Made by a program: the position numbers and the translations under genes. 64,000 bases of DNA from Lytechinus pictus (taxonomy: Eukaryota). The notes under the pieces are model-generated. The model made no database searches. It was not told the origin of the DNA and was given only the letters and a program-made list of their open reading frames with translations. The stretch covers positions 24,242,001-24,306,000 of the forward strand of contig NC_087256.1 of assembly GCF_037042905.1 (NCBI RefSeq), read 5' to 3'. Numbering within the stretch: the first letter of the stretch is position 1; each line of letters starts with the position of its first letter. Below are positions 1 to 64,000 of this stretch, piece after piece.

Positions 1-1603
1 GTTGCTAGGTCCAGTAAGCATCTGGTAGAATTTCAGGTTGGCAAGAAAACCCTTTGTGTGAAAAGTATATAGGCCTGTGCATTTTTATTAATAAAAGATG
101 CTACTCTAGATCTAATGTGAGAATGGAAACGCATCCAGTTTGCATTCAATTGTCAATGATGTATAGCATTTACCAAAAGAAAGGATCACCAGTCGTTCTT
201 AAAGTCGCTCTTATCTTACGAACAGCTTTATGAAACACCCACCAGTTTTTATATACTCATGAATAAACTTCAATAGTTGACTTTGAATGATCTGTATATA
301 TTTATTGGTGCTAATGAATGTGCTGAAGGCGATCAGACTTAACCGGGGGGGGGGGGGCGGTTCACGGCGGTTTGGCTCAGAAGTTGGATGCAATCAAAGC
401 GCTCTCGTGTTTATTTTCTAATAGTTTGGGCAAATCACATTTAATGGGCTGTAAAGTGTTGTGTTTATTCCTTTCTTAGGCAAGCACAAAATTAAAACTT
501 GCAAAACGTAAAAAGGCTAATGTCAATGGGATTGCAACTAGCTCGCCATTAGTTTGCGACTCCAGATTCTGCTGATTGCAGAGACGTCTCCGATACATCT
601 ATGAAACTTATTATTAACTTGTATTCTCCGAGGAGTCGCAAGAAAATCGAACATGCTCGATTTTTTCACGACATTTTCCAGTCGACGCACTGGCATTCAG
701 ATGAGCTTGGGGTGCCATGCCCCCCCCCCCCCTGAAAAATGTTCAATTCCGAGAAAAAAAATATTAACATTATTTTTTAAGTAATATGTCAAAAACTACC
801 ATAAAATTATAGTATCGAATGAGACGGGTCTTCTTTTTAACTCGCTCGCTTCGCTCACTCGCATATTCTTATTGTCCGCTACCCCTACAGTATATTTGAC
901 CCTTTTAATTTGTGTGGGCTTGTTACGCTACGTCTCCAAGACATGACGATCAACTGCAGAAGCTTCGTGGAGACTAATTTCATCCCCGACTGCTAAGACG
1001 ACTCCGATGTCTCTATGGAGTCTGTGCGAAATATTTTTTTAAAGAGTACATAAAATGTTATAGCGGCTTTTTTCGAGGAAATGTGACTGAGGTATTAATG
1101 AAATATGTCTGTTAACGTCTCAAGAGACTACAAACATTCTAAGATATTATTGTGAAGTTATTATTGGATTAAGCTAAACCTTGCAAAATTCTTCGAATTT
1201 ATTTGTTCCTAAATTATATATTTTCCATTGAATTGGGGCAATTTATCATCCAATGTCTTGATTTTCTCCCCACCCCTCCTCAAAAAAGACCAGCTCGGCA
1301 AGTATTAAAGGGCAATGTGCCCGATATCAACTAAAATACAAAAAAAAATTGTTCATTTTCTGACAAGAGTATTTAATATCTTTCTTAGGGGAGGGCAATC
1401 GATAGCTTAATGTCGCCCTATTAGTTGCCGGATTATCCAAGTGGAAATATTCATATCTACATAGATCACATCTTAGCCTCTAATTATGACACGATGTACG
1501 TATTCCTATTGTCCACGTCTACTCCTATTTGTGTTTATTCCACTGTAAGGTTCATAGTCACGGATCTTTTACGTATTAGGATGGTCAGATGACGTCACAT
1601 GTT

Positions 1604-4600
1604 TCATTTCGTGTTGATCCTAGATTGAACTCTCAATAGGACAGCTGTGGTGGTCAAGATCACCAAAACAACAAAAAGAAGAACACCATTAACCATGAAG
1701 ACTTTGGTGTAGGACTGGGTTAGGTCGAACAGAGATCCTGTTGGAGGAGGGGATAAAAAAAAATGCTATTCGATAAATACCATCGTTGCAAGTTGAGTTT
1801 ATCATCCTTTACTACTAGTATTTCATATCACATACCATATATACTGTCGAAGGAACGTAGTACATAATTGATTAAAATCATGTATTTTGAGTTTTTAATG
1901 TATTTTAGAATTGAATGCATACTATTCTTTAGATTTGCTAATCGTATCATGAGTTGAGACCCTTAGTCCCCCGAGGGTTGAAACGGAGGGTCGTATTTTC
2001 GAATCGAAATGCATACCTGCCAGAAATTCATTCATCGAAATGCATGTGCGCTGTAGAAGACTTGCCGGGACTAATTATATGGTAATAATCGCATAGAGAC
2101 GTTAGATAATAACGTGATAATAATGCCTTTTTACGAGAACTGAACATTATCATTATAACTATTGTAATAGCATAATTATGAAAATTATCATCACAGTCAC
2201 TTAAATGTAACTGGCATGACAGTAAATTTATTCAATACCGGGAGTCCTTTGTTAATCTATATAATTATAACGTTAAAATGAAAATAAGTATATAAATACA
2301 AGTACCTGTCATATAGCCTGCTGAGGTAGCTCCTAATCCAGTAAAGAAAAATAGCATTGCATAAGCTCGTCTGAATTTGACTGGGTCAAATGTAATCTTC
2401 TTTACCACGGCAGAGGGCATAGTATCTTCAGTAAAGAAACAGATGCCTTGGACGAACGCCAAACCAGCCCGTACAGGATACCCTGATCCGACGAAGTCAA
2501 GGAGAAAAGTCAGGATGCAGACAATACTGACGGGGATGTATATCAGAAAAGGATCGACGTTTTTAGAAATGAGAATAATGAATACTGTTCTTCCTAAGAT
2601 ACCACCAATTCCTGCTAGAGTGGATAATAATACCGCATGGGAACTGATAATCCCAAGGGATTCGGCATGGGGTACCAAGAACAGCATCCAACCGTACAAT
2701 GCATATGAGAAGAGGAAAATCGACGGCATGTTAAACAAGACCAGCCAGTCATGAAACGTAAGACCTCTGCAACAGAACTTGTACCAAGGTTCGGTATTGC
2801 CCTTCGATGTCCCTGCAGACGCCCCAGCCAGTTTGTCGTCGTCGTCTTCTTCTTCGGTGATCAATGGTAAGTGTTCGGTTAACACAGCAGTTTCGACGTC
2901 ATCAAGCCCCATCTCTGAATGATCAGATCCTGTACTGCTTGACTGATGTTCCTTATGATTTTTTTCACCCCTTGATCCCAGAGCGCTGTTATTTTTCGGT
3001 CGTGTAAGCTTACTTGTCATCTCGCTATCTGTTCGGACCAGTCCCATTGTCTTAGCTTCAGGACAATTAATTTTAATTTTCTTCATGATTGGTTTACGGA
3101 TTACAGCAGCACACACCATGGCGTGAAGACCAATACCGGCTAAGATCAGAAAACTTCCGTGGTACCCGTAAGCCTCTTCCGATCTTTCTACGATGAACGG
3201 TATAAAGGTTGCACCTGCAGTCAGACCATACATGGAAAGCGTATTCATCATGACAAAATCATCAGGGAAATAGTCGTTTATGATGAGCGTTGTGGGCAGG
3301 TGAATACAGGCAAAACCGGTCCCTAAAAGTAAAATGAAAATAGAGCGAGATGGGGGAATAGTAAACGATAGGTAAACTAAATAATAATAAAACTTATAAT
3401 AGTAAAAGTATTTTTAAAAAAACATTTATAAACCGCTAAATAAATTAAAAAAACATTTATAAACCGCTAAATAAAATGTTTTAATCATGGTATTACTACT
3501 ATTCAGCTTAAGCACGGCTACCCTGATCAGGCGCTCGAGCATTCAATTTTTGTTTTCCCTACGCGGTACCCATTCACAACACTTGGGTGGAGAGTGGCAA
3601 GTGTAGATAAATGACTTGCCAGAAGACGCAAGTGCTGCAGCGGGGTTTGACCCCCAAGACACTGTGGTTAAATTTCTTATCTACTGAGCAACACCTTTAC
3701 ACGTATGGTATCGGTCCTTAAAAATTAATGAAGAAAACCAACAAGATTTACAAGTTGCATGAATCCTTCAAATAAAGTGAAATAAACTGATACATCGACC
3801 CAGTCTTAACCAGGTACTACTCCAGTATTGATCGAATGGGATATATTCATCGATAGACACACAGATATTTAGAACTATGCAAATCTTCAAACAATGATGA
3901 CAGTGGTTCCAACTCTGCATCAGTTCCTATCTCGTCTTCCTATCACGTCCTATACTCTGGCCAATCTATACTATTGTATTAGAGTATATTTACCCAGGGA
4001 AGCCACTCCAGTTCTGAAAACTGTTCTCCCAGTGGGACCTGCCATTATTATTACCCCGGCTTTAGCTGGGCTGCCTAGGCGCTCAAGCATTCAAGGAATA
4101 TCTCCTACCGGGTACCCATTCACCTCACCTGGATTGAGTCCAGTACAATGTGGATTAATTTCTTGCTGAAGGAAATTACGCCATGGCTGGGATTCGAACC
4201 CATGACCCTCTGTTTCAAAGTCAGGAGACTAGTCCACTGGGCCATAACGCTCCACAAATCTATCATGGACTTCACAAAATACATTAAGCTTTAATATTTT
4301 AAGACTCGGTCCCACTGCTCTTACGGATGCAGAGAGGATTAAAACGGAAAAGAATCTTGCCATCCGTTAGAAAACGGTATGTATCTGTTGTCTACTCTTT
4401 GCATACTTGTTTCATACGCTCTATATCCATCGAGCATCCGTCCACTGTGATTTCATTCATTTCGCCCATTCTGCCCATTGTCTGGAGCGGATGAAAACGG
4501 ATGGAAATTTTGCTTGTCCGCTGTATCCGTTATGACTACGTTTTGTGTCCATCGGCCAGTGGGACCAAGCCTTTACCAAGATTTCGGAGATCGCCATGAA

Positions 4601-7600
4601 CTCATTTTCTCACTACTTTTTTAGAAATAGAGACGAGTCTACATGAATAAGGCAACCTTTTCAGTCGATCAGAACAAAGCAGTTCTTCAGAACTTGGGCC
4701 CTGTTCTTAAGCTTCGTTTTTAAGCGATTCTGATTCTGGCCTTGAAATCAGAGGGTAGTGTGTTCTAATCCCAACGCTGCCGCACGTCCTTTGGCAAAGA
4801 ACGAATCCAACATTTGCCATTCTACACCCAGGTGTTAAATGGGTACCCGGTAGGATTCAAAAGCCCATGTTGTAAGCCCAGGCCAAGCACTAGCAACTGA
4901 GTCTTAAAACTCGTGTTGGAATGATTACAGGGAGTGGGAAAAGTGCTTTTTCTGCGAGCATGCTCGGATTCAAAGACCCGGTAATATATCTAAAGTGCTT
5001 AGAGACGTTGATCCGATGTATTAAGCGATATATTAAAAAAAACAGCATTATCATAATGACTTACGATCTTGGTCATTACAATCGTTAAATCATGTTTGCT
5101 GTACATTAGTGTATATATATATATATATTATTTTGTCAAGTGCATCGTGTGTGAATATTGAGTGATCATAATGATATAGTTTCATACTTTTCATCCAATC
5201 AACATAAAACTGATCCATGATAGTTAATGAGTTCAATGGTTACGCTGTATTATATTTTTGACGATGATGATAATGAAATGGTTTAAATATATTCATCGCC
5301 TGTAATCTCCCTTACCTGTTAATGCAAGACACACGCCCACAACTACAACATTAGTTGAAAAGGCACATATGAGCATGCAAGTCGAGCCGAGTATTGCTCC
5401 TCCTCCGGCGACCAGTCGGTCGTTCACCCTTTCTAGTATTAGAGATACAAGTGGACCTGCCAAAATAAATAAATAAACTTGTTCTTATTCTTCAAGAGGA
5501 CGAATTAGGTGGTCTGTCATCATTTTTCATTCGGTGTCGGTTGATGTATGAAATGACTTATTTAGATAATTATTATTTACTTGATAATCTTGGTCATAGA
5601 CATCATGGCAATCAATTTTGACCATGTTAAACGTGATTATTACAATTGTGATGATAATCGTGATGATTATCATGACAGGAAGATAGGATTTATGAAATGA
5701 AGTTTGAGGCACATAATATACTTTGATGAATTCCTCCAAAAGTTCAGACTATTTTACCCAAATTGGCTCGCTCAAAATTGCAAAATGCGCGCCTGAAATT
5801 TCACAGCAAGTACTTTTTACTTGTCAGTTCATTATTGATGTTTATCAATTAGAAAAAAAAATTGTGAGAAACTTTTGAAAGATTTGTGTAAAATTTTCGC
5901 AAATCTGCTAAATTTCAATAAAGTTTCCTGCAAGAATTGTAACAATGCCAGTAGGTTTCAATTTCCCAGCATTTACTTGAAAATTCATTGGTGATGTTTT
6001 TCTTTTAATTATGAAGATGTAATGCAAAATTTCCACAAAATTTCCAATCAAAATTTTTACAATGTCAATGGCTGTCAACTTACATCATTTACTTGAAATA
6101 TCATCGGTTATGTTTTTTAATGAAAAAAAATCATATGGAAAATTTTTTTTGTATTTTTTTTGTAAAATCTCCGTAAACTTTCAGCAGAATTTACACGAAA
6201 TTTCCGACAAGAATTTTCACGATGCCAGTGGGTATCAATTTCACAGCATTTATTTGAAAATTCATTGGTGTTGATTTTTAATGAAATATTATGTACAAAC
6301 AAAATCGTATACAAATTTTTCCGCAAAATTTCGGTAAAATGTCCAAGAAATTGCACAAAGCTTCAAAAAAGAAAGAAAACTCTGGGAAATTCCGTAAAAT
6401 GTCCAAAAAGAAATTTGTAACCCAAGAGCGTTTCAATATCACATGACCTACATAAAAGTATGCAAAGCAAGTGGGCTTCAAATTCAAAGCTAGCACATAA
6501 TGACGTTAAGCGTATACTTGTTGTTATTTGTCTATGGCTTAAAATGACCTAGATCGTACCCAAACTTAACCATGGTCGGTTTGAGGCATTTCAAATTTTT
6601 GACACGGGCGTGCGTGTGCGTCGTGACCTTTGAATGACCTTTGATGTCATTCGTCCTGATGACCTGTAACCTGAGCTGGATATGATGTAAAAATGAATGG
6701 TTTTTAACGATTTGTTACGATGATGTGATCAATTGTAATATTTTACAGAATGGCGTCTAGATGATGTCAACATGATTTGTTGACCTTGAAAAGCTTCTTT
6801 AGACATGTCCATAATGACGTCTATCCATGACATGAAATTCAAGGAAATTGACGTGCCAGGATTCTAGATAAAGTGGGAATAAACTTTTGCTATCAAAATA
6901 ACTGGTGAAAGAAAGAAAATGCGAAAATTACGAAATTAATACAGTCAGTCCGCAAGCCCCTGTGTTAATGAGCAAATGAGCAAGATTTATCCAAGTCCTC
7001 TCGTGGCTGAATTCATGTGCCTGCAAAATCTCGTGAATTGTGAGACTTTCTTTCTCAAAGAATTTAACCACTTTTTCCTTGAGAAATATTGATTATTTGA
7101 GTACCATAGGCAAGAGTAAATATTACTCTTTTATATTGGTCATTTCTTTTTAATGAAATATTTTGATAAATAAGTGAATTTTTTACCTGAAAAGATGCAT
7201 CAAACAGAATTTTCTTCCTCTGTTTTCACTTGCAAATTGTGCAACATTTTGTGTTTTAGGCACCAACATTATTTATATCATCAGAAAGCTCAAACTCTAT
7301 ACTTTCTTACAATGTCACTCTTGATATGTGGCATCTTTTAGATGGGTCAGCAGCCAGCTTTTTCCATCAAGATGCAAGACGAGATTTCTGAAATTTCTGA
7401 GTAACATAAAATCCAGAGTTCTGATTGGCTGAATACTGTTTTCAAAACAAACAGGGGCGGGTAATTTGAAGAGATTACCACATGGTGAGTGTGACCTTGC
7501 AGAGGCCCAGTGTGGGGAACATTGGAATTTGCGTGGGTGTGTGGTCTCTATGACCAATCAGAGCGCAGTATTCTTGTTTTTGAGCTGCAAAATGTACTTG

Positions 7601-9317
7601 GCCTATGAAAAGCTGGCTGCTGACCCATCTGAAATACATCTTCTTATAGAAATTATATCATATTAAAGCTTAGATCTTCAGCTTTATCATGATTTAAAAA
7701 TCATTTGTGCCCAAATAGAAATTAAGTGTGAAAACAACAACTTTTGTTGCATGAAAAAAAAAAATTTTGTTTCATGTTTTAGATCAAAAGTTTTTCCTAT
7801 ATTAGAACATTTTTTTAGAAATTCAAACACATGACCTGAAAGAATGATTCTTCTTCTTTACAAAGATACCAAAAACGTGAAATTTTGTCAATATTTAGAG
7901 CAGCAATGGCCGAATAAAAAGAGGTGTTTTGGTTCGCACCAAGCTCATTAACTATGCAAAAACCCTCTAGTAAAAGAAGCTACTTTTTCAGGGCTTGCGG
8001 ACTGCCTGAATAGGTGGTATGTTATATATACATGACAGACCACCTAATAAATAATGTACGATTTGTATAGTGCACGTAATCACCTTGTTAGGTGATCATG
8101 GCGCTCCTATATTTCCCCGACTAAGCTAGTCTACCGAATCCGGTGCTCACAGCTTTTTGACAAATTACGTCCTGCCCTTACCCATCATAATTTTAGAACA
8201 TAAATAGGGATTTGACGTCTTGATTAAATTTCTTACCGAATATTTACAAATTTTCAACAGTCGGCAAAATGCGCCTTTGCATATATATGATAAAAATCAT
8301 ACGTTACAATGAAATTTGGGGGGAAACCCACGATATTACAGTGAAACCCATGGATTGCATGATTATCAGAACTAAAACAGAGAGAAATTTGCCTTTAAAG
8401 GTATGTTCCGGGCTGAAACTTGTATGATTTAAACAGATGAAGAAAAATCAAAGAGAACACTGAAAACTTGATCAAAATCAGACAAGGAACAACAAAGTTA
8501 TGGTAATTCAAAGATTTGCATTTTGTCCGGTGAAACAGTTCTAGGCATGTCTTCATGAATATTCAATGAGCAACTTGATGTCATATCCCCACTTGTTCTT
8601 TTGTATTGTATTATATGAAATTGGGTTTATTCAAACTTTTTTTACCAAGAACTGAAAAAAAAGGATTGACAACTGATTAAGTGCATTAGATATTCATTGC
8701 TGCAACTTATTTCATTATCAAGCAGACTCATTATTCACACATGACTTGTATGAAAAATGAAACAATTATCATTTCATGTAATAATATAAAAACTTTTGCT
8801 AAACTTAAAAATTCTATAACTTCGTTATTTGTTTTCCGATTTTGATAAAATTTTCATCATTTTACTCTGCGAATTCTGCTCTATCAATTTAAATGTAAAT
8901 ATTTTCAGCCCGGAGTACCCCCCCCCCCCCCCCATTTAAGCGGTTCGGTTGTGGAGCACACTTTAATTCGCACACAAGTGGATAGGGGGATATTCAAATT
9001 GCATGTGGGCAAAATGACCGTCTCCAGCTTTGTGAGTAAACAAATGCAAGAACTTGCATTGTAGTATTTCGCTTTGGAGCTCATCGACATTCAAACATGA
9101 AAACCTACTTACTTGCGAGAAGTGAGAGGGTGGATGGCAGGCTGCAGATGAACCCAATAATGGCGTAGTTTGAGTTTAATCTCACCACCATCTCATGGAG
9201 AAGAACACCAAACGATTTCGTGATGCCTGCAGCGTATACCAGAAGGGTAAACTTACAAAATATGATAACGTATCCCCACCGCCAATTCAAAATGCTTCCT
9301 TCCGTTGGAGGCTTCAT
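1604..9317 (-). CDS. SLC16/monocarboxylate transporter-like MFS protein, tandem copy 1 (498 aa; coding exons 9317-9113, 5456-5316, 3322-2306, 1737-1604)
   Basis: Four exons splice at GT-AG sites (all phase 1) into a 1497-nt ORF: MKPP..WRWGYV..GITKSFGV / PLVSLILERVNDRLVAGGG / GTGFAC..NDYFPD..large acidic central loop..LGR..AGYMTG / SLFDLTQSY..RINTK*. The hydrophobic helix pattern and motifs are typical of SLC16. Subfamily not assignable by eye. Confidence 0.9.
4044..4255 (-). mobile_element. tRNA-derived SINE (also 13813-14024, 24263-24477; related decayed copies ~3490-3700, ~4730-5050 on +, ~43520-43720, ~45080-45240, ~50050-50640)
   Basis: Minus strand: A box TGGCCCAGTGG, B box GGTTCGAATCC, core CCAGGTGAGGTGAATGGGTACCCGGTAGG, (TAA)n tail. 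Confidence 0.8.
4302..4572. mobile_element. PIF/Harbinger-type MITE (also 14071-14341, 24524-24794)
   Basis: TIR AG(A/G)CT(C/T)GGTCCCACTG, TTA TSD; absent at the homologous site of copy 4 (~45545). Confidence 0.75.
6942..8008. mobile_element. Non-autonomous TIR DNA transposon (1067 bp), 4-bp TSD AATA, present only in copy 1
   Basis: TIR CAG(T/G)CAGTCCGCAAGCCC; AATA at 6938-6941 and 8009-8012; empty site GAAATTAATAGGTGG in copies 2 and 3. Confidence 0.88.
8399..8935. mobile_element. TTAA-flanked Kolobok-type MITE (also 18838-19379, 27539-28078; fragments near 52630-53043 and 54110-54450)
   Basis: AGG(G/T)ATGTTCCGGGCTGAAA ... TTTCAGCCCGGAGTA-polyC between TTAA sites; copy 4 shows the empty TTAA site near 48385. 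Confidence 0.75.
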
Positions 9318-9837
9318 TATTATGTATTGTTATAAATACGAATGATTAAATCAAAGAAAAAGAGGTTGGTGTAATATACACGTTTGCTCCGTCGGACTTG
9401 GTATTTATGTTGCTTTACTAGACCTCTATAATAGAGAGAGTGAGAGGAAGGGAGAGATAGACAGAGAGAAACAATGTGGGAGAGGGACACAGAGAAAGCA
9501 TGACTTCATAATCATGACAGTTCAGAGAGATTCCATTGTTTAACAGGTAGCTACATTCGCTAAAAGTGATGCAAATCTATGTCTTCCTGCCAACAACTTA
9601 GAAACCATGCAGGTGTTTCACCAATCTGCATATATAATGATTTTTACACAATATCTGGACTCGTTTGCATACGTCACTTGTTGCTAGGTCTGGCAAGCAT
9701 CTGGTAGAATTTCAGGTAGGCAAGAAAACTCTTTGTGTGAAAAGTATATAGGCCTGTGCATTTTTATTAATAAAAGATGCTACTCTAGATCTAATGTGAG
9801 AATGGAAACGCATCCAGTTTGCATTCTCACAATAGAC

Positions 9838-10015
9838 CTGGTGGGTGTTTCATAAAGCTGTTCGTAAGTTAGGAACGACTTTATGAACGACTGGTGAACC
9901 TTTCTTACGCACTAAACCATTGTCAATGATGTATAGCATTTACCAAAAGAAAGGATCACCAGTCATTCTTAAAGTCGCTCTTATCTTACGAACAGCTTTA
10001 TGAAACACCCACCAG
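9838..10015. mobile_element. Palindromic MITE (also 20281-20458, 29010-29187; right half only at ~149-245)
   Basis: About 60-bp TIR CTGGTGGGTGTTTCATAAAGCTGTTCGTAAG. Confidence 0.8.
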
Positions 10016-11370
10016 TTTTTATATACTCATGAATAAACTTCAATAGTTGACTTTGAATTGGTGCTAATGAATGTGCTGAAGGCGATCAGACTTAACCGGG
10101 GGGGGGGGGGGCGGTTAACGGCGGTTTGACTCAGAAGTTGGATGCAATCAAAGCGCTTTCTCGTGTTTATTTTCTAATAGTTTGGGCAAATCACATTTAA
10201 TGGGCTGTAAAGTGTTGTGTTTATTCCTTTATTAGGCAAGCAAAAAATTAAAACTTGCAAAACGTAAAAAGGTTAATGTCAATGGGATTGCAACTAGCTC
10301 GCCATTAGTTTGCGACTCCAGATTTTGCTGATTGCAGAGACGTCTCCGATACATCTCTGAAACTTATTATTAACTTGTATTCTCCGAAGAGTCGCAAGAA
10401 AATCGAACATGCTCGATTTTTTCACGACATTTTCTAGTCGACGCACTGGCATTCAGATGAGCTTGGGGTGCCATGCCCCCCCCCTGAAAAATGTTCAATT
10501 CCGAGAAAAAAAAAATTAACATTATTTTTTAAGTAATATGTCAAAAACTACCATAAAATTATAGTATCGAATGAGACGGGTCTTCTTTTTTTTTACTCGC
10601 TCGCTTCGCTCACTCGCAGATTCTTAGAAATATTGTCCGCTACCCCTACAGCATATTTGACCCTTTTAATTTGTGTGGGCTTGTTACGCTACGTCTCCAA
10701 GACATGACGATCAACTGCAGAAGCGTCGTGGAGATTAATTTCATCCCCGACTGCTAAGACGACTCCGATGTCTCTATGGAGTCTGTACTTTATTTTTGTA
10801 TTTTTTTAAAGAGTACATAAAATGTTATAGCGGCTTTTTTCGAGGAAATGTGACTGAGGTATTAATGAAATATATCTGTTAACGTCTCAAGAGACTACAA
10901 ACATTCTAAGATATTATTGTGAAGTTATTTTTGGATTAAGCTAAACCTTGCAAAATTCTTCGAATTTATTTGTTCCTAAATTATATATTTTCCATTGAAT
11001 TGGGGCAATTTATCATCCAATGTCTTGATTTTCTCCCCACCCCTCCTCAAAAAAGACCAGCTCGGCAAGTATTAAAGGGCAATGTGCCCGATATCAACTA
11101 AAATACCCAAAAAAATTGTTCATTTTCTGACAAGAGTATTTAATATCTTTCTTAGGGGAGGGCAATCGATAGCTTAATGTCGCCCTATTAGTTGCCGGAT
11201 TATCCAAGTGGAAATATTCATATCTACATAGATCACATCTTAGCCTCTAATTATGACACGATGTACGTATTCCTATTGTCCACGTCTACTCCTATTTGTG
11301 TTTATTCCACTGTAAGGTTCATAGTCACGGATCTTTTACGTATTAGGATGGTCAGATGACGTCACATGTT

Positions 11371-14300
11371 TCATTTCGTGTTGATCCTAGATTGAACTCT
11401 CAATAGGACAGCTGTGGTGGTCAAGATCACCAAAACAACAAAAAGAAGAACACCATTAACCATGAAGACTTTGGTGTAGGACTGGGTTAGGTCGAACAGA
11501 GATCCTGTTGGAGGAGGGGATAAAAAAAAATGCTATTCGATAAATACCATCGTTGCAAGTTGAGTTTATCATCCTTTACTACTAGTATTTCATATCACAT
11601 ACCATATATACTGTCGAAGGAACGTAGTACATAATTGATTAAAATCATGTATTTTGAGTTTTTAATGTATTTTAGAATTTAATGCATACTATTCTTTAGA
11701 TTTGCTAATCGTATCATGAGTTGAGACCCTTAGTCCCCCGAGGGTTGAAACGGAGGGTCGTATTTTCGAATCGAAATGCATATACCTGCCAGAAATTCAT
11801 TCCTCGAAATGCATGTGCGCTGTAGAAGACTTGCCGGGACTAATTCTATGGTAATAATCGCATAGAGACGTTAGATAATAACGTGATAATAATGCCTTTT
11901 TACGAGAACTGAACATTATCATTATAACTATTGTAATAGCATAATTATGAAAATTATCATCACAGTCACTTAAATGTAACTGGCATGACAGTAAATTTAT
12001 TCAATACCGGGAGTCCTTTGTTAATCTATATAATTATAACGTTAAAATGAAAATAAGTATTTAAATACAAGTACCTGTCATATAGCCTGCTGAGGTAGCT
12101 CCTAATCCAGTAAAGAAAAATAGCATTGCATAAGCTCGTCTGAATTTGACTGGGTCAAATGTAATCTTCTTTACCACGGCAGAGGGCATAGTATCTTCAG
12201 TAAAGAAACAGATGCCTTGGACGAACGCCAAACCAGCCCGTACAGGATACCCTGATCCGACGAAGTCAAGGAGAAAAGTCAGGATGCAGACAATACTGAC
12301 GGGGATGTATATCAGAAAAGGATCGACGTTTTTAGAAATGAGAATAATGAATACTGTTCTTCCTAAGATACCACCAATTCCTGCTAGAGTGGATAATAAT
12401 ACCGCATGGGAACTGATAATCCCAAGGGATTCGGCATGGGGTACCAAGAACAGCATCCAACCGTACAATGCATATGAGAAGAGGAAAATCGACGGCATGT
12501 TAAACAAGACCAGCCAGTCATGAAACGTAAGACCTCTGCAACAGAACTTGTACCAAGGTTCGGTATTGCCCTTCGATGTCCCTGCAGACGCCCCAGCCAG
12601 TTTGTCGTCGTCGTCTTCTTCTTCGGTGATCAATGGTAAGTGTTCGGTTAACACAGCAGTTTCGACGTCATCAAGCCCAATCTCTGAATGATCAGATCCT
12701 GTACTGCTTGACTGATGTTCCTTATGATTTTTTTCACCCCTTGATCCCGGAGCGCTGTTATTTTTCGGTCGTGTAAGCTCACTTGTCATCTCGCTATCTG
12801 TTCGGACCAGTCCCATTGTCTTAGCTTCAGGACAATTAATTTTAATTTTCTTCATGATTGGTTTACGGATTACAGCAGCACACACCATGGCGTGAAGACC
12901 AATACCGGCTAAGATCAGAAAACTTCCGTGGTACCCGTAAGCCTCTTCCGATCTTTCTACGATGAACGGTATAAAGGTTGCACCTGCAGTCAGACCATAC
13001 AAGGAAAGCGTATTCATCATGACAAAATCATCAGGGAAATAGTCGTTTATGATGAGCGTTGTGGGCAGGTGAATACAGGCAAAACCGGTCCCTAAAAGTA
13101 AAATGAAAATAGAGCGAGATGGGGGAATAGTAAACGATAGGTAAACTAAATAATAATAAAACTTATAATAGTAAAAGTATTTTTTTTTAAATATTTATAA
13201 ACCGCTAAATAAATTAAAAAAACATTTATAAACCGCTAAATAAAATGTTTCTAATCATTGTATTACTACTATTCAGCTTAAGCACGGCTACCCTGATCAG
13301 GCGCTCGAGCATTCAAGTTTTTTTTCCCTACGCGGTACCCATTCACAACACTTGGGTGGAGAGTGGCAAGTGTAGATAAATGACTTGCCAGAAGACGCAA
13401 GTGCTGCAGCGGGGTTTGACCCCCAAGACACTGTGGTTAAATTTCTTATCTACTGAGCAACACCTTTACACGTATGGTATCGGTCCTTAAAAATTAATGA
13501 AGAAAACCAACAAGATTTACAAGTTGCATGAATCCTTCAAATAAAGTGAAATAAACTGATACATCGACCCAGTCTTAACCAGGTACTACTCCAGTATTGA
13601 TCGAATGGGATATATTCATCGATAGACACACAGATATTTAGAACTATGCAAATCTTCAAACAATGATGACAGTGGTTCCAACTCTGCATCAGTTCCTATC
13701 TCGTCTTCCTATCACGTCCTATACTCTGGCCAATCTATACTATTGTATTAGAGTATATTTACCCAGGGAAGCCACTCCAGTTCTGAAAACTGTTCTCCCA
13801 TTGTGACCTGCCATTATTATTACCCCGGCTTTAGCTGGGCTGCCTAGGCGCTCAAGCATTCAAGGAATATCTCCTACCGGGTACCCATTCACCTCACCTG
13901 GATTGAGTCCAGTACAATGTGGATTAATTTCTTGCTGAAGGAAATTACGCCATGGCTGGGATTCGAACCCATGACCCTCTGTTTCAAAGTCAGGAGACTA
14001 GTCCACTGGGCCATAACGCTCCACAAATCTATCATGGACTTCACAAAATACATTAAGCTTTAATATTTTAAGACTCGGTCCCACTGCTCTTACGGATGCA
14101 GAGAGGATTAAAACGGAAAAGAATCTTGCCATCCGTTAGAAAACGGTATGTATCTGTTGTCTACTCTTTGCATACTTGTTTCATACGCTCTATATCCATC
14201 GAGCATCCGTCCACTGTGATTTCATTCATTTCGCCCATTCTCCCCATTGTCTGGAGCGGATGAAAACGGATGGAAATTTTGCTTGTCCGCTGTATCCGTT

Positions 14301-17300
14301 ATGACTACGTTTTGTGTCCATCGGCCAGTGGGACCAAGCCTTTACCAAGATTTCGGAGATCGCCATAAACTCATTTTCTCACTACTTTTTTAGAAATAGA
14401 GACGAGTCTACATGAATAAGGCAACCTTTTCAGTCGATCAGAACAAAGCAGTTCTTCAGAACTTGGGCCCTGTTCTTAAGCTTCGTTTTTAAGCGATTCT
14501 GATTCTGGCCTTGAAATCAGAGGGTAGTGTGTTCTAATCACTGGCGTAAATCCGTGTTGAGGGGTGGGGGGGATGACTGAAATATTTTGGCATTTTTTTT
14601 GCATTCATGTTTTTAGATATGCAAGGAATTGTAATTGATATGTCCACAATGGCGTACCGTGGGTCACGGTATTGTGGGGGCACCAGCAAAATTTTTGAAT
14701 CACTGAGTGAGCGCGCGAAGCGCGCTCAGTTGCTAGTTATTCTGACCTAATAGAGACATTTTAAGGACAATGTCATTGAACGGATATGTATCTCACTGAT
14801 CAAATAATGCGAGCGCGAAGCGCGAGCTGAATTTTTTTATATTCACACCTAAAAAGGGACATTATAATCAAATTTGCGTAATCATGATAGTTACCTGTCT
14901 CGCTAAACAATGCGAGCGCGAAGCGCGAGCTGAAATTTTCGTATAATTTGACCCCAGCAAACAGCGAGATTTTAAGGAATATATTTTAGGAATCCATTAA
15001 GAGTATGCATATCTCACCATAGTCATCTAATGCGAGTGCCAAGCGCTTGCTGATTTTATTAGAATTACATCTGAACACATGAAACACTTTTTGTAGTCAT
15101 TGCAATCATGATTATCATACGCACCTCACTAATCAAATATTGCGAGCGTGAAGCGTGAGCAGAAAATTTAGATAAGTTAGATAATTCAGACCTGAAGTGG
15201 GGCATTCTAAGGTTTCTTTGTAGGAATTAACTTGGACCATACGTATTTCATTAACCAAATGATGCGAGTGCGAAGCGCGAGCTGAAAATTTTTGATATTC
15301 AGATCAGAAAAAGGGACATTTTAAGGACTGATTTTAGGAATTCATGAAGAGCAGACATATCTCACCAATCCACTAATGCGAACGTAATCACAGACAGGAA
15401 ATGTTTTTATATATACGAAGACCTTAACATGGGGCAATCACTTTTTGAGTTATGTAAAAGAAGCATATGCCTATGTCACTACATAAAACAATGATAACTC
15501 AAGTGCTAGGAAATATATTTGGTTTATATTGACTTGAAAACGGGATGTTTTAGTACAACAGGATTATATATCTCGTTGAACAGACAATGCGAGCACCAGG
15601 AACAATGAAGACGTAGGCCCTGGGCAAATTATGTTTCATAAAGTTATGATAAAAATGTTTCTTATGTAATGTAACATAACATAATTATAATATGATATAA
15701 CATTATAATGAATAATACTTTCTTTTTTCCCACTACGTTTCTTTTCCTTTCTCCCTCTTTTCTCTTTTTCCCCATTTCCCCGGGGTTTTTTTTGTCAGCC
15801 GATGGGGGGAGCATGTGCCTCCCATGCCCCCCCCCCCCCCCCGTAGTTACGCCACTGTATGTCCATATGGCAAATACCCCTCCAATAGTATTATCTTTTA
15901 CCCCATGATGGTTTAATGATTTTATTAGAGATTACATTCAAAAAATTTTGACATTCAATCTTAATCCCTTCCCAAAGACCCCAACATCGATGAATTGGAA
16001 GAAACGGGGGTTTCTCTTCAATGTTATAATAAGGACATAAGTATTTCGTTTGGAAATGGTGAACTGGCTCTTTATTTGCATTTTATGATTCAATAATATT
16101 GTTTTATTTGTTAAGCGGTATTTTAGGAAGAATTTTCACCAATAAAACAATTATCTCTTGTGATTTTTTTAAATTTCTTTCGTAAAAAGTGGGGGGGATG
16201 ATTGTACAGGCCATCCCCCCCTCCTCGAAAAGTGGGGGGGATATATCCCCCCCATCCCCCCCGGGATTTACGCCAGTGGTTCTAATCCCAACGCTGCCGC
16301 ACGTCCTTTGGCAAAGAACGAATCCAACATTTGCCATTCTACACCCAGGTGTTAAATGGGTACCCGGTAGGATTCAAAAGCCCATGTTGTAAGCCCAGGC
16401 CAAGCACTAGCAACTGAGTCTTAAAACTCGTGTTGGAATGATTACAGGGAGTGGGAAAAGTGCTTTTTCTGCGAGCATGCTCGGATTCAAAGACCCGGTA
16501 ATATATCTAAAGTGCTTAGAGACGTTGATCCGATGTATTAAGCGATATATTAAAAAAAACAGCATTATCATAATGACTTACGATCTTGGTCATTACAATC
16601 GTTAAATCATGTTTGCTGTACATTAGTGTATATATATATATATTATTTTGTCAAGTGCATCGTGTGTGAATATTGAGTGATCATAATGATATAGTTTCAT
16701 ACTTTTCATCCAATCAACATAAAACTGATCCATGATAGTTAATGAGATCAATGGTTACGCTGTATTATATTTTTGACGATGGTGATAATGAAATGGTTTA
16801 AATATATTCATCGCCTGTAATCTCCCTTACCTGTTAATGCAAGACACACGCCCACAACTACAACATTAGTTGAAAAGGCACATATGAGCATGCAAGTCGA
16901 GCCGAGTATTGCTCCTCCTCCGGCGACCAGTCGGTCGTTCACCCTTTCTAGTATTAGAGATACAAGTGGACCTGCCAAAATAAATAAATAAACTTGTTCT
17001 TATTCTTCAAGAGGACGAATTAGGTGGTCTGTCATCATTTTTCATTCGGTGTCGGTTGATGTATGAAATGACTTATTTAGATAATTATTATTTACTTGAT
17101 AATCTTGGTCATAGACATCATGGGAATCAATTTTGACCATGTTAAACGTGATTATTACAATTGTGATGATAATCGTGATGATTATCATGACAGGAAGATA
17201 GGATTTATGAAATGAAGTTTGAGGCACATAATATACTTTGATGAATTCTTCCAAAAGTTCAGACTATTTTACCCAAATTGGCTCGCTCAAAATTGCAAAA

Positions 17301-19760
17301 TGCGCGCCTGAAATTTCACAGCAAGTACTTTTTACTTGTCAGTTCATTATTGATGTTTATCAATTAGAAAAAAAAATTGTGAGAAACTTTTGAAAGATTT
17401 GTGTAAAATTTTCGCAAATCTGCTAAATTTCAATAAAGTTTCCTGCAAGAATTGTAACAATGCCAGTAGGTTTCAATTTCCCAGCATTTACTTGAAAATT
17501 CATTGGTGATGTTTTTCTTTTAATTATGAAGATGTAATGCAAAATTTCCACAAAATTTCCAATCAAAATTTTTACAATGTCAATGGCTGTCAACTTACAT
17601 CATTTACTTGAAATATCATCGGTTATGTTTTTTAATGAAAAAAAATCATATGGAAATTTTTTTTTGTATTTTTTTGGTAAAATCTCCGTAAACTTTCAGC
17701 AGAATTTACACGAAATTTCCGACAAGAATTTTCACGATGCCAGTGGGTATCAATTTCACAGCATTTATTTGAAAATTCATTGGTGTTGATTTTTAATGAA
17801 ATATTATGTACAAACAAAATCGTATACAAATTTTTCCGCAAAATTTCGGTAAAATGTCCAAGAAATTGCACAAAGCTTCAAAAAAGAAAGAAAACTCTGG
17901 GAAATTCCGTAAAATGTCCAAAAAGAAATTTGTAACCCAAGAGCGTTTCAATATCACATGACCTACATAAAAGTATGCAAAGCAAGTGGGCTTCAAATTC
18001 AAAGCTAGCACATAATGACGTTAAGCGTATACCTGTTGTTATTTGTCTATGGCTTAAAATGACCTAAATCGTACCCAAACTTAACCATGGTCGGTTTGAG
18101 GCATTTCAAATTTTTGACACGGGCGTGCGTGTGCGTCATGACCTTAGCATGACCTTTGATGTCATTTCCTGATGACCTGTAACCTGAGCTGGATATGATT
18201 TAAATATGAATGGTTTTTAACGATTTGTTACGATGATGTGATCAATTGTAATATTTTACAAAATGGCGTCTAGATGGTGTCAACATGATTTGTTGACCTT
18301 GAAAAGCTTCTTTAGACATGTCCATAATGACGTCTATCCATGACATGAAAATCAAGGGAATTAACGTGCCAGGATTCTAGATAAAGTGGGAATAACATTT
18401 TGCTATCAAAATAACTGGTGAAAGAAAGAAAATGCAAAAATTACGAAATTAATAGGTGGTATGTCATATACATGACAGACCACCTAATAAATAATGTATG
18501 ATTTGTATAGTACACGTAAACACCTTGTTAGGAATCATGGCGCTCCTATATTTCCCCGACTTAGCTAGTCTACCGATTCCGGTGCTTACAGCTATTTGAA
18601 AAATTACGTCCTGCCCTTACCCATCATAATTTTAGAACATAAATAGGGATTTGACGTCTTGATTAAATTTCTCACCGAATATTTACAAATATTCAACACT
18701 CGGCAAAATGCGCCTTTGCATACATATAATAAAAATCATAAGTTACAATGAAATTGGGGGGTAAACCCACGATATTACAGTGAAACCCATGGATTGCATG
18801 ATTATCAGAACTAAAACAGAAAGAAATTTGCCTTTAAAGGGATGTTCCGGGCTGAAACTTGTATGATTTAAACAGATGAAGAAAAATCAAAGAGAACACT
18901 GAAAACTTGATCAAAATCAGACAAGGAACAACAAAGTTATGGCAATTCAAAGATTTGCATTTTGTCCGGTGAAACAGTTCTAGGCATGTCTTCATGAATA
19001 TTCAATGAGCAACTTGATGTCATATCCCCACTTGTTCTTTTGTATTTTATTATATGAAATTGGGTTTATTCAAACTTTTTTTACCAAGAACTGAAAAAAT
19101 TGGATTGACAACTGTTTAAGTGCATTAGATATTCATTGCTGCAACTTATTTCATTATAAAGCAGACTTATTATTCACACATGACTTGTATGAAAAATGAA
19201 ACAATTATCATTTCATGTAATAATATAAAAACTTTTGCTAAACTTAAAAATTCTATAACTTCGTTATTTGTTTTCCGATTTTGATAAAATTTTCATCATT
19301 TTACTCTGCGAATTCTGCTCTATCAATTTAAATGTAAATATTTTCAGCCCGGAGTAACCCCCCCCCCCCCTCCCCCCATTTAAGCGGTTCGGTTGTGGAG
19401 CACACTTTAATTCGCACACAAGTGGATAGGGGATATTCAAATTGCATGTGGGCAAAATGACCGTCTCCAGCTTTGTGAGTAAACAAATGCAAGAACTTGC
19501 ATTGTAGTATTTCGCTTTGGAGCTCATCGACATTCAAACATGAAAACCTACTTACTTGCGAGAAGTGAGAGGGTGGATGGCAGGCTGCAGATGAACCCAA
19601 TAATGGCGTAGTTTGAGTTTAATCTCACCACCATCTCATGGAGAAGAACACCAAACGATTTCGTGATGCCTGCAGCGTATACCAGAAGGGTAAACTTACA
19701 AAATATGACAACGTATCCCCACCGCCAATTCAAAATGCTTCCTTCCGTTGGAGGCTTCAT
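11371..19760 (-). CDS. SLC16/MCT-like transporter, tandem copy 2 (exons 19760-19556, 16971-16831, 13091-12075, 11504-11371)
   Basis: Same exon lengths (205/141/1017/134) and splice sites as copy 1, with only a few amino-acid differences; frame intact. Confidence 0.9.
14539..16278. mobile_element. Non-autonomous hAT-type element (outer), present only in copy 2
   Basis: TIR CACTGGCGTAAATCC; 8-bp TSD GTTCTAAT (14531-14538, 16279-16286); empty site in copies 1 and 3. Confidence 0.9.
14647..15857 (+). mobile_element. ~1.2-kb non-autonomous hAT-type element (CAGTGGCGTA family), nested
   Basis: Ends CAATGGCGTA / TACGCCACTG; TSD TATGTCCA (14639-14646, 15858-15865). Confidence 0.9.
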
Positions 19761-21818
19761 TATTATGTATTGTTATAAATACGAATGATTAAATCAAAGA
19801 AAAAGAGGTTGGTGTAATATACACATTTGCTCCGTCGGACTTGGTATTTATGTTGCTTTACTAGACCTCTATAATAGAGAGAGTGAGAGGAAGGGAGAGA
19901 TAGACAGAGAGAAACAATGTGGGAGAGGGACACAGAGAAAGCATGACTTCATAATCATGACAGTTCAGAGAGATTCCATTGTTTAACAGGTAGCTACATT
20001 CGCTAAAAGTGATGCAAATCTATGTCTTCCTGCCAACAACTTAGAAACCATGCAGGTGTTTCACCAATCTGCATATATAATGATTTTTACACAATGTCTG
20101 GACTCGTTTGCATACGTCATTTGTTGCTAGGTCTGGCAAGCATCTGGTAGAATTTCAGGTTGGCAAGAAAACTACTTGTGTGAAAAGTATATAGGCCTGT
20201 GCATTTTTATTAATAAAAGATGCTACTCTAGATCTAATGTGAGAATGGAAACGCATCCAGTTTGCATTCTCACAATAGACCTGGTGGGTGTTTCATAAAG
20301 CTGTTCGTAAGTTAGGAGCGACTTTATGAACGACTGGTGAACCTTTCTTACGCGCTAAACCATTGTCAATGATGTATAGCATTTACCAAAAGAAAGGATC
20401 ACCAGTCGTTCTTATAGTCGCTCTTATCTTACGAACAGCTTTATGAAACACCCACAAGTTTTTATATACTCATGAATAAACTTCTATAGTTGACTTTGAG
20501 TGATCTGCATATATTTATTGGTGCTAATGAATGTGCTGAAGGCAATCAGACTTAACCGGGGGGGGGCGGTTCACGGCGGTTTGGCTCAGAAGTTGGATGC
20601 AATCAAAGCGCTCTCGTGTTTATTTTCTAATAGTTTGGGCAAATCACATTTAATGGGCTGTAAAGTGTTGTGTTTATTCCTTTATTAGGCAAGCACAAAA
20701 TTAAAACTTGCAAAACGTAAAAAGGTTAATGTCAATGGGATTGCAACTAGCTCGCCATTAGTTTGCGACTCCAGATTCTGCTGATTGCAGAGACGTCTCC
20801 GATACATCTATGAAACTTATTATTAACTTGTATTCTCCGAGGAGTCGCAAGAAAATCGAACATGCTCGATTTTTTCACGACATTTTCCAGTCGACGCACT
20901 CGCATTCAGATGAGCTTGGGGTGCCATGCCCCCCCCCCCCTGAAAAATGTTCAATTCCGAGAAAAAAAATATTAACATTATTTTTTAAGTAATATGTCAA
21001 AAACTACCATAAAATTATAGTATCGAATGAGACGGGTCTTCTTTTTTACTCGCTCGCTTCGCTCACTCGCATATTCTTATAAATATTGTCCGCTACCCCT
21101 AGAGTATATTTGACCCTTTTAATTTGTGTGGGCTTGTTACGCTACGTCTCCAAGACATGACGATCAACTGCAGAAGCTTCGTGGAGACTAATTTCATCCC
21201 CGACTGCTAAGACGACTCCGATGTCTCTATGGAGTCTGTGCGAAATATTTTTTTAAAGAGTACATAAAATGTTATAGCGGCTTTTTTCGAGGAAATGTGA
21301 CTGAGGTATTAATGAAATATGTCTGTTAACGTCTCAAGAGACTACAAACATTCTAAGATATTGTTGTGAAGTTATTATTGGATTAAGCTAAACCTTGCAA
21401 AATTCTTCGAATTTATTTGTTCCTAAATTATATATTTTCCATTGAATTGGGGCAATTTATCATCCAATGTCTTGATTTTCTCCCCACCCCTCCTCAAAAA
21501 AGACCAGCTCGGCAAGTATTAAAGGGCAATGTGCCCGATATCAACTAAAATACAAAAAAAAAATTGTTCATTTTCTGACAAGAGTATTTAATATCTTTCT
21601 TAGGGGAGGGCAATCGATAGCTTAATGTCGCCCTATTAGTTGCCGGATTATCCAAGTGGAAATATTCATATCTACATAGATCACATCTTAGCCTCTAATT
21701 ATGACACGATGTACGTATTCCTATTGTCCACGTCTACTCCTATTTGTGTTTATTCCACTGTAAGGTTCATAGTCACGGATCTTTTACGTATTAGGATGGT
21801 CAGATGACGTCACATGTT

Positions 21819-24800
21819 TCATTTCGTGTTGATCCTAGATTGAACTCTCAATAGGACAGCTGTGGTGGTCAAGATCACCAAAACAACAAAAAGAAGAACA
21901 CCATTAACCATGAAGACTTTGGTGTAGGACTGGGTTAGGTCGAACAGAGATCCTGTTGGAGGAGGGGATAAAAAAAAATGCTATTCGATAAATACCATCG
22001 TTGCAAGTTGAGTTTATCATCCTTTACTACTAGTATTTCATATCACATACCATATATACTGTCGAAGGAACGTAGTACATAATTGATTAAAATCATGTAT
22101 TTTTAGTTTTTAATGTATTTTAGAATTTAATGCATAATATTCTTTAGATTTGCTAATCGTATCATGAGTTGAGACCCTTAGTCCCCCGAGGGTTGAAACG
22201 GAGGGTCGTATTTTCGAATCGAAATGCATACCTGCCAGAAATTCATTCCTCGAAATGCATGTGCGCTGTAGAAGACTTGCCGGGACTAATTCTATGGTAA
22301 TAATCGCATAGAGACGTTAGATAATAACGTGATAATAATGCCTTTTTACGAGAACTGAACATTATCATTATAACTATTGTAATAGCATAATTATGAAAAT
22401 TATCATCACAGTCACTTAAATGTAACTGGCATGACAGTAAATTTATTCAATACCGGGAGTCCTTTGTTAATCTATATAATTATAACGTTAAAATGAAAAT
22501 AAGTATATAAATACAAGTACCTGTCATATAGCCTGCTGAGGTAGCTCCTAATCCAGTAAAGAAAAATAGCATTGCATAAGCTCGTCTGAATTTGACTGGG
22601 TCAAATGTAATCTTCTTTACCACGGCAGAGGGCATAGTATCTTCAGTAAAGAAACAGATGCCTTGGACGAACGCCAAACCAGCCCGTACAGGATACCCTG
22701 ATCCGACGAAGTCAAGGAGAAAAGTCAGGATGCAGACAATACTGACGGGGATGTATATCAGAAAAGGATCGACGTTTTTAGAAATGAGAATAATGAATAC
22801 TGTTCTTCCTAAGATACCACCAATTCCTGCTAGAGTGGATAATATTACCGCATGGGAACTGATAATCCCAAGGGATTCGGCATGGGGTACCAAGAACAGC
22901 ATCCAACCGTACAATGCATATGAGAAGAGGAAAATCGACGGCATGTTAAACAAGACCAGCCAGTCATGAAACGTAAGACCTCTGCAACAGAACTTGTACC
23001 AAGGTTCGGTATTGCCCTTCGATGTCCCTGCAGACGCCCCAGCCAGTTTGTCGTCGTCGTCTTCTTCTTCGGTGATCAATGGTAAGTGTTCGGTTAACAC
23101 AGCAGTTTCGACGTCATCAAGCCCAATCTCTGAATGATCAGATCCTGTACTGCTTGACTGATGTTCCTTATGATTTTTTTCACCCCTTGATCCCAGAGCG
23201 CTGTTATTTTTCGGTCGTGTAAGCTTACTTGTCATCTCGCTATCTGTTCGGACCAGTCCCATTGTCTTAGCTTCAGGACAATTAATTTTAATTTTCTTCA
23301 TGATTGGTTTACGGATTACAGCAGCACACACCATGGCGTGAAGACCAATACCGGCTAAGATCAGAAAACTTCCGTGGTACCCGTAAGCCTCTTCCGATCT
23401 TTCTACGATGAACGGTATAAAGGTTGCACCTGCAGTCAGACCATACAAGGAAAGCGTATTCATCATGACAAAATCATCAGGGAAATAGTCGTTTATGATA
23501 AGCGTTGTGGGCAGGTGAATACAGGCAAAACCGGTCCCTAAAAGTAAAATGAAAATAGAGCGAGATGGGGGAATAGTAAACGATAGGTAAACTAAATAAT
23601 AATAAAACTTATAATAGTAAAAGTATTTAAAAAAAAAACATTTATAAACCGCTAAATAAATTAAAAAAACATTTATAAACCGCTAAATAAAATGTTTTTA
23701 ATCATTGTATTACTACTATTCAGCTTAAGCACGGCTACCCTGATCAGGCGCTCGAGCATTCAAGTTTTTTTCCCTACGCGGTACCCATTCACAACACTTG
23801 GGTGGAGAGTGGCAAGTGTAGATAAATGACTTGCCAGAAGACGCAAGTGCTGCAGCGGGGTTTGACCCCCAAGACACTGTGGTTAAATTTCTTATCTACT
23901 GAGCAACACCTTTACACGTATGGTATCGGTCCTTAAAAATTAATGAAGAAAACCAACAAGATTTACAAGTTGCATGAATCCTTCAAATAAAGTGAAATAA
24001 ACTGATACATCGACCCAGCCTTTACGTCTTAACCAGGTACTATTCCAGTATTGATCGAATGGGATATATTCATCGATAGACACACAGATATTTAGAACTA
24101 TGCAAATCTTCAAACAATGATGACAGTGGTTCCAACTCTGCATCAGTTCCTATCTCGTCTTCCTATCACGTCCTATACTCTGGCCAATCTATACTATTGT
24201 AAGTATATTTACCCAGGGAAGCCACTCCAGTTCTGAAAACTGTTCCCCCAGTGGGACCTGCCATTATTATTACCCCGGCTTTAGCTGGGCTGCCTATAGG
24301 CGCTCAAGCATTCAAGGAATATCTTCCTACCGGGTACCCATTCACCTCACCTGGATTGAGTGCAGTACAATGTGGATTAATTTCTTGCTGAAGGAAATTA
24401 CGCCATGGCTGGGATTCGAACCCATGACCCTCTGTTTCAAAGTCAGGAGACTAGTCTACTGGGCCATAACGCTCCACAAATCTATCATGGACTTCACAAA
24501 ATACCTTAAGCTTTAATATTTTAAGACCCGGTCCCACTGCTCTTACGGATGCAGAGAGGATTAAAACGGAAAAGAATCTTGCCATCCGTTGGAAAACGGT
24601 ATGTATCTGTTGTCTACTCTTTGCATACTTGTTTCATACGCTCTATATTCATCGAGCACCCGTCCACTGTGATTTTATTCATTTCGCCCATTCTGTCCAT
24701 TGTCTGGAGCGGATGAAAACGGATGGAAATTTTGCTTGTCCGCTGTATCCGTTATGAATACGTTTTGTGTCCATCGGCCAGTGGGACCAAGCCTTTACCA

Positions 24801-27800
24801 AGATTTCGGAGATCGCCATAAACTCATTTTCTCACTACTTTTTTAGAAATAGAGACGAGTCTACATGAATAAGGCAACCTTTTCAGTCGATCAGAACAAA
24901 CCAGTTCTTCAGAACGTGGGCCCTGTTCTTAAGCTTCGTTTTTAAGCGATTCTGACTCTGGCCTTGAAATCAGAGGGTAGTGTGTTCTAATCCCAACGCT
25001 GCCGCGCGTCCTTTGGCAAAGAACGAATCCAACATTTGCCATTCTACACCCAGGTGTTAAATGGGTACCCGGTAGGATGCAAAAGCCCATGTTGTAAGCC
25101 CAGGCCAAGCACTAGCAACTGAGTCTTAAAACTCGTGTTGGAATGATCCACAGGGAGTGGAAAAAGTGCTTTTTTCTGCGGGCATGCTCGGATTCAAAGA
25201 CCCGGTAATATATCTAAAGTGCTTAGAGACGTTGATCCGATGTATTAAGCGATATATTAAAAAACAGCATTATCATAATGACTTACGATCTTGGTCATTA
25301 CAATCGTTAAATCATGTTTGCTGTACATTAGTGTATATATATATATATTATTTTGTCAAGTGCATCGTGTGTGAATATTGAGTGATCATAATGATATAGT
25401 TTCATACTTTTCATCCAATCAACATAAAACTGATCCATGATAGTTAATGAGTTCAATGGTTACGCTGTATTTTATTTTTGACGATGATGATAATGAAATG
25501 GTTTAAATATATTCATCGCCTGTAATCTCCCTTACCTGTTAATGCAAGACACACGCCCACAACTACAACATTAGTTGAAAAGGCACATATGAGCATGCAA
25601 GTCGAGCCGAGTATTGCTCCTCCTCCGGCGACCAGTCGGTCGTTCACCCTTTCTAGTATTAGAGATACAAGTGGACCTGCCAAAATAAATAAATAAACTT
25701 GTTCTTATTCTTCAAAAGGACGAATTAGGTGGTCTGTCATCATTTTTCATTCGGTGTCGGTTGATGTATGAAATGACTTATTTAGATAATTATTATTTAC
25801 TTGATAATCTTGGTCATAGACATCATGGGAATCAACTTTGACCATGTTAAACGTGATTATTACTATTGTCATGATAATCGTGATGATTATCATGACAGGA
25901 AGATAGGATTTATGAAATGAAGTTTGAGGCACATAATATACTTTGATGAATTCCTCCAAAAGTTCAGACTATTTTACCCAAATTGGCTCGCTCAAAATTG
26001 CAAAATGCGCGCCTGAAATTTCACAGCAAGTACTTTTTACTTGTCAGTTCATTATTGATGTTTATCAATTAGAAAAAAAAATTGTGAGAAACTTTTGAAA
26101 GATTTGTGTAAAATTTTCGCAAATCTGCTAAATTTCAATAAAGTTTCCTGCAAGAATTGTAACAATGCCAGTAGGTTTCAATTTCCCAGCATTTACTTGA
26201 AAATTCATTGGTGATGTTTTTAGTTTATGTAGATGTAATGCAAAATTTCCACAAAATTTCCAACCAAAATTTTTACAATAATTTCAATGGCTGTCAACTT
26301 TACATCATTTACTTGAAATATCATCGGTTATGTTTTTTAATGAAAAAAAAATCATATGGAAAAATTTTATGTATTTTTTTGTAAAATTTCCGTAAACTTT
26401 CAGCAGAATTTACACGAAATTTCCGACAAGAATTTTCACGATGCCAGTGGGTATCAATTTCACAGCATTTATTTGAAAATTCATTGGTGTTGATTTTTAA
26501 TGAAATACTATGTAAAAAAATCGTATACAAATTCTTCCGCAAAATTTCGGTAAAATGTCCAAGAAATTGCACAAAGCTTCAAAAAAGAAAGAAAACTCTG
26601 GGAAATTCCGTAAAATGTCCATAAAGAAATTTGCAACCCAAGAGCGTTTCAATATCACATGACCTACATAAAAGTATGCAAAGCAAGTGGGCTTCAAATT
26701 CAAAGCTAGCACATAATGACGTTAAGCGTATACCTGTTGTTATTTGTCTATGGCTTAAAATGACCTAAATCGTACCCAAACTTAACCATGGTCGGTTTGA
26801 GGCATTTCAAATTTTTGACACGGGCGTGCGTGTGCGTCATGACCTTAGCATGACCTTTGATGTCATTTCCTGATGACCTGTAACCTGAGCTGGATATGAT
26901 TTAAATATGAATGGTTTTTAACGATTTGTTACGATGATGTGATCAATTGTAATATTTTACAAAATGGCGTCTAGATGGTGTCAACATGATTTGTTGACCT
27001 TGAAAAGCTTCTTTAGACATGTCCATAATGACGTCTATCCATGACATGAAAATCAAGGGAATTAACGTGCCAGGATTCTAGATAAAGTGGGAATAACATT
27101 TTGCTATCAAAATAACTGGTGAAAGAAAGAAAATGCAAAAATTACGAAATTAATAGGTGGTATGTCATATACATGACAGACCACCTAATAAATAATGTAT
27201 GATTTGTATAGTACACGTAAACACCTTGTTAGGAATCATGGCGCTCCTATATTTCCCCGACTTAGCTAGTCTACCGATTCCGGTGCTTACAGCTATTTGA
27301 AAAATTACGTCCTGCCCTTACCCATCATAATTTTAGAACATAAATAGGGATTTGACGTCTTGATTAAATTTCTCACCGAATATTTACAAATATTCAACAC
27401 TCGGCAAAATGCGCCTTTGCATACATATAATAAAAATCATAAGTTACAATGAAATTGGGGGGGAAACCCACGATATTACAGTGAAACCCATGGATTGCAT
27501 GATTATCAGAACTAAAACAGAGAGAAATTTGCCTTTAAAGGGATGTTCCGGGCTGAAACTTGTATGATTTAAACAGATGAAGAAAAATCAAAGAGAACAC
27601 TGAAAACTTGATCAAAATCAGACAAGGAACAACAAAGTTATGGTAATTCAAAGATTTGCATTTTGTCCGGTGAAACAGTTCTAGGCATGTCTTCATGAAT
27701 ATTCAATGAGCAACTTGATGTCATATCCCCACTTGTTCTTTTGTATTTTATTATATGAAATTGGGTTTATTCAAACTTTTTTTACCAAGAACTGAAAAAA

Positions 27801-28460
27801 TTAGATTGACAACTGTTTAAGTGCATTAGATATTCATTGCTGCAACTTATTTCATTATAAAGCAGACTCATTATTCACACATGACTTGTATGAAAAATGA
27901 AACAATTATCATTTCATGTAATAATATAAAAACTTTTGCTAAACTTAAAAATTCTATAACTTCGTTATTTGTTTTCCGATTTTGATAAAATTTTCATCAT
28001 TTTACTCTGCGAATTTTGCTCTATCAATTTAAATGTAAATATTTTCAGCCCGGAGTAACCCCCCCCCCCCCCCCCCATTTAAGCGGTTCGGTTGTGGAGC
28101 ACACTTTAATTCGCACACAAGTGGATAGGGGGATATTCAAATTGCATGTGGGCAAAATGACCGTCTCCAGCTTTGTGAGTAAACAAATGCAAGAACTTGC
28201 ATTGTAGTGTTTCGCTTTGGAGCTCATCGACATTCAAACATGAAAACCTACTTACTTGCGAGAAGTGAGAGGGTGGATGGCAGGCTGCAGATGAACCCAA
28301 TAATGGCGTAGTTTGAGTTTAATCTCACCACCATCTCATGGAGAAGAACACCAAACGATTTCGTGATGCCTGCATCGAATACCAGAAGGGTAAACTTACA
28401 AAATATGATAACGTATCCCCACCGCCAATTCAAAATGCTTCCTTCCGTTGGAGGCTTCAT
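21819..28460 (-). CDS. SLC16/MCT-like transporter, tandem copy 3 (exons 28460-28256, 25676-25536, 23537-22521, 21952-21819)
   Basis: Same exon structure, intact frame; exon 1 reads VFDAG rather than VYAAG. Confidence 0.9.
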
Positions 28461-30093
28461 TATTATGTATTGTTATAAAAACGAATGATTAAATCAAAGA
28501 AAAAGAGGTTGGTGTAATATACACGTTTGCTCCGTCGGACTTGGTATTTATGTTGCTTTACTAGACCTCTATAAAAGAAAGAGTGAGAGGAAGGGAGAGA
28601 TAGACAGAGAGAAACAAAGTGGGAGAGGGACACAGAGAAAGCATCAGAGAAAGCATGACTTCATAATCATGACAGTTCAGAGAGATTCCATTGACCTTTA
28701 ACAGGTGCGGTATCACAACAATCTACATTCGCTAAAAGTGATGCAAATCTATGTCTTCCTGCCAACAACTTAGAAACCATGCAGGTGTTTCACCAATCTG
28801 CATATATAATGATTTTTACACAATATCTGGACTCGTTTGCATACGTCACTTGTTGCTAGGTCCAGTAAGCATCTGGTAGAATTTCAGGTTGGCAAGAAAA
28901 CCCTTTGTGTGAAAAGTATATAGGCCTGTGCATTTTTATTAATAAAAGATGCTACTCTAGATCTAATGTGAGAATGGAAACGCATCCAGTTTGCATTCTC
29001 ACAAAAGACCTGGTGGGTGTTTCATAAAGCTGTTCGTAAGTTAGGAGCGACTTTAAGAACGACTGGTGAACCTTTCTTACGCGCTAAACCATTGTCAATG
29101 ATGTATAGCATTTACCAAAAGAAAGGATCACCAGTCGTTCTTAAAGTCGCTCTTATCTTACGAACAGCTTTATGAAACACCCACCAGTTTTTATATACTC
29201 ATGAATAAACTTCTATAGTTGACTTTGAATGATCTGCATATATTTATTGGTGCTAATGAATGTGCTGAAGGCGATCAGACTTAACCGGGGGGGGCGGTTC
29301 ACGGCGGTTTGGCTCAGAAGTTGGATGCAATCAAAGCGCTTTCTCGTGTTTATTTTCTAATAGTTTGGGCAAATCACATTTAATGGGCAGTAAAGTGTTG
29401 TGTTTATTCCTTTCTTAGGCAAGCACAAAATTAAAACTTGCAAAACGTAAAAAGGTTAATGTCAATGGGATTGCAACTAGCTCGCCATTAGTTTGCGACT
29501 CCAGATTTTGCTGATTGCAGAGACGTCTCCGATACATCTATGAAACTTATTATTAACTTGTATTCTCCGAGGAGTCGCAAGAAAATCGAACATGCTCGAC
29601 ATTTTCCAGTCGACGCACTGGCATTCAGATGAGCTTGGGGTGCCATGCCCCCTCCCCCTCCCCTGAAATTTTTTTTTAATTCCGAGAAAAAAAATATTAA
29701 CATTATTTTTTAAGTAATATGTCAAAAACTACCATAAAATTATAGTATCGAATGAGACGGGTCTTCTTTTTTTTTACTCGCTCGCTTCGCTCACTCCGCT
29801 ACCCCTACAGCATATTTGACCCTTTTAATTTGTGTGGGCTTGTTACGCTACGTCTCCAAGACATGACGATCAACTGCAGAAGCGTCGTGGAGACTAATTT
29901 CATCCCCGACTGCTAAGACGACTCCGATGTCTCTATGGAGTCTGTGCGAAATATTTTTTAAAGAGTACATATAATGTTATAACGGCTTTTTTCGAGGAAA
30001 TGTGACTGAGGTATTTTTTATGAAATAATGAAATATGTCTGTTAACGTCTCAAGAGACTACAGTCGTGGAGACCTTTCCAACATAAATCTAAC

Positions 30094-30800
30094 CATGGAC
30101 CTATGAAGAGATGGACGATTAACGCGAGCATTTCTTTGGTCCAATGATAGTCACCGTCGCCTGGTTGGTGTTGTAACAATAGCAAAGACTACCAAGGCGT
30201 ATCTGATCACCCAAAGACGGAACAGTTTCCCGGTCTTGATTTTTGTTGGCTGATACCCTGTTTCAGCATGTGCCTTCCAGTCAACATGCTTCTTATTTGG
30301 AGCAGCAAATTTGAGAAGCAGACGATTTTTATGATATAAAATATGATATTATTCGATCTGCTAACTACCGCTCACACATAAGGACCTCAATAACATTGAG
30401 AGATACACGATCTATACGTTATGTACCACGTATATCTGGAATATTATGGAGAAACTTGGGAAAATTAAATTTTAATTGGTAAACAATCACACTACTACCT
30501 CTATATTAAAATATGCAGACATTTCCCCAAATAAAACACATGGAACTAAGATTACCAAAGGTAAACAAGAACTGCACATCGATTTTCCGTGATTTAAGTG
30601 ATTTGTTATCTATTGCGCATATAATTTGTGAAAAATAAAATAATGTCCAGTCACGAACTGCTTCATTCCCTTCTCACGGTGACGATCATAGGACCAAAGA
30701 AGACTAGTATGAAGAGAATGTTATTCAGATGACAATGACAGTCACCTGTTAGTGAATTCATTATCTACGCGATGAATGTCCATCTCTTCATAGGTCCATG
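30094..30800. mobile_element. Non-autonomous TIR element, P-element-like (CAT termini, 7-bp TSD)
   Basis: Perfect 23-bp TIR CATGGACCTATGAAGAGATGGAC; ATCTAAC duplicated (30087-30093, 30801-30807). Superfamily assignment is inference. Confidence 0.8.
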
Positions 30801-31014
30801 ATCTAACAAAGCGATGCATCGCTGATACGTCTGTTAAGGTCTTAAAGTGTTAACTACTGTTATAGCGTAACTCGCTCCCTAGCCTATTGAAAATGTGTCC
30901 AGTGTGTGTGCGCAGTGCCTCTGTGTTTGCTTCTGTGTTGTTTGGGATCGGATGCACGCATAGGATCCTCTACATGCACAAGCACACGATTGCCTCTAAT
31001 ATGCTGCACTTTTT

Positions 31015-31886
31015 TTTACCAAGTTACTATATGTCCTAAATTTCTTTTTATTTGTATTTTTAGAATGGACTTCAAACCAAAAAGGAGGAAAAACTTAACC
31101 AGAAGCATATAAAGTGGTTTGTGCGTGAATATTTTACAAATTAGAATAACATGGATTGAAAAAGGAAAGGCTGAAGCAGTGCTTAACATATTTTCATTTG
31201 GAGGGGGAGGCAAAGACATAAGGGAACTTATTTTCATCAGGTTATTATATGTATTGAATTTCTTTTATTTGTATTTTTAGAATGGACTTCAAACCAAAAA
31301 GAAGGAAAAACTTAACCACAAGCATATAAAGTGGTTTGTGCGTGAATATTTTACAAATTAGAATAACATGGATTGAAAAAGGAAAGGCTGGGGCAATGCT
31401 TAACATATTTTCATTTGGAGGGGGAGGCAAAGACATAAGGGAACTTATTTTCATCAGGTTATTATATGTATTGAATTTCTTTTATTTGTATTTTTAGAAT
31501 TGACTAAAAACGAAAAAAAAGGAGAAAAAAACTTAACCAGAAGCCTATAGAGTGTTTCGTGCGTGAACATTTTACAAATTAGAATAACATGGATTCAAAA
31601 AGTAAAAGCTGGGGCGGTGCTTAACATATTTTTATTTGGAGGGGGGTAGGCAAAGACAATAAAGGTACTTTAATACCAGGTTATCATATGTCTTAAATCT
31701 CTTTTTTATTTGTATTTTTAGAATGGACTACAAACCAAAAAGGAAGAAAAACTTAACCAGAATTAATAAAGTGTATTGTCCGTGAATATTTTAAAAATTA
31801 GAATAACATGGATTTTAAAAGTAAATCTGGGCCGGCACTTAACATATTTTCATTTGGAGAGAGGGGAGGCAAAGATAATAAGGGTA
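31015..31886. repeat. Tandem repeat, ~217-220 bp unit, four copies
   Basis: ATTTGTATTTTTAGAATGGAC..AAATTAGAATAACATGGATT..GGCAAAGAC recurs four times, with divergence increasing to the right. Confidence 0.9.
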
Positions 31887-33995
31887 CATATGTTTCCATT
31901 TGCATCTGGTGCAAACGTATAATGTTCCTATATGACACTGCTATCTGCGTGGAGTAGTTGGTTGTTTTTGTAGTAATTTGTAAGTTGAGGAAAGCCTTTT
32001 TTAACTGATTGCTGAGATATATAGACTCTTTTTTCCGCGAGAGAGTAGCGCTTTGGAAAAATTCCAATCTGAAGTTTCAAAACTCGCTTCATGGTGCTAT
32101 TCACTGTTGAGATAAAAGGGCATTAATTCTAATTATTGAGGTCGAATCACGACCTCAAACATTCGGACATTTCTTGTAATAAGACATGGAAATGAAACAT
32201 TTCGAGTATTTTTTAAATATGAAAAAAGATGTGTACCTAACTAAGGAATTAATGCCAGCTGTAGGTTCGAGCTGATTTTGTTTATATATAGGACCTTCTG
32301 ACCTGAAAAGGAACCTGATATGGTCAGCATTTAGTGACTTATGAATATGATAGGCCTACATATCTCGCCAATGAAATAATGCGAGCTCGAGGCTCGAGTT
32401 TAATATTTGTGATATCCCAACCCTGAAAACTGAAATTTTAAACATTTTTTTAACCAAAAATATATATAATGAACATTTGTTTAAAAAAAATAATTGATGC
32501 CAGCGCGAAACGCGAGGAAAAATTTGTTATTATTTCAAACTTAGATACTGGACATTCTAAACATTTTGAAAACCATAAACATGATAAGGTATACCTTACT
32601 CACTAATAATTGATAGAGCGCGAAGCACGTGCCAAAAATGTATTGATTTTCTAACCAAAAATGTATAATTTACTTCTAAAAACGTATATTCGTTAGAAAA
32701 AGACATATTTAATTTTGAAATGCATCCTATTTTGGAAAAGGATTAGTTTCCTGCGGCTATTATTATTTTTTTTTTTTTTGGGGGGGGGGTGGGGGGCACT
32801 TGGGGGTCATGTGTCCCCTGCTCCAAGTACGCGCCTCCCCTGTGATATAGTTATATCTCAATGTGTGACTAAATGATCAACACAGAACACTGAATTACCA
32901 CTTAAAATATGAATTGGGCAATAGATTATTTCTGGATTTCATTAGCTAATAGATTAAAGGTTCCCCCAAAGCTTGCTTAGTTTAAACCATAGCTGAAAAG
33001 CATATCGTTTTCCAAATACATAAAACTCAACAGTGATTGACTTGAAGAATTATTTTCTCTCTGTCTCTCCCTCTCTTTTTTTTTAAATCTTGCATCAGCT
33101 TTTTCATTTAAATTATTTTTGCACTTTTATATAATTTTTATTTGTGCCTCTCATTTGTATTTACATATGTAACATTGTGTAATTGTTCAATATATGCAGT
33201 CATTGTAAGCAGTGTTGGGCTAATTATATATTTTGATTTTACGAAAAATTATAGTTATATGCCTACTATTCGTATTTTCGGGATCTAGGGACCTTCTCCG
33301 ACTTATTGGACTTAGTTATTGAATACTTAGTTAATTTTCTATACACGTTCACTTTTTGAAATTGACATCTTAATCCAATTATTCTTTGTTTATCATGTAT
33401 GTATGTATGTATGTATTATTGTGAATTGTAATTCATCCAGTCACGGCAAAGTGTCAGATCAAGTTGTGGGCGGACTTGCTCCAGGGGCGGATTAGCCCCG
33501 CTCTCCCATACCTGATTTGTTAGATGTATCCTATTCATCAGTCACTAAATGCTTGCGCTTCGCGCTTGCGTAAATTCTTTAGTTATTTAATTAGATCAGA
33601 CATTTTTTTCATAACAAAAACTGGTCGTAATGTATTTTATTTTGTCTTATTACATAAAATATCCAGAAGTTTGAGATGGTGATTCGCGCTTGTAACATCT
33701 CGCAAAGGTGACATTTTGACATTAATATTCACCAAAAATCGAATTTCATTTTTTACAGATTTTTAAATTTTTCGGTAATCGTTTGCTCGCAGAAGAAATA
33801 AAGCATACATTTATGTGTAATCAATCACAAATCCCTTCAAAAAGGCTTTGCTCAAATTTAGTACCACAAAACTCACAATTACTTCACGCATATGATAATT
33901 TTTCGGTGAAAATATTCGTTTGCACCAAATGCCCATTTTGACATATAAGTTCCCTTTTTTGCTTCCCCCCCTCAACAAAAATACGTTCCACTGCC

Positions 33996-35551
33996 CAGCG
34001 GCGTAACAGAGGTCGGTGACCAGGGGGGGGGGGGCAAGAGCCAAAAATTTCCCGGTCATATAGCATACCGTATCCTCGTACTAGGCGTAATGGTGTAATG
34101 AGGCGACTATTTTGAGAGGGCCAGATATTGTGGATCGGGCAGAGTTTATCTTTTTAAAAATGTTGCGAGAATGCGAAGCGAGCGAGCAAAAAATTTGACA
34201 TTTTTAAATACAAAGAATCAATTTTGTGATAGATTTTGACATGATATCCAGAGAATATATATCAATCTTCTCTCTTTCCATTTCTTTTGTTGTGGTCTGT
34301 ATGCCACTGTGAATAGGATTTTTTGCAGCAGTAGCGTGAAGAGTAAAAAAAAAACAGGGGCGCAGTATGGCACATGTACTAAAAAGCTGCTTAATATAAA
34401 TCCCGAGCGAAGCGAGCGAGAAAAAAAAATCACCTTTTCATGAGAATCTAACTTTGCTATATTTTTTTACAATATATTCAGTAAATAAAATCATAGTCCT
34501 ACACTTTTTCTGTGCTTTTCTTTCCTCTTTTTTTGTTGCAGAACTTTTAGGGGCCATGGCCCAACCCTTCCATACTCACATACGACAGTGCTATGTGGTT
34601 GGGGTCCTGGGCGGAGCCCCCGGAACTTCTTGATATCAAAGCCATTTAAACCTCGCAGATTGCCGCCATTTTAATCGAATCGCGGGCATATACAGGATAT
34701 AGCTTTTACACAAAACATTCATTCAACCCAGTTGCGTAATGAACCAAATGTTTTGAGGGGGCAAAACATAGCGATGTGGGAAAATTTGTAGAAAGTCGCC
34801 AGCGAGCAAAGCGAGCTGGGAAAAAAAAATAATTATGTGATAGATTTTTCCATTATATTCAGCAAATAACACACTTAATTGTTTCCCTTCGTTTCATTAA
34901 TTTGTCTCCTATATTTCTTTTATTTCCCTTGGGTGTGGAACCAAGACCCCACGCCTGTACGCCAGTGATTGAACGAAAAGCTTAATGTAGGAAGGGTCCC
35001 TACAAGGGGGGGGGGGACGTTATAGAGCCATTTGAATGTTAGGCCTTTAGATGAGGAGCCCCTACTGCGTGGGGTCTGGGGCAAAGCTTTTTTGAATAAA
35101 ATTTAGCAAGCTTATAGCAGAATGTTATATGCATGCAGTCCGTCTTTCTTCCCGCTCTTTATATTCAATCCTCGGCAGCCCGGTCGTGTTATAAAGTATT
35201 TTTTTTCTTGTTCTTTGTTTTCCAATTTAGCTTTTGACGAAATCTATCTTCATTTCCCGCTATTATTTGCCTCTTTGTCATCTTTAAATTTATTCCCATC
35301 ATGCTATTGCTTTACTTAGGCCTATTTTGAAATGATTTGTTCTTTCTCGAATGTTCTTCTTTCGTTCCTTTTCCCGCTTTCCTTCCTTTTTCATAAAAAA
35401 ATAATAAGTTCTTCGTTTTCTTTTGATTTTCCCTTTCCTCCTTTCCTTTTCCCTTTTCCTCCCCCTTCCCTTTCTTCCCCCTCCCTTTTTTATTTTTCCC
35501 GTTTTTTTTTTCCCGGTGAAATCCCCCTGCCCCCCGCCTGTTACGCCACTG
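33996..35551. mobile_element. Non-autonomous hAT-type element containing a smaller nested element (about 34729-34967)
   Basis: TIR CAG(C/T)GGCGTAACAG; perfect TSD CCACTGCC (33988-33995, 35552-35559). Inner element CAGTTGCGTA..TACGCCAGTG has a degenerate TSD ATTCAACC/ATTGAACG. Confidence 0.8.
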
Positions 35552-35877
35552 CCACTGCCCCTGATACTTATTATCATAGGTTTTTCCGTTCAAATCATTT
35601 AGGAGTCACTTAAATTTATTAAAGTGCATTTAAATTCACGCGTTGTCGGTCATTGATAGTTTTTAATCAGACAATGGGATTAATTTGAAGACACTAGAAT
35701 TCATCTATAATCATTTCAATTAATATTTGTTCAAGACTATATCAAATTTGACTGTTGAACAGTGTTTGTCACGTGCTTTTGTTTTCGCTCTAAGACAAAG
35801 AGGTTCGTCAATGGTATTACAAGTTTGCTCTGTATTAATACTCACGTGTTTTATGGAATATTGATGGTACCGTCGGG

Positions 35878-38600
35878 CATGGTGTCGATCGGTATTCTTG
35901 ATTGGGGGGGATGATTGACACAAATATTCTTGTGGATGGGGATCTTATAATATTACCCCCACTAAAATCACAAGTTAGGACATTTAGGAGTGGTTGATAT
36001 GCATGGTGTTCTTGGAAATCCCTTCATTGTTGCAGTGTATTGTATTTAAATAATTTTTTTTTAATTCAATTTGTGTTATACAAGTAAGCCCAGTGGCGTA
36101 CCGTGGGTCATGGCATCGGGGGGCACCAGCAAAAAATTTGAGTCTGTGAGCACGCGAAGCGCGCTCAGTTGCCAGGTATACTGACCTAATAGACACATTT
36201 TAAGGACAGTGCCATATATTAAACAGATATGTATCTCACTGATGAAATAATGCGAGCGCGAAGCGCGAGCTTAAAATTTTTGATATTCGGACGTAAAAAG
36301 GGACATTATAATCAACTTTTTGTAATCATGATACGTACCTATCTCGCTAAACAGTGTGAGCGCGAAGCGCGAGCTGAAATTTTTGTATATATTGACCCCA
36401 AACAGGGAGATTTAAGGACTATATTTAAGGAATCCACTACATATCTCACCACAGTCATCTAATGCGAGTGCTAAGCGCTTGCTGATTTTGTTGAAATTAC
36501 ACATGAAGCACTTGAAGTCATTGTAATCATGATTATTAACATACGCATCGCAATAATCAAGTATTGCGAGCGCGAAGCGCGAGTTGAAAATTTAGGAAAT
36601 TCAGACCTGAAAAGGGGCATTCTAAAGTTTGTTTGTAGGAATTCATTAAGACCATACGTATTTCATTAACCAAATGATGCGAGCGCGAAGCGCGACCTGA
36701 AAAGTTTTGATATTGAGATCAGAAAAAGGGGCATTTTAAGGACTGATTATAGGAATTCATGGAGAGCAGACATATCTCACTAATGCGAACATAAGCACGG
36801 ACAAGAAATGTTTTATATTAAGACCTTAAAATGTGGCAATCACTTTAAGTAGTCATGAAAAGAAGCATACTATTGCACATAAAATAATAATTCGAAGTGC
36901 GAGGAAGTATATTGAAAACAGGAGGTTTTAGTACCACAGGATTATATATCTCGTCAAAATTAAACAGACAATGTGAGCACCAGGAACAATGAAGACATGG
37001 ACCCTAATCAAATTATGTTTCATAAAGTTATGGAAAAAAATGCGTCTTATGTAATATAACAGAATTATAGTATAATATAACATCATAATGAACAATAATT
37101 TCTTCTTTCCCATTACATTTCCCTTCCTCTCTCCCTCTTTTTCTCCTTTTCCTCGTTTTTTTTTTGTCAGCCGATTGGGTGCATGGGCATGTGCCCCCCA
37201 TGCCCCCCCCCCGTAGTTACCCCACTGAGTGAGCCTATTCTAAACTCATACGAAAGAAAAAATGACAAAAATTGTCTGGACCATGTACAAAGTGATCTGT
37301 TTATTGAGCATGATGTATACAACTTCTCTCTTAAATCTAACCCGACTGGCAATATCTTTTTTCTTCTTAATGCATGATGATAAAATGCAGATTCGGACAA
37401 ATTAAGACTAACACAAATTACAAACTGTGTGGCTTCTCGTGCGCCATCGGGCTTACCGTCATTCCTTAGACAATTTTAACCCTGGATTTTAACACGTTTT
37501 AAATGTTTTATAAGTGCATGAAACAAAAACAAACATAAAAACAATCAAAACTCAACTGTCATCTTATGATATTTCTCCAACATCTTCTTGACTCATCAGT
37601 GTGTAATATCAGTTAATATATGTGTTAAAATGAAATTAACATACCGCATGAGTGTGCTCATATAGAATGCAAAACTGTCATCCCTTTCCAAACTCAAAAA
37701 AAGATTTCTTTTTGCCAAAATAAGAAAAAATCAACCAAGTTTGGTTATTCAAGTCCATGACAATAACAAGAATAACATGGCAAAAAACCCCTCCGATGTT
37801 CATATTCGAAGATACGCTTTAGAGAGAAATGAATGATTATTCTTTCTGAGACCATAAATTGATTTCACTTATTAAAAAATTGTAAAAATATGATCATATT
37901 ATATTGAGCTCACTGAACCTCAATATTTTCATGAGAGGTATCTGATGGGGTCACATGATAAAATGTTTAATATTCAAAAGGGTTGTAGATTAAATGGGAC
38001 AAACATCATGCACTTGGATGTGGGGAGGGGTAAATCTGAGAAAAGTTGTTTGTATTTTTTCAAGATCTACCCCTCTAGGATTTACGTCCATGGAGGTTTC
38101 CCTGTTTATCTTGCCACCCTTTTCCACCCGTTTATTTTTCCACCCTTTTGAATTAATTGATTTGTTTAAATCAATTTATTCACCACTGGTGGGATGGAAC
38201 ACCCTATCAACAAAAGTTTTTTTTCGTCGGGGTCCTTTTATGTCATGTGTTTAAAAAATATCATATACCGGTACATAAACATTTCATTCATTTTCATCTT
38301 GAACCTGCACCCATCTGTTTAAAAGTCCTGGAAAAGAATGTTTTTATTTAATAACAATATACACAAATTGCGAGGGAAACAAACTGATTGATGGCATACT
38401 ATAATCATCACTATAATCATCATTATCAAACTTTTCATTTTTTCATCATCATTATTACAATTTTTCTACCCTGAATTATTTGGGGGGGGGGGGATGATAA
38501 TACAGGCCATCCCCCCCCCACTTGAAATATTGGGGGGTATATCCCCCACCCCCCCCACCCCCCCCCCACCCCCCCCCCCCCCCCGTGATCGACACCCATG
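35878..38600. mobile_element. Non-autonomous hAT-type element (outer)
   Basis: TIR CATGG(G)TGTCGATC; perfect 8-bp TSD CCGTCGGG (35870-35877, 38601-38608); subterminal sequence resembles 14539-16278. Confidence 0.85.
36091..37227 (+). mobile_element. CAGTGGCGTA-family hAT-type element, nested in 35878-38600
   Basis: Homologous to 14647-15857; TSD AGTAAGCC/AGTGAGCC. Confidence 0.88.
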
Positions 38601-39661
38601 CCGTCGGGGTACTGTGTACTACTGAATTGAAGTGATTTTCTCGCACAAACTCCCCATTCAGTGGGCGCGCGTACATTATAATTGCAATGGAACACTTTAT
38701 CGCGAACTTACCCGGCGAGTTACACGTTAAGCTCGGGTCGCCTTTAAGACCTTAACATACGTCGCTGAAACTAAGAAAAGTCTCGTAGTGTCTATAGGGA
38801 GACTTTGCAGCAACATCCACGTAACTGTCTTAAAGTGCAACTGCATTTTTCTCAAACTGTTGGAAAACGCTTTAAAAAAACGCTTAATAACAACACATAT
38901 TTTTCCGTTTATATATATTTTTTGTATCATTTTTTTTATTTTTCTTTATTTTCTTGGTCGTGGAATTTTCTTTATTATTTTTTTTCAGGGGAGGGGCCCA
39001 GTGCCCCTAAGCCTACATCTCAGTACACCAGTGACTTTCCCTGTCCCTTGTATACAGACATACCAGAAGCAGGTTGATGAGAATTAACAATTCTGACAAA
39101 CAGATCTTTTTAAATTTATTAATGAAACTGCTTATTTACTACTATTGCACTGAGATTCCAATATGTGAATTAATATACCATTGTCGATTCTACTAATGTC
39201 ATATTCATTAATAATCCTCTTCCTCTCATCCCCGCCTAATTCACTCTCTCTCTCTCTCTCTCCCTCCCCTTTTATTTTTCTTCATCTTCTCTCTTTCTAC
39301 CCCCAAACTAAAGTAACAATTTTCGCGAATGTAAATACTGCATATTACACGGTCTATGATTCTCGGTGTTAACCTGCCATCCACCCTTTAAAATAAATCA
39401 TAGCTCACATCAACTTCTAAATCATACCTTGGACTTTGGACCATCAGATAATAAATCGTCGACATTTATTGTTGTGTGGGCTTAATAGTGTATTTATCGT
39501 CTCGTCGCACTTAAAACGGGTTTGCTGTATGTTTTGTATTTTGTGGGAATAAACTGACATGGTCTCTGAAGCAATGACCTTCGATTTGAACGTCATGTTG
39601 GTAAATGCGCCATCTATTAACATATCTGATTTTATAATACATATATATTTACTGATGTGTC

Positions 39662-40847
39662 CAGTGGCGTAACTACGGGGGGGGCATGGGGGGGCACGTG
39701 CCCCCCCCCCCCCCCCCAATCGGCTGGCCAAAAAAAAAAAAAAAAAAAAAAAACGGAGAAAAGGAGGGAGAAAGGGAAAGAAACGTAGTGGGGAAAGAAG
39801 AAATTATTGTTAATTATAATGTTATATTATATTATAATTATGTTATGTTATATTACATTAAAAAATCATAACTTTATGAAACATAATTTGCGCAGGGCCT
39901 ATGTTTTCATTGTTCCTGGTGCTCGCATTGTCTGTTTAACAAGATTATGTAATCCTCTGTACTAAAATCTCCCGTTTTCAAGTCAATATACACCAAATAT
40001 ATTTCCTCGCACTTCGAATAATTATTGTTTAATGTAGTGCAATATGCTTCTTTTTCATGACTACTTAAAGCGATTGCCCCTTTTTAAGGTCTTAATATAA
40101 ACCATTTCCTGTCCGTGCTTACGTTCGCTTTCGTGGATTGGTGAGATATGTCTGTTCTTCATGAATTCCTAAAATCAGTCCTTAAAATGTCCCTTTTTCT
40201 GATCTGAATATCAAAAATTTTCAGCTTGCGCTTTGCGCTCGCATCATTTGGTTAGTGAAATACGCATGGTCATCGTGAATTCCTACAAGCAGGCCTTAGA
40301 ATGCCCCTCTTTAAGTCTGAATTTCCTAAATTTTCAGCTCGCGCTTCGCGCTCGCAACATTTGATTAGTGAGATGCGTATGATAATCATGATTACAATGA
40401 CTACCAGTGCTTCATGTGTTTAGATTTATATTATTCTTACAAAATCAGCAAGCTCTTGGCACTCGCATTAGATGACTATGGTGAGATATGTATACTGGAT
40501 TCCTAAAATATAGTCCTTAAGATGTCCCTGTTTGGGGTCAATATATACAAAAATTTCAGCTCGCGCTTCGCGCTCGCATTGTTTGTTTATCGAGACAGGT
40601 ATGTATTATGATTGCAAAAATTTGCTTATAATGTCCTTTTTTAGGTCTGAATATCAAAAAAAATTTGCTCGCGCTTCGCGCTCGCATTATGTGATCAGTG
40701 AGATACATAACCGTTTAATGGCACTGTCCTTAAAATGTATCTATTATGTCAGTATACCTGGCAACTGAGCGCGCTTCGCACGCTCTCTAAGTGACTCTAA
40801 ATTTTTGCTGGTGCCCCCCCAATGCTGTGACCCACGGTACGCCACTG
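39662..40847 (-). mobile_element. CAGTGGCGTA-family hAT-type element, reverse orientation
   Basis: TIRs present; perfect TSD GATGTGTC (39654-39661, 40848-40855). Confidence 0.9.
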
Positions 40848-41162
40848 GATGTGTCTACATAGGTCACATGTTAGCCTCATATTATTACGCAATAAACGTA
40901 GTCCTGATTAATTATATTTCAGGAAGTACGAAGAACCATACATTTTTCACGTTCCCATGCCTACTCATATTTTTGCTTATTACACCTTAGGGCTCCTATA
41001 GTCACTGATCTTGGCCCCGTAACTAAAGCTATTCATTGCATTGTTGAATTGAACTTTAGCTTGATTGCATTCATCATTATGAGCAATCAAGCGAACACGT
41101 CAACAATGCGATCACTCCCGGCGCTTTGTGTTAACGGACGATTTGATGACGTCACATGTTTC

Positions 41163-43167
41163 TTTGAATAAATGAATCTTTATTTCGTTTCAATTCCGAT
41201 ATCAAACAACAATAATAACAACAGTAAATTATTGGGATACAAGTAAATAGCAAAGAACAAAAGTAAATAATCACAGGATAATATACATAATACATGCACT
41301 ACTTTTTATGGAACATAAACACCCATGAGAAGAGATGGAAATGAAACGTGGTGACCTACTAAGAAGCTTAGCTTGTGGGCCATAGGCCACCAGCATGTTA
41401 AAAACTTACATTAGCAATCATTTTAAAACATCATAGAACAAGTAAACAAAAAATTGGAGTAAATAACCAAAGTACAGATATACATATTTACAAAAGATAC
41501 ACTAAAAAGTAACAAAAAGGTGAAATGCAGAATGCAAGCATTCTATTACACCTAAAGTATAAGAATCTGAAATTCGAAAAGAAGAAAGAAAAGAGGAAAA
41601 ATAAAGAAAATAGGCAGAGCTCTATTTTTGCATAGATAATTGTGGGAAGAATACAATTTATAAAGTTAGACGAGATATAACAAGCAGGCATTTGTTTACT
41701 GATTTAAGTATTTCTTCAGTAAATCGGTCTTTAACTTGTTTCTAAAAACACTAAGGCTAACTGATTGCTTCAATGAAGAAGGAAGGGAGTTCCATAATTT
41801 TGGCCCTGTATAAACAAATGTATTTAGCCGAAAACTAGTTTTGACCAATGGCAAGTGGAGAAAAGAAACTTGTCTTGTATAGTAAGAATGGATTTGGTCA
41901 TTTCTAACACATAGTGAATCAAGGGCAAGTGGAAGTTCTCTTTTATTTAATTGATACATAATGCAACCAAGGTTGAGATCAAATATATCATGTAAATTAA
42001 GGAACTTGTTTTCATAAAACAAAATATTAGTGTGAGATCGTGAATTTACTCCACATACTAGTCTAAGTACCCTTTTCTGGACTTTAAATAACCCATCTAA
42101 ATGAACTTTAGCAGCGTTACCCCAGGCAAGGAATATACTCTTCAATGAATTAATGACTCCTGAATTTCTGGAAAGAAGTTTACATAAATAGGATATGTGA
42201 ACTTTCCAGTTCAGCTTACTATCAATGTGTACCCCAAGGAATTTTGTACTCAAGACTTCAGTAATCTGAACATCACTGATTGTAATATTATCTGGCAATG
42301 TTGCTAGGGTGTTGCTGAATAACATGTAGTTTGTTTTAACAAGATTTAAGGAAAGCCTGTTAGCAATGATCCATTCGTTAACAGAAATCAATTCTGAATT
42401 GATAGTTTGCAATAAATTGCAGGGGTTCTTTTCAGAAAAAAAATATGCTTGAGTCATCTGCAAACAGGATAAATGAAAGGATTTTTGATGACTGAGGGAA
42501 ATCATTAATATATATGAGAAATAAGATAGGTCCAAGGAGTGAACCTTGTGGCACTCCACATGTAATTGACTGCATGGGAGACTTAACACCATTTAAAAAT
42601 ACAAACTGTTTTCTATCAGAGAGGTAGCTCTTGAACCACTCCAAAGCCTTACCCCGGAATCCATAGAGAGATAGTTTTATTATAAAAAAGGATGTCATGG
42701 TCAATCGTGTCGAAGGCTTTGGAGTAGTCTAGAAATATACCGACAGTATGTGGCCCATTATCTCTTGCGGAAGAAATTTTGTCGATAAAATGTAACAGAG
42801 CATGAGAGGTTGTATGTTTTTTCACGAAAACCAAATTGTTCAGGATATATTATATTATTAATTTTCAAAAATTTCATAACACGAACAGAAATTATCTTTT
42901 CAAGAATTTTAGATTAACATGTAAGAAGAGAGATGGGCCGGTAATTTCCAACTTCCTGAGGGTTTCCCTTTTTGTAAATCGGCACAACTTTGGCTATTTT
43001 CATACTCAAAGGAACGATTCCATGTACAATAGATAAATTGAATATATGAGTAATAGGAGAAACAATAACATCAATAACTTCTTTAATAAGCTTATTAGAT
43101 AGGCCATCATACCCAGCAGCCTTATTTGTTTTCAAATTATGAACAATGTCAATCACTTCTTTTTCAA
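41163..43167 (-). mobile_element. 5'-truncated, decayed LINE (CR1/L2-group ORF2 reverse transcriptase pseudogene) with 3' UTR
   Basis: Frameshifted fragments: [72 protein letters not shown] (plus TTTATT 41179-41184) near the 3' end, with ATTC-like tail. Confidence 0.9.
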
Positions 43168-46100
43168 CGTGGTGATCCTCGAATGCGTTCTCAATAAGAC
43201 AACGGTGATGATCAGGATCACCAAAGAAACAAAGTGAAAAACACCAATGACCATGAAGACCTTAGTGAAGGACTGAGTTAGGTCGAACAGATATCCTGAT
43301 AGAGGAAGAGAAAAAGATTTAAAAAAAAAAACAATGAAATTCGATAAATACCATCGGTACAAGTTGAATCAATCATCTTCTACCACCAATCGATCACGTG
43401 TTTGACATCACATACCATAAAACACTGCTGAAGAAACGTAGTACGTTATTGATCGAAATCATTTAATAGAATTAAATGCATAATTTTGTATAGATTTGCA
43501 AATCGTATCATGAGTTGAGACCCCTAGTCTACCGAGGGTTGATACGAAGGTTCATGGATTCGAATCCCAGCCACAGCATTATTTCCTTCAGCAAGCAATC
43601 GATCCACATTGTGCTTAACCCAACAGCACAAAATGGATACCTGGCAGGAATTCATTCCTTGAAATGGATGTGCGCTGTAGAAGACTTTCCAGGCTAACTC
43701 CAGGGTAACATAAAGTCCTTTGTAAGCGCATAGAGACGTTAGATGAAAACGGGAGATGCTTTTCTACAAGAATGAACATTATCATTACAATAACTGTACT
43801 AGAATATTGATGGAAATTATCATCGTCACTCAAATGTCATTGAGATGACATTTAGTCAATCCCGGGAGTCCTTTGTGAATGTATAACGTTAAAATCGAAA
43901 TTAAGTATATAAATACAAGTACCTGTCATGTAACCTGCTGAGGTTGCTCCTAATCCAGTAAAGAAAAATAGCATTGCAGAAGCTCGCCTGAATTTGACTG
44001 GGTCTAATGAAGTCTTCTTTACCATGGCAAAGGGCATAGTGTCTTCAGTAAAGAAACAGATGCCTTGGACGAACGCCAAACCAGCCCGTACAGGATACCC
44101 TGATCCGACGAAGTCGAGGAGAAAAGTCAGGGTGCAGACAATACTGACGGGAATGTATATCAGGAAAGGATCGACGTTTTTAAAAATGAGAATAATGAAT
44201 ACTGTTCTTCCTAAGATACCACCAATACCTGCCAAAGAAGATAAAAATACCGCATGTGAGCTGATAATTCCAAGGGATTCGGCATGGGGTACCAAGAACA
44301 GCATCCAACTGTACAATGCATATGAGAATAGGTAAAACGACGGCATGTTCAACAAGACCAGCCAGTCATGAAACGTAAGACCTCTGCAACAGAACGTATA
44401 CCAAGGTTCGGTATTGCCCTTCGATGTCCCTGCAGACGTCCCTGCCAGCTTGTCGTCGTCGTCTTCTTCGGTGATCAGTGGTAAGTGTTCAGTGGTCACA
44501 GCAGCATCAACGTCATCAAGCCAAATCTCTGAATGATCAGATCCTGCACTGCTTGACTGATGTTCCTGAGAAGGAATATCTTCACCCCTTGATCCCAGAG
44601 CGCTGTTATTTTTCGGTCGTATAAGCTTACTTGTCATCTCGCTATCTGTTCGGACCAGTCCCATTGTATTAGCTTCAGGACAATGACTTTTAATTTTCGT
44701 CATGATTGGTTTACGGATTATTGCAGCACACACCATGACGTGAAAACCAATACCGGCTAAGATCAGAAAACTTCCGTGGTACCCGTAAGCCTCTTCCGAT
44801 CTTTCTACGATGAACGGTATGAAGGTTGCACCTGCAGTCAGACCATACAAGGAAAGCGTGTTCATCATAACAAAGTTATCAGGGAAATAGTCATTTATGA
44901 TGAGCGCTGCGGGCAGGTAAATACAGGCAAAACCGGTCCCTAAAAATAAAATGGTGATAGAGAGAGGGGGATAGTAAACGACAGGTAAACTAAATAATAA
45001 TAATAACATGTAATATTTGTGTACCACTAAATAGAATGATTTTAATTCCTGCATTACTCCTACTTTTACCTCGGCTTCAGCACGGCTACCCTGATCGCGC
45101 GCTCGAGCATTCAAGATTATTTTTCCTACGCGGTCACAACACTTGGGTGGAAAGTGGCAAAGTGTAGATAAATGACTTGCCAGAAAACTGCCGGGGGTTA
45201 CATTTCTGAGAATTATCTAATGAGCAACACCTTTACATGTAGGCCTATAGCATCAGGTTTTATAAAAGAATGAAGAACAAACAGCTTGAATGAATTATTC
45301 AAATAAAGTGAAATTGATACACTAGAAATGAACTAGCCCTTACATCTTAACCAGGTACTATTCCACTATTGATCGAATGGCATATCTTAGACGATAGACA
45401 CACAGATATTTCGAACTATCTTGATCTTGAAAGTGTGAACAATGATTCAAACTCTACATCAGTTCATATCTCGTCGTCCTATTGTCTCCTATACTCTCGC
45501 CAATCTATCGACATGGACTTCAAAAAAATCCTTGATATCTAGTATTTCACCAAGAACTCGGAGATCGCCATGGAATAATTTCCTCACTACTTGTTTATTT
45601 GCCGGCCAGATGGAACCGGACAGGATGATTCTTCCTGCAAGGGTCAAAACTGTGGTGTCCATCAGGGACCAAAATAGGCCCTCTTCATTTTCGCCCTCTT
45701 AACGATTTACGAGGATCAAGTGAGCTTTACTTTGAAATAGAGACGGGTCTGCATAAGGCAACCTTCTCCCTCAATCAATCGAAACAAACAAACCAGTTCG
45801 AACTCGTTTATAATAACATCTTTAACGCGCTTCCTATTTTTATGTCGTCCCGATGTAATAAGCGCTACATAAAAGCGGAATATCATTATCATAAGGAATT
45901 GTCACTTTAATTTTGTAATATCATGTTATCTGTACACTAGAACAATAAGTTCAGTGGTCACGTTTTGATATGTTGCTTTTTTAATGATGATAGTAAAATA
46001 TTGTTAAAAATATATTCATCGCTCGTGATCTCCCTTACCTGTTAATGCAAGACCCACGCCCACAACTACAGTATTAGTTGAAAAGGCACATATGAGTAGG

Positions 46101-48793
46101 CAAGTCACGCTGAGTATTGCTCCTCCCCCGGCGACTAGTCGATCGTTCATCCTTTCCAGTATTAGAGATACTATTGGACCTGTCAAACAAAGGGAAATCG
46201 TTACACCATGATTTCGATCAGAATTTCATAACAGTTATAATCAACACTTCAATTTGAAATCTCCTGAACGTGCATGACATTATTGCAATCAATCATTCGA
46301 TGATGAATATTATATATATTAGCCAGAAACAGTTATGATATTAAGGCTATGAAATACATAATGTGTGTTTTGGACACGTAATTTTTTCGTCTGCTTATAT
46401 TTTATTTATTCGTTAATCGTTATATAAATCCTCTTCCCAAACATGGAATGGGCTGAACACTTCGGGATATAATATTTGTCAGTTTAAATTGCCCATTTCA
46501 AAGATTTATTTTCTTTTTAATTTTTTTAAAACCAGTATAAAAGAATCGACGCTTGAGAAAAAAAATGACGCCCACTTCAATTTTGAACATTGAAATTTTG
46601 ATGTCATAATTATACTAAAGTAAGATTTACATTAATACCGAAGCTGGCTTGTGATTGTGTAACGTCATTTCGTCATCTCTGTCACGTCCGTGCTCAATGA
46701 CCAGCCCTGAATCCAAACCTAGCACCTTTCCACTCAAAATTTGAACGCAACTCGATTGTCATGATGTATGATTTTGTTGTGGCAGGGATCAAGGGGGAAT
46801 GGGGTCAAGCAGTGGCGTACCGTGGGTCACGGCATTGGGGGGCACCAGCAAAAATTTCGAGGCACTTAGGGAGCGCGCGAAGCGCGCTCAGTTGCCAGGT
46901 ATACTGACCTAATAAAGATATTTTAAGGACATGCAGTGCCATTAATCGGATATGTATCTCACTGGTTAAATAATGCGAGCGCAAAGCGCGAGCTGAAAAT
47001 TTTTGATATTCAGATCTAAAAAGGGACATTATAAGCAAATTTGTTTGTAATCATGATACGTAACTGTCTCGCTAAACAAACAATGCGAGCGCAAAGCGCG
47101 AGCTGAAATTTTTGTATATATTGACCCTAAAAAAAATTTAAGGACTATATTTTAGGAATCCATTAAAAGTATAAATATCTCACCATAGTCATCTAACACA
47201 TAAGCACTTTTGTAGTCATTGTAATCATAATTATCATACGAACCTCACTAATCAAATACTGCGAGCGCGAAGCGCGAGCTGAAAATTTAGGAAATTCAGA
47301 CCCGAAGAGGGGCATTCTAAGGCTTGTTTGTAGGAATTCACTAAGACCCTACGTCTTTCACTAAGCAAATGATGCGAGCGCGAGCGAGAGCTGAACATTT
47401 TTTATAAGATCAGAAAAATTGACAATTTAACGACTGATTTTAAGAATTCATGAAGAGCAGACATCTCACCAATCCACTAATGCGAACGTTAGCACGGACA
47501 GGAAATGTTTTATATTAAGACCTTAAAATAGGGCAATCACTTTTAGTAGTCATGAAAAAGAAGCATATGTCACTACATAAAACAATTATAACTCGAATTG
47601 CGAGGAAATATATTTGGTGTATATTGATTTGAACACGGGAGGTTTTAGTACAACAGGATTATATATCTCGTTAAACAGTCTATGCGAGCATTAGGAACAA
47701 TGAAGACACAATGAAGCAAATAATGTTTCATAAAGTTATGAAAGAAATGCTTCTTATGTAATATAACATAACATAATATAATATAACGTTAGAATGAACG
47801 ATAATTTCTTCTTTCCCCACTACTTTTCTCTTCCTTTCTTCCATTTTTTCTCTTTTTCCCCGATTTTTTTTTTTTGGCCAGCCGATTGGGGGGCACGTGC
47901 CCCCCCCCCCATGCCCCCCATGTCCCACCCCCCCCCCCCGTAGTTACGCCACTGGGGTCAAGGGACCTTGCTCTCTGTTGTGGTGGTCCTTGACTTCTTT
48001 ATTGTTTTGGCAGAAAAAAATCAAAGCTGTGCATGCTCTCCCTCCCCCCCCCCCTCGACATGCTCGATAAATCCTGGATCCTCACTTGCCACTATGTTTT
48101 TGTGTTTGTGTGTGTGTGTGTGATTTTAGATCGGGGAGTGGTAGGGGGGTACCCGCGTTAACCCACCTTCTAAAAATATCCTAAACAGGTACGCTTTGCA
48201 TTTAAATATTTTAGAACATTAACAGCGATTTGGCACCTTTGATCAAATTTCTCACCAAAAATTGGCAAATTATCGACAGTCGGCGAAAATGTCTCTACTT
48301 TATAGATTTTTTTAAATCCATGATATTATATTGAAACCCGTTGATTACATGAATATCAGAGCTACAACAGAAAATAATTTCCAATTAACGGGTTAGGTTG
48401 GGGTGCACACTTTATGTTGCACACGGGAGGAAAGGGTAATACATGTATTCAAATTGCACATGGGCGAAATCAACGTCAATATTATCATTCTGGTAAAAAA
48501 AATGTGAATACCTGAACAAATACAGGAACTTGCATATTGGTATTTTAGTGTGGGGCTCATCGTCATTCAAACATGAAAACCTACTTACTTGCGAGGTATG
48601 TGAGGGTGGATGGTAGGCTGCAGATGAACCCAACAATGGTGAAGCTTGAGTTTAATTTCACCACCATCTCATTGAGAAGAACACCAAACGATTTCGCGAT
48701 GCCTCCAACAATGATCAGAATAACAAATTTACAAAATACGAGAACGTACCCCCGCCGCCAATTCAAAATAATTCCTTCCGATGGCGGCTTCAT
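43153..48793 (-). CDS. SLC16/MCT-like transporter, diverged paralogue, copy 4 (exons 48793-48589, 46179-46039, 44939-43923, 43295-43153)
   Basis: Homologous exons with conserved splice sites and many substitutions (e.g. FCKFVILIIVGGIAKSFGV). C-terminus RITTLKKK* runs into LINE sequence. Confidence 0.87.
46810..47954 (+). mobile_element. CAGTGGCGTA-family hAT-type element in intron 1 of copy 4
   Basis: TIRs present; perfect TSD GGGTCAAG (46802-46809, 47955-47962). Confidence 0.9.
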
Positions 48794-49098
48794 AGCTAAA
48801 TTATTATTAAAAATATATATAAAGGAATTCAAAGTCAGCGGAGTTGGTGTAACACAGTTTGATCCGTCAGGCTTGGTGATTATTTTGCTTTACTAGGCCT
48901 ATACCTCTTCAAAATCGAGATAGAGAGAGAAAAAAAAATATGGCTTCATAGCTAAATTATTATTGAAAATATATATAAAGGAATTCAAAGTCAGCGGAGT
49001 TGGTGTAACACAGTTTGATCCGTCAGGCTTGGTGATTGTTTTGCTTTACTAGGCCTATACCTCTTCAAAATCGAGAGAGAGAGAGAAAAAAAATATGG
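48786..49098. repeat. 156-bp tandem duplication covering the start codon and putative 5'-UTR splice acceptor of copy 4
   Basis: GGCTTCATAGCTAAATT.. at 48786 and 48942; GGC microhomology at the junction. Confidence 0.9.
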
Positions 49099-50130
49099 CA
49101 TCGATTGATATTATCCAAAGGACATTTCAATAGACTATTCAATGGACCATTTAATAGACTTCAATTGACTTTAAACAGGTAGCATGGCCGTGGTCAGCTG
49201 GGGTGCTGGGGTACTGAAGCATCCCCGAGATTTGCCAGAGAGTGCTATTCACCATAAACAGCACCCCCTGGAAATCAAGTAGGCATGCTAAAACGTAGAA
49301 CTTTACCCCCAAGCCCCCCCCCCCTCCCCCCCCCCCCCCCATACATAACAGGTACTTAAAAAACGCTTTACCAAAAATATGATCATAGCGCTTTACAATG
49401 AACAATTAATAATAATGATGAAATTACATCAAACATCACTTAAACATGTAGCTACCGCCCGTAGTCATGTGCTTTTTCACAGCTTTGAAGAGATATTGCT
49501 CCATATGGCGCATCTGCCCATTTTGTACGGCTCATTAGGCCAATGCTGAGACGTTTCCGCCAGCTGCAGTAGGTCCATGGTTGCAGAAACGTCATGGAGA
49601 CTGCATGTTGAGAGAGTCCTGCGATGTCTCTGCAAAGTCTGTGCGAAGTCGCAGAGGCCTCTCAATGCAGAGGAGTCGCATTGATCTGCAGAAGACCAGA
49701 AAGACTGATAAGACTTACTTTAACGCCATATCAGACCAAACCAGAAGTTCCTTTGCCGATGCCTCAGATTCTACAGTCGCGGAGACATCTCCAACGTTTT
49801 GGTTGCTTCAGTCAACAAATGAAACGCCTCTACGAAATCTCAGAGATGGCTCTGTTATGTCTGCGATGTCTCCAGACAAGGGTCAAAGCAGTTTTCCGGA
49901 CAGCCACGGGGATGGTGATACAATGTTTCCAAGTAGCCGTTGCGACGCCTGGAAAACATCCTTGAGACCTCGCCGCAACTAAGAAAAGTCTCACAGTGAC
50001 TACTTGGAGACTTTACTTTACTATTTACCCCGTTTACATGGTTTATAGAGGTGCTGTGGCTCAAATTCCACCGCAGCACTCGCGTCCTTTGGCAAGGCGT
50101 TTACCTACATTGGCCACTCTCCACCCAGGT

Positions 50131-50526
50131 CAGGGGCGGATCCAGCTTTTTATAAAGGGGGGGGTTGGGGTGGTATGCGAGGGAGCGTAGCGACCGAGTC
50201 CAAGCGAGCGGAGCGAGCGAGGGGGGAGGGTGTGGGAGGGGGGTGTCCCCCCTCCCACAGTAGGGAAAATTTTTGAAAATCTGTGTGTGAAAAAGCTGAT
50301 GGGGGGGGGGGGGGCAAGGGACTCTGTGACATTTGTTCGCCCAACCCCCCCCCCTCCCCCAAAAAGAAATAATAATAATAATAATAAATGAAATAAATAC
50401 ATAGAAATAGAATAAAATAAAATTACAAGTTAAAAAAAAAAGATAAGATTTAAAAAAATGGTCCCCGGATTTTTTTTTTTGGGGGGGGTTGCAACCCCCC
50501 CAACCCCCCCTCTAGATCCGCTTCTG
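50131..50526. mobile_element. hAT-like MITE interrupting a SINE
   Basis: Ends CAGGGGCGGATC / GATCCGCTTCTG; CAGGT duplicated; the flanks rejoin as the SINE core CACCCAGGTGTAATACATGGGTA. Confidence 0.7.
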
Positions 50527-52271
50527 CAGGTGTAATACATGGGTATCCTGTATTTCTTGAATGCTCGAGCGTCCGATCAGGATAGCCTTGCTAAAGCCTG
50601 GGTAATAGTATGCAGCGCTTACCAACATTGTATTAAGCGCTATTTATAATTATGTTGCCTATATCATTATTACTTACATCACATCAAAATCACCGAGGTA
50701 ATTTAGAGTTTTTTGTTCTCTCTCTCTCTATCTCTCTTCCTCTCTCAATCAATATTTGTATGATATACCATGATGCTGAAGAACCTATAAGACCAATAAT
50801 AATGACTGCAATCGCCTTTATTATCTGAGAGTATTTTCTCTCTCCTGGAGTGTATGAATGTGTAATGCCATTTTAAATTTCTTTAAATCCCATGCATGAT
50901 GTAATGACTATTGAAATACTATTGCAAAAATTTGAGATCACTTGCAAATCCAGCTCAAGTTCCGAAATCGTGCGTAATTAATGGTAATGAGCTATCTCAA
51001 AGAAGTGAGTAACAATTTGCGTGAATCAACTACAAATTTGTGACTTTAATCAAAGGATTTACTCTTGATCGATTTGGGGGACTCCGCTTGATTTTGGTAT
51101 TGAACGCAATTTTCTTGCAATGCTACTTATTTATGTTTATGTGTCGTAGCTTTTATGGGAGTTATCATAACCTTTTGGATGGATGGTTTGGTTTCAAACT
51201 TTTGCAAAATAAACATTTGTATAATAGATGATCAAAATGAAACATTGTAAAAGTAAATAAAAGTTCTATATTTCGCACAATCCTTACTTTCTGTCAGTGT
51301 TTTATTTCAATTATCTCTTGTTATCTGCTGTTTCAAAACACGAGTGCCACTTAAATTCTTTAAATACCAATCTATAGTTCTTTTAGTCCTTTTACGCTTT
51401 GCTTTTGGGAACTTTAGAGTATGAAATGGAAGACTAAACCAAGGTTTCAAAAAGAGGAATTACGAACAATTTAAGACGTGTAAGAAATGTTCATACTTCT
51501 AGGAACCAGGATCGTGCAGATCTTTCATTGAGACAGGGAGTGGTAACAGAACAGACATGACAGAGATGCAAAAAAAAACTTACAGCCGATTCTGTTTTAT
51601 TGCGATGGAAATAATAAATTATCTGAAGTCCTAACAGATTGGTTTACAGCATTATTTCATGCGAGACTATTGAATGACGGAGCTTTGATGTGCATTAAAC
51701 CAATTGTATTGATTATCCAGGCCTTGACCATTACCCTTTAGCAACTGAATTTATTAAACCAGGGTATCGATTTAGTGACGATTTTCTAATTAATCTACCC
51801 TCACATGCATGGAAATCCTTGACAAATAACCCCCCCCAAAAAAAAAAAAAAATAATAATAATAATAATCTCAGTAGATGGCGCTCAGTGGGTAAATTGTT
51901 CGTGAAACTATTATAACTATCGGATCAGGATTGACTGCACAGAAGAAAAGGAAGGAGACCCTTTTGTTATTGAGAGGTCAGTATTCTAAACTTCTTTGCT
52001 TGAGAAAAGTTGAGAGACCAAAGCTCTTTGTAGATTTATGTAAATCAAACCAGTGAGTTGATCAAACAGTGTCAATAGGGCTAGACACTAGAAGAGCAGT
52101 ATCATTCGTGTTGGCGCTATGCTCTGTTGATTTCATTCTGTTTACATCGACAAAAAAGTTGTAGCCTTCTCATTGACAACTCCATGCACTTACATCGGGC
52201 TATATTAAATTATATTGCACTGGAAGCGATAGAGACTTGGTCTATATTACATGCTTATATCATGTAGAACG

Positions 52272-55200
52272 ATGGATCTGTTCGTCGTAATTCTGACCAC
52301 CTTGGTCGTAGCTACGGCTGCCAACAACGCCACACTGTACACGGTGGAGGAAGCATTGGAAGACCAGTATATTGTCGTGCTGAAGGTAAGATGCTATACG
52401 TTTGATATCACGAGAAAACATGGTCTGACTGTGATACTTGTTCGACTCAAAAGTACAAAACTAAAATCTGTAATGCACGCAGGTAATTGACCTGCTGCCC
52501 TTTAAAATAGTCTTAGTATATCAGACCTGGGAGTTGGGAGAGAAGCTGCTTGTTCCAACTACTAAATGCTGAATATATATCTAGGATATATATCTAGGAT
52601 CTGTATTCTCCAAGTTGCATGGTTGTCGATAATGTCACATCCCCACTTGTTCTTTTGTATTTTATTATATGAAATTAGGTTTATTCAAATGTTTTCCTCC
52701 AAGAACTAGAAAAATTGGATTGACAACTGATTTAGTACATTAGATATTTATTGCTACAACTTATTTCATTATAAGGGAGACATATTATTCACACAAGTAT
52801 GAAATAATGACAAAATTATGATTTTATGTAATAACATAAGAAAACGAAAAGTGGGGATGTGACACCATCAGCCCACCTAATGAATATTCATGACGACTGT
52901 TTTCACAAAATATTGCTACATTTTAAACTTCAATAACTTTATCATTTGTTATCCGATTTTGATGAAATTTTCGGCATTTTGCTCAGTGAATTCTACTCTA
53001 TGAATTAAGATATAAATATTTTCAGCTTGGACCATCCCTTTAATCATGGAGTACAATCGTGCGTAGGGATCGTATTCAGAACGTATAAGAGTAGGCATAA
53101 AGTATGTAGAGTATAGGCATAAAGAGGAGGCATAAAGAGTAGGCATAAAGGGGAGGGTGCTCTTTACCTGGGGACTGAGGGTTGGGAGGTAGAACATCAC
53201 CTTTTTTATCATTGTTTTTTTCTCTTGTCATTTAATACATCTTGTTAATATTCCATTTTATAATTGTTGCAACGCATCAGTATTAATTTCAGGTATCTTT
53301 GAAGTTTGATGTATAATTTGTATAAGTATATGGGATATGGATTTATTGTATAACTTATAATCGTGTTTCAAATCATTTCTAAAACTTGTTTAGGAATGTG
53401 AATATGTATTTTGATTTGAGAGAATACAATAAAAACATCCTTTAAAAAATAATATCGTATCAGATCGATCGAGGCGATCGTTCCGATTGTAGAAATGTTC
53501 GAATGGTTCAAAAAAATTAGCGATCAGTGACGGAAGCCAAGGCCAATCGTGGCGTTCGTAACAGATCGCACAGAGGTGGGAACGGGGTATAAGCCAATTG
53601 TTATATGCTTCATCTGCCAAAGCTTTAATTATATTGTGATGTTTATAAAGACTTGGGCATCTGTAATATCCAGTTTTATGCAGGTCTTTCTCTTGGCCCT
53701 CCTTTGTTCGATTATCTAATCTATCTCGAATCATACCTAATCATGTCGACATTTTTCTTTATGAATATAGTTTTGAATCTAAGCATATCTACTTTCGAGA
53801 TTTGTTTAAGTAATAAGATTTACATAAGGAAGGATTATTGTCTTCATGGTATTGATACTTTTCATCCTGATTTGGTGGCACATATACTGTACACATCACA
53901 GTAAATCTGAAATCGTGAAATAAGTGTCTTATGAAGAAAACGTTGATGCAGATAGAGGTTGGTGAATGTAAAAAACTGTCAAATTACAAATATGAAATAA
54001 TCATATCAATTAAAAAAAAACTATTTACAATCGCTGTAACGGTAGTATTTAAAACACCAGTGTATTCATGATTCACGTCAATCTTTATCAAAACTTGTAT
54101 ATAATTATGAATGGGTACCTACTCCAGGCTGAAAATAATATGTGTTTAGGTGATGGAGAAAAATCAGACAAACAAAACACTGAAAATTTCATCAAAAAAC
54201 GGACATAGCTTTGCATTATTTCGGTGAAACATGAATATGCAATGGGCTAGCTGATGATGCACATAATATATCCACACTTTTCATGCTTATTCTTTTGTAA
54301 TTTATTACATGAAAATGATGAAATCATATATCTTTATTCAAATCTTGTCCCCCAAGATTGAAAATATCGGATTGACAAATGATTAAATGCATATAACATA
54401 TTCATCGCTGCAACTTATTTTGTTTAAAAGTGAGACATGTCATACACACATGCATGGTAGCATCCAGGATTTTCCTTTAAAAAAAGGGGAGCACATTTCT
54501 TCAGAATTTTTTTTTTGACAAGCAAAAAAAGGGGGGCTTTCGCCGGCGTATGCACATCTTAATATATACAAATATTATTCTGAATCCACATAAATAAAAA
54601 AATATTTGAATATATTTTCACTCTCAGCCAATATATACTGATGAAAATGTTGAAGCAATCAAGCGAATGATCCTAGATGACGTTTCTGGAGTCTATTTTG
54701 GTTCTTCCATCAGGCATACCTACACCAACGCCATCAAGGGTTTCTCGGCTACGCTAACCCAAAGGGCTCTCGAAAAGGTAGGCCTTGATTATGGGGCAAA
54801 AATGATTGTAGACACTGTTGAGAACTTAAACAGGGAAAATCGTTAGAAATCATGATTTGAAAGTTGAAAAGGGGTAAACTGAGGAAAAGATGTTATCGAG
54901 AGAAAATGCATTAATGTTGACAATGATGACGTATGAACGGTATTGATAGTAATAATCACAATGAATGTCTGACGACGGCTATCATGACGATGATGTTGAT
55001 GATGATGATGGTGATGATGATGATTATGATGCATGATGATGATGAGGAGAAGGATGATGATGATGATGATGATCGTGACGGTGGTGGTGGTGATGATGAT
55101 GATGATGATGATGGTGGTATACTGGGGACACTTATTCAGATATGAAATTGGAAGTTATCAAGTTTGATACTATCTTTTTTCTATCTTTGCATTTCAAGTA

Positions 55201-58200
55201 CTATACAGTACACAATCATTGCGAATTATGATCCCCTCGAATTAAAATATCATCATTGATTAACATAATTTCTTTAAACATATTTATATCTCTCTGCAAA
55301 TATACTTCTCGTTGGTATATCTTGTCATAGCTACTATCGAGAGAAGAGATAGAATACATAACCCAAGATGGCGTCGTCCGTACCTCATCCGTTAAATCAT
55401 GGGGCTTGGATCGTATTGATCAGCGATATCTACCTCTAGACGGGACAGCAGATTTTACAGGTATTAACATATTCACACTGCAAAAACACCGGTGTTGATT
55501 TAACACCAACTTGGTATCTATATCGGTCCACATCAGAGAGGTGTTGAAAAAACACCGGTTTGGTGTTAGGCTAACACGAATTCAGCATTTATGCAACACC
55601 AATTATTGTTAAACTAATATCGGTTTGATTCTTAGATACTTGGCTCGTGTTAAATCAACACCGGCGTTTTTGCAGTGCATCTATGATATCTGCAGAGGGT
55701 GTTGTATGATATTATTTAATATTTATGAGATTTGACCAATGAGATTTGATCAAACAAGAATATATACATATATGTTCAAAATAAATTATAAAAGCTGAAT
55801 AGCGAGACGTATTATTCAGATCATGAAAGTTATATCCATGTCTTATGAAAAAGGTGCGCAATGTACGAAAGGCATTCTACGGGGTCGCATTAATATAACT
55901 TACGGGATGTGCCCTCATCTTTTTCTTTTTTTAATTCAGAGCCTTTAAATAAATTATGAATTAAGACTAATCATCTGGCACATGGGCCTATGGACATCCT
56001 GGGAGGGGTAATCAAGTAACTCTTTCTTTCTTATCCATCTTAACAGGTGACGGTACAGGTATCCATGCGTATATCATCGACACAGGGATCTATCCTGAAA
56101 GCGTATACTTTAATGGCAGAGCCAGTGTTGCCTTTGATGCGTACCGTGAAGAGGGGGCTGAAGATTACGTGAGTATTTATATGAGGGATTATTTTGAAAC
56201 TAGTTAGTCCGACGATTGGTGTGACCAATGGACGTAGAGGGCGTCAATGGCACTTTATGCTCGTTAGGTGTGACGACGAAGTATACTTCGGATACAATTC
56301 AACCGACGACAATTAAGAGGGAGAAATTACCACATCAGATTGGGATGCAAAATGAACACCTTTATTCAACAAGGCCTAGGCTGAACATGCCGGCTAATAT
56401 TTATACAATCATATGGTAGCTTCAAACAAACCAAACACAAACATTGGCGTAATACATTCTTCTTTCTTCCATCTTCATCTATGGAAAGCGAATTACCCAA
56501 ACACTGTGCTGCACCGAATTACAAGCACTACATTCTAGACTAAACAACCCTACAAATCGCATGATTCGAGTATCTAAAATAGTTCAAGTATTTCACTAGA
56601 AATCTGCATAAAAAGCACAAACTAGTATGTAACAACACTGCATGTATGGCCATGAACATGTTAAACAACAAACCTACACAATCAAGTAAAAAAAATACAA
56701 TACACGTATCTGCATAACTCTAGTTAGACTAGTATACTACAAAAGGCAATAGCTAATATAAATATGCAAGTTTAAAGGCATGTAAACTGTTCATTAACGT
56801 TAAATGAACAAACAATACCTACAACAACCAATATACAAATGCTTCTTCGTCCATCAACTTCTTACCGTGCATGACCACAAAAAAAATTACACAAAGGCCA
56901 AACATATGCTTAAAAAAAATACATCTATAAGGTATTTCTAAATTGACCAATATCTACTCACATTTCCATAACAGCGTGCCATTACAGGTAAACACAATAG
57001 TCAACCAATAAATCCGAATCAAAAGTTATTCCTTCCAATAGTTAAAAAAATGATGATCCATATTACTATCCCTCTTAATAAAAACAAATTATACACAGTA
57101 ACCATAAACCAAAATTCAAAACCGTAAAATTCAGGCATGTCGTGAAAAACAGTTCTCTCTTCCACTTGACCTACACTGATAAACCGTGTAAACAAGCTGA
57201 AACACATCTTAACTATGATATGCACTGTTGTGCCACCTGTATATCATAATTGTAAGGAACAATACAAAACAGGTACCTGTAACAGGGCGTATACAAGCTA
57301 AAAAACAAGTAAAACCAAATCTAAAAGGCATAAACACAAATTATGCACATGAAAACAGCTACACCATGGAGCGAAAAGGTGCGATCAAATATACTGGAAA
57401 TATCACAAATGAGGCCTTCATGTACATAAACCTGTCAACAATAAAAATCAAGAGTTCAAATCTAAACTATCAGTATTAAACAAAACAATAGCATAAAATT
57501 CCATTATGTAATAAGCTTACGGCTTACATCAGTATCCCAAAATAACAATAGCACAATCATAACAAACAAAAATATCTCACTCAAGGAATATTTACAATTT
57601 TTTTTACACAACTTCACTGGTCAGTGTTAAGTCCAATAAAAACTTACATGAGTACCCTTGGCTATTGTTAAAAAAAAATAACAAAATGTATGACAAAAAT
57701 AACCAACATAAATAACTGTACAGAAATTAAACTATATGTGTACAACTGGAGGCCCACTGCACCACCAACTGGTAAAAATAAAAAAACGATATCAAACTGG
57801 ACAAGATTAAAACATGTCTAAAATACTAACAGATCATGTGGTTATGGCATTAACATTAAAATGATAAAGAAACCAACAAAAACACTGTCATAAATATACA
57901 AAGACAAAGATTACAAATCGACAAGGAATAAATCACCATCAATATAGTCAATAACTGCGAATGTTCGAAAAAAGAGTAACAGCGGTCAAGTGAAAACAGT
58001 AAAAATAGTCCAACAATTCTTGCGGCGTAGAATGCGACGTGACCGGCTGCTGCTAACTAAAAACACTGATGCAGGGGACAGGCTGGGGGTGTGGAGGGGC
58101 CGGGGGAGGTGGGGTAATATCCGGCGCATAGCTAGCAAAGCGACCTATGTCTGGGCCTATGTCTGGACCTATGGACAACAGGTGTTGTTCCGAAGCAGAC

Positions 58201-61200
58201 CAAGTAGCGATGAGGGGTTACCTCGAGGATCATATAGAGCAGCGGCCATGGGGACCCAAGGTCGCGAAAGTCCATAGGCAAGTCGTAGTGAGGCCATCAA
58301 AATTCCTGTAGTAGGGCCCATCTTGAGGGTGGTGTGATGACAATCTCGGGCAGTTCCACTGGTACATGAAGTGGAGACATCGCGAACACGTTGGACGTCG
58401 GGGGGTCGACCCATGGGAACCGAGATGTTGGTACTCATAAGAACTGTACCCAGGCTGGGGATCACATCAGAGGCGGTATCCCTCACAGGCTGGTAGGTGG
58501 AGTCATCATGGTATCGGTCTAGAGGACATTGGAATTCCTCATCCTGGACAGTGGTGGCTATGGCATCAACCACAAAAGAGCTGGAGTGAACAACACCATG
58601 CTGGTAAATATGGACATCTGGGGGGTGTCCTTGGGGGACCAGGGCATCCTCAAGCTGAAGAGAATGTGGTGGATCCTGACGTAGATCAGGGATGGTACTT
58701 TGCTCAAAGCAGTCCATGGTGAACTTCCGATCAGCACCTGGATCAATGGCTCTAGTTGGGTTAACTGGAGATAACTGAATGTGAGACGATGGCTCGAGCA
58801 TATACAGGCGCAGTTGATGTGTTGTCATGTCAACGGAGGTACTGCTCGCTTGGCTGATAGCGAGACCGGCTATTCTATCATTCGTACATGCGAACTGAAC
58901 GGAGGTATTGTTAGTTTGGCCGATAGCGAGATCGAGAACGGCTATTCTATCATTAGAACATGCGAACCGAACAGAGGTATTGTTAGTTTGGCCGATAGCG
59001 AGATCGAGAACGGCTAGCCTATCGTTCGAATGTGTGAATCGAAAACGAGTGCCTGTATGTGAATGGTGCATGCACTGTTCGGGCGTGTGATGAGTGAACA
59101 GTGTATCAGAGCGCAAGAGCCTATCAGCCCCGTCAATGCAGGTAGAAGTTGGCACAATCTGGAAACCAGGAGTACTGCCAGGGATAACTGACAAGTCTTT
59201 GCACGTTTCATCTCTCTCTGATGAACCAACTTAGCGAACATTGCTATCAACAACATCACAGAAATTCAACTGATCTTTACTCGCACCAAGTGTGCAAGTG
59301 CCTGATAACATGTCAAGTGAAGGGGGATCACATCCCAGTCCAACAGTGAGTTCATGACCTTGGAAACGATCAGGCTCCGATAAACAATCATCATCGGTAG
59401 GAATACCCGGATTACATACCACATCATTGTGAGAACCATGATCATCATTAGCTACATGCATTGCCGACAACTCAGCAGCGCAACCATCAAGATTAACAGA
59501 ATGTGTTACAAGGTCGGTTAAATCTAAATCTCCGGACGATATAGCTCTAGACCCATCTAACTCAACGCTAAACCTCGAAGAATCGCTAGTGTGAACAGGC
59601 CTACTCCAATCACCTGTCACTCCAATGTTACGACCATAATGAAACACGTCATGACTACTTCTTCCATCTTCTCGCAAAGCAACGTCATCAACATCACGAC
59701 TGGGGATACCACCTTCGTCTGCATGTACAAAGCTAAACTCCTTGGCATTGTCTTTACGTTTATTTTCATCACTTCCTTCATCAGATCTCAACTCATCATT
59801 AACATTGTCTTCATGTTTATTTTCATCACTTCCTACATCACATCTCAACTCATTATCATTGACATTGTCTTCATGTTTATTTACATCACTTCCTTCATCA
59901 CATCTCAACTCAATATCATTGTCTTCGTGTTTATTTTCATCACATCTTTCAACGAATCTCAACTCATTATCATTGACATTGTCTTCAAGTTTATTTTCAA
60001 CACTTCTTTCATCACATCTGAACACATTGACTTCATATTTATTCTGATCACTTCTAATTCGATCATTACATCTGAACTCATTATCATTGACGTTGTCTTC
60101 GTGTTTATTTTCATCACTTCCTTCATCACATCTCAACTCACTGACATTATTTTTCTCACGTCCTGCATGTCTCAATTCATTGTCATTCAACTCATCTTCA
60201 CAACAATCAAGACTTTGAGTGTGACTGACATGATATTGGTAATTGTCATTAGCTAGCATTTGTCTGTCAAAACCAAAATGTATGCAAACAAGATCCCATA
60301 TGTCTGCAAGGGAAGTGGACTTATTTACAATAGAACCTCTGGCGATAATCGGGCAAGAAGCTGAAATTTGCCCCAGCATGAGTTCCAAAACCACAACTTT
60401 CTGAGCGGCTGTCTTACCGCCAGCAACGTCAAAGGAATCGTCAACAAAACCCCGTACGGTATTTGCCTTCGACTTCCTTTGCCATGAAATACTCTCCGAT
60501 AGAAAAGGCAAAAAATCAGTGTATGAACACAAATTCATCATTAAACTACGCTTCCACTCTAGGAAGGATTCGGGAGTCTCGTACCGACTCAACCTGCGCA
60601 ACTGTGCGGGCGCTTCCGCTGACTGCGTCATCGTATCGTACTATACGTGAGGCTATCAAAGCGTTACCTGTGTGTCGCTAACGCTGATGGAGCGATGAAT
60701 CAGCCAGTTCAAATTGCAAAAATCACTACAGCTATAGTCCTAAACTGTCGATGCGTGACCCAGTTTTGGCCTAAAAATTCCTATGTGGCAGGGAACGAAC
60801 CTAGCGCTGACACCACGACAATTAAGAGGGAGAAATTACCACATCAGATTGGGATGCAAAATGAACACCTTTATTCAACAAGGCCTAGGCTGAACATGCC
60901 GGCTAATATTTATACAATCATATGGTAGCTTCAAACAAACCAAACACAAACATTGGCGCGAAAGTTATGTCTGGTATAGACCTAGTTTCGGTACGTGTGG
61001 CTGCTGGTCACTGATTTCCCTATTTCAGATTTGCATGACATTACTGAGACAAATTACTAGTATACGAACAAGAGAAGGTTATTCCATAAATTATGTGTAA
61101 GATTATTCATAATGTGTGCACGGTATTTGTGGGGTCAGGGAATTAATATTGTTCTAAGATTGGTAGCTTGTTTCGGTTTTGCTTTGGTTGGTCGGGGTTT

Positions 61201-62118
61201 TTATGGGTGCCAAAACATCTAAGAAATATCAGTTATAATCACATTATTTATTTCATTATTTGAGGCAACATATAACTGATTTGATCCTTACAGGGCATTG
61301 ATTGCAACGGCCATGGAACGCACTGTGCGGGAATCATAGGCGGCGATGAATACGGAGTGGCCAGGGGTGCCAAGCTCTTTGGAGTGAGGGTGCTGAACTG
61401 CAAGGGGTCCGGTCCAACTAGTGACGTCATAGCAGGTATTAATATCCCGTCACATATAATATAAAAAGCACTAACACATGATGGTGTAATGGTTCCTCAG
61501 GACTAGACCATTGTGATTATTAATGGTCACCCGGTGCAGTCCTGTGGTGTTAGTGTTTGTGCTGAGGGTTGGAATAAGGTAACATAACCTATAGCTCGAA
61601 CACCGAGTGTTGGTGTATATAGGCCTACAAAAACGATAAGCCTCTTTCATTGATGCCTCAAAGCTTCGACTGGCATCCATTGCAGCAAGGCCTTATGCAG
61701 ATTTGTTTTAGGGGGGGCAGGACACGTAGCATTTTTTGAAGAAACTCAAAAGCAAGGAAGAGAAGCGACCGAGCTTGTGATAGGGGCGTTTCTGCATATG
61801 GAGGATTCCCTTCTTTTGATTAATTTTGTGAAAATTTTTTTTAAACAAATGTAGGTTGTCTAAATTTGTTGCTTTCGACGCTGAAATTGAATTTAACAAT
61901 AATGTATTCTCGATGTTTTAATCATTTTGCCAGGTATTGATTATGTGACTGAGAACGGAAAGAAACCCGCCGTAGCATCCATGTCACTCGGCGGATTTTC
62001 CAATAAGGCTATGGACAATGCCGTGGAAGGTTTGATTGCAGCCGGTGTCACCGTGGTCGTGGCGGCTGGAAATTTTGATATGAAAGCATGTTCATTCTCA
62101 CCTGCTCGAGTCAACGAG
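52272..62118 (+). CDS. Secreted subtilisin-like serine protease, S8A proteinase K/aqualysin-like, with I9 prodomain; 3'-partial (exons 52272-52385, 54628-54777, 55331-55460, 56047-56168, 61294-61435, 61934-62118)
   Basis: Signal peptide [17 protein letters not shown]; I9-like [27 protein letters not shown]; mature [10 protein letters not shown]; catalytic Asp YIIDTGI; catalytic His [11 protein letters not shown]; SMSLGG; oxyanion VVVAAGN; ACSFSPA. Exon phases are consistent and all introns GT-AG. The catalytic-Ser exon was not found in the window. Confidence 0.92.
54985..55117. repeat. Imperfect (GAT)n microsatellite in protease intron 2
   Basis: Direct inspection. Confidence 0.85.
55476..55677. 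mobile_element. EnSpm/CACTA-type MITE in protease intron 3
   Basis: TIR CACTGCAAAAAC(A/G)CCGGTGTTGATTTAACAC; 2-bp TSD CA. Confidence 0.75.
56307..56449 (-). repeat. 3' LTR (143 bp)
   Basis: Identical to 60816-60958; preceded on the minus strand by GAAGATGGAAGAAAGAAGAA-TGTATTA. Confidence 0.9.
58169..59194 (-). CDS. LTR element ORF2, unknown function; in frame with ORF1 after one TAA; contains 24-aa repeats
   Basis: 341-codon open frame (tracked from a TTG); NDR(L/I)[15 protein letters not shown](R/Q)FAC(S/T) about 2.5 copies; no pol motifs recognised. Confidence 0.5.
   Translation of the reverse strand: MSVIPGSTPGFQIVPTSTCIDGADRLLRSDTLFTHHTPEQCMHHSHTGTRFRFTHSNDRLAVLDLAIGQTNNTSVRFACSNDRIAVLDLAIGQTNNTSVQFACTNDRIAGLAISQASSTSVDMTTHQLRLYMLEPSSHIQLSPVNPTRAIDPGADRKFTMDCFEQSTIPDLRQDPPHSLQLEDALVPQGHPPDVHIYQHGVVHSSSFVVDAIATTVQDEEFQCPLDRYHDDSTYQPVRDTASDVIPSLGTVLMSTNISVPMGRPPDVQRVRDVSTSCTSGTARDCHHTTLKMGPTTGILMASLRLAYGLSRPWVPMAAALYDPRGNPSSLLGLLRNNTCCP
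59231..60631 (-). CDS. LTR element ORF1: Gag-like N-terminal ~120 aa plus acidic 20-aa tandem repeats (466 aa)
   Basis: ATG ~180 nt after the PBS. The N-terminus ([59 protein letters not shown]) resembles, from recall, the N-termini of invertebrate LTR-retrotransposon polyproteins. It is followed by ([20 protein letters not shown])-like repeats. Confidence 0.7.
   Translation of the reverse strand: MTQSAEAPAQLRRLSRYETPESFLEWKRSLMMNLCSYTDFLPFLSESISWQRKSKANTVRGFVDDSFDVAGGKTAAQKVVVLELMLGQISASCPIIARGSIVNKSTSLADIWDLVCIHFGFDRQMLANDNYQYHVSHTQSLDCCEDELNDNELRHAGREKNNVSELRCDEGSDENKHEDNVNDNEFRCNDRIRSDQNKYEVNVFRCDERSVENKLEDNVNDNELRFVERCDENKHEDNDIELRCDEGSDVNKHEDNVNDNELRCDVGSDENKHEDNVNDELRSDEGSDENKRKDNAKEFSFVHADEGGIPSRDVDDVALREDGRSSHDVFHYGRNIGVTGDWSRPVHTSDSSRFSVELDGSRAISSGDLDLTDLVTHSVNLDGCAAELSAMHVANDDHGSHNDVVCNPGIPTDDDCLSEPDRFQGHELTVGLGCDPPSLDMLSGTCTLGASKDQLNFCDVVDSNVR
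60805..60815 (-). other. Primer-binding site, probably tRNA-Leu
   Basis: TGGTGTCAGCG directly after the 5' LTR; resembles complements of tRNA-Leu 3' ends (TGGTGTCAG../TGGTGGCAGCG). Confidence 0.65.
60816..60958 (-). repeat. 5' LTR (143 bp)
   Basis: Identical to 56307-56449. Minus strand begins CGCCAAT and ends ATTGTCG (6/7 inverted match) and contains TATAAATA followed by AATAAA. Confidence 0.9.
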
Positions 62119-64000
62119 GTATAGGTACCAATTATGCGGTGTCCTTAAAAAGCCCACCTTAATGCAATATATCCATTATTATAGTAGAGCATATTCTTTA
62201 ACAACCTGAAAAAAGGGATCTGAGATAGAAATGTTTAACCCTAATAGGCCCGGGGCGGATTCCACCCCCAGGTACGCAATCAAGAAAATACATAACATTG
62301 TGTATCATTTACTAACTGCACGTCAGACCAAAAATTGCACAACTTGAATTCATGTACAAATCCAATGCAAATTGTACTTTTAGCCAAAATTCATAAAACA
62401 AACACAAACAACCGTATCTTTTTTCCCCCTATGACCTTACAAGCTCAGAAAGGATAAAGGCTTGTCTACAAAAATCTCTGTAGTTGGCACGAAAGTCGTT
62501 TTGCTATGGAAAGAGAAAAACACTAGAGAATGGAAAAGCTTCACTGAGTGAGTTTTTGTCTAGCTACATCATCTACTTACTATTTCAATCTCTTGTCTTC
62601 TTGAAGCAACTTGCAACTTCCATTGAAAACCACGTATAATTAATAACTGTTGCCTGATGTTAATTAACAATACTCTTGTTTTTCTATATACATCCAACCA
62701 GAAGCTACTTATAACTCACCTTGAATTATTGATATACTTTGTTCATTTAAAACATGAACGCTGTTCATGTTTGTCACTATGTCAATGATCGTTAATCTGT
62801 TTAAATACTACAGTGTAATAATTTTGAGTGCCTATAATGCATTTTGTTTGTGTACAATATAGACATATAGACGTTTTGATAGCAGAGATAAATTTTTTTC
62901 TATCTGATGCTATCAACATAAAAATTCTGATCTATCTTTGGCCAGAAAATAACTCATATATCTCTATCAATGGCTTTGCAATTACAATCTATATGCTTTT
63001 GGAACATTTGTTCTGGAGTGAAAGGTTCAATCCTATTATTAATATTTTAGCTATTCAACTCCTATGGTTATATCTGCCATTCTCCCGATACATTTTCGGG
63101 CAAATCCTTAAATACCGATCATTCGGCTTGTTGTTTTTGGGCTTGTCATCTTTTCTAGCTGAGGCTATTTATCACATGTAACATTTATTCACAAAATTAT
63201 GTAACTTATATACATGTTATTTGAGTATCTTAATTGCATTTTCTATATACAATATTGCTTGATTTGTTTCTAGCAAGAGATAGGTCTTCTTGCCGAAATT
63301 GTTCGGCTCTTCAAGTTGTCTTGCTTACAGATAGGCCTTGCTTGCCGAAATTCTTCGGCTCGCCAAGTTATCTTGTTTGGCCGTCTTAGCCTGTCATATG
63401 CTCATTGTTTACGCATCCCTCTTTTTTTCTTGTCTTATACGAAATATAGCTATATCTCATAAAGATGTTCATACGAAAATAAAATACTATTTTATCTTAA
63501 TTGAGAAGCTTTTAGGATTTTGTACTTGCATGATTTTCCTAATACTTAGTTTATATTATTACCTGTATAATAGCTTCCTTCAGAATGATTCAATACTTCT
63601 AGTAAATTACAACAGTTTGACCATTTTGTTGCCTACAATGACTTGTAACCCTTACTTTGGCAATTATTGGTGAGTGATTGTTACACAGCGAATTTGGCAT
63701 ATTTCTTTTTAACATCAAGTTTTGCCTGTAAAATGGAACTTCAATTAATGCTCTTGAAGTGTTTAGACTAGGTATACATAACTACATAACGATTTTCTCA
63801 CAATTAACAGTACTTATCCCTTCTTCATAGCTTGTTATAAGAAGCAATCATGAAAATTGTTATAGAATTTGGCTTCTAAACAAGAACTTCAATTTTATGT
63901 TGTGAGGTATATCTTCAGCTTTTGTATTTTCTGATTATCTGGTAATCATGAATCAAATGTTTTCATATAGTGTGATTATCACTTTAACGCGACAGCTGCA

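What the first reader, a model, noticed from the sequence alone, without database searches (positions are those of the whole stretch)
41145..43180. LINE inserted exactly at the stop codon of MCT copy 4 now supplies its C-terminus, stop and probably 3' UTR/polyA
Seen: copies 1-3 read GATGACGTCACATGTTTC-ATTT-CGTGTTGATCC across the stop (..RINTK*). In copy 4 these halves lie at 41145-41162 and 43168 onward, separated by a 2-kb sense-oriented LINE. The gene reads ACG TTG AAA AAG AAG TGA (TLKKK*) from LINE bases that read VEKEVIDIVHNL in the RT frame. The LINE AATAAA lies 2 kb downstream. Inference: the gene was rescued by exonisation, gaining a terminal KKK (di-lysine-like) and a TE-derived 3' UTR open to small-RNA regulation.
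Basis: partly seen in the sequence, partly recalled or inferred. Interest (0 to 1): 0.7.

Follow-up and report, generated by a model that had tools for sequence, protein, structure and literature searches.

The report
LINE fragment ends a transporter gene
In the sea urchin Lytechinus pictus a dead 2-kb LINE retrotransposon fragment landed in the last few codons of one of eight tandem monocarboxylate-transporter-like genes and now encodes its last four amino acids and its stop codon, which is a real but ordinary way for a transposon to reshape the end of a gene.

Summary
The genes lie on the minus strand. Copy 4 (four exons, 501 aa, intact) carries a 2,005-bp LINE fragment at 41165-43169. The fragment is 5'-truncated and in the same sense as the gene. 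It lies between the Thr codon ACG and the relic of the old gene end. The reading frame continues into LINE bases as TTG AAA AAG AAG TGA (LKKK*).

The L. variegatus counterpart has an empty, collinear site and ends TTEGNK*. The NCBI proteins for this gene already end in the LINE-coded tail. XP_054765695.2 ends TLKKK. Its older version, about 4% different, ends TLKRK, which matches the base most LINE copies carry. So at least two haplotypes carry the insertion.

"Exactly at the stop codon" is slightly off. The LINE sits 1 to 4 codons before the old stop. It replaced a short tail with a short basic tail, as two of three LINE frames would do.

"Di-lysine-like" fails the canonical motif. One RNA contig shows copy 4 spliced into the terminal exon. 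No read crosses either LINE junction, so the use of LINE sequence as 3' UTR or polyA site remains untested.

This is a new example of a known kind, and of low interest.

The parts
48589..48793 (-). Copy 4 exon A (ATG at 48793; codes for the N-terminus and TM1)
   Evidence: Canonical GT donor. Collinear with exon A of copies 1-3. The NCBI model P0019 instead uses an upstream exon at 49504-49456, spliced to 48702.
46039..46179 (-). Copy 4 exon B
   Evidence: AG/GT borders, in frame.
43923..44939 (-). Copy 4 exon C (1017 nt)
   Evidence: AG/GT borders, open frame. The X20 contig matches it at 98% and is spliced to exon D.
43153..43295 (-). Copy 4 terminal coding exon D. Its last 15 nt are LINE sequence.
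   Evidence: Acceptor AG before 43295. The splice joint 43923|43295 is seen in the X20 contig (skips 627 nt, CT..AC).
43153..43167 (-). LINE-derived codons TTG AAA AAG AAG TGA (LKKK*)
   Evidence: Other family copies read GTTGAAAAGGAAGTGATTGAC here. The proteins P0019 (TLKKK) and P0001 (TLKRK) end here.
43168..43169 (-). 2-nt CG shared by the gene (ACG) and the LINE at the 5' junction (microhomology)
   Evidence: LINE homology runs to 43169. LINE copies read ..TGTCGTTGAAAAGG, and the gene reads ..ACG in all copies and in L. variegatus.
41165..43169 (-). 5'-truncated, degenerate LINE fragment (2,005 bp) starting about 65 aa before the RT domain
   Evidence: 92-99% identity to more than 80 scored copies among 1110 candidates. 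RVT_1 and APE in family ORFs. 16 stops in the RT frame, 1.2% private substitutions and 70 indel columns.
42132..42135 (.). Site of a private 60-bp deletion in this LINE copy
   Evidence: All 11 compared copies carry 60 extra bases here. X20 contigs from other copies break here.
41179..41184 (-). The LINE's own AATAAA, just before its (TTCA)n-type tail
   Evidence: Conserved in all 11 family copies. It lies 1,969 nt after the new stop.
43082..43087 (-). First PAS-like hexamer ATTAAA inside the LINE, 66 nt after the stop, followed by a GT-rich stretch
   Evidence: Sequence scan only. Use is not shown.
41150..41165 (-). Relic of the old gene end, AAAGAAACATGTGACG. It contains the TGA (41154-41152) that is the stop in L. 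variegatus.
   Evidence: Alignment A2: L. variegatus has ACG GAA GGG AAC AAG TGA CGTCAT, and copies 1-3 have ACG AAA TGA AAC ATG TGA CGTCAT.
40850..41149 (-). Ancestral 3' flank of copy 4, collinear with the L. variegatus 3' flank
   Evidence: It includes about 110 nt that copies 1-3 lack. The old AATAAA of copies 1-3 reads AATAAG here.

Best explanation
After the L. pictus and L. variegatus lineages split, an APE-type non-LTR retrotransposon inserted into the terminal coding exon of the single 'copy-4-type' SLC16/MCT-like gene. It belongs to a young, abundant family whose copies end in AATAAAGA(TTCA)n. The insertion is in the sense orientation and directly follows the Thr codon that lies 1-4 codons before the stop.

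Reverse transcription stopped early, leaving a 5'-truncated 2-kb fragment. Its 5' end joined at a CG microhomology, and there is no target-site duplication.

Translation now runs from ACG into LINE bases in a non-RT frame. It reads Leu-Lys-Lys(or Arg)-Lys and stops at a LINE TGA. The short cytosolic tail after TM12 was thus swapped for one of similar length and basic charge, while the transporter core is untouched.

Shown here:
- the insertion and its empty counterpart site;
- the intact ORF;
- presence in two haplotypes;
- splicing of copy 4 into this exon.

Inferred:
- The change is tolerated and nearly neutral rather than adaptive.
- The 3' UTR must start in LINE sequence.
- The transcript probably ends at one of the LINE's internal PAS-like hexamers rather than after the whole element.
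For: - Junctions and frame.
- LINE identity.
- Empty collinear site in L. variegatus, with tail TTEGNK* in three paralogues.
- NCBI proteins of this gene end TLKKK (P0019, identical to the window from GGIAK to the end) and TLKRK (P0001, 16 of 362 aa different). The R matches the AGG of the other LINE copies.
- Only one copy-4-type gene exists in G000, so P0001 is an allele or another assembly and not a paralogue.
- The fragment has 1.2% private substitutions, against a copy-4-specific dS of about 0.036 and a copy 4 to L. variegatus dS of about 0.13-0.17. The insertion is therefore recent.
- Copy-4-lineage changes are 13 non-synonymous and 9 synonymous (omega about 0.46), the same as the other lineages.
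- A spliced copy-4 contig joins 43923|43295 in X20.
- Two of three LINE frames stop within 5 codons.
Against: - No read or contig spans the exon D-LINE junction or the LINE-flank junction. Translation of the LKKK tail and any LINE-derived UTR therefore rest on gene models and logic.
- Copy 4 was not detectable in the two stranded RNA runs. Their exon C reads carry copy-1-3-type letters. Expression is low or restricted.
- The NCBI model drops TM1 by using another first exon, which could mean the gene is decaying.
- There are too few substitutions since the insertion to measure constraint after it.
- The ancestral stop of copy 4 cannot be fixed. One base is missing from the relic, so either the copy-1-3-type stop or the L. 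variegatus-type stop is possible.
Confidence: 0.8

Rival explanations
1. Adaptive exaptation. The LINE-coded KKK tail changes sorting (di-lysine-like). The 2-kb LINE 3' UTR, ending at the LINE's own AATAAA, puts copy 4 under small-RNA control. Together these give one of eight paralogues a new regulation.
For: - The insertion is kept in at least two diverged haplotypes with an open frame.
- The LINE is sense-oriented with a conserved terminal AATAAA.
- The old AATAAA seen in copies 1-3 reads AATAAG in copy 4.
Against: - TLKKK and TLKRK do not fit KKXX or KXKXX (own knowledge of the motif).
- A basic tail is the family norm.
- The K/R difference between alleles argues against a fixed motif.
- Four other PAS-like hexamers lie upstream of the LINE end.
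- No RNA evidence exists for a LINE-long UTR.
- L. variegatus also lacks a canonical AATAAA at the old site, so AATAAG is not evidence of a switch.
Confidence: 0.08
2. Copy 4 is on its way to being a pseudogene. The LINE insertion, low expression and an aberrant 5' exon show a redundant paralogue under relaxed selection. Its open frame is simply not yet broken.
For: - Seven near-identical sister copies provide redundancy.
- No copy-4 reads appear in two RNA runs where the sister copies are seen.
- The NCBI model lacks TM1.
- Allelic protein divergence is 4.4%.
- Omega of 0.4-0.58 is high for a transporter.
Against: - All four exons are open with canonical splice sites.
- The lineage-specific omega (0.46) equals that of the other lineages rather than 1.
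- A spliced transcript exists.
- Both known haplotypes keep the frame.
Confidence: 0.12

Closest known systems
Transposable-element-derived 3' ends of genes (TE-borne polyA sites and terminal coding sequence; Lee, Ji and Tian 2008, PMC2553571)
   Same: A retroelement inside the 3'-terminal exon supplies sequence that the host transcript must use. That paper reports that non-conserved polyA sites are associated with TEs and that many derive from both strands of L1. Here the species-specific LINE supplies the last codons, the stop and at least the start of the 3' UTR.
   Different: Here the TE contribution to the coding part is only four codons plus the stop, in a sea urchin. Use of a TE polyA site is not shown.
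5'-truncated LINE insertions joined by microhomology (L1-type target-primed reverse transcription; own knowledge)
   Same: The element is truncated inside ORF2. There is a 2-nt CG overlap at the 5' junction. The 3' end is intact with the family's tail.
   Different: The tail is a (TTCA)n-type tetranucleotide repeat and not poly(A). No target-site duplication is present, and one base of the target appears to be lost. The LINE clade was not determined.
SLC16 monocarboxylate transporters (MCT1, MCT2, MCT8)
   Same: MFS_1 match at E 1e-19. The best solved-structure matches are MCT2, MCT1 and MCT8. NCBI names the proteins 'monocarboxylate transporter n-like'.
   Different: It is distant from vertebrate MCTs: only the N-terminal half matches, at E 1e-9. 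It belongs to a sea-urchin-specific tandem expansion. Substrate and catalytic residues were not examined.

Membership tests
APE-type non-LTR retrotransposon (LINE) | Reverse transcriptase domain | tested here: met
   Family ORFs match RVT_1 at E 2.4e-36 and 1.8e-36. The window fragment is 96-98% identical to those copies. Its RT frame starts VEKEVIDIVHNL but has 16 stops.
APE-type non-LTR retrotransposon (LINE) | Apurinic-like endonuclease N-terminal to the RT in intact copies | tested here: met
   Exo_endo_phos at residues 65-270 of the 1008-aa ORF in L025. This part is absent from the window fragment because of the 5' truncation.
APE-type non-LTR retrotransposon (LINE) | Common 3' end with variable 5' truncation, in many copies | tested here: met
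   All copies end AATAAAGA(TTCA)n. Copies of different lengths occur among 1110 first-look candidates.
APE-type non-LTR retrotransposon (LINE) | Target-site duplication flanking the insertion | tested here: not met
   The 5' flank ends ..CACCACG and the 3' flank starts AAAGAAAC, so nothing is duplicated. One target base seems lost. Many LINE insertions lack a duplication, so this does not exclude membership.
SLC16 / monocarboxylate transporter family | Major-facilitator fold, with SLC16 members as the nearest characterised relatives | tested here: met
   MFS_1 at E 1.2e-19. The ten best PDB sequence matches are all MCT2, MCT1 or MCT8.
SLC16 / monocarboxylate transporter family | Conserved charged residues of the substrate/proton path, and transport of monocarboxylates | not tested
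   No residue-level alignment to MCT1 was examined, and function cannot be tested here.
TE-derived gene end (exapted terminal coding sequence and 3' UTR) | TE-encoded codons and stop inside the annotated CDS, absent at the counterpart site in a relative | tested here: met
   P0019 and P0001 end in LINE-coded LK(K/R)K. The L. variegatus site is empty.
TE-derived gene end (exapted terminal coding sequence and 3' UTR) | Transcripts that cross the gene-TE junction and are polyadenylated in or after the TE | tested here: inconclusive
   The X20 contig reaches only 39 nt into exon D. No read crosses 43169 or 41165. The stranded runs hold no copy-4 reads.
C-terminal di-lysine ER-retrieval signal (KKXX / KXKXX) | Lys at -3 together with Lys at -4 or -5 from the C-terminus | tested here: not met
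   The tail T(-5) L(-4) K(-3) K(-2) K(-1) has Leu at -4 and Thr at -5. The allele is TLKRK. The motif definition comes from my own knowledge.

The most novel reading that the evidence does not exclude
The LINE-derived tail and LINE-derived 3' UTR give the single copy-4-type paralogue a regulation of its own. This could be small-RNA targeting through the sense LINE sequence, or a changed mRNA end. It would have helped keep this older paralogue distinct beside a seven-copy young expansion, making it a case of TE-driven subfunctionalisation in a sea-urchin transporter cluster.
Probability: 0.06. Interest if true: 0.5.

Novelty: new member of a known kind. Interest (0 to 1): 0.22.

Why it matters
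This is a clean, datable example, with an empty counterpart site in a sister species. It shows a retrotransposon replacing the last codons and the stop of a functional-looking gene without breaking it. It also shows that the annotated NCBI protein ends in transposon-coded residues.

It is useful as an annotation note, and as a marker for studying LINE activity and haplotype history in L. pictus, a laboratory model. It does not open a new question, because transposon-derived gene ends are well documented.

Tried and rejected
- **RNA reads (both caps spent).** I first read the sense-strand exon C coverage in X21 and X22 as copy-4 expression, and the lack of sense reads on the LINE as evidence against a LINE UTR. 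One search showed those reads carry copy-1-3-type residues at all five diagnostic sites. I withdrew that argument: these runs say nothing about copy 4's 3' end.
- **LINE-body reads and contigs.** They come from other family copies. They break at this copy's 60-bp deletion and run on past 43169.
- **Logan transcript fragments ending TLK(K/R)K.** This search found only S. purpuratus relatives.
- **Exact look-ups of P0001 and P0019.** Nothing is on record.
- **Pfam on single exons.** This gave nothing. The full protein was needed.
- **The first LINE copy examined upstream (L024).** It had no endonuclease because it is itself truncated.
- **The protein tree.** It could not fix strict orthology. 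Copy 4 sits at an unresolved base with a zero-length branch, so L. variegatus is used only as an outgroup for the site.
- **Earlier-findings searches by words.** They returned nothing.
- **Consensus of the LINE.** I built none. Only pairwise and private-difference counts were made.
Full report
**Observation.** The gene copies lie on the minus strand. The second half follows 4 nt later in copies 1-3. In copy 4 it lies at 43168-43178 with one mismatch. Read on the minus strand, copies 1-3 end AGG ATC AAC ACG AAA TGA (RINTK*). Copy 4 reads AGG ATC ACC ACG TTG AAA AAG AAG TGA (RITTLKKK*), with its stop at 43155-43153.

**Gene models.** I built four-exon models with canonical GT-AG borders for all four copies in the window.
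- Copy 4 has exons 48793-48589, 46179-46039, 44939-43923 and 43295-43153, giving 501 aa.
- Copies 1-3 give 498 aa.
- All four are open.

The organism is Lytechinus pictus, according to the names on the database proteins.

The proteins match MFS_1 (E 1e-19 to 1e-21). Their best solved-structure matches are MCT2, MCT1 and MCT8. "MCT-like" is therefore fair.

The genome holds eight tandem copies on contig C12. Seven are near-identical copies of the copy-1-3 type, and there is a single copy-4 type.

**The insert is a LINE.** Window 41165-43169 matches a very abundant repeat of this genome. Of 1110 first-look candidates, the 82 scored matches are 92-99% identical.
- Family copies carry an ORF with RVT_1.
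- An intact copy has a 1008-aa ORF with an APE endonuclease at residues 65-270 and the RT at 565-812.
- All copies share a 3' end of AATAAAGA followed by (TTCA)n, not poly(A).
- The window copy starts about 65 aa before the RT domain, so it is 5'-truncated, and it is in the same sense as the gene.
- It is dead: 16 stops in the RT frame, a private 60-bp deletion near 42132, 1.2% private substitutions and 70 indel columns.

**Junctions.**
- At the 5' junction, the CG of the gene's ACG codon is also the LINE's sequence, where other copies read ..TGTCGTTGAAAAGGAAGTGA. This is a 2-nt microhomology.
- At the 3' junction, the LINE tail ..ATTTATTC(A) is followed by AAAGAAACATGTGACGTCATC. Copies 1-3 have AAATGAAACATGTGACGTCATC there.
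- There is no target-site duplication, and one base of the target is missing.

**Empty site and ancestral tail.** An L. variegatus gene (P0003, locus L023) is collinear with copy 4 on both sides and has no LINE. It reads ..ATC ACC ACG GAA GGG AAC AAG TGA CGTCATGAAACCGTCCGTTAACACAAAGC... The three L. variegatus paralogues end TTEGNK or TTEGNN.

The TGA used there survives in copy 4 at 41154-41152, 12 nt beyond the insertion point. Copies 1-3 use an earlier TGA.

Because one base is missing from the relic in copy 4, I cannot tell which stop copy 4 used before the insertion. In either case the LINE lies directly after the Thr codon, 1 or 4 codons before the stop, and not in the stop. If the L. 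variegatus-type stop applied, four residues were replaced by four.

**Independent support that the insertion is real and shared.** NCBI protein XP_054765695.2 (P0019) is identical to my copy-4 model from GGIAK to the final TLKKK. Its earlier version, XP_054765695.1 (P0001), differs at 16 of 362 residues and ends TLKRK.

AGG (Arg) is what the other LINE copies carry at that codon. The window's AAG is therefore a later change on this haplotype.

G000 has only one copy-4-type gene. P0001 is thus another haplotype or assembly of the same gene, and it carries the same LINE.

**Age and constraint.**
- Private divergence of the fragment is 1.2%.
- Copy-4-specific synonymous divergence is about 0.036, from 9 synonymous changes over 248 sites.
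- dS between copy 4 and the L. variegatus gene is 0.13-0.17.

The insertion is therefore recent, and this fits its absence from L. variegatus.

Copy-4-lineage changes are 13 non-synonymous and 9 synonymous (omega about 0.46). The other two lineages give much the same. This gives no sign of pseudogene-like drift. However, there are too few changes since the insertion to judge constraint after it.

The protein tree leaves copy 4 at an unresolved base. I therefore treat L. variegatus only as an outgroup for the site.

**RNA.** I had one run search and one read-laying run.
- A 560-nt contig of run X20 matches copy 4 at 98%. It is window-type at four of the diagnostic sites.
- That contig joins 43923 to 43295, skipping 627 nt with CT..AC ends. 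Copy 4 is therefore transcribed and spliced into exon D. The contig stops 39 nt into exon D.
- In the stranded runs X21 and X22, the exon C reads are gene-sense. All of them carry copy-1-3-type letters at the diagnostic sites, so they come from the sister copies.
- Copy 4 was not detectable in about 6% of those runs.
- Reads on the LINE body come from other family copies.
- No read or contig crosses either LINE junction.

The 3' UTR and polyA claim is therefore untested.

By logic, any mRNA that ends in exon D must begin its 3' UTR in LINE sequence. PAS-like hexamers lie 66, 472, 1202, 1206 and 1969 nt after the stop. The first (ATTAAA, 43087-43082) is followed by a GT-rich stretch. An early end inside the LINE is therefore at least as likely as the LINE-end AATAAA.

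**The "rescue" and "di-lysine" readings.** Of the three frames entering the fragment, one stops after 1 codon and one after 4 (the frame used). Only the RT frame stays open, for about 80 codons. A short tail was therefore the likely outcome.

The tail TLKKK has Leu at -4 and Thr at -5. It does not fit KKXX or KXKXX (motif definition from my own knowledge). The other haplotype has TLKRK.

Related sea-urchin family members end KRRR or KRKR right after the last helix. A short basic tail is the family norm.

**Comparison with what is known.** Transposable elements supplying polyA sites and reshaping the 3' ends of genes is documented (PMC2553571). This case is a clean new instance in a sea urchin, with the coding contribution limited to four codons and the stop.

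**Verdict.**
- Novelty is that of a new member of a known kind.
- Interest is low.

Noticed in passing
window 41118-43141 (LINE body): In the two stranded RNA runs X21 and X22, all of roughly 60 reads laid on the LINE have the first mate on the minus strand. That means the RNA is antisense to the LINE, and no reads are sense. They come from other family copies. Why the family's RNA is strictly antisense there is unexplained.
   Followed up: partly
window 49456-49504 and 48702 (minus strand): NCBI protein XP_054765695.2 starts from an alternative upstream exon (MEQYLFKAVKKHMTT). That exon is spliced to an internal acceptor in exon A, which drops the first transmembrane helix. Copies 1-3 are annotated from the MKPPTEG start.
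   Followed up: partly
window copies 1-3 (exon C/D: 2306-3322, 12075-13091, 22521-23537 and terminal exons): The three near-identical copies differ from one another only by non-synonymous changes in 354 compared codons (dN 0.004-0.005, dS 0). The numbers are small, but the pattern is odd for very young duplicates.
   Followed up: no
G000:C12:24207982-24286868: The tandem array has eight genes, of which the window holds four. Seven are of the copy-1-3 type, and the single copy-4 type is at one end.
   Followed up: partly
window 43540-43700 (intron between exons C and D): This is a SINE-like repeat with a tRNA-like GGTTC..GAATCC box. A 36-nt core (43631-43666) has very high RNA depth on both strands in all runs, with loose ends on both sides. 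ARAGORN finds no tRNA.
   Followed up: partly
window 39662-40848, 36090-37227, 14647-15857, 46810-47919: Another dispersed repeat of about 1.2 kb occurs in both orientations and abuts the 3' flank of copy 4 at 40848. It forms an inverted pair (36090-37227 against 40848-39662).
   Followed up: no
L023:15605-21424 and protein P0004: L. variegatus also has a tandem array. The model P0004 reads through TTEGNN into the next copy's exon A sequence, which is probably a merged annotation.
   Followed up: no

Follow-up and report, generated by a model that had tools for sequence, protein, structure and literature searches.

A Private Stop Codon in a Probable Non-Autonomous Troyka Retrotransposon of Lytechinus pictus

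On the minus strand of a 64,000-nucleotide stretch of the Lytechinus pictus genome (contig NC_087256.1, positions 24,242,001 to 24,306,000; here called the window, with positions counted from its first letter), two long open reading frames share one frame and are separated by a single TAA. The first-pass annotation offered two explanations for this arrangement, programmed read-through to an unknown cargo or a nonsense mutation in a single Gag-related fusion protein, and the locus thus raises the question of which of these applies and what such a protein might do for the element that encodes it. Our analysis indicates that the locus is very probably a nonsense-broken copy of a non-autonomous Troyka element, whose intact copies encode one protein of 788 to 884 amino acids consisting of a predicted capsid N-terminal lobe (N-lobe) and a tail.

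The element and its broken reading frame

The element, a non-autonomous LTR retrotransposon without Pol, extends from 56307 to 60958 on the minus strand. Its 143-bp 5′ LTR (60816 to 60958, minus strand) starts with CGCCA and ends with TGTCG, which are Troyka-type termini, and is identical to the 143-bp 3′ LTR (56307 to 56449, minus strand); a 3-bp target-site duplication lies at 60959 to 60961 next to the 5′ LTR and at 56304 to 56306 next to the 3′ LTR. On the same strand, and assigned from sequence, a primer-binding-site-like stretch, TGGTGTCAG... (60800 to 60815), adjoins the 5′ LTR, and a polypurine tract (56457 to 56476) stands ahead of the 3′ LTR. TGGTGTCAG may resemble the 3′ end of tRNA-Leu; a search for tRNA genes found none in the window. 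The ORF is followed by an AT-rich 3′ non-coding region of ~1.6 kb (56477 to 58052, minus strand), which is strongly diverged, its core being ~60% identical between subfamilies. The whole element is located, in antisense orientation, within a GT..AG intron (56169 to 61293, plus strand) of a host subtilase gene (Peptidase_S8, PF00082, E value 4.8e-8), flanked by the exons at 56043 to 56168 and 61294 to 61437 (plus strand). Reads spliced across the exon junction numbered 8, 17, and 6 in three RNA runs, and one contig from a fourth run contains the junction as well. The element itself yielded no more than scattered reads in three RNA runs, of which ~6% each was read.

Between 60631 and 58169 on the minus strand, the frame comprises 821 codons and contains stops at codon 467 (TAA, 59231 to 59233, context CGC TAA GTT) and codon 821 only, resulting in a layout of 466 codons, the TAA, and a further 353 codons. 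The interruption of one frame by a single TAA, as first described, is thereby confirmed in both position and context. Twelve in-frame residues directly follow the TAA before the 341-codon "ORF2" of the first-pass annotation, which opens on a Leu codon, the first ATG being located 53 codons past the TAA. The length of 820 codons given there is correct for the window copy but is not that of the family, as this copy alone carries a small frameshifting deletion near codon 820, which closes the frame ~40 codons too soon; the homologous end of the family ORF lies at ~58053. The downstream half of the family ORF (58172 to 59230, minus strand) contains 24-amino-acid repeats at 58832 to 59043 and two (R/H)PPD motifs, and the Pro-rich C terminus (58053 to 58171, minus strand) is severed from it by this private frameshift.

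We compared 14 genomic copies, the window copy and 13 others, which measure 4.35 to 4.73 kb when secondary insertions are disregarded. Seven of the other 13 keep a single open frame, and the continuity of the two halves is therefore not due to chance. At the position of the TAA, all 13 have a sense codon, including copies that are 99.3 to 99.6% identical to the window copy; one intact copy is 99.55% identical to it. Half of the copies (7/14, window copy included) are broken, with inactivating lesions at different places, none of which is common to two copies. Since the sister elements L061, L068, and L070 also bear lone in-frame stops, at unrelated positions, the layout seen in the window is routine decay. 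Judged from these alignments, the TAA is private to the window copy and most likely a nonsense mutation, and of the two explanations originally offered, the one invoking a single fusion ORF with a Gag N-terminal domain was right.

Programmed read-through, which would yield a short and a long product in gag-pol style, agrees with the fact that the same frame continues past the stop, but the copy alignment originally proposed as its test refuted it, as no other copy, however closely related, has the stop, and the single stops of the sister elements are unrelated. To our knowledge, GTTGGT, the 3′ context of the TAA, is not a known read-through signal. Given also that Troyka elements mostly encode one uninterrupted Gag-Pol, according to PMC12440569, we consider read-through extremely improbable. 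It is also quite improbable that both breaks are sequencing or assembly errors in a copy that is in reality intact. Two inactivating lesions, both read from the assembly sequence alone, may seem many for a copy with identical LTRs and just 7 private substitutions; however, six other copies are broken too, and one stop is unremarkable given that ~3% of random changes create a stop and that the ORF holds 5 of these 7 substitutions.

A predicted capsid lobe with a long acidic tail

Troyka elements (also known as Kuafuorterviruses; PMC12440569 and PMC11673190, accessible parts) have been defined by CG..CG termini, LTRs of 100 to 400 bp, an internal part of 1.5 to 7.7 kb, and a 3-bp target-site duplication (PMC12440569), and the window family resembles them in termini, duplication, LTR and internal sizes, and Gag homology. 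Its 143-bp LTR and internal part of ~4.37 kb are inside these ranges, and both the CGCCA start and TGTCG end, which fit the 5′-CG..CG-3′ termini and of which TGTCG is among the end variants listed for Troyka, and the 3-bp duplication were found in 11/11 copies tabulated (the other 3 of the 14 are not in the table). Furthermore, residues 14 to 121 of the protein match elements that have a CX2CX8-10HX4C knuckle, a PR-RT-RH-IN order, and the same termini. In the family copies, a knuckle was not found, and neither blastp nor tblastx detected similarity to Pol, in agreement with the earlier statement that the downstream part is not Pol. Intact copies gave no Pfam match, whereas autonomous relatives gave 8 families each; both ORF halves of the window copy and six database tail proteins likewise matched no Pfam family. 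At their 3′ ends, the LTRs have 7 to 11 terminal bases in common with autonomous family A versus 3 with family B, and we infer that the helper is the autonomous family sharing this LTR end, for which 14 full-length RT matches at ≥91% were found. Sea urchins supply 62 of the 70 non-autonomous Troyka elements of PMC12440569; the window family may already be among the supplementary consensus sequences of that paper.

The N-lobe, codons 1 to 121 (60269 to 60631, minus strand), shares 40 to 43% identity with autonomous Gag-Pol in blastp searches (E values of 1e-21 to 1e-27). The homology to Gag ends at about residue 121, where the linker joins one capsid lobe to the other. What follows is an acidic tail that is predicted to be disordered; capsid C-lobe, zinc knuckle, and Pol are absent from the element. 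This lobe boundary was taken from a model of the autonomous Gag (pLDDT 93), to which C-lobe-only structures align from residue ~124. In a VIA search, the best matches of this model were the Copia, dArc1, and PNMA2 capsids, with Z scores of 6.2 to 7.3 (that is, <8) and rmsd values of 4.2 to 6.4 over 156 to 180 residues; Foldseek gave no match at an E value of 0.001 or better, the top one being the Copia capsid at 0.27. The fold predicted for a natural intact copy from a 9-row alignment has a mean pLDDT of 27.5, too low for a usable model, with helices confined to residues 20 to 128 and low-confidence strands within the 24-amino-acid repeats. A predicted complex of two helper capsid chains and the N-lobe, run without alignments, scored 0.00, which speaks neither for nor against binding. 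Beyond the N-lobe, 670 to 760 residues are unrelated to Gag and without detectable Pol homology; they include tandem acidic (D/E/N/C-rich) repeats at approximately codons 160 to 300 (59733 to 60154, minus strand), the number of which varies among copies. On the basis of blastp and predicted structures, the family protein is thus a predicted capsid N-lobe with a long acidic tail; the initial description, which spoke of a truncated Gag whose long acidic tail is probably disordered, is correct at the level of the family.

The same layout is present in a second family and in 13 unrelated database proteins. Word-indexed protein searches returned one protein each, two NCBI LOC models in total. With regard to a single or multiple origin of N-lobe-plus-tail proteins, quick trees (17 versus 37 rows) required 6 to 7 label changes, but a grouping of these proteins in one clade was not rejected (p-AU 0.50). 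The family ORF suggests that many "uncharacterized" acidic proteins of 600 to 900 amino acids from marine invertebrates, the two LOC models among them, are transposon products.

A guarded frame and its possible use

Indels shared between copies are in frame in 19/22 cases within the ORF, whereas farther downstream, in the non-coding 3′ part, the figure is 8/48 (Fisher p 3e-8; 12 of the 14 copies, scored against one reference copy, with events that are not all independent and repeat units that are inherently in frame). Past the acidic repeats, 8/11 are in frame (p 6e-4), and downstream of the TAA, 4/7, with two of the remaining three compensating each other and the third affecting the last codon; shared and private indels inside the ORF differ with a p value of 0.08 only. 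Among 182 shared substitutions in the tail (11/14 copies), there is no stop, with 4.7 to 6.3 expected (P 0.002 to 0.009). At the residue level, the shared tail changes have a pN/pS of 0.89, and pairwise tail dN/dS values in the main subfamily comparisons are 0.6 to 1.07, with intervals that include 1. For the N-lobe, dN/dS is 0.22 to 0.36 in the second family (two of three intervals exclude 1) and 0.41 to 0.57 between subfamilies of the window family (intervals include 1), and between the two families, the N-lobes are 55% but the tails only 22 to 33% alike. The two subfamilies even use different frames for one stretch near the C terminus. The tail frame is thus guarded while its residues drift without clear purifying selection.

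We propose, by analogy and with slightly less than even confidence, that the family protein acts in cis as a half-capsid tether, drawing the RNA that encodes it into the particles of a helper. The N-lobe would leave the ribosome and join an assembling helper capsid while ~700 further codons are still being translated, and the nascent chain would tie the element RNA to the autonomous Troyka particle; selection would therefore favor a frame that stays open over a certain length, whatever its residues. Loss of the frame, as in the window copy, would make a copy a dead end. A precedent for cis action is the gag-pol fusion protein of IAP 1-delta-1 (review PMC6466679, accessible part). The copies L019 and L022 are mosaics produced by recombination between subfamilies, as would be expected for co-packaged RNAs. 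It is doubtful, if conceivable, that such a tether characterizes a broad and so far undescribed group of non-autonomous Troyka parasites in which precisely the N-lobe is kept and joined to an acidic spacer of 300 to 760 residues selected for translatability and not for sequence.

A frame may also be kept open for the sake of the RNA, which, while bound by ribosomes, would evade nonsense-mediated decay, be more stable, or be exported, with a protein that does little. A tail pN/pS near 1 despite purged stops and frameshifts, as well as the tolerated compensated frameshift, would be in line with this. It would not account for the conservation of the N-lobe relative to the tails or its dN/dS below 1 in the second family, nor for the recurrence of the lobe-boundary break in many unrelated proteins, and a shorter RNA would be a cheaper escape from decay; we regard this explanation as unlikely, if the most serious competitor of the tether. 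Less probable still is residue-level function of the tail through short motifs, which might, for example, bind a host adaptor or slow the ribosome. The two (R/H)PPD motifs, 71 to 74 residues apart, are retained in both families and in the tail homolog P0034, with 2 to 3 found versus 0.3 to 0.4 expected (p 0.006 to 0.057 each, not independent), and the C terminus is Pro-rich; however, the motif is missing from 9 of 15 other tail rows, some of them perhaps cut short, overall tail pN/pS is near 1, and the Pro-rich C terminus may be a remnant, since the autonomous Pol ends Pro-rich too. We give a similarly low rating to the idea that the half-capsid protein is a trans decoy that poisons or tunes helper assembly in the manner of RTL8 with PEG10 or of Ty1 p22. 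The domain boundary in the family protein is of the same kind as that of RTL8, an N-lobe-only gag protein that enters PEG10 particles and reduces their number (PMC11684626, accessible part). Yet this ORF is found on dispersed, recently mobile copies that need a helper (LTR pairs are identical in 7/12 copies), the putative helper family has 14 full-length RT matches at ≥91%, and selection on the frame in shared pre-insertion changes is more readily explained by a benefit in cis. Of the two roles suggested initially, "packaging parasite" seems to fit the family better than "dominant-negative modulator," as far as these sequence comparisons go.

Relation to known systems

The stop codon that drew attention to the locus reflects ordinary decay, and the family is of modest importance. 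Sea urchins are already known to harbor many non-autonomous Troyka elements, but the accessible text of PMC12440569 does not describe how these exploit a helper; a frame-guarded, residue-drifting ORF cut at the lobe boundary offers a way to test how cis-preference arises when LTR elements are packaged.

The TR-GAG elements of plants are similar in being non-autonomous LTR elements with a PBS, a PPT, and a single Gag-related ORF (PMC4350172, accessible part). However, TR-GAG1 keeps a 433-amino-acid Gag with zinc knuckle in <4 kb (PMC4350172), whereas the window family, from an animal host and the Troyka lineage, is Gag related in its first ~121 residues only, without C-lobe or knuckle. Assignment to the TR-GAG class was rejected, as the copies exceed this size and have no Pfam Gag match, and the likeness is one of layout only. 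Mouse IAP 1-delta-1 is likewise non-autonomous and internally deleted, and translation of its fusion ORF is reported to aid mobilization in cis; it is, however, an endogenous retrovirus with a recognizable gag and pol fusion (PMC6466679 and PMC10924933, accessible parts), while the tail of the window family has no detectable Pol homology and its cis action is proposed. The decoys RTL8, Ty1 p22, and Fv1 have in common with the window family the use of one capsid lobe alone, and RTL8, being N-lobe only, coassembles with PEG10 (PMC11684626). These decoys are host genes or by-products of autonomous elements that inhibit in trans, whereas the ORF described here rides on a mobile parasite and carries a long acidic tail.

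The interrupted frame and its setting

The minus-strand element at 56307-60958 is a 4,652-bp non-autonomous LTR retrotransposon bounded by two identical 143-bp direct repeats (60816-60958 and 56307-56449). The LTRs start with CGCCA and finish with TGTCG, and a 3-bp duplication flanks the element. Inside it, a PBS-like sequence comes after the 5' LTR and a purine tract lies ahead of the 3' LTR. These features match the defining marks of Troyka elements, of which TGTCG is a known 3' variant, as set out in passages of PMC12440569; sea urchins are the source of 62 of the 70 non-autonomous elements counted there. Troyka elements are treated as Kuafuorterviruses in a part of PMC11673190.

Translation of 60631-58169 bore out the interrupted frame described in the first-pass annotation: 466 codons, a TAA (59233-59231), 353 codons, and a terminal stop. 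The 341-codon second ORF delimited there begins with a Leu codon, the first ATG lying 53 codons past the TAA, and neither half of the frame has a Pfam match. This copy has also lost its last ~40 codons to another private lesion, a small deletion that shifts the frame near codon 820, and 5 of its 7 private substitutions fall in the ORF. A hydrophobic antisense frame of 231 codons at 59561-60256 (+), which overlies the acidic repeats, most likely just reflects the codons of those repeats.

At least 14 copies, including the one in the window, were found in the genome by DNA search. The codon homologous to the TAA is a sense codon for one and the same residue in all 13 others, 7 of which have a single open frame of 788-884 aa; the closest intact copy is 99.55% identical. 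The 7 broken copies have inactivating lesions at positions that are all different, and the ORFs of three further elements (L061, L068, and L070) are likewise split by lone in-frame stops at other positions, in L061 after 222 codons. Programmed read-through, an alternative raised in the first-pass annotation, is therefore rejected, since the TAA is private and sister elements carry lone stops elsewhere. The TAA could conceivably be an assembly error, which would still not save read-through. The flagged stop is ordinary decay.

The element lies antisense within a subtilase gene, in a GT..AG intron (56169-61293) whose spliced junction is covered by 8, 17, and 6 reads in three RNA runs (~6% of each run); the same portions contain only scattered reads of the element itself, the animals possibly being without the insertion. 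Contigs of run X1, which also contains the spliced host junction, span most of copy L021 (G000 C16) and extend into its flank, which suggests a read-through transcript or DNA of that locus.

Elsewhere in the window, a tandem segmental duplication (149-30062) consists of ~9- to 10-kb units of mostly 97-99% identity, with a fourth, more diverged copy (88%) at 43631-45015. Each unit has a minus-strand exon that resembles a membrane protein of the monocarboxylate transporter type; Pfam gave no match for it at E 0.001. An interspersed repeat of ~1.2 kb occurs in four copies, in both orientations and 81-85% alike (14647-15857, 36090-37227, 39662-40848, and 47190-47919). The 298-aa frame at 41696-42592 (-), which resembles the C-terminal portion of the RT of a non-LTR retrotransposon, likewise has no match in Pfam at E 0.001.

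A predicted capsid N-lobe with an acidic tail

Over residues 14-121, the family ORF is 40-43% identical to the Gag of two autonomous Troyka families present in this genome; in copy L022, the ORF is nearly identical to a protein model listed for L. pictus at NCBI. The two autonomous families encode a single Gag-Pol of 1,618-1,645 aa, which has the Troyka knuckle and gives matches to protease, RT, RNase H, and integrase. Their Gag model (pLDDT 93; 66-row alignment) had no significant match in Foldseek; among capsids with two lobes, those of Copia, dArc1, and PNMA2 match it with Z scores of 6.2-7.3 and rmsd values of 4.2-6.4 over 156-180 residues. Because the homology stops at residue ~121 and C-lobe-only structures align to the model from residue ~124, the non-autonomous ORF is predicted to retain the N-lobe, with Gag likeness ending at the interlobe linker. 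Neither the C-lobe nor the knuckle nor Pol is present. Acidic residues outnumber basic ones in the tail (D+E 139 versus K+R 76 in an 860-aa copy), which contains repeats of two kinds and has no confident fold (pLDDT 27.5); the latter fits disorder but may also reflect a shallow alignment. A late-domain-like PSAP motif lies 14 residues from the C terminus in L019, L022, L023, and L025, all of one subfamily; it is probably incidental, since the other subfamily and the second family described below have PPAP in its place.

This layout recurs in a second non-autonomous Troyka family of the same genome (L058-L061; G000 C2, C20, C13, and C9), which has 109-bp CG..CG LTRs, an ORF region in 4 copies, ORFs of 649-657 aa in 3 of these, and a relative in L. 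variegatus. The N-lobes of the two families are 55% identical and the tails are colinear (31-33% identity overall); dN/dS in the second family is 0.22-0.36 for the N-lobe and 0.70-0.83 for the tail. Among the best 150 matches of a profile search, 74 run on into a C-lobe, 41 stop within 40 residues, 34 carry on into sequence of another kind, and 1 is similar to the tail alone. Of the 34, 13 in addition to the L. variegatus protein have acid-biased tails of 150-620 residues with the same start boundary, as judged by inspection of protein sequences alone. Because three of these keep Pol remnants, the comparison suggests that the layout arose through internal deletion that preserved the frame, with drift afterwards. 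The two Lytechinus families join in N-lobe trees (SH-aLRT 96), which are compatible with both one and several origins.

A guarded frame and its possible role

To compare indels, 12 of the 14 copies were aligned as DNA, leaving out L020 and L027, in which an LTR lay outside the retrieved sequence or was missing from it; indels present in two or more copies were counted as shared. In the ORF, 19 of 22 shared indels are in frame versus 8 of 48 in the 3' noncoding region (Fisher P = 3e-8), as are 8 of 11 past the acidic repeats (P = 6e-4); of the three exceptions in the ORF, two compensate each other and the third lies at the last codon. Private ORF indels comprise 28 in frame and 16 out of frame, the difference from shared ones reaching only P = 0.08. 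No stops occur among 182 shared tail substitutions versus 4.7-6.3 expected (P = 0.002-0.009; 11 copies, L026 also being excluded). The tail pN/pS is 0.89, and pairwise dN/dS values in the main subfamily comparisons are 0.41-0.57 (N-lobe), about 1.0 (codons 301-466), and 0.61-0.69 (second ORF of the first-pass annotation), with all intervals including 1. Residues are thus hardly constrained: the reading frame is guarded, as shared changes rarely shift it and make no stop in the tail, but the encoded sequence drifts. Two of the copies, L019 and L022, are mosaics, recombinant between the two subfamilies with the switch inside the ORF.

The LTRs have 7-11 terminal bases in common with one autonomous family, which is represented by 14 full-length RT matches of at least 91%, versus 3 with the other, making the former most likely the helper that supplies particles. 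We infer a cis-acting tether, whereby the N-lobe would enter the helper capsid before translation of the tail is complete, and the nascent chain would draw the element's own RNA into the particle. Such a tether would account for the position of the domain boundary, for a frame that is guarded while its residues drift, and for the lack of a common lesion. The strongest rival is that the frame is kept open for RNA stability alone. Alternatively, the half-capsid protein may act in trans as a decoy of helper particles, by analogy with RTL8 and Ty1 p22. RTL8 has been shown to enter particles as an N-lobe by itself (PMC11684626, in part), as the tether would require, and it gives grounds for the decoy reading too.

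In our literature search, an N-lobe-plus-acidic-tail ORF in Troyka was not found described; PMC12859917 has a bare mention of Troyka in the portion covered, and Repbase and the PMC12440569 supplement may include the family. Non-autonomous Troyka elements are already known, as are Gag-only LTR elements such as TR-GAG (PMC4350172, in part). For the cis-acting tether, IAP 1-delta-1 provides a precedent, as its fusion protein is reported in sections of PMC6466679 and PMC10924933 to work in cis, as the ORF of the present family would.

Follow-up and report, generated by a model that had tools for sequence, protein, structure and literature searches.

Troyka LTR retrotransposons are recognized by a set of terminal features, comprising duplications of the target site (TSDs) that are 3 bp long, a CGCCA 5' end and a 3' end reading TGGCG or its variant TGTCG (Kojima 2025, J Gen Virol 106:002143, PMC12440569). 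In that account, CGCCA begins 573 of the 603 published Troyka LTRs, and the TGTCG variant closes 23 LTRs and was found in a sea urchin lineage. Troyka LTRs measure 100 to 400 bp and the interiors 1,553 to 7,691 bp (PMC12440569). Sea urchins are the source of 62 of the 70 non-autonomous Troyka elements, and Temnopleuroida is listed in Table 1 of the same paper with two Troyka-positive species. Some internally deleted derivatives were also reported, and Troyka was formerly placed under Gypsy in Repbase (PMC12440569). The paper gives no description of what the non-autonomous elements encode.

The window, that is, the whole 64-kb stretch of Lytechinus pictus DNA that was analysed, contains one copy of an element of approximately 4.65 kb on the minus strand, which together with its duplications spans positions 56304 to 60961 (Table 1). 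We consider it very probable, from the sequence features described below, that a Troyka LTR retrotransposon of the non-autonomous kind was inserted here once. A first-pass annotation had proposed a Troyka-like, non-autonomous element, with 3-bp duplications and CG...CG ends given as the signature of the group. The signature is borne out by the published account (PMC12440569) and the element fits it; moreover, the ends, the 3-bp TSD, the primer binding site (PBS), the polypurine tract (PPT), the homology of the Gag N-terminal domain and the absence of pol all agree with that reading. The host, a member of Echinoidea and Temnopleuroida, belongs to the aquatic metazoans, and Troyka elements are known from its phylum. 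Elsewhere in the window, host exons are 98 to 100% matches to transporter proteins of L. pictus.

Table 1. Features of the element in window coordinates
Feature	Position	Strand	Remarks
TSD, left copy	56304..56306	.	CGA on the plus strand (TCG in element orientation); identical to 60959-60961
3' LTR, 143 bp	56307..56449	-	Element orientation 5'-CGCCAATG...AATTGTCG-3'
PPT GAAGATGGAAGAAAGAAGAA	56457..56476	-	Separated from the left LTR by the 7 nt TGTATTA
Non-coding 3' interior	56477..58168	-	~1.7 kb; 42% T on the element strand
Second frame part, 353 codons after the stop	58169..59230	-	Same frame as ORF1
In-frame TAA stop	59231..59233	-	Sole stop splitting the frame
ORF1 tail, aa 123-466	59234..60265	-	Acidic, repeat-rich
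ORF1 aa 1-122, Troyka Gag N-terminal domain	60266..60631	-	Homology to Gag-Pol N termini
5' leader, PBS to start codon	60632..60797	-	Aligns with its L. variegatus counterpart (~76% identical nucleotides) and clearly with ENA contig L005
PBS TGGTGTCAGCGCTAGGTT	60798..60815	-	Directly abuts the 5' LTR; complementary to tRNA 3' end ...GCGCUGACACCA
5' LTR, 143 bp	60816..60958	-	143/143 identity with 56307-56449
TSD, right copy	60959..60961	.	CGA

Because of the minus-strand orientation, the right LTR is the 5' LTR of the element. On the plus strand, the LTR starts with CGACAAT and ends with ATTGGCG; in element orientation this corresponds to a CGCCA 5' end and a TGTCG 3' end, the latter being the published variant. 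TGTCG is the minority form, and the close relatives L005 and L001 end in TGGCG. Both the LTR length and the 4,366-bp interior fall within the published Troyka ranges, and a 32-nt LTR probe occurred exactly twice in the window against zero expected from shuffles. The same three bases, CGA, are found on both sides of the insertion, and a 4-bp duplication does not fit the flanks, which read TTCG and TCGG in element orientation. The identical 143-bp LTRs, the 3-bp TSD and the non-canonical CG ends claimed in the first-pass annotation were all recovered. Within the LTR, a TATAAA at positions 45 to 50 (60909-60914 in the 5' LTR) lies upstream of an AATAAA at positions 84 to 89, an order that fits a putative U3-R-U5 layout. 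The description of the copy as very young was drawn from zero differences over just 143 bp, which is compatible with up to ~2% LTR divergence. The copy is clean and possibly recent, and the identical LTRs suggest that the Troyka machinery may still be active in L. pictus.

The PBS begins with TGGTGTCAGCGC and is of the tRNA type, with a TGG start; tRNA and Rfam scans gave no match. At the equivalent position, relatives carry TGGTGACAGCGC (L005), TGGTTGCAGCG (L001) and TGGTGGCAGC (L002 and L004). Five relatives, all found through their protein (L001 to L005), share a CGCCA start of the LTR and the same PPT layout, in which a purine run is followed by ~7 nt and then CGCC. Their termini read CGCCAAT...CTGGCG with TSD CCG in L001, from L. 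variegatus, CGCCAG...TTGGCG with TSD CAA in L002, CGCCAAT...TAACG in L003, and CGCCA...TGGCG, then TGGTG, in L004 and L005. The duplication is of 3 bp in both relatives with two flanks available (L001 and L002). Contigs L006 and L007, whose proteins are without a zinc finger, showed no recognisable LTR. These termini bear on whether the element belongs to a different superfamily (Gypsy, BEL or Copia) and had its boundaries set one or two bases off, which would make the CG...CG ends and the 3-bp TSD an artefact. Such a reading draws on the former filing of Troyka under Gypsy, but the exact repeat, the TGG-start PBS directly after the LTR and the flanks fix both boundaries, no TG...CA pair is present at or near the termini, the relatives begin with the same CGCCA, and the related Gag-Pol proteins have a Troyka-specific zinc finger spacing. 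We regard a misplacement as hardly credible, and the assignment to Troyka is retained.

A relationship to Troyka is also indicated at the protein level. The ~122 N-terminal residues of ORF1 gave 517 matches at an E value of ≤1e-3 (182 at ≤1e-10; lowest, 1e-37), nearly all located at protein N termini, and most of these relatives come from ENA, JGI or Logan contigs. The long matches are Gag-Pol proteins of 1,200 to 1,650 aa with aspartic protease, RVT_1, RNase H and integrase zinc-binding domains. A zinc finger of the form CX2CX8-10HX4C was found in 33 of the 54 matches of at least 300 aa and was missing in the other 21, and the classical CX2CX4HX4C form was seen in none of the 54. The window element itself has no zinc finger, and its 122 N-terminal residues are homologous to the N termini of the finger-bearing proteins. 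The first-pass annotation would have abandoned its reading had ORF1 shown no similarity to retroelement Gag; as seen, residues 1 to 122 do match Gag-Pol N termini. The domain retains 16 of 17 listed invariant or near-invariant positions, and its dN/dS is 0.31 against contig L005 (98 codons). An alignment-based model of the domain is confidently predicted to be all-helical (pLDDT, 89.9); a single-sequence model was unusable (pLDDT, 43). Foldseek comparison of the domain model with PDB and BFVD returned no match below an E value of 2 and no capsid match, a profile search against PDB sequences returned nothing, and Pfam assigned no family to the domain alignment or to the Gag regions of the autonomous relatives. 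Therefore, the name Gag rests here on homology to Gag-Pol N termini and not on a capsid fold.

The coding region is a single frame of ~820 codons with one in-frame TAA (466 plus 353 codons), so that this copy may yield only a 466-aa product. The ORF1 tail contains ~7 copies of a 54- to 60-nt (18- to 20-aa) unit between 59742 and 60195, with spacings of 60, 57, 60, 54, 114 and 60 nt, each a multiple of 3, and it had no match in Pfam, in PDB or among 166 related proteins. A 72-nt (24-aa) repeat, in 2.4 copies, lies at 58861 to 59030 in the second frame part, for which there was no Pfam or PDB match. When the tails of both ORFs were compared with the 166 related proteins, the sole match was a weak but colinear one (28% identity; E = 1e-4) between residues 182 to 290 of the 341-aa ORF and residues 453 to 560 of the L. 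variegatus protein P0002. The 3' interior beyond the coding region has no ORF above 95 aa; its T content resembles that of the 1.9-kb equivalent (41% T) in L. variegatus, with undetectable sequence similarity.

That relative, a pol-less element at LOC121421741 / XP_041472468.1 (L001, CM031023.1), is the closest named one. The two elements have N-terminal domains that are 58% identical, tails of weak but colinear similarity, similar leaders (Table 1) and common LTR blocks. Both show a pol-less layout in which the PBS begins with TGGT..., the tail ORF is long and the non-coding 3' stretch is rich in T (~1.9 kb in L. variegatus). The L. variegatus element differs in having LTRs of ~113 bp that are ~95% identical to each other, which indicates an older insertion. 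Its 3' end is TGGCG, its ORF is broken by ~8.2 kb of unrelated sequence, treated as an intron in the gene model, and the position corresponding to the in-frame TAA is free of a stop. The two elements belong to different families or subfamilies.

Gag-derived genes can be domesticated, as for Arc and PNMA. ORF1 could then be a domesticated host gene lying by chance between repeats, and both the NCBI listing of XP_041472468.1 as 'uncharacterized protein LOC121421741' and the dN/dS below 1 would suit such an origin. However, the copies in the window and in L. variegatus both lie between LTRs with a PBS and a PPT, and each has its own TSD (CGA and CCG, respectively), so that they are independent insertions rather than orthologous genes; in addition, the window copy carries an in-frame stop. 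A host gene is thus scarcely tenable, and ORF1 is best regarded as part of the retrotransposon.

The absence of pol was addressed with two kinds of search. Pfam detected nothing in either long ORF, and when ten Gag-Pol or Gag-N proteins were compared with the window by tblastn, only 60167 to 60631 matched. Both searches were blank for protease, reverse transcriptase (RT), RNase H and integrase, so the lack of pol noted in the first-pass annotation stands, as do the PBS abutting the 5' LTR and the PPT before the 3' LTR. The element is considered non-autonomous because pol is absent from an otherwise complete arrangement of LTRs, PBS and PPT and because the L. variegatus relative has an equal pol-less layout. 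An autonomous partner was not found within the window by tblastn. Look-ups for L. pictus copies gave no match, either as an exact look-up of ORF1 in public assemblies or as a word-index protein search with ORF1, whole or as residues 1 to 125; the word-index search missed the L. variegatus protein known from the exhaustive search, so its blank says little. We infer that an autonomous partner is present in the L. pictus genome.

Internally deleted Troyka derivatives have been reported (Kojima 2025, PMC12440569) and the window shows one copy only, as would be expected of an autonomous Troyka that inserted, lost pol by deletion in place and is now a dead relic. Nevertheless, the identical LTRs leave little time for decay, and there is no trace of the C-terminal half of Gag, the zinc finger, the protease, RT, RNase H or integrase. 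Instead, the frame is open over ~700 codons but for a single stop, and the chance of 466 stop-free codons is approximately (61/64)^466 = 2e-10. Moreover, the equal pol-less layout in L. variegatus, in a diverged sequence, implies that this layout predates the insertion in the window. A deletion in place is therefore highly improbable, and we favor the insertion of an element that was already pol-less.

Such an element might be copied as follows. Transcription by RNA polymerase II would begin downstream of the 5' LTR's TATAAA and stop past the AATAAA of the 3' LTR. A host tRNA would anneal to the PBS and the PPT would prime the plus strand, with RT, RNase H and integrase supplied in trans by an autonomous Troyka copy at another genomic site. 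The partner's integrase would recognise the CGCCA...TGTCG ends and make a staggered cut, giving the 3-bp duplications. The element's own product would be the first ~122 Gag residues fused to a fast-evolving, repeat-rich tail, and the most likely role of the N-terminal domain is that the protein or its RNA joins particles formed by the partner Gag-Pol. Truncated Gag proteins act as a dominant-negative brake in yeast Ty1 and mouse Fv1. The N-terminal domain, whose confidently predicted fold had no PDB or BFVD match, is kept by purifying selection in many Troyka derivatives that lack pol (21 of the 54 long matches are without the zinc finger). We think it unlikely, though worth stating, that it is a self-sufficient module which either hijacks partner particles or restrains the autonomous element in the dominant-negative manner of Ty1 and Fv1. 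In that case a new fold would underlie a parasite of a parasite, or else a restriction system, in the genomes of sea urchins.

The importance of the locus is modest: it offers a textbook-clean specimen of a group that escapes standard LTR finders, since these expect TG...CA ends and 4- to 6-bp duplications. L. pictus is a sea urchin genetic model, and if the Troyka machinery is still active, insertions could be useful as polymorphic markers and be a possible source of mutation in laboratory lines. In addition, NCBI gene models of L. variegatus and of the clam Ruditapes philippinarum annotate Troyka Gag-derived ORFs as host genes.

Compared with autonomous Troyka elements (L004 and L003; Gag-Pol proteins such as P0009, P0047 and P0066 of 1,626, 1,651 and 1,613 aa), the window element is 42 to 45% identical over the N-terminal ~120 residues and shares the CGCCA LTR start, the TGGTG start of the PBS and the PPT layout. 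The autonomous elements, unlike this one, encode the rest of Gag with the CX2CX8-10HX4C finger, protease, RT, RNase H and integrase. Plant LARD and TRIM elements are also LTR elements without pol that rely on the enzymes of an autonomous partner. Their interiors are non-coding, whereas in the window element a long stretch remains open and includes a conserved domain derived from Gag. Pol-less Troyka elements have been known from sea urchins since 2025, and this element is an ordinary one: it has CG...CG ends, a 3-bp TSD, lengths, a lack of functional Pol and a Temnopleuroida host in common with them, with no difference in kind (Kojima 2025, PMC12440569). The sole point beyond that account concerns the coding content of the non-autonomous elements of sea urchins, namely a conserved N-terminal domain of Gag (~120 residues) followed by a variable tail, seen here as a repeat-rich one.

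Two identical 143-bp repeats bound the element, whose minus-strand orientation in the window makes the right-hand one its 5' LTR. A 32-nt LTR probe found only these two sites in the window, with none expected in shuffles, and sensitive BLASTN detected neither a third copy nor a solo LTR within the 64 kb. The trinucleotide CGA flanks both LTRs on the outside, and the match fails when extended to 4 bp. The chance of a 3-bp flank match alone is 1 in 64; the same 3-bp pattern was also observed at two independent related insertions (L001 and L002). On the forward strand, the LTR starts with CGACAAT and ends with ATTGGCG, and in the orientation of the element it reads 5'-CGCCAATG...AATTGTCG-3'. Identical 143-bp LTRs, a CGA duplication and these forward-strand termini had all been reported in the first-pass annotation, and each was confirmed. 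Its description of the element as very young agrees with the LTR identity, which dates the insertion only coarsely: 0 differences over 143 bp give a 95% upper bound of ~3/143, or 2%, on LTR divergence.

Within the LTR, TATAAA is followed by AATAAA, which fits a U3-R-U5 layout, and the PBS complements a tRNA 3' end that includes CCA. The single reading frame contains 466 codons ahead of an in-frame TAA (ORF1) and 353 codons beyond it. Since a stop-free run of 466 codons is improbable by chance (~(61/64)^466 = 2e-10), the frame is coding or was so until recently; owing to the in-frame stop, 466 residues may be the sole product of this copy. Every spacing of both coding repeats is a multiple of three. 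No ORF in the 3' non-coding region exceeds 95 residues, and T accounts for 42% of that region on the element strand.

Features of the element and of the surrounding window (window coordinates unless stated)
Feature	Position	Strand	Details
Target duplication, left	56304-56306		CGA
3' LTR	56307-56449	minus	143 bp
PPT	56476 down to 56457	minus	20-nt purine tract, 7 nt ahead of 3' LTR
3' non-coding region	58168 down to 56477	minus	last 1.7 kb of interior
24-residue repeat	58861-59030		in reading frame
Acidic repeats	59742-60195		~seven, 18-20 residues each, in reading frame
Single reading frame	ATG 60631 to 58169	minus	one in-frame TAA, 59233-59231
Leader	after PBS, up to ATG at 60631	minus	166 nt
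PBS	60815 down to 60798	minus	TGGTGTCAGCGCTAGGTT, adjoins 5' LTR
5' LTR	60816-60958	minus	143 bp
TATAAA	LTR positions 45-50		element orientation
AATAAA	LTR positions 84-89		element orientation
Target duplication, right	60959-60961		CGA
Transporter gene copies	1607-28460, 43174-48793	minus	four exons
298-aa ORF	41696-42592	minus
Repeat of ~102-110 nt	14775-15331, 32347-32448, 36218-36746, 46941-47328		10 copies, 61-89% identity
(ATG)n microsatellite	54984-55113		43 units
Inverted repeat pair	55465-55688		56 nt, 112 nt apart, 80% complementary
52-nt tandem repeat	63278-63375		1.9 copies

Pfam gave no match in either of the element's two ORFs. When seven Gag-Pol proteins (1200-1650 residues) and three shorter relatives were compared with the window by TBLASTN, matches were restricted to 60631-60167, the first ~120-150 residues, and none of these ten related proteins revealed protease, RT, RNase H or integrase in the window. 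Both analyses bear out the earlier claim that the element lacks pol. A Gag zinc finger, of either the Troyka or the classical pattern, was also absent from its translated frame.

A copy in Lytechinus variegatus (locus L001) resembles the window element: the LTRs have sequence blocks in common, the N-domains (the first ~122 residues of ORF1) share 58% identity across 121 residues and the 5' leaders about 76%, and this copy too has a long tail ORF and, ahead of its 3' LTR, ~1.9 kb of T-rich non-coding DNA. This matching layout indicates that the absence of pol is a property of the family and not a deletion peculiar to the window copy. The L. variegatus copy is older, and its ORF is split by ~8.2 kb of unrelated sequence (L001:6577-14757), which the NCBI gene model treats as an intron. 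What is annotated as the gene LOC121421741 (XP_041472468.1, "uncharacterized protein"; L001:6001-16131) is the ORF of a non-autonomous, Troyka-type element, enclosed by LTRs and a 3-bp duplication.

DNA loci around related proteins (TSD visible at L001 and L002 only; not visible at L003, L004 and L005)
Locus	Protein	LTRs	LTR ends	TSD	PBS start
L001	XP_041472468.1, Lytechinus variegatus, 642 aa	~113 bp, ~95% identical	CGCCAAT...CTGGCG	CCG	TGGTTGCAGCG
L002	P0158, 1259 aa, ENA contig	200 bp, identical	CGCCAG...TTGGCG	CAA	TGGTGGCAGCGG
L003	P0066, 1613 aa	two	CGCCAAT...TAACG		TGGTGAGGG
L004	P0009, 1626 aa	one on contig	CGCCAGTC...ACTGGCG		TGGTGGCAGC
L005	P0001, 73% identical to window N-domain	one on contig	CGCCAATG...ATTGGCG		TGGTGACAGCGC

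All five related loci resemble the window in having a purine run that stops a few bases before the LTR begins. On three short contigs, a PPT precedes the LTR and a PBS follows it (L003:7330-7571, L004:520-800, L005:1-210), and the second LTR of L003 is again followed by PBS and leader. This order points to elements arrayed in tandem, to circular forms, or to assembly that collapsed sequence across LTRs.

When 1.84 billion representative proteins were searched exhaustively by HMMER with residues 1-140 of ORF1, 517 homologues were obtained at E<=1e-3 (182 at E<=1e-10), nearly always matched over query residues ~5-122 and at the homologue's N-terminus. The long ones (P0009, P0047, P0066, P0016, P0129, P0144 and P0145) have the domain order aspartic protease, RVT_1, RNase H, integrase zinc-binding. 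Among the 54 homologues of at least 300 residues, 33 contain CX2CX8-10HX4C at about residue 220-380, in most cases with a protease D[ST]GA ~90 residues after the finger, and none contains the classical CX2CX4HX4C. The remaining 21 lack the finger and look like an N-domain with another tail; some may be fragments. Of 17 positions that are invariant or nearly so in an alignment of 46 sequences, 16 are retained by the window protein, and AlphaFold2 with this alignment produced a confident, all-helical model (pLDDT 89.9, pTM 0.80). Foldseek found no structural match to it below E=2 in PDB and BFVD, and sequence searches of Pfam and PDB with the N-domain were empty. The N-domain is therefore called Gag because of its homology to Gag-Pol N-termini, not by a demonstrated capsid fold. 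Between the window and L005, dN was 0.185 and dS 0.595 over 98 codons; the ratio of 0.31 points to purifying selection on the N-domain, in a small sample in which L005 is itself a truncated copy. The ORF tails matched nothing in Pfam, PDB or the related proteins other than part of the L. variegatus relative, to which the similarity is weak and colinear. A word-index protein search with ORF1, also with residues 1-125, returned nothing; its negatives do not signify absence, since it missed the L. variegatus protein, which was within the allowed length range and was found by the exhaustive search. A Troyka Gag N-domain also occurs at residues 433-513 of P0067 (XP_060568064.1, Ruditapes philippinarum, "exportin-5-like, partial"), probably a chimeric gene model including a transposon fragment.

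Elsewhere, the window holds a minus-strand tandem array of four monocarboxylate-transporter-like genes, with exons matching L. pictus proteins at 98-100%. Three copies, ~10 kb each, are nearly identical (95-100% in most repeat blocks listed) and the fourth is diverged (about 84-96% at the protein level); the array is a recent tandem gene amplification. The element is apparently intergenic, ~7.5 kb past the fourth copy's first coding exon. By eye, the 298-aa ORF resembles the C-terminal end of a reverse transcriptase from a non-LTR retrotransposon, and Pfam gave no match to it at E<=0.01. The ~102-110-nt repeat is dispersed and locally tandem, and the inverted repeat pair suggests a MITE or hairpin.

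The analysis establishes three things: the cis signals (LTR ends, PBS, PPT, TATA and polyadenylation motifs), the lack of enzymes, and the descent of the N-domain from Troyka. A transcript would span the 5' LTR to the 3' LTR, and its reverse transcription would be primed by a tRNA with the 3' end ...GCGCUGACACCA. RT, RNase H and integrase would come from an autonomous Troyka of the same genome, whose integrase would cut with a 3-bp stagger. Retention of the N-domain under constraint suggests a part in bringing RNA or product of the element into particles of the partner; alternatively, the domain may be inhibitory.

Published Troyka elements (Kojima 2025, PMC12440569) have LTRs of 100-400 bp ending in 5'-CG...CG-3', with 5' ends of CGCCA in 573 of 603 LTRs and 3' ends of TGGCG in 522, TGTCG in 23 and, as a further variant, the TAACG seen at L003. 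They make 3-bp duplications and have interiors of 1553-7691 bp, the domain order protease-RT-RNase H-integrase, and a Gag zinc finger with an 8-10 residue spacing given as Troyka-specific, the same spacing as in the 33 finger-bearing N-domain homologues. Their reported hosts include two species of Temnopleuroida, the group within Echinoidea to which L. pictus belongs. The 3-bp duplications and CG termini given for Troyka in the first-pass annotation agree with this description and were therefore right. Apart from the zinc finger, which it lacks while its N-domain is homologous to those of finger-bearing proteins, the window element shows every Troyka trait that an element without pol can show, and the proposed Troyka-like, non-autonomous nature is supported. 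The element is a new, or possibly already deposited, member of Troyka, of a kind already described.
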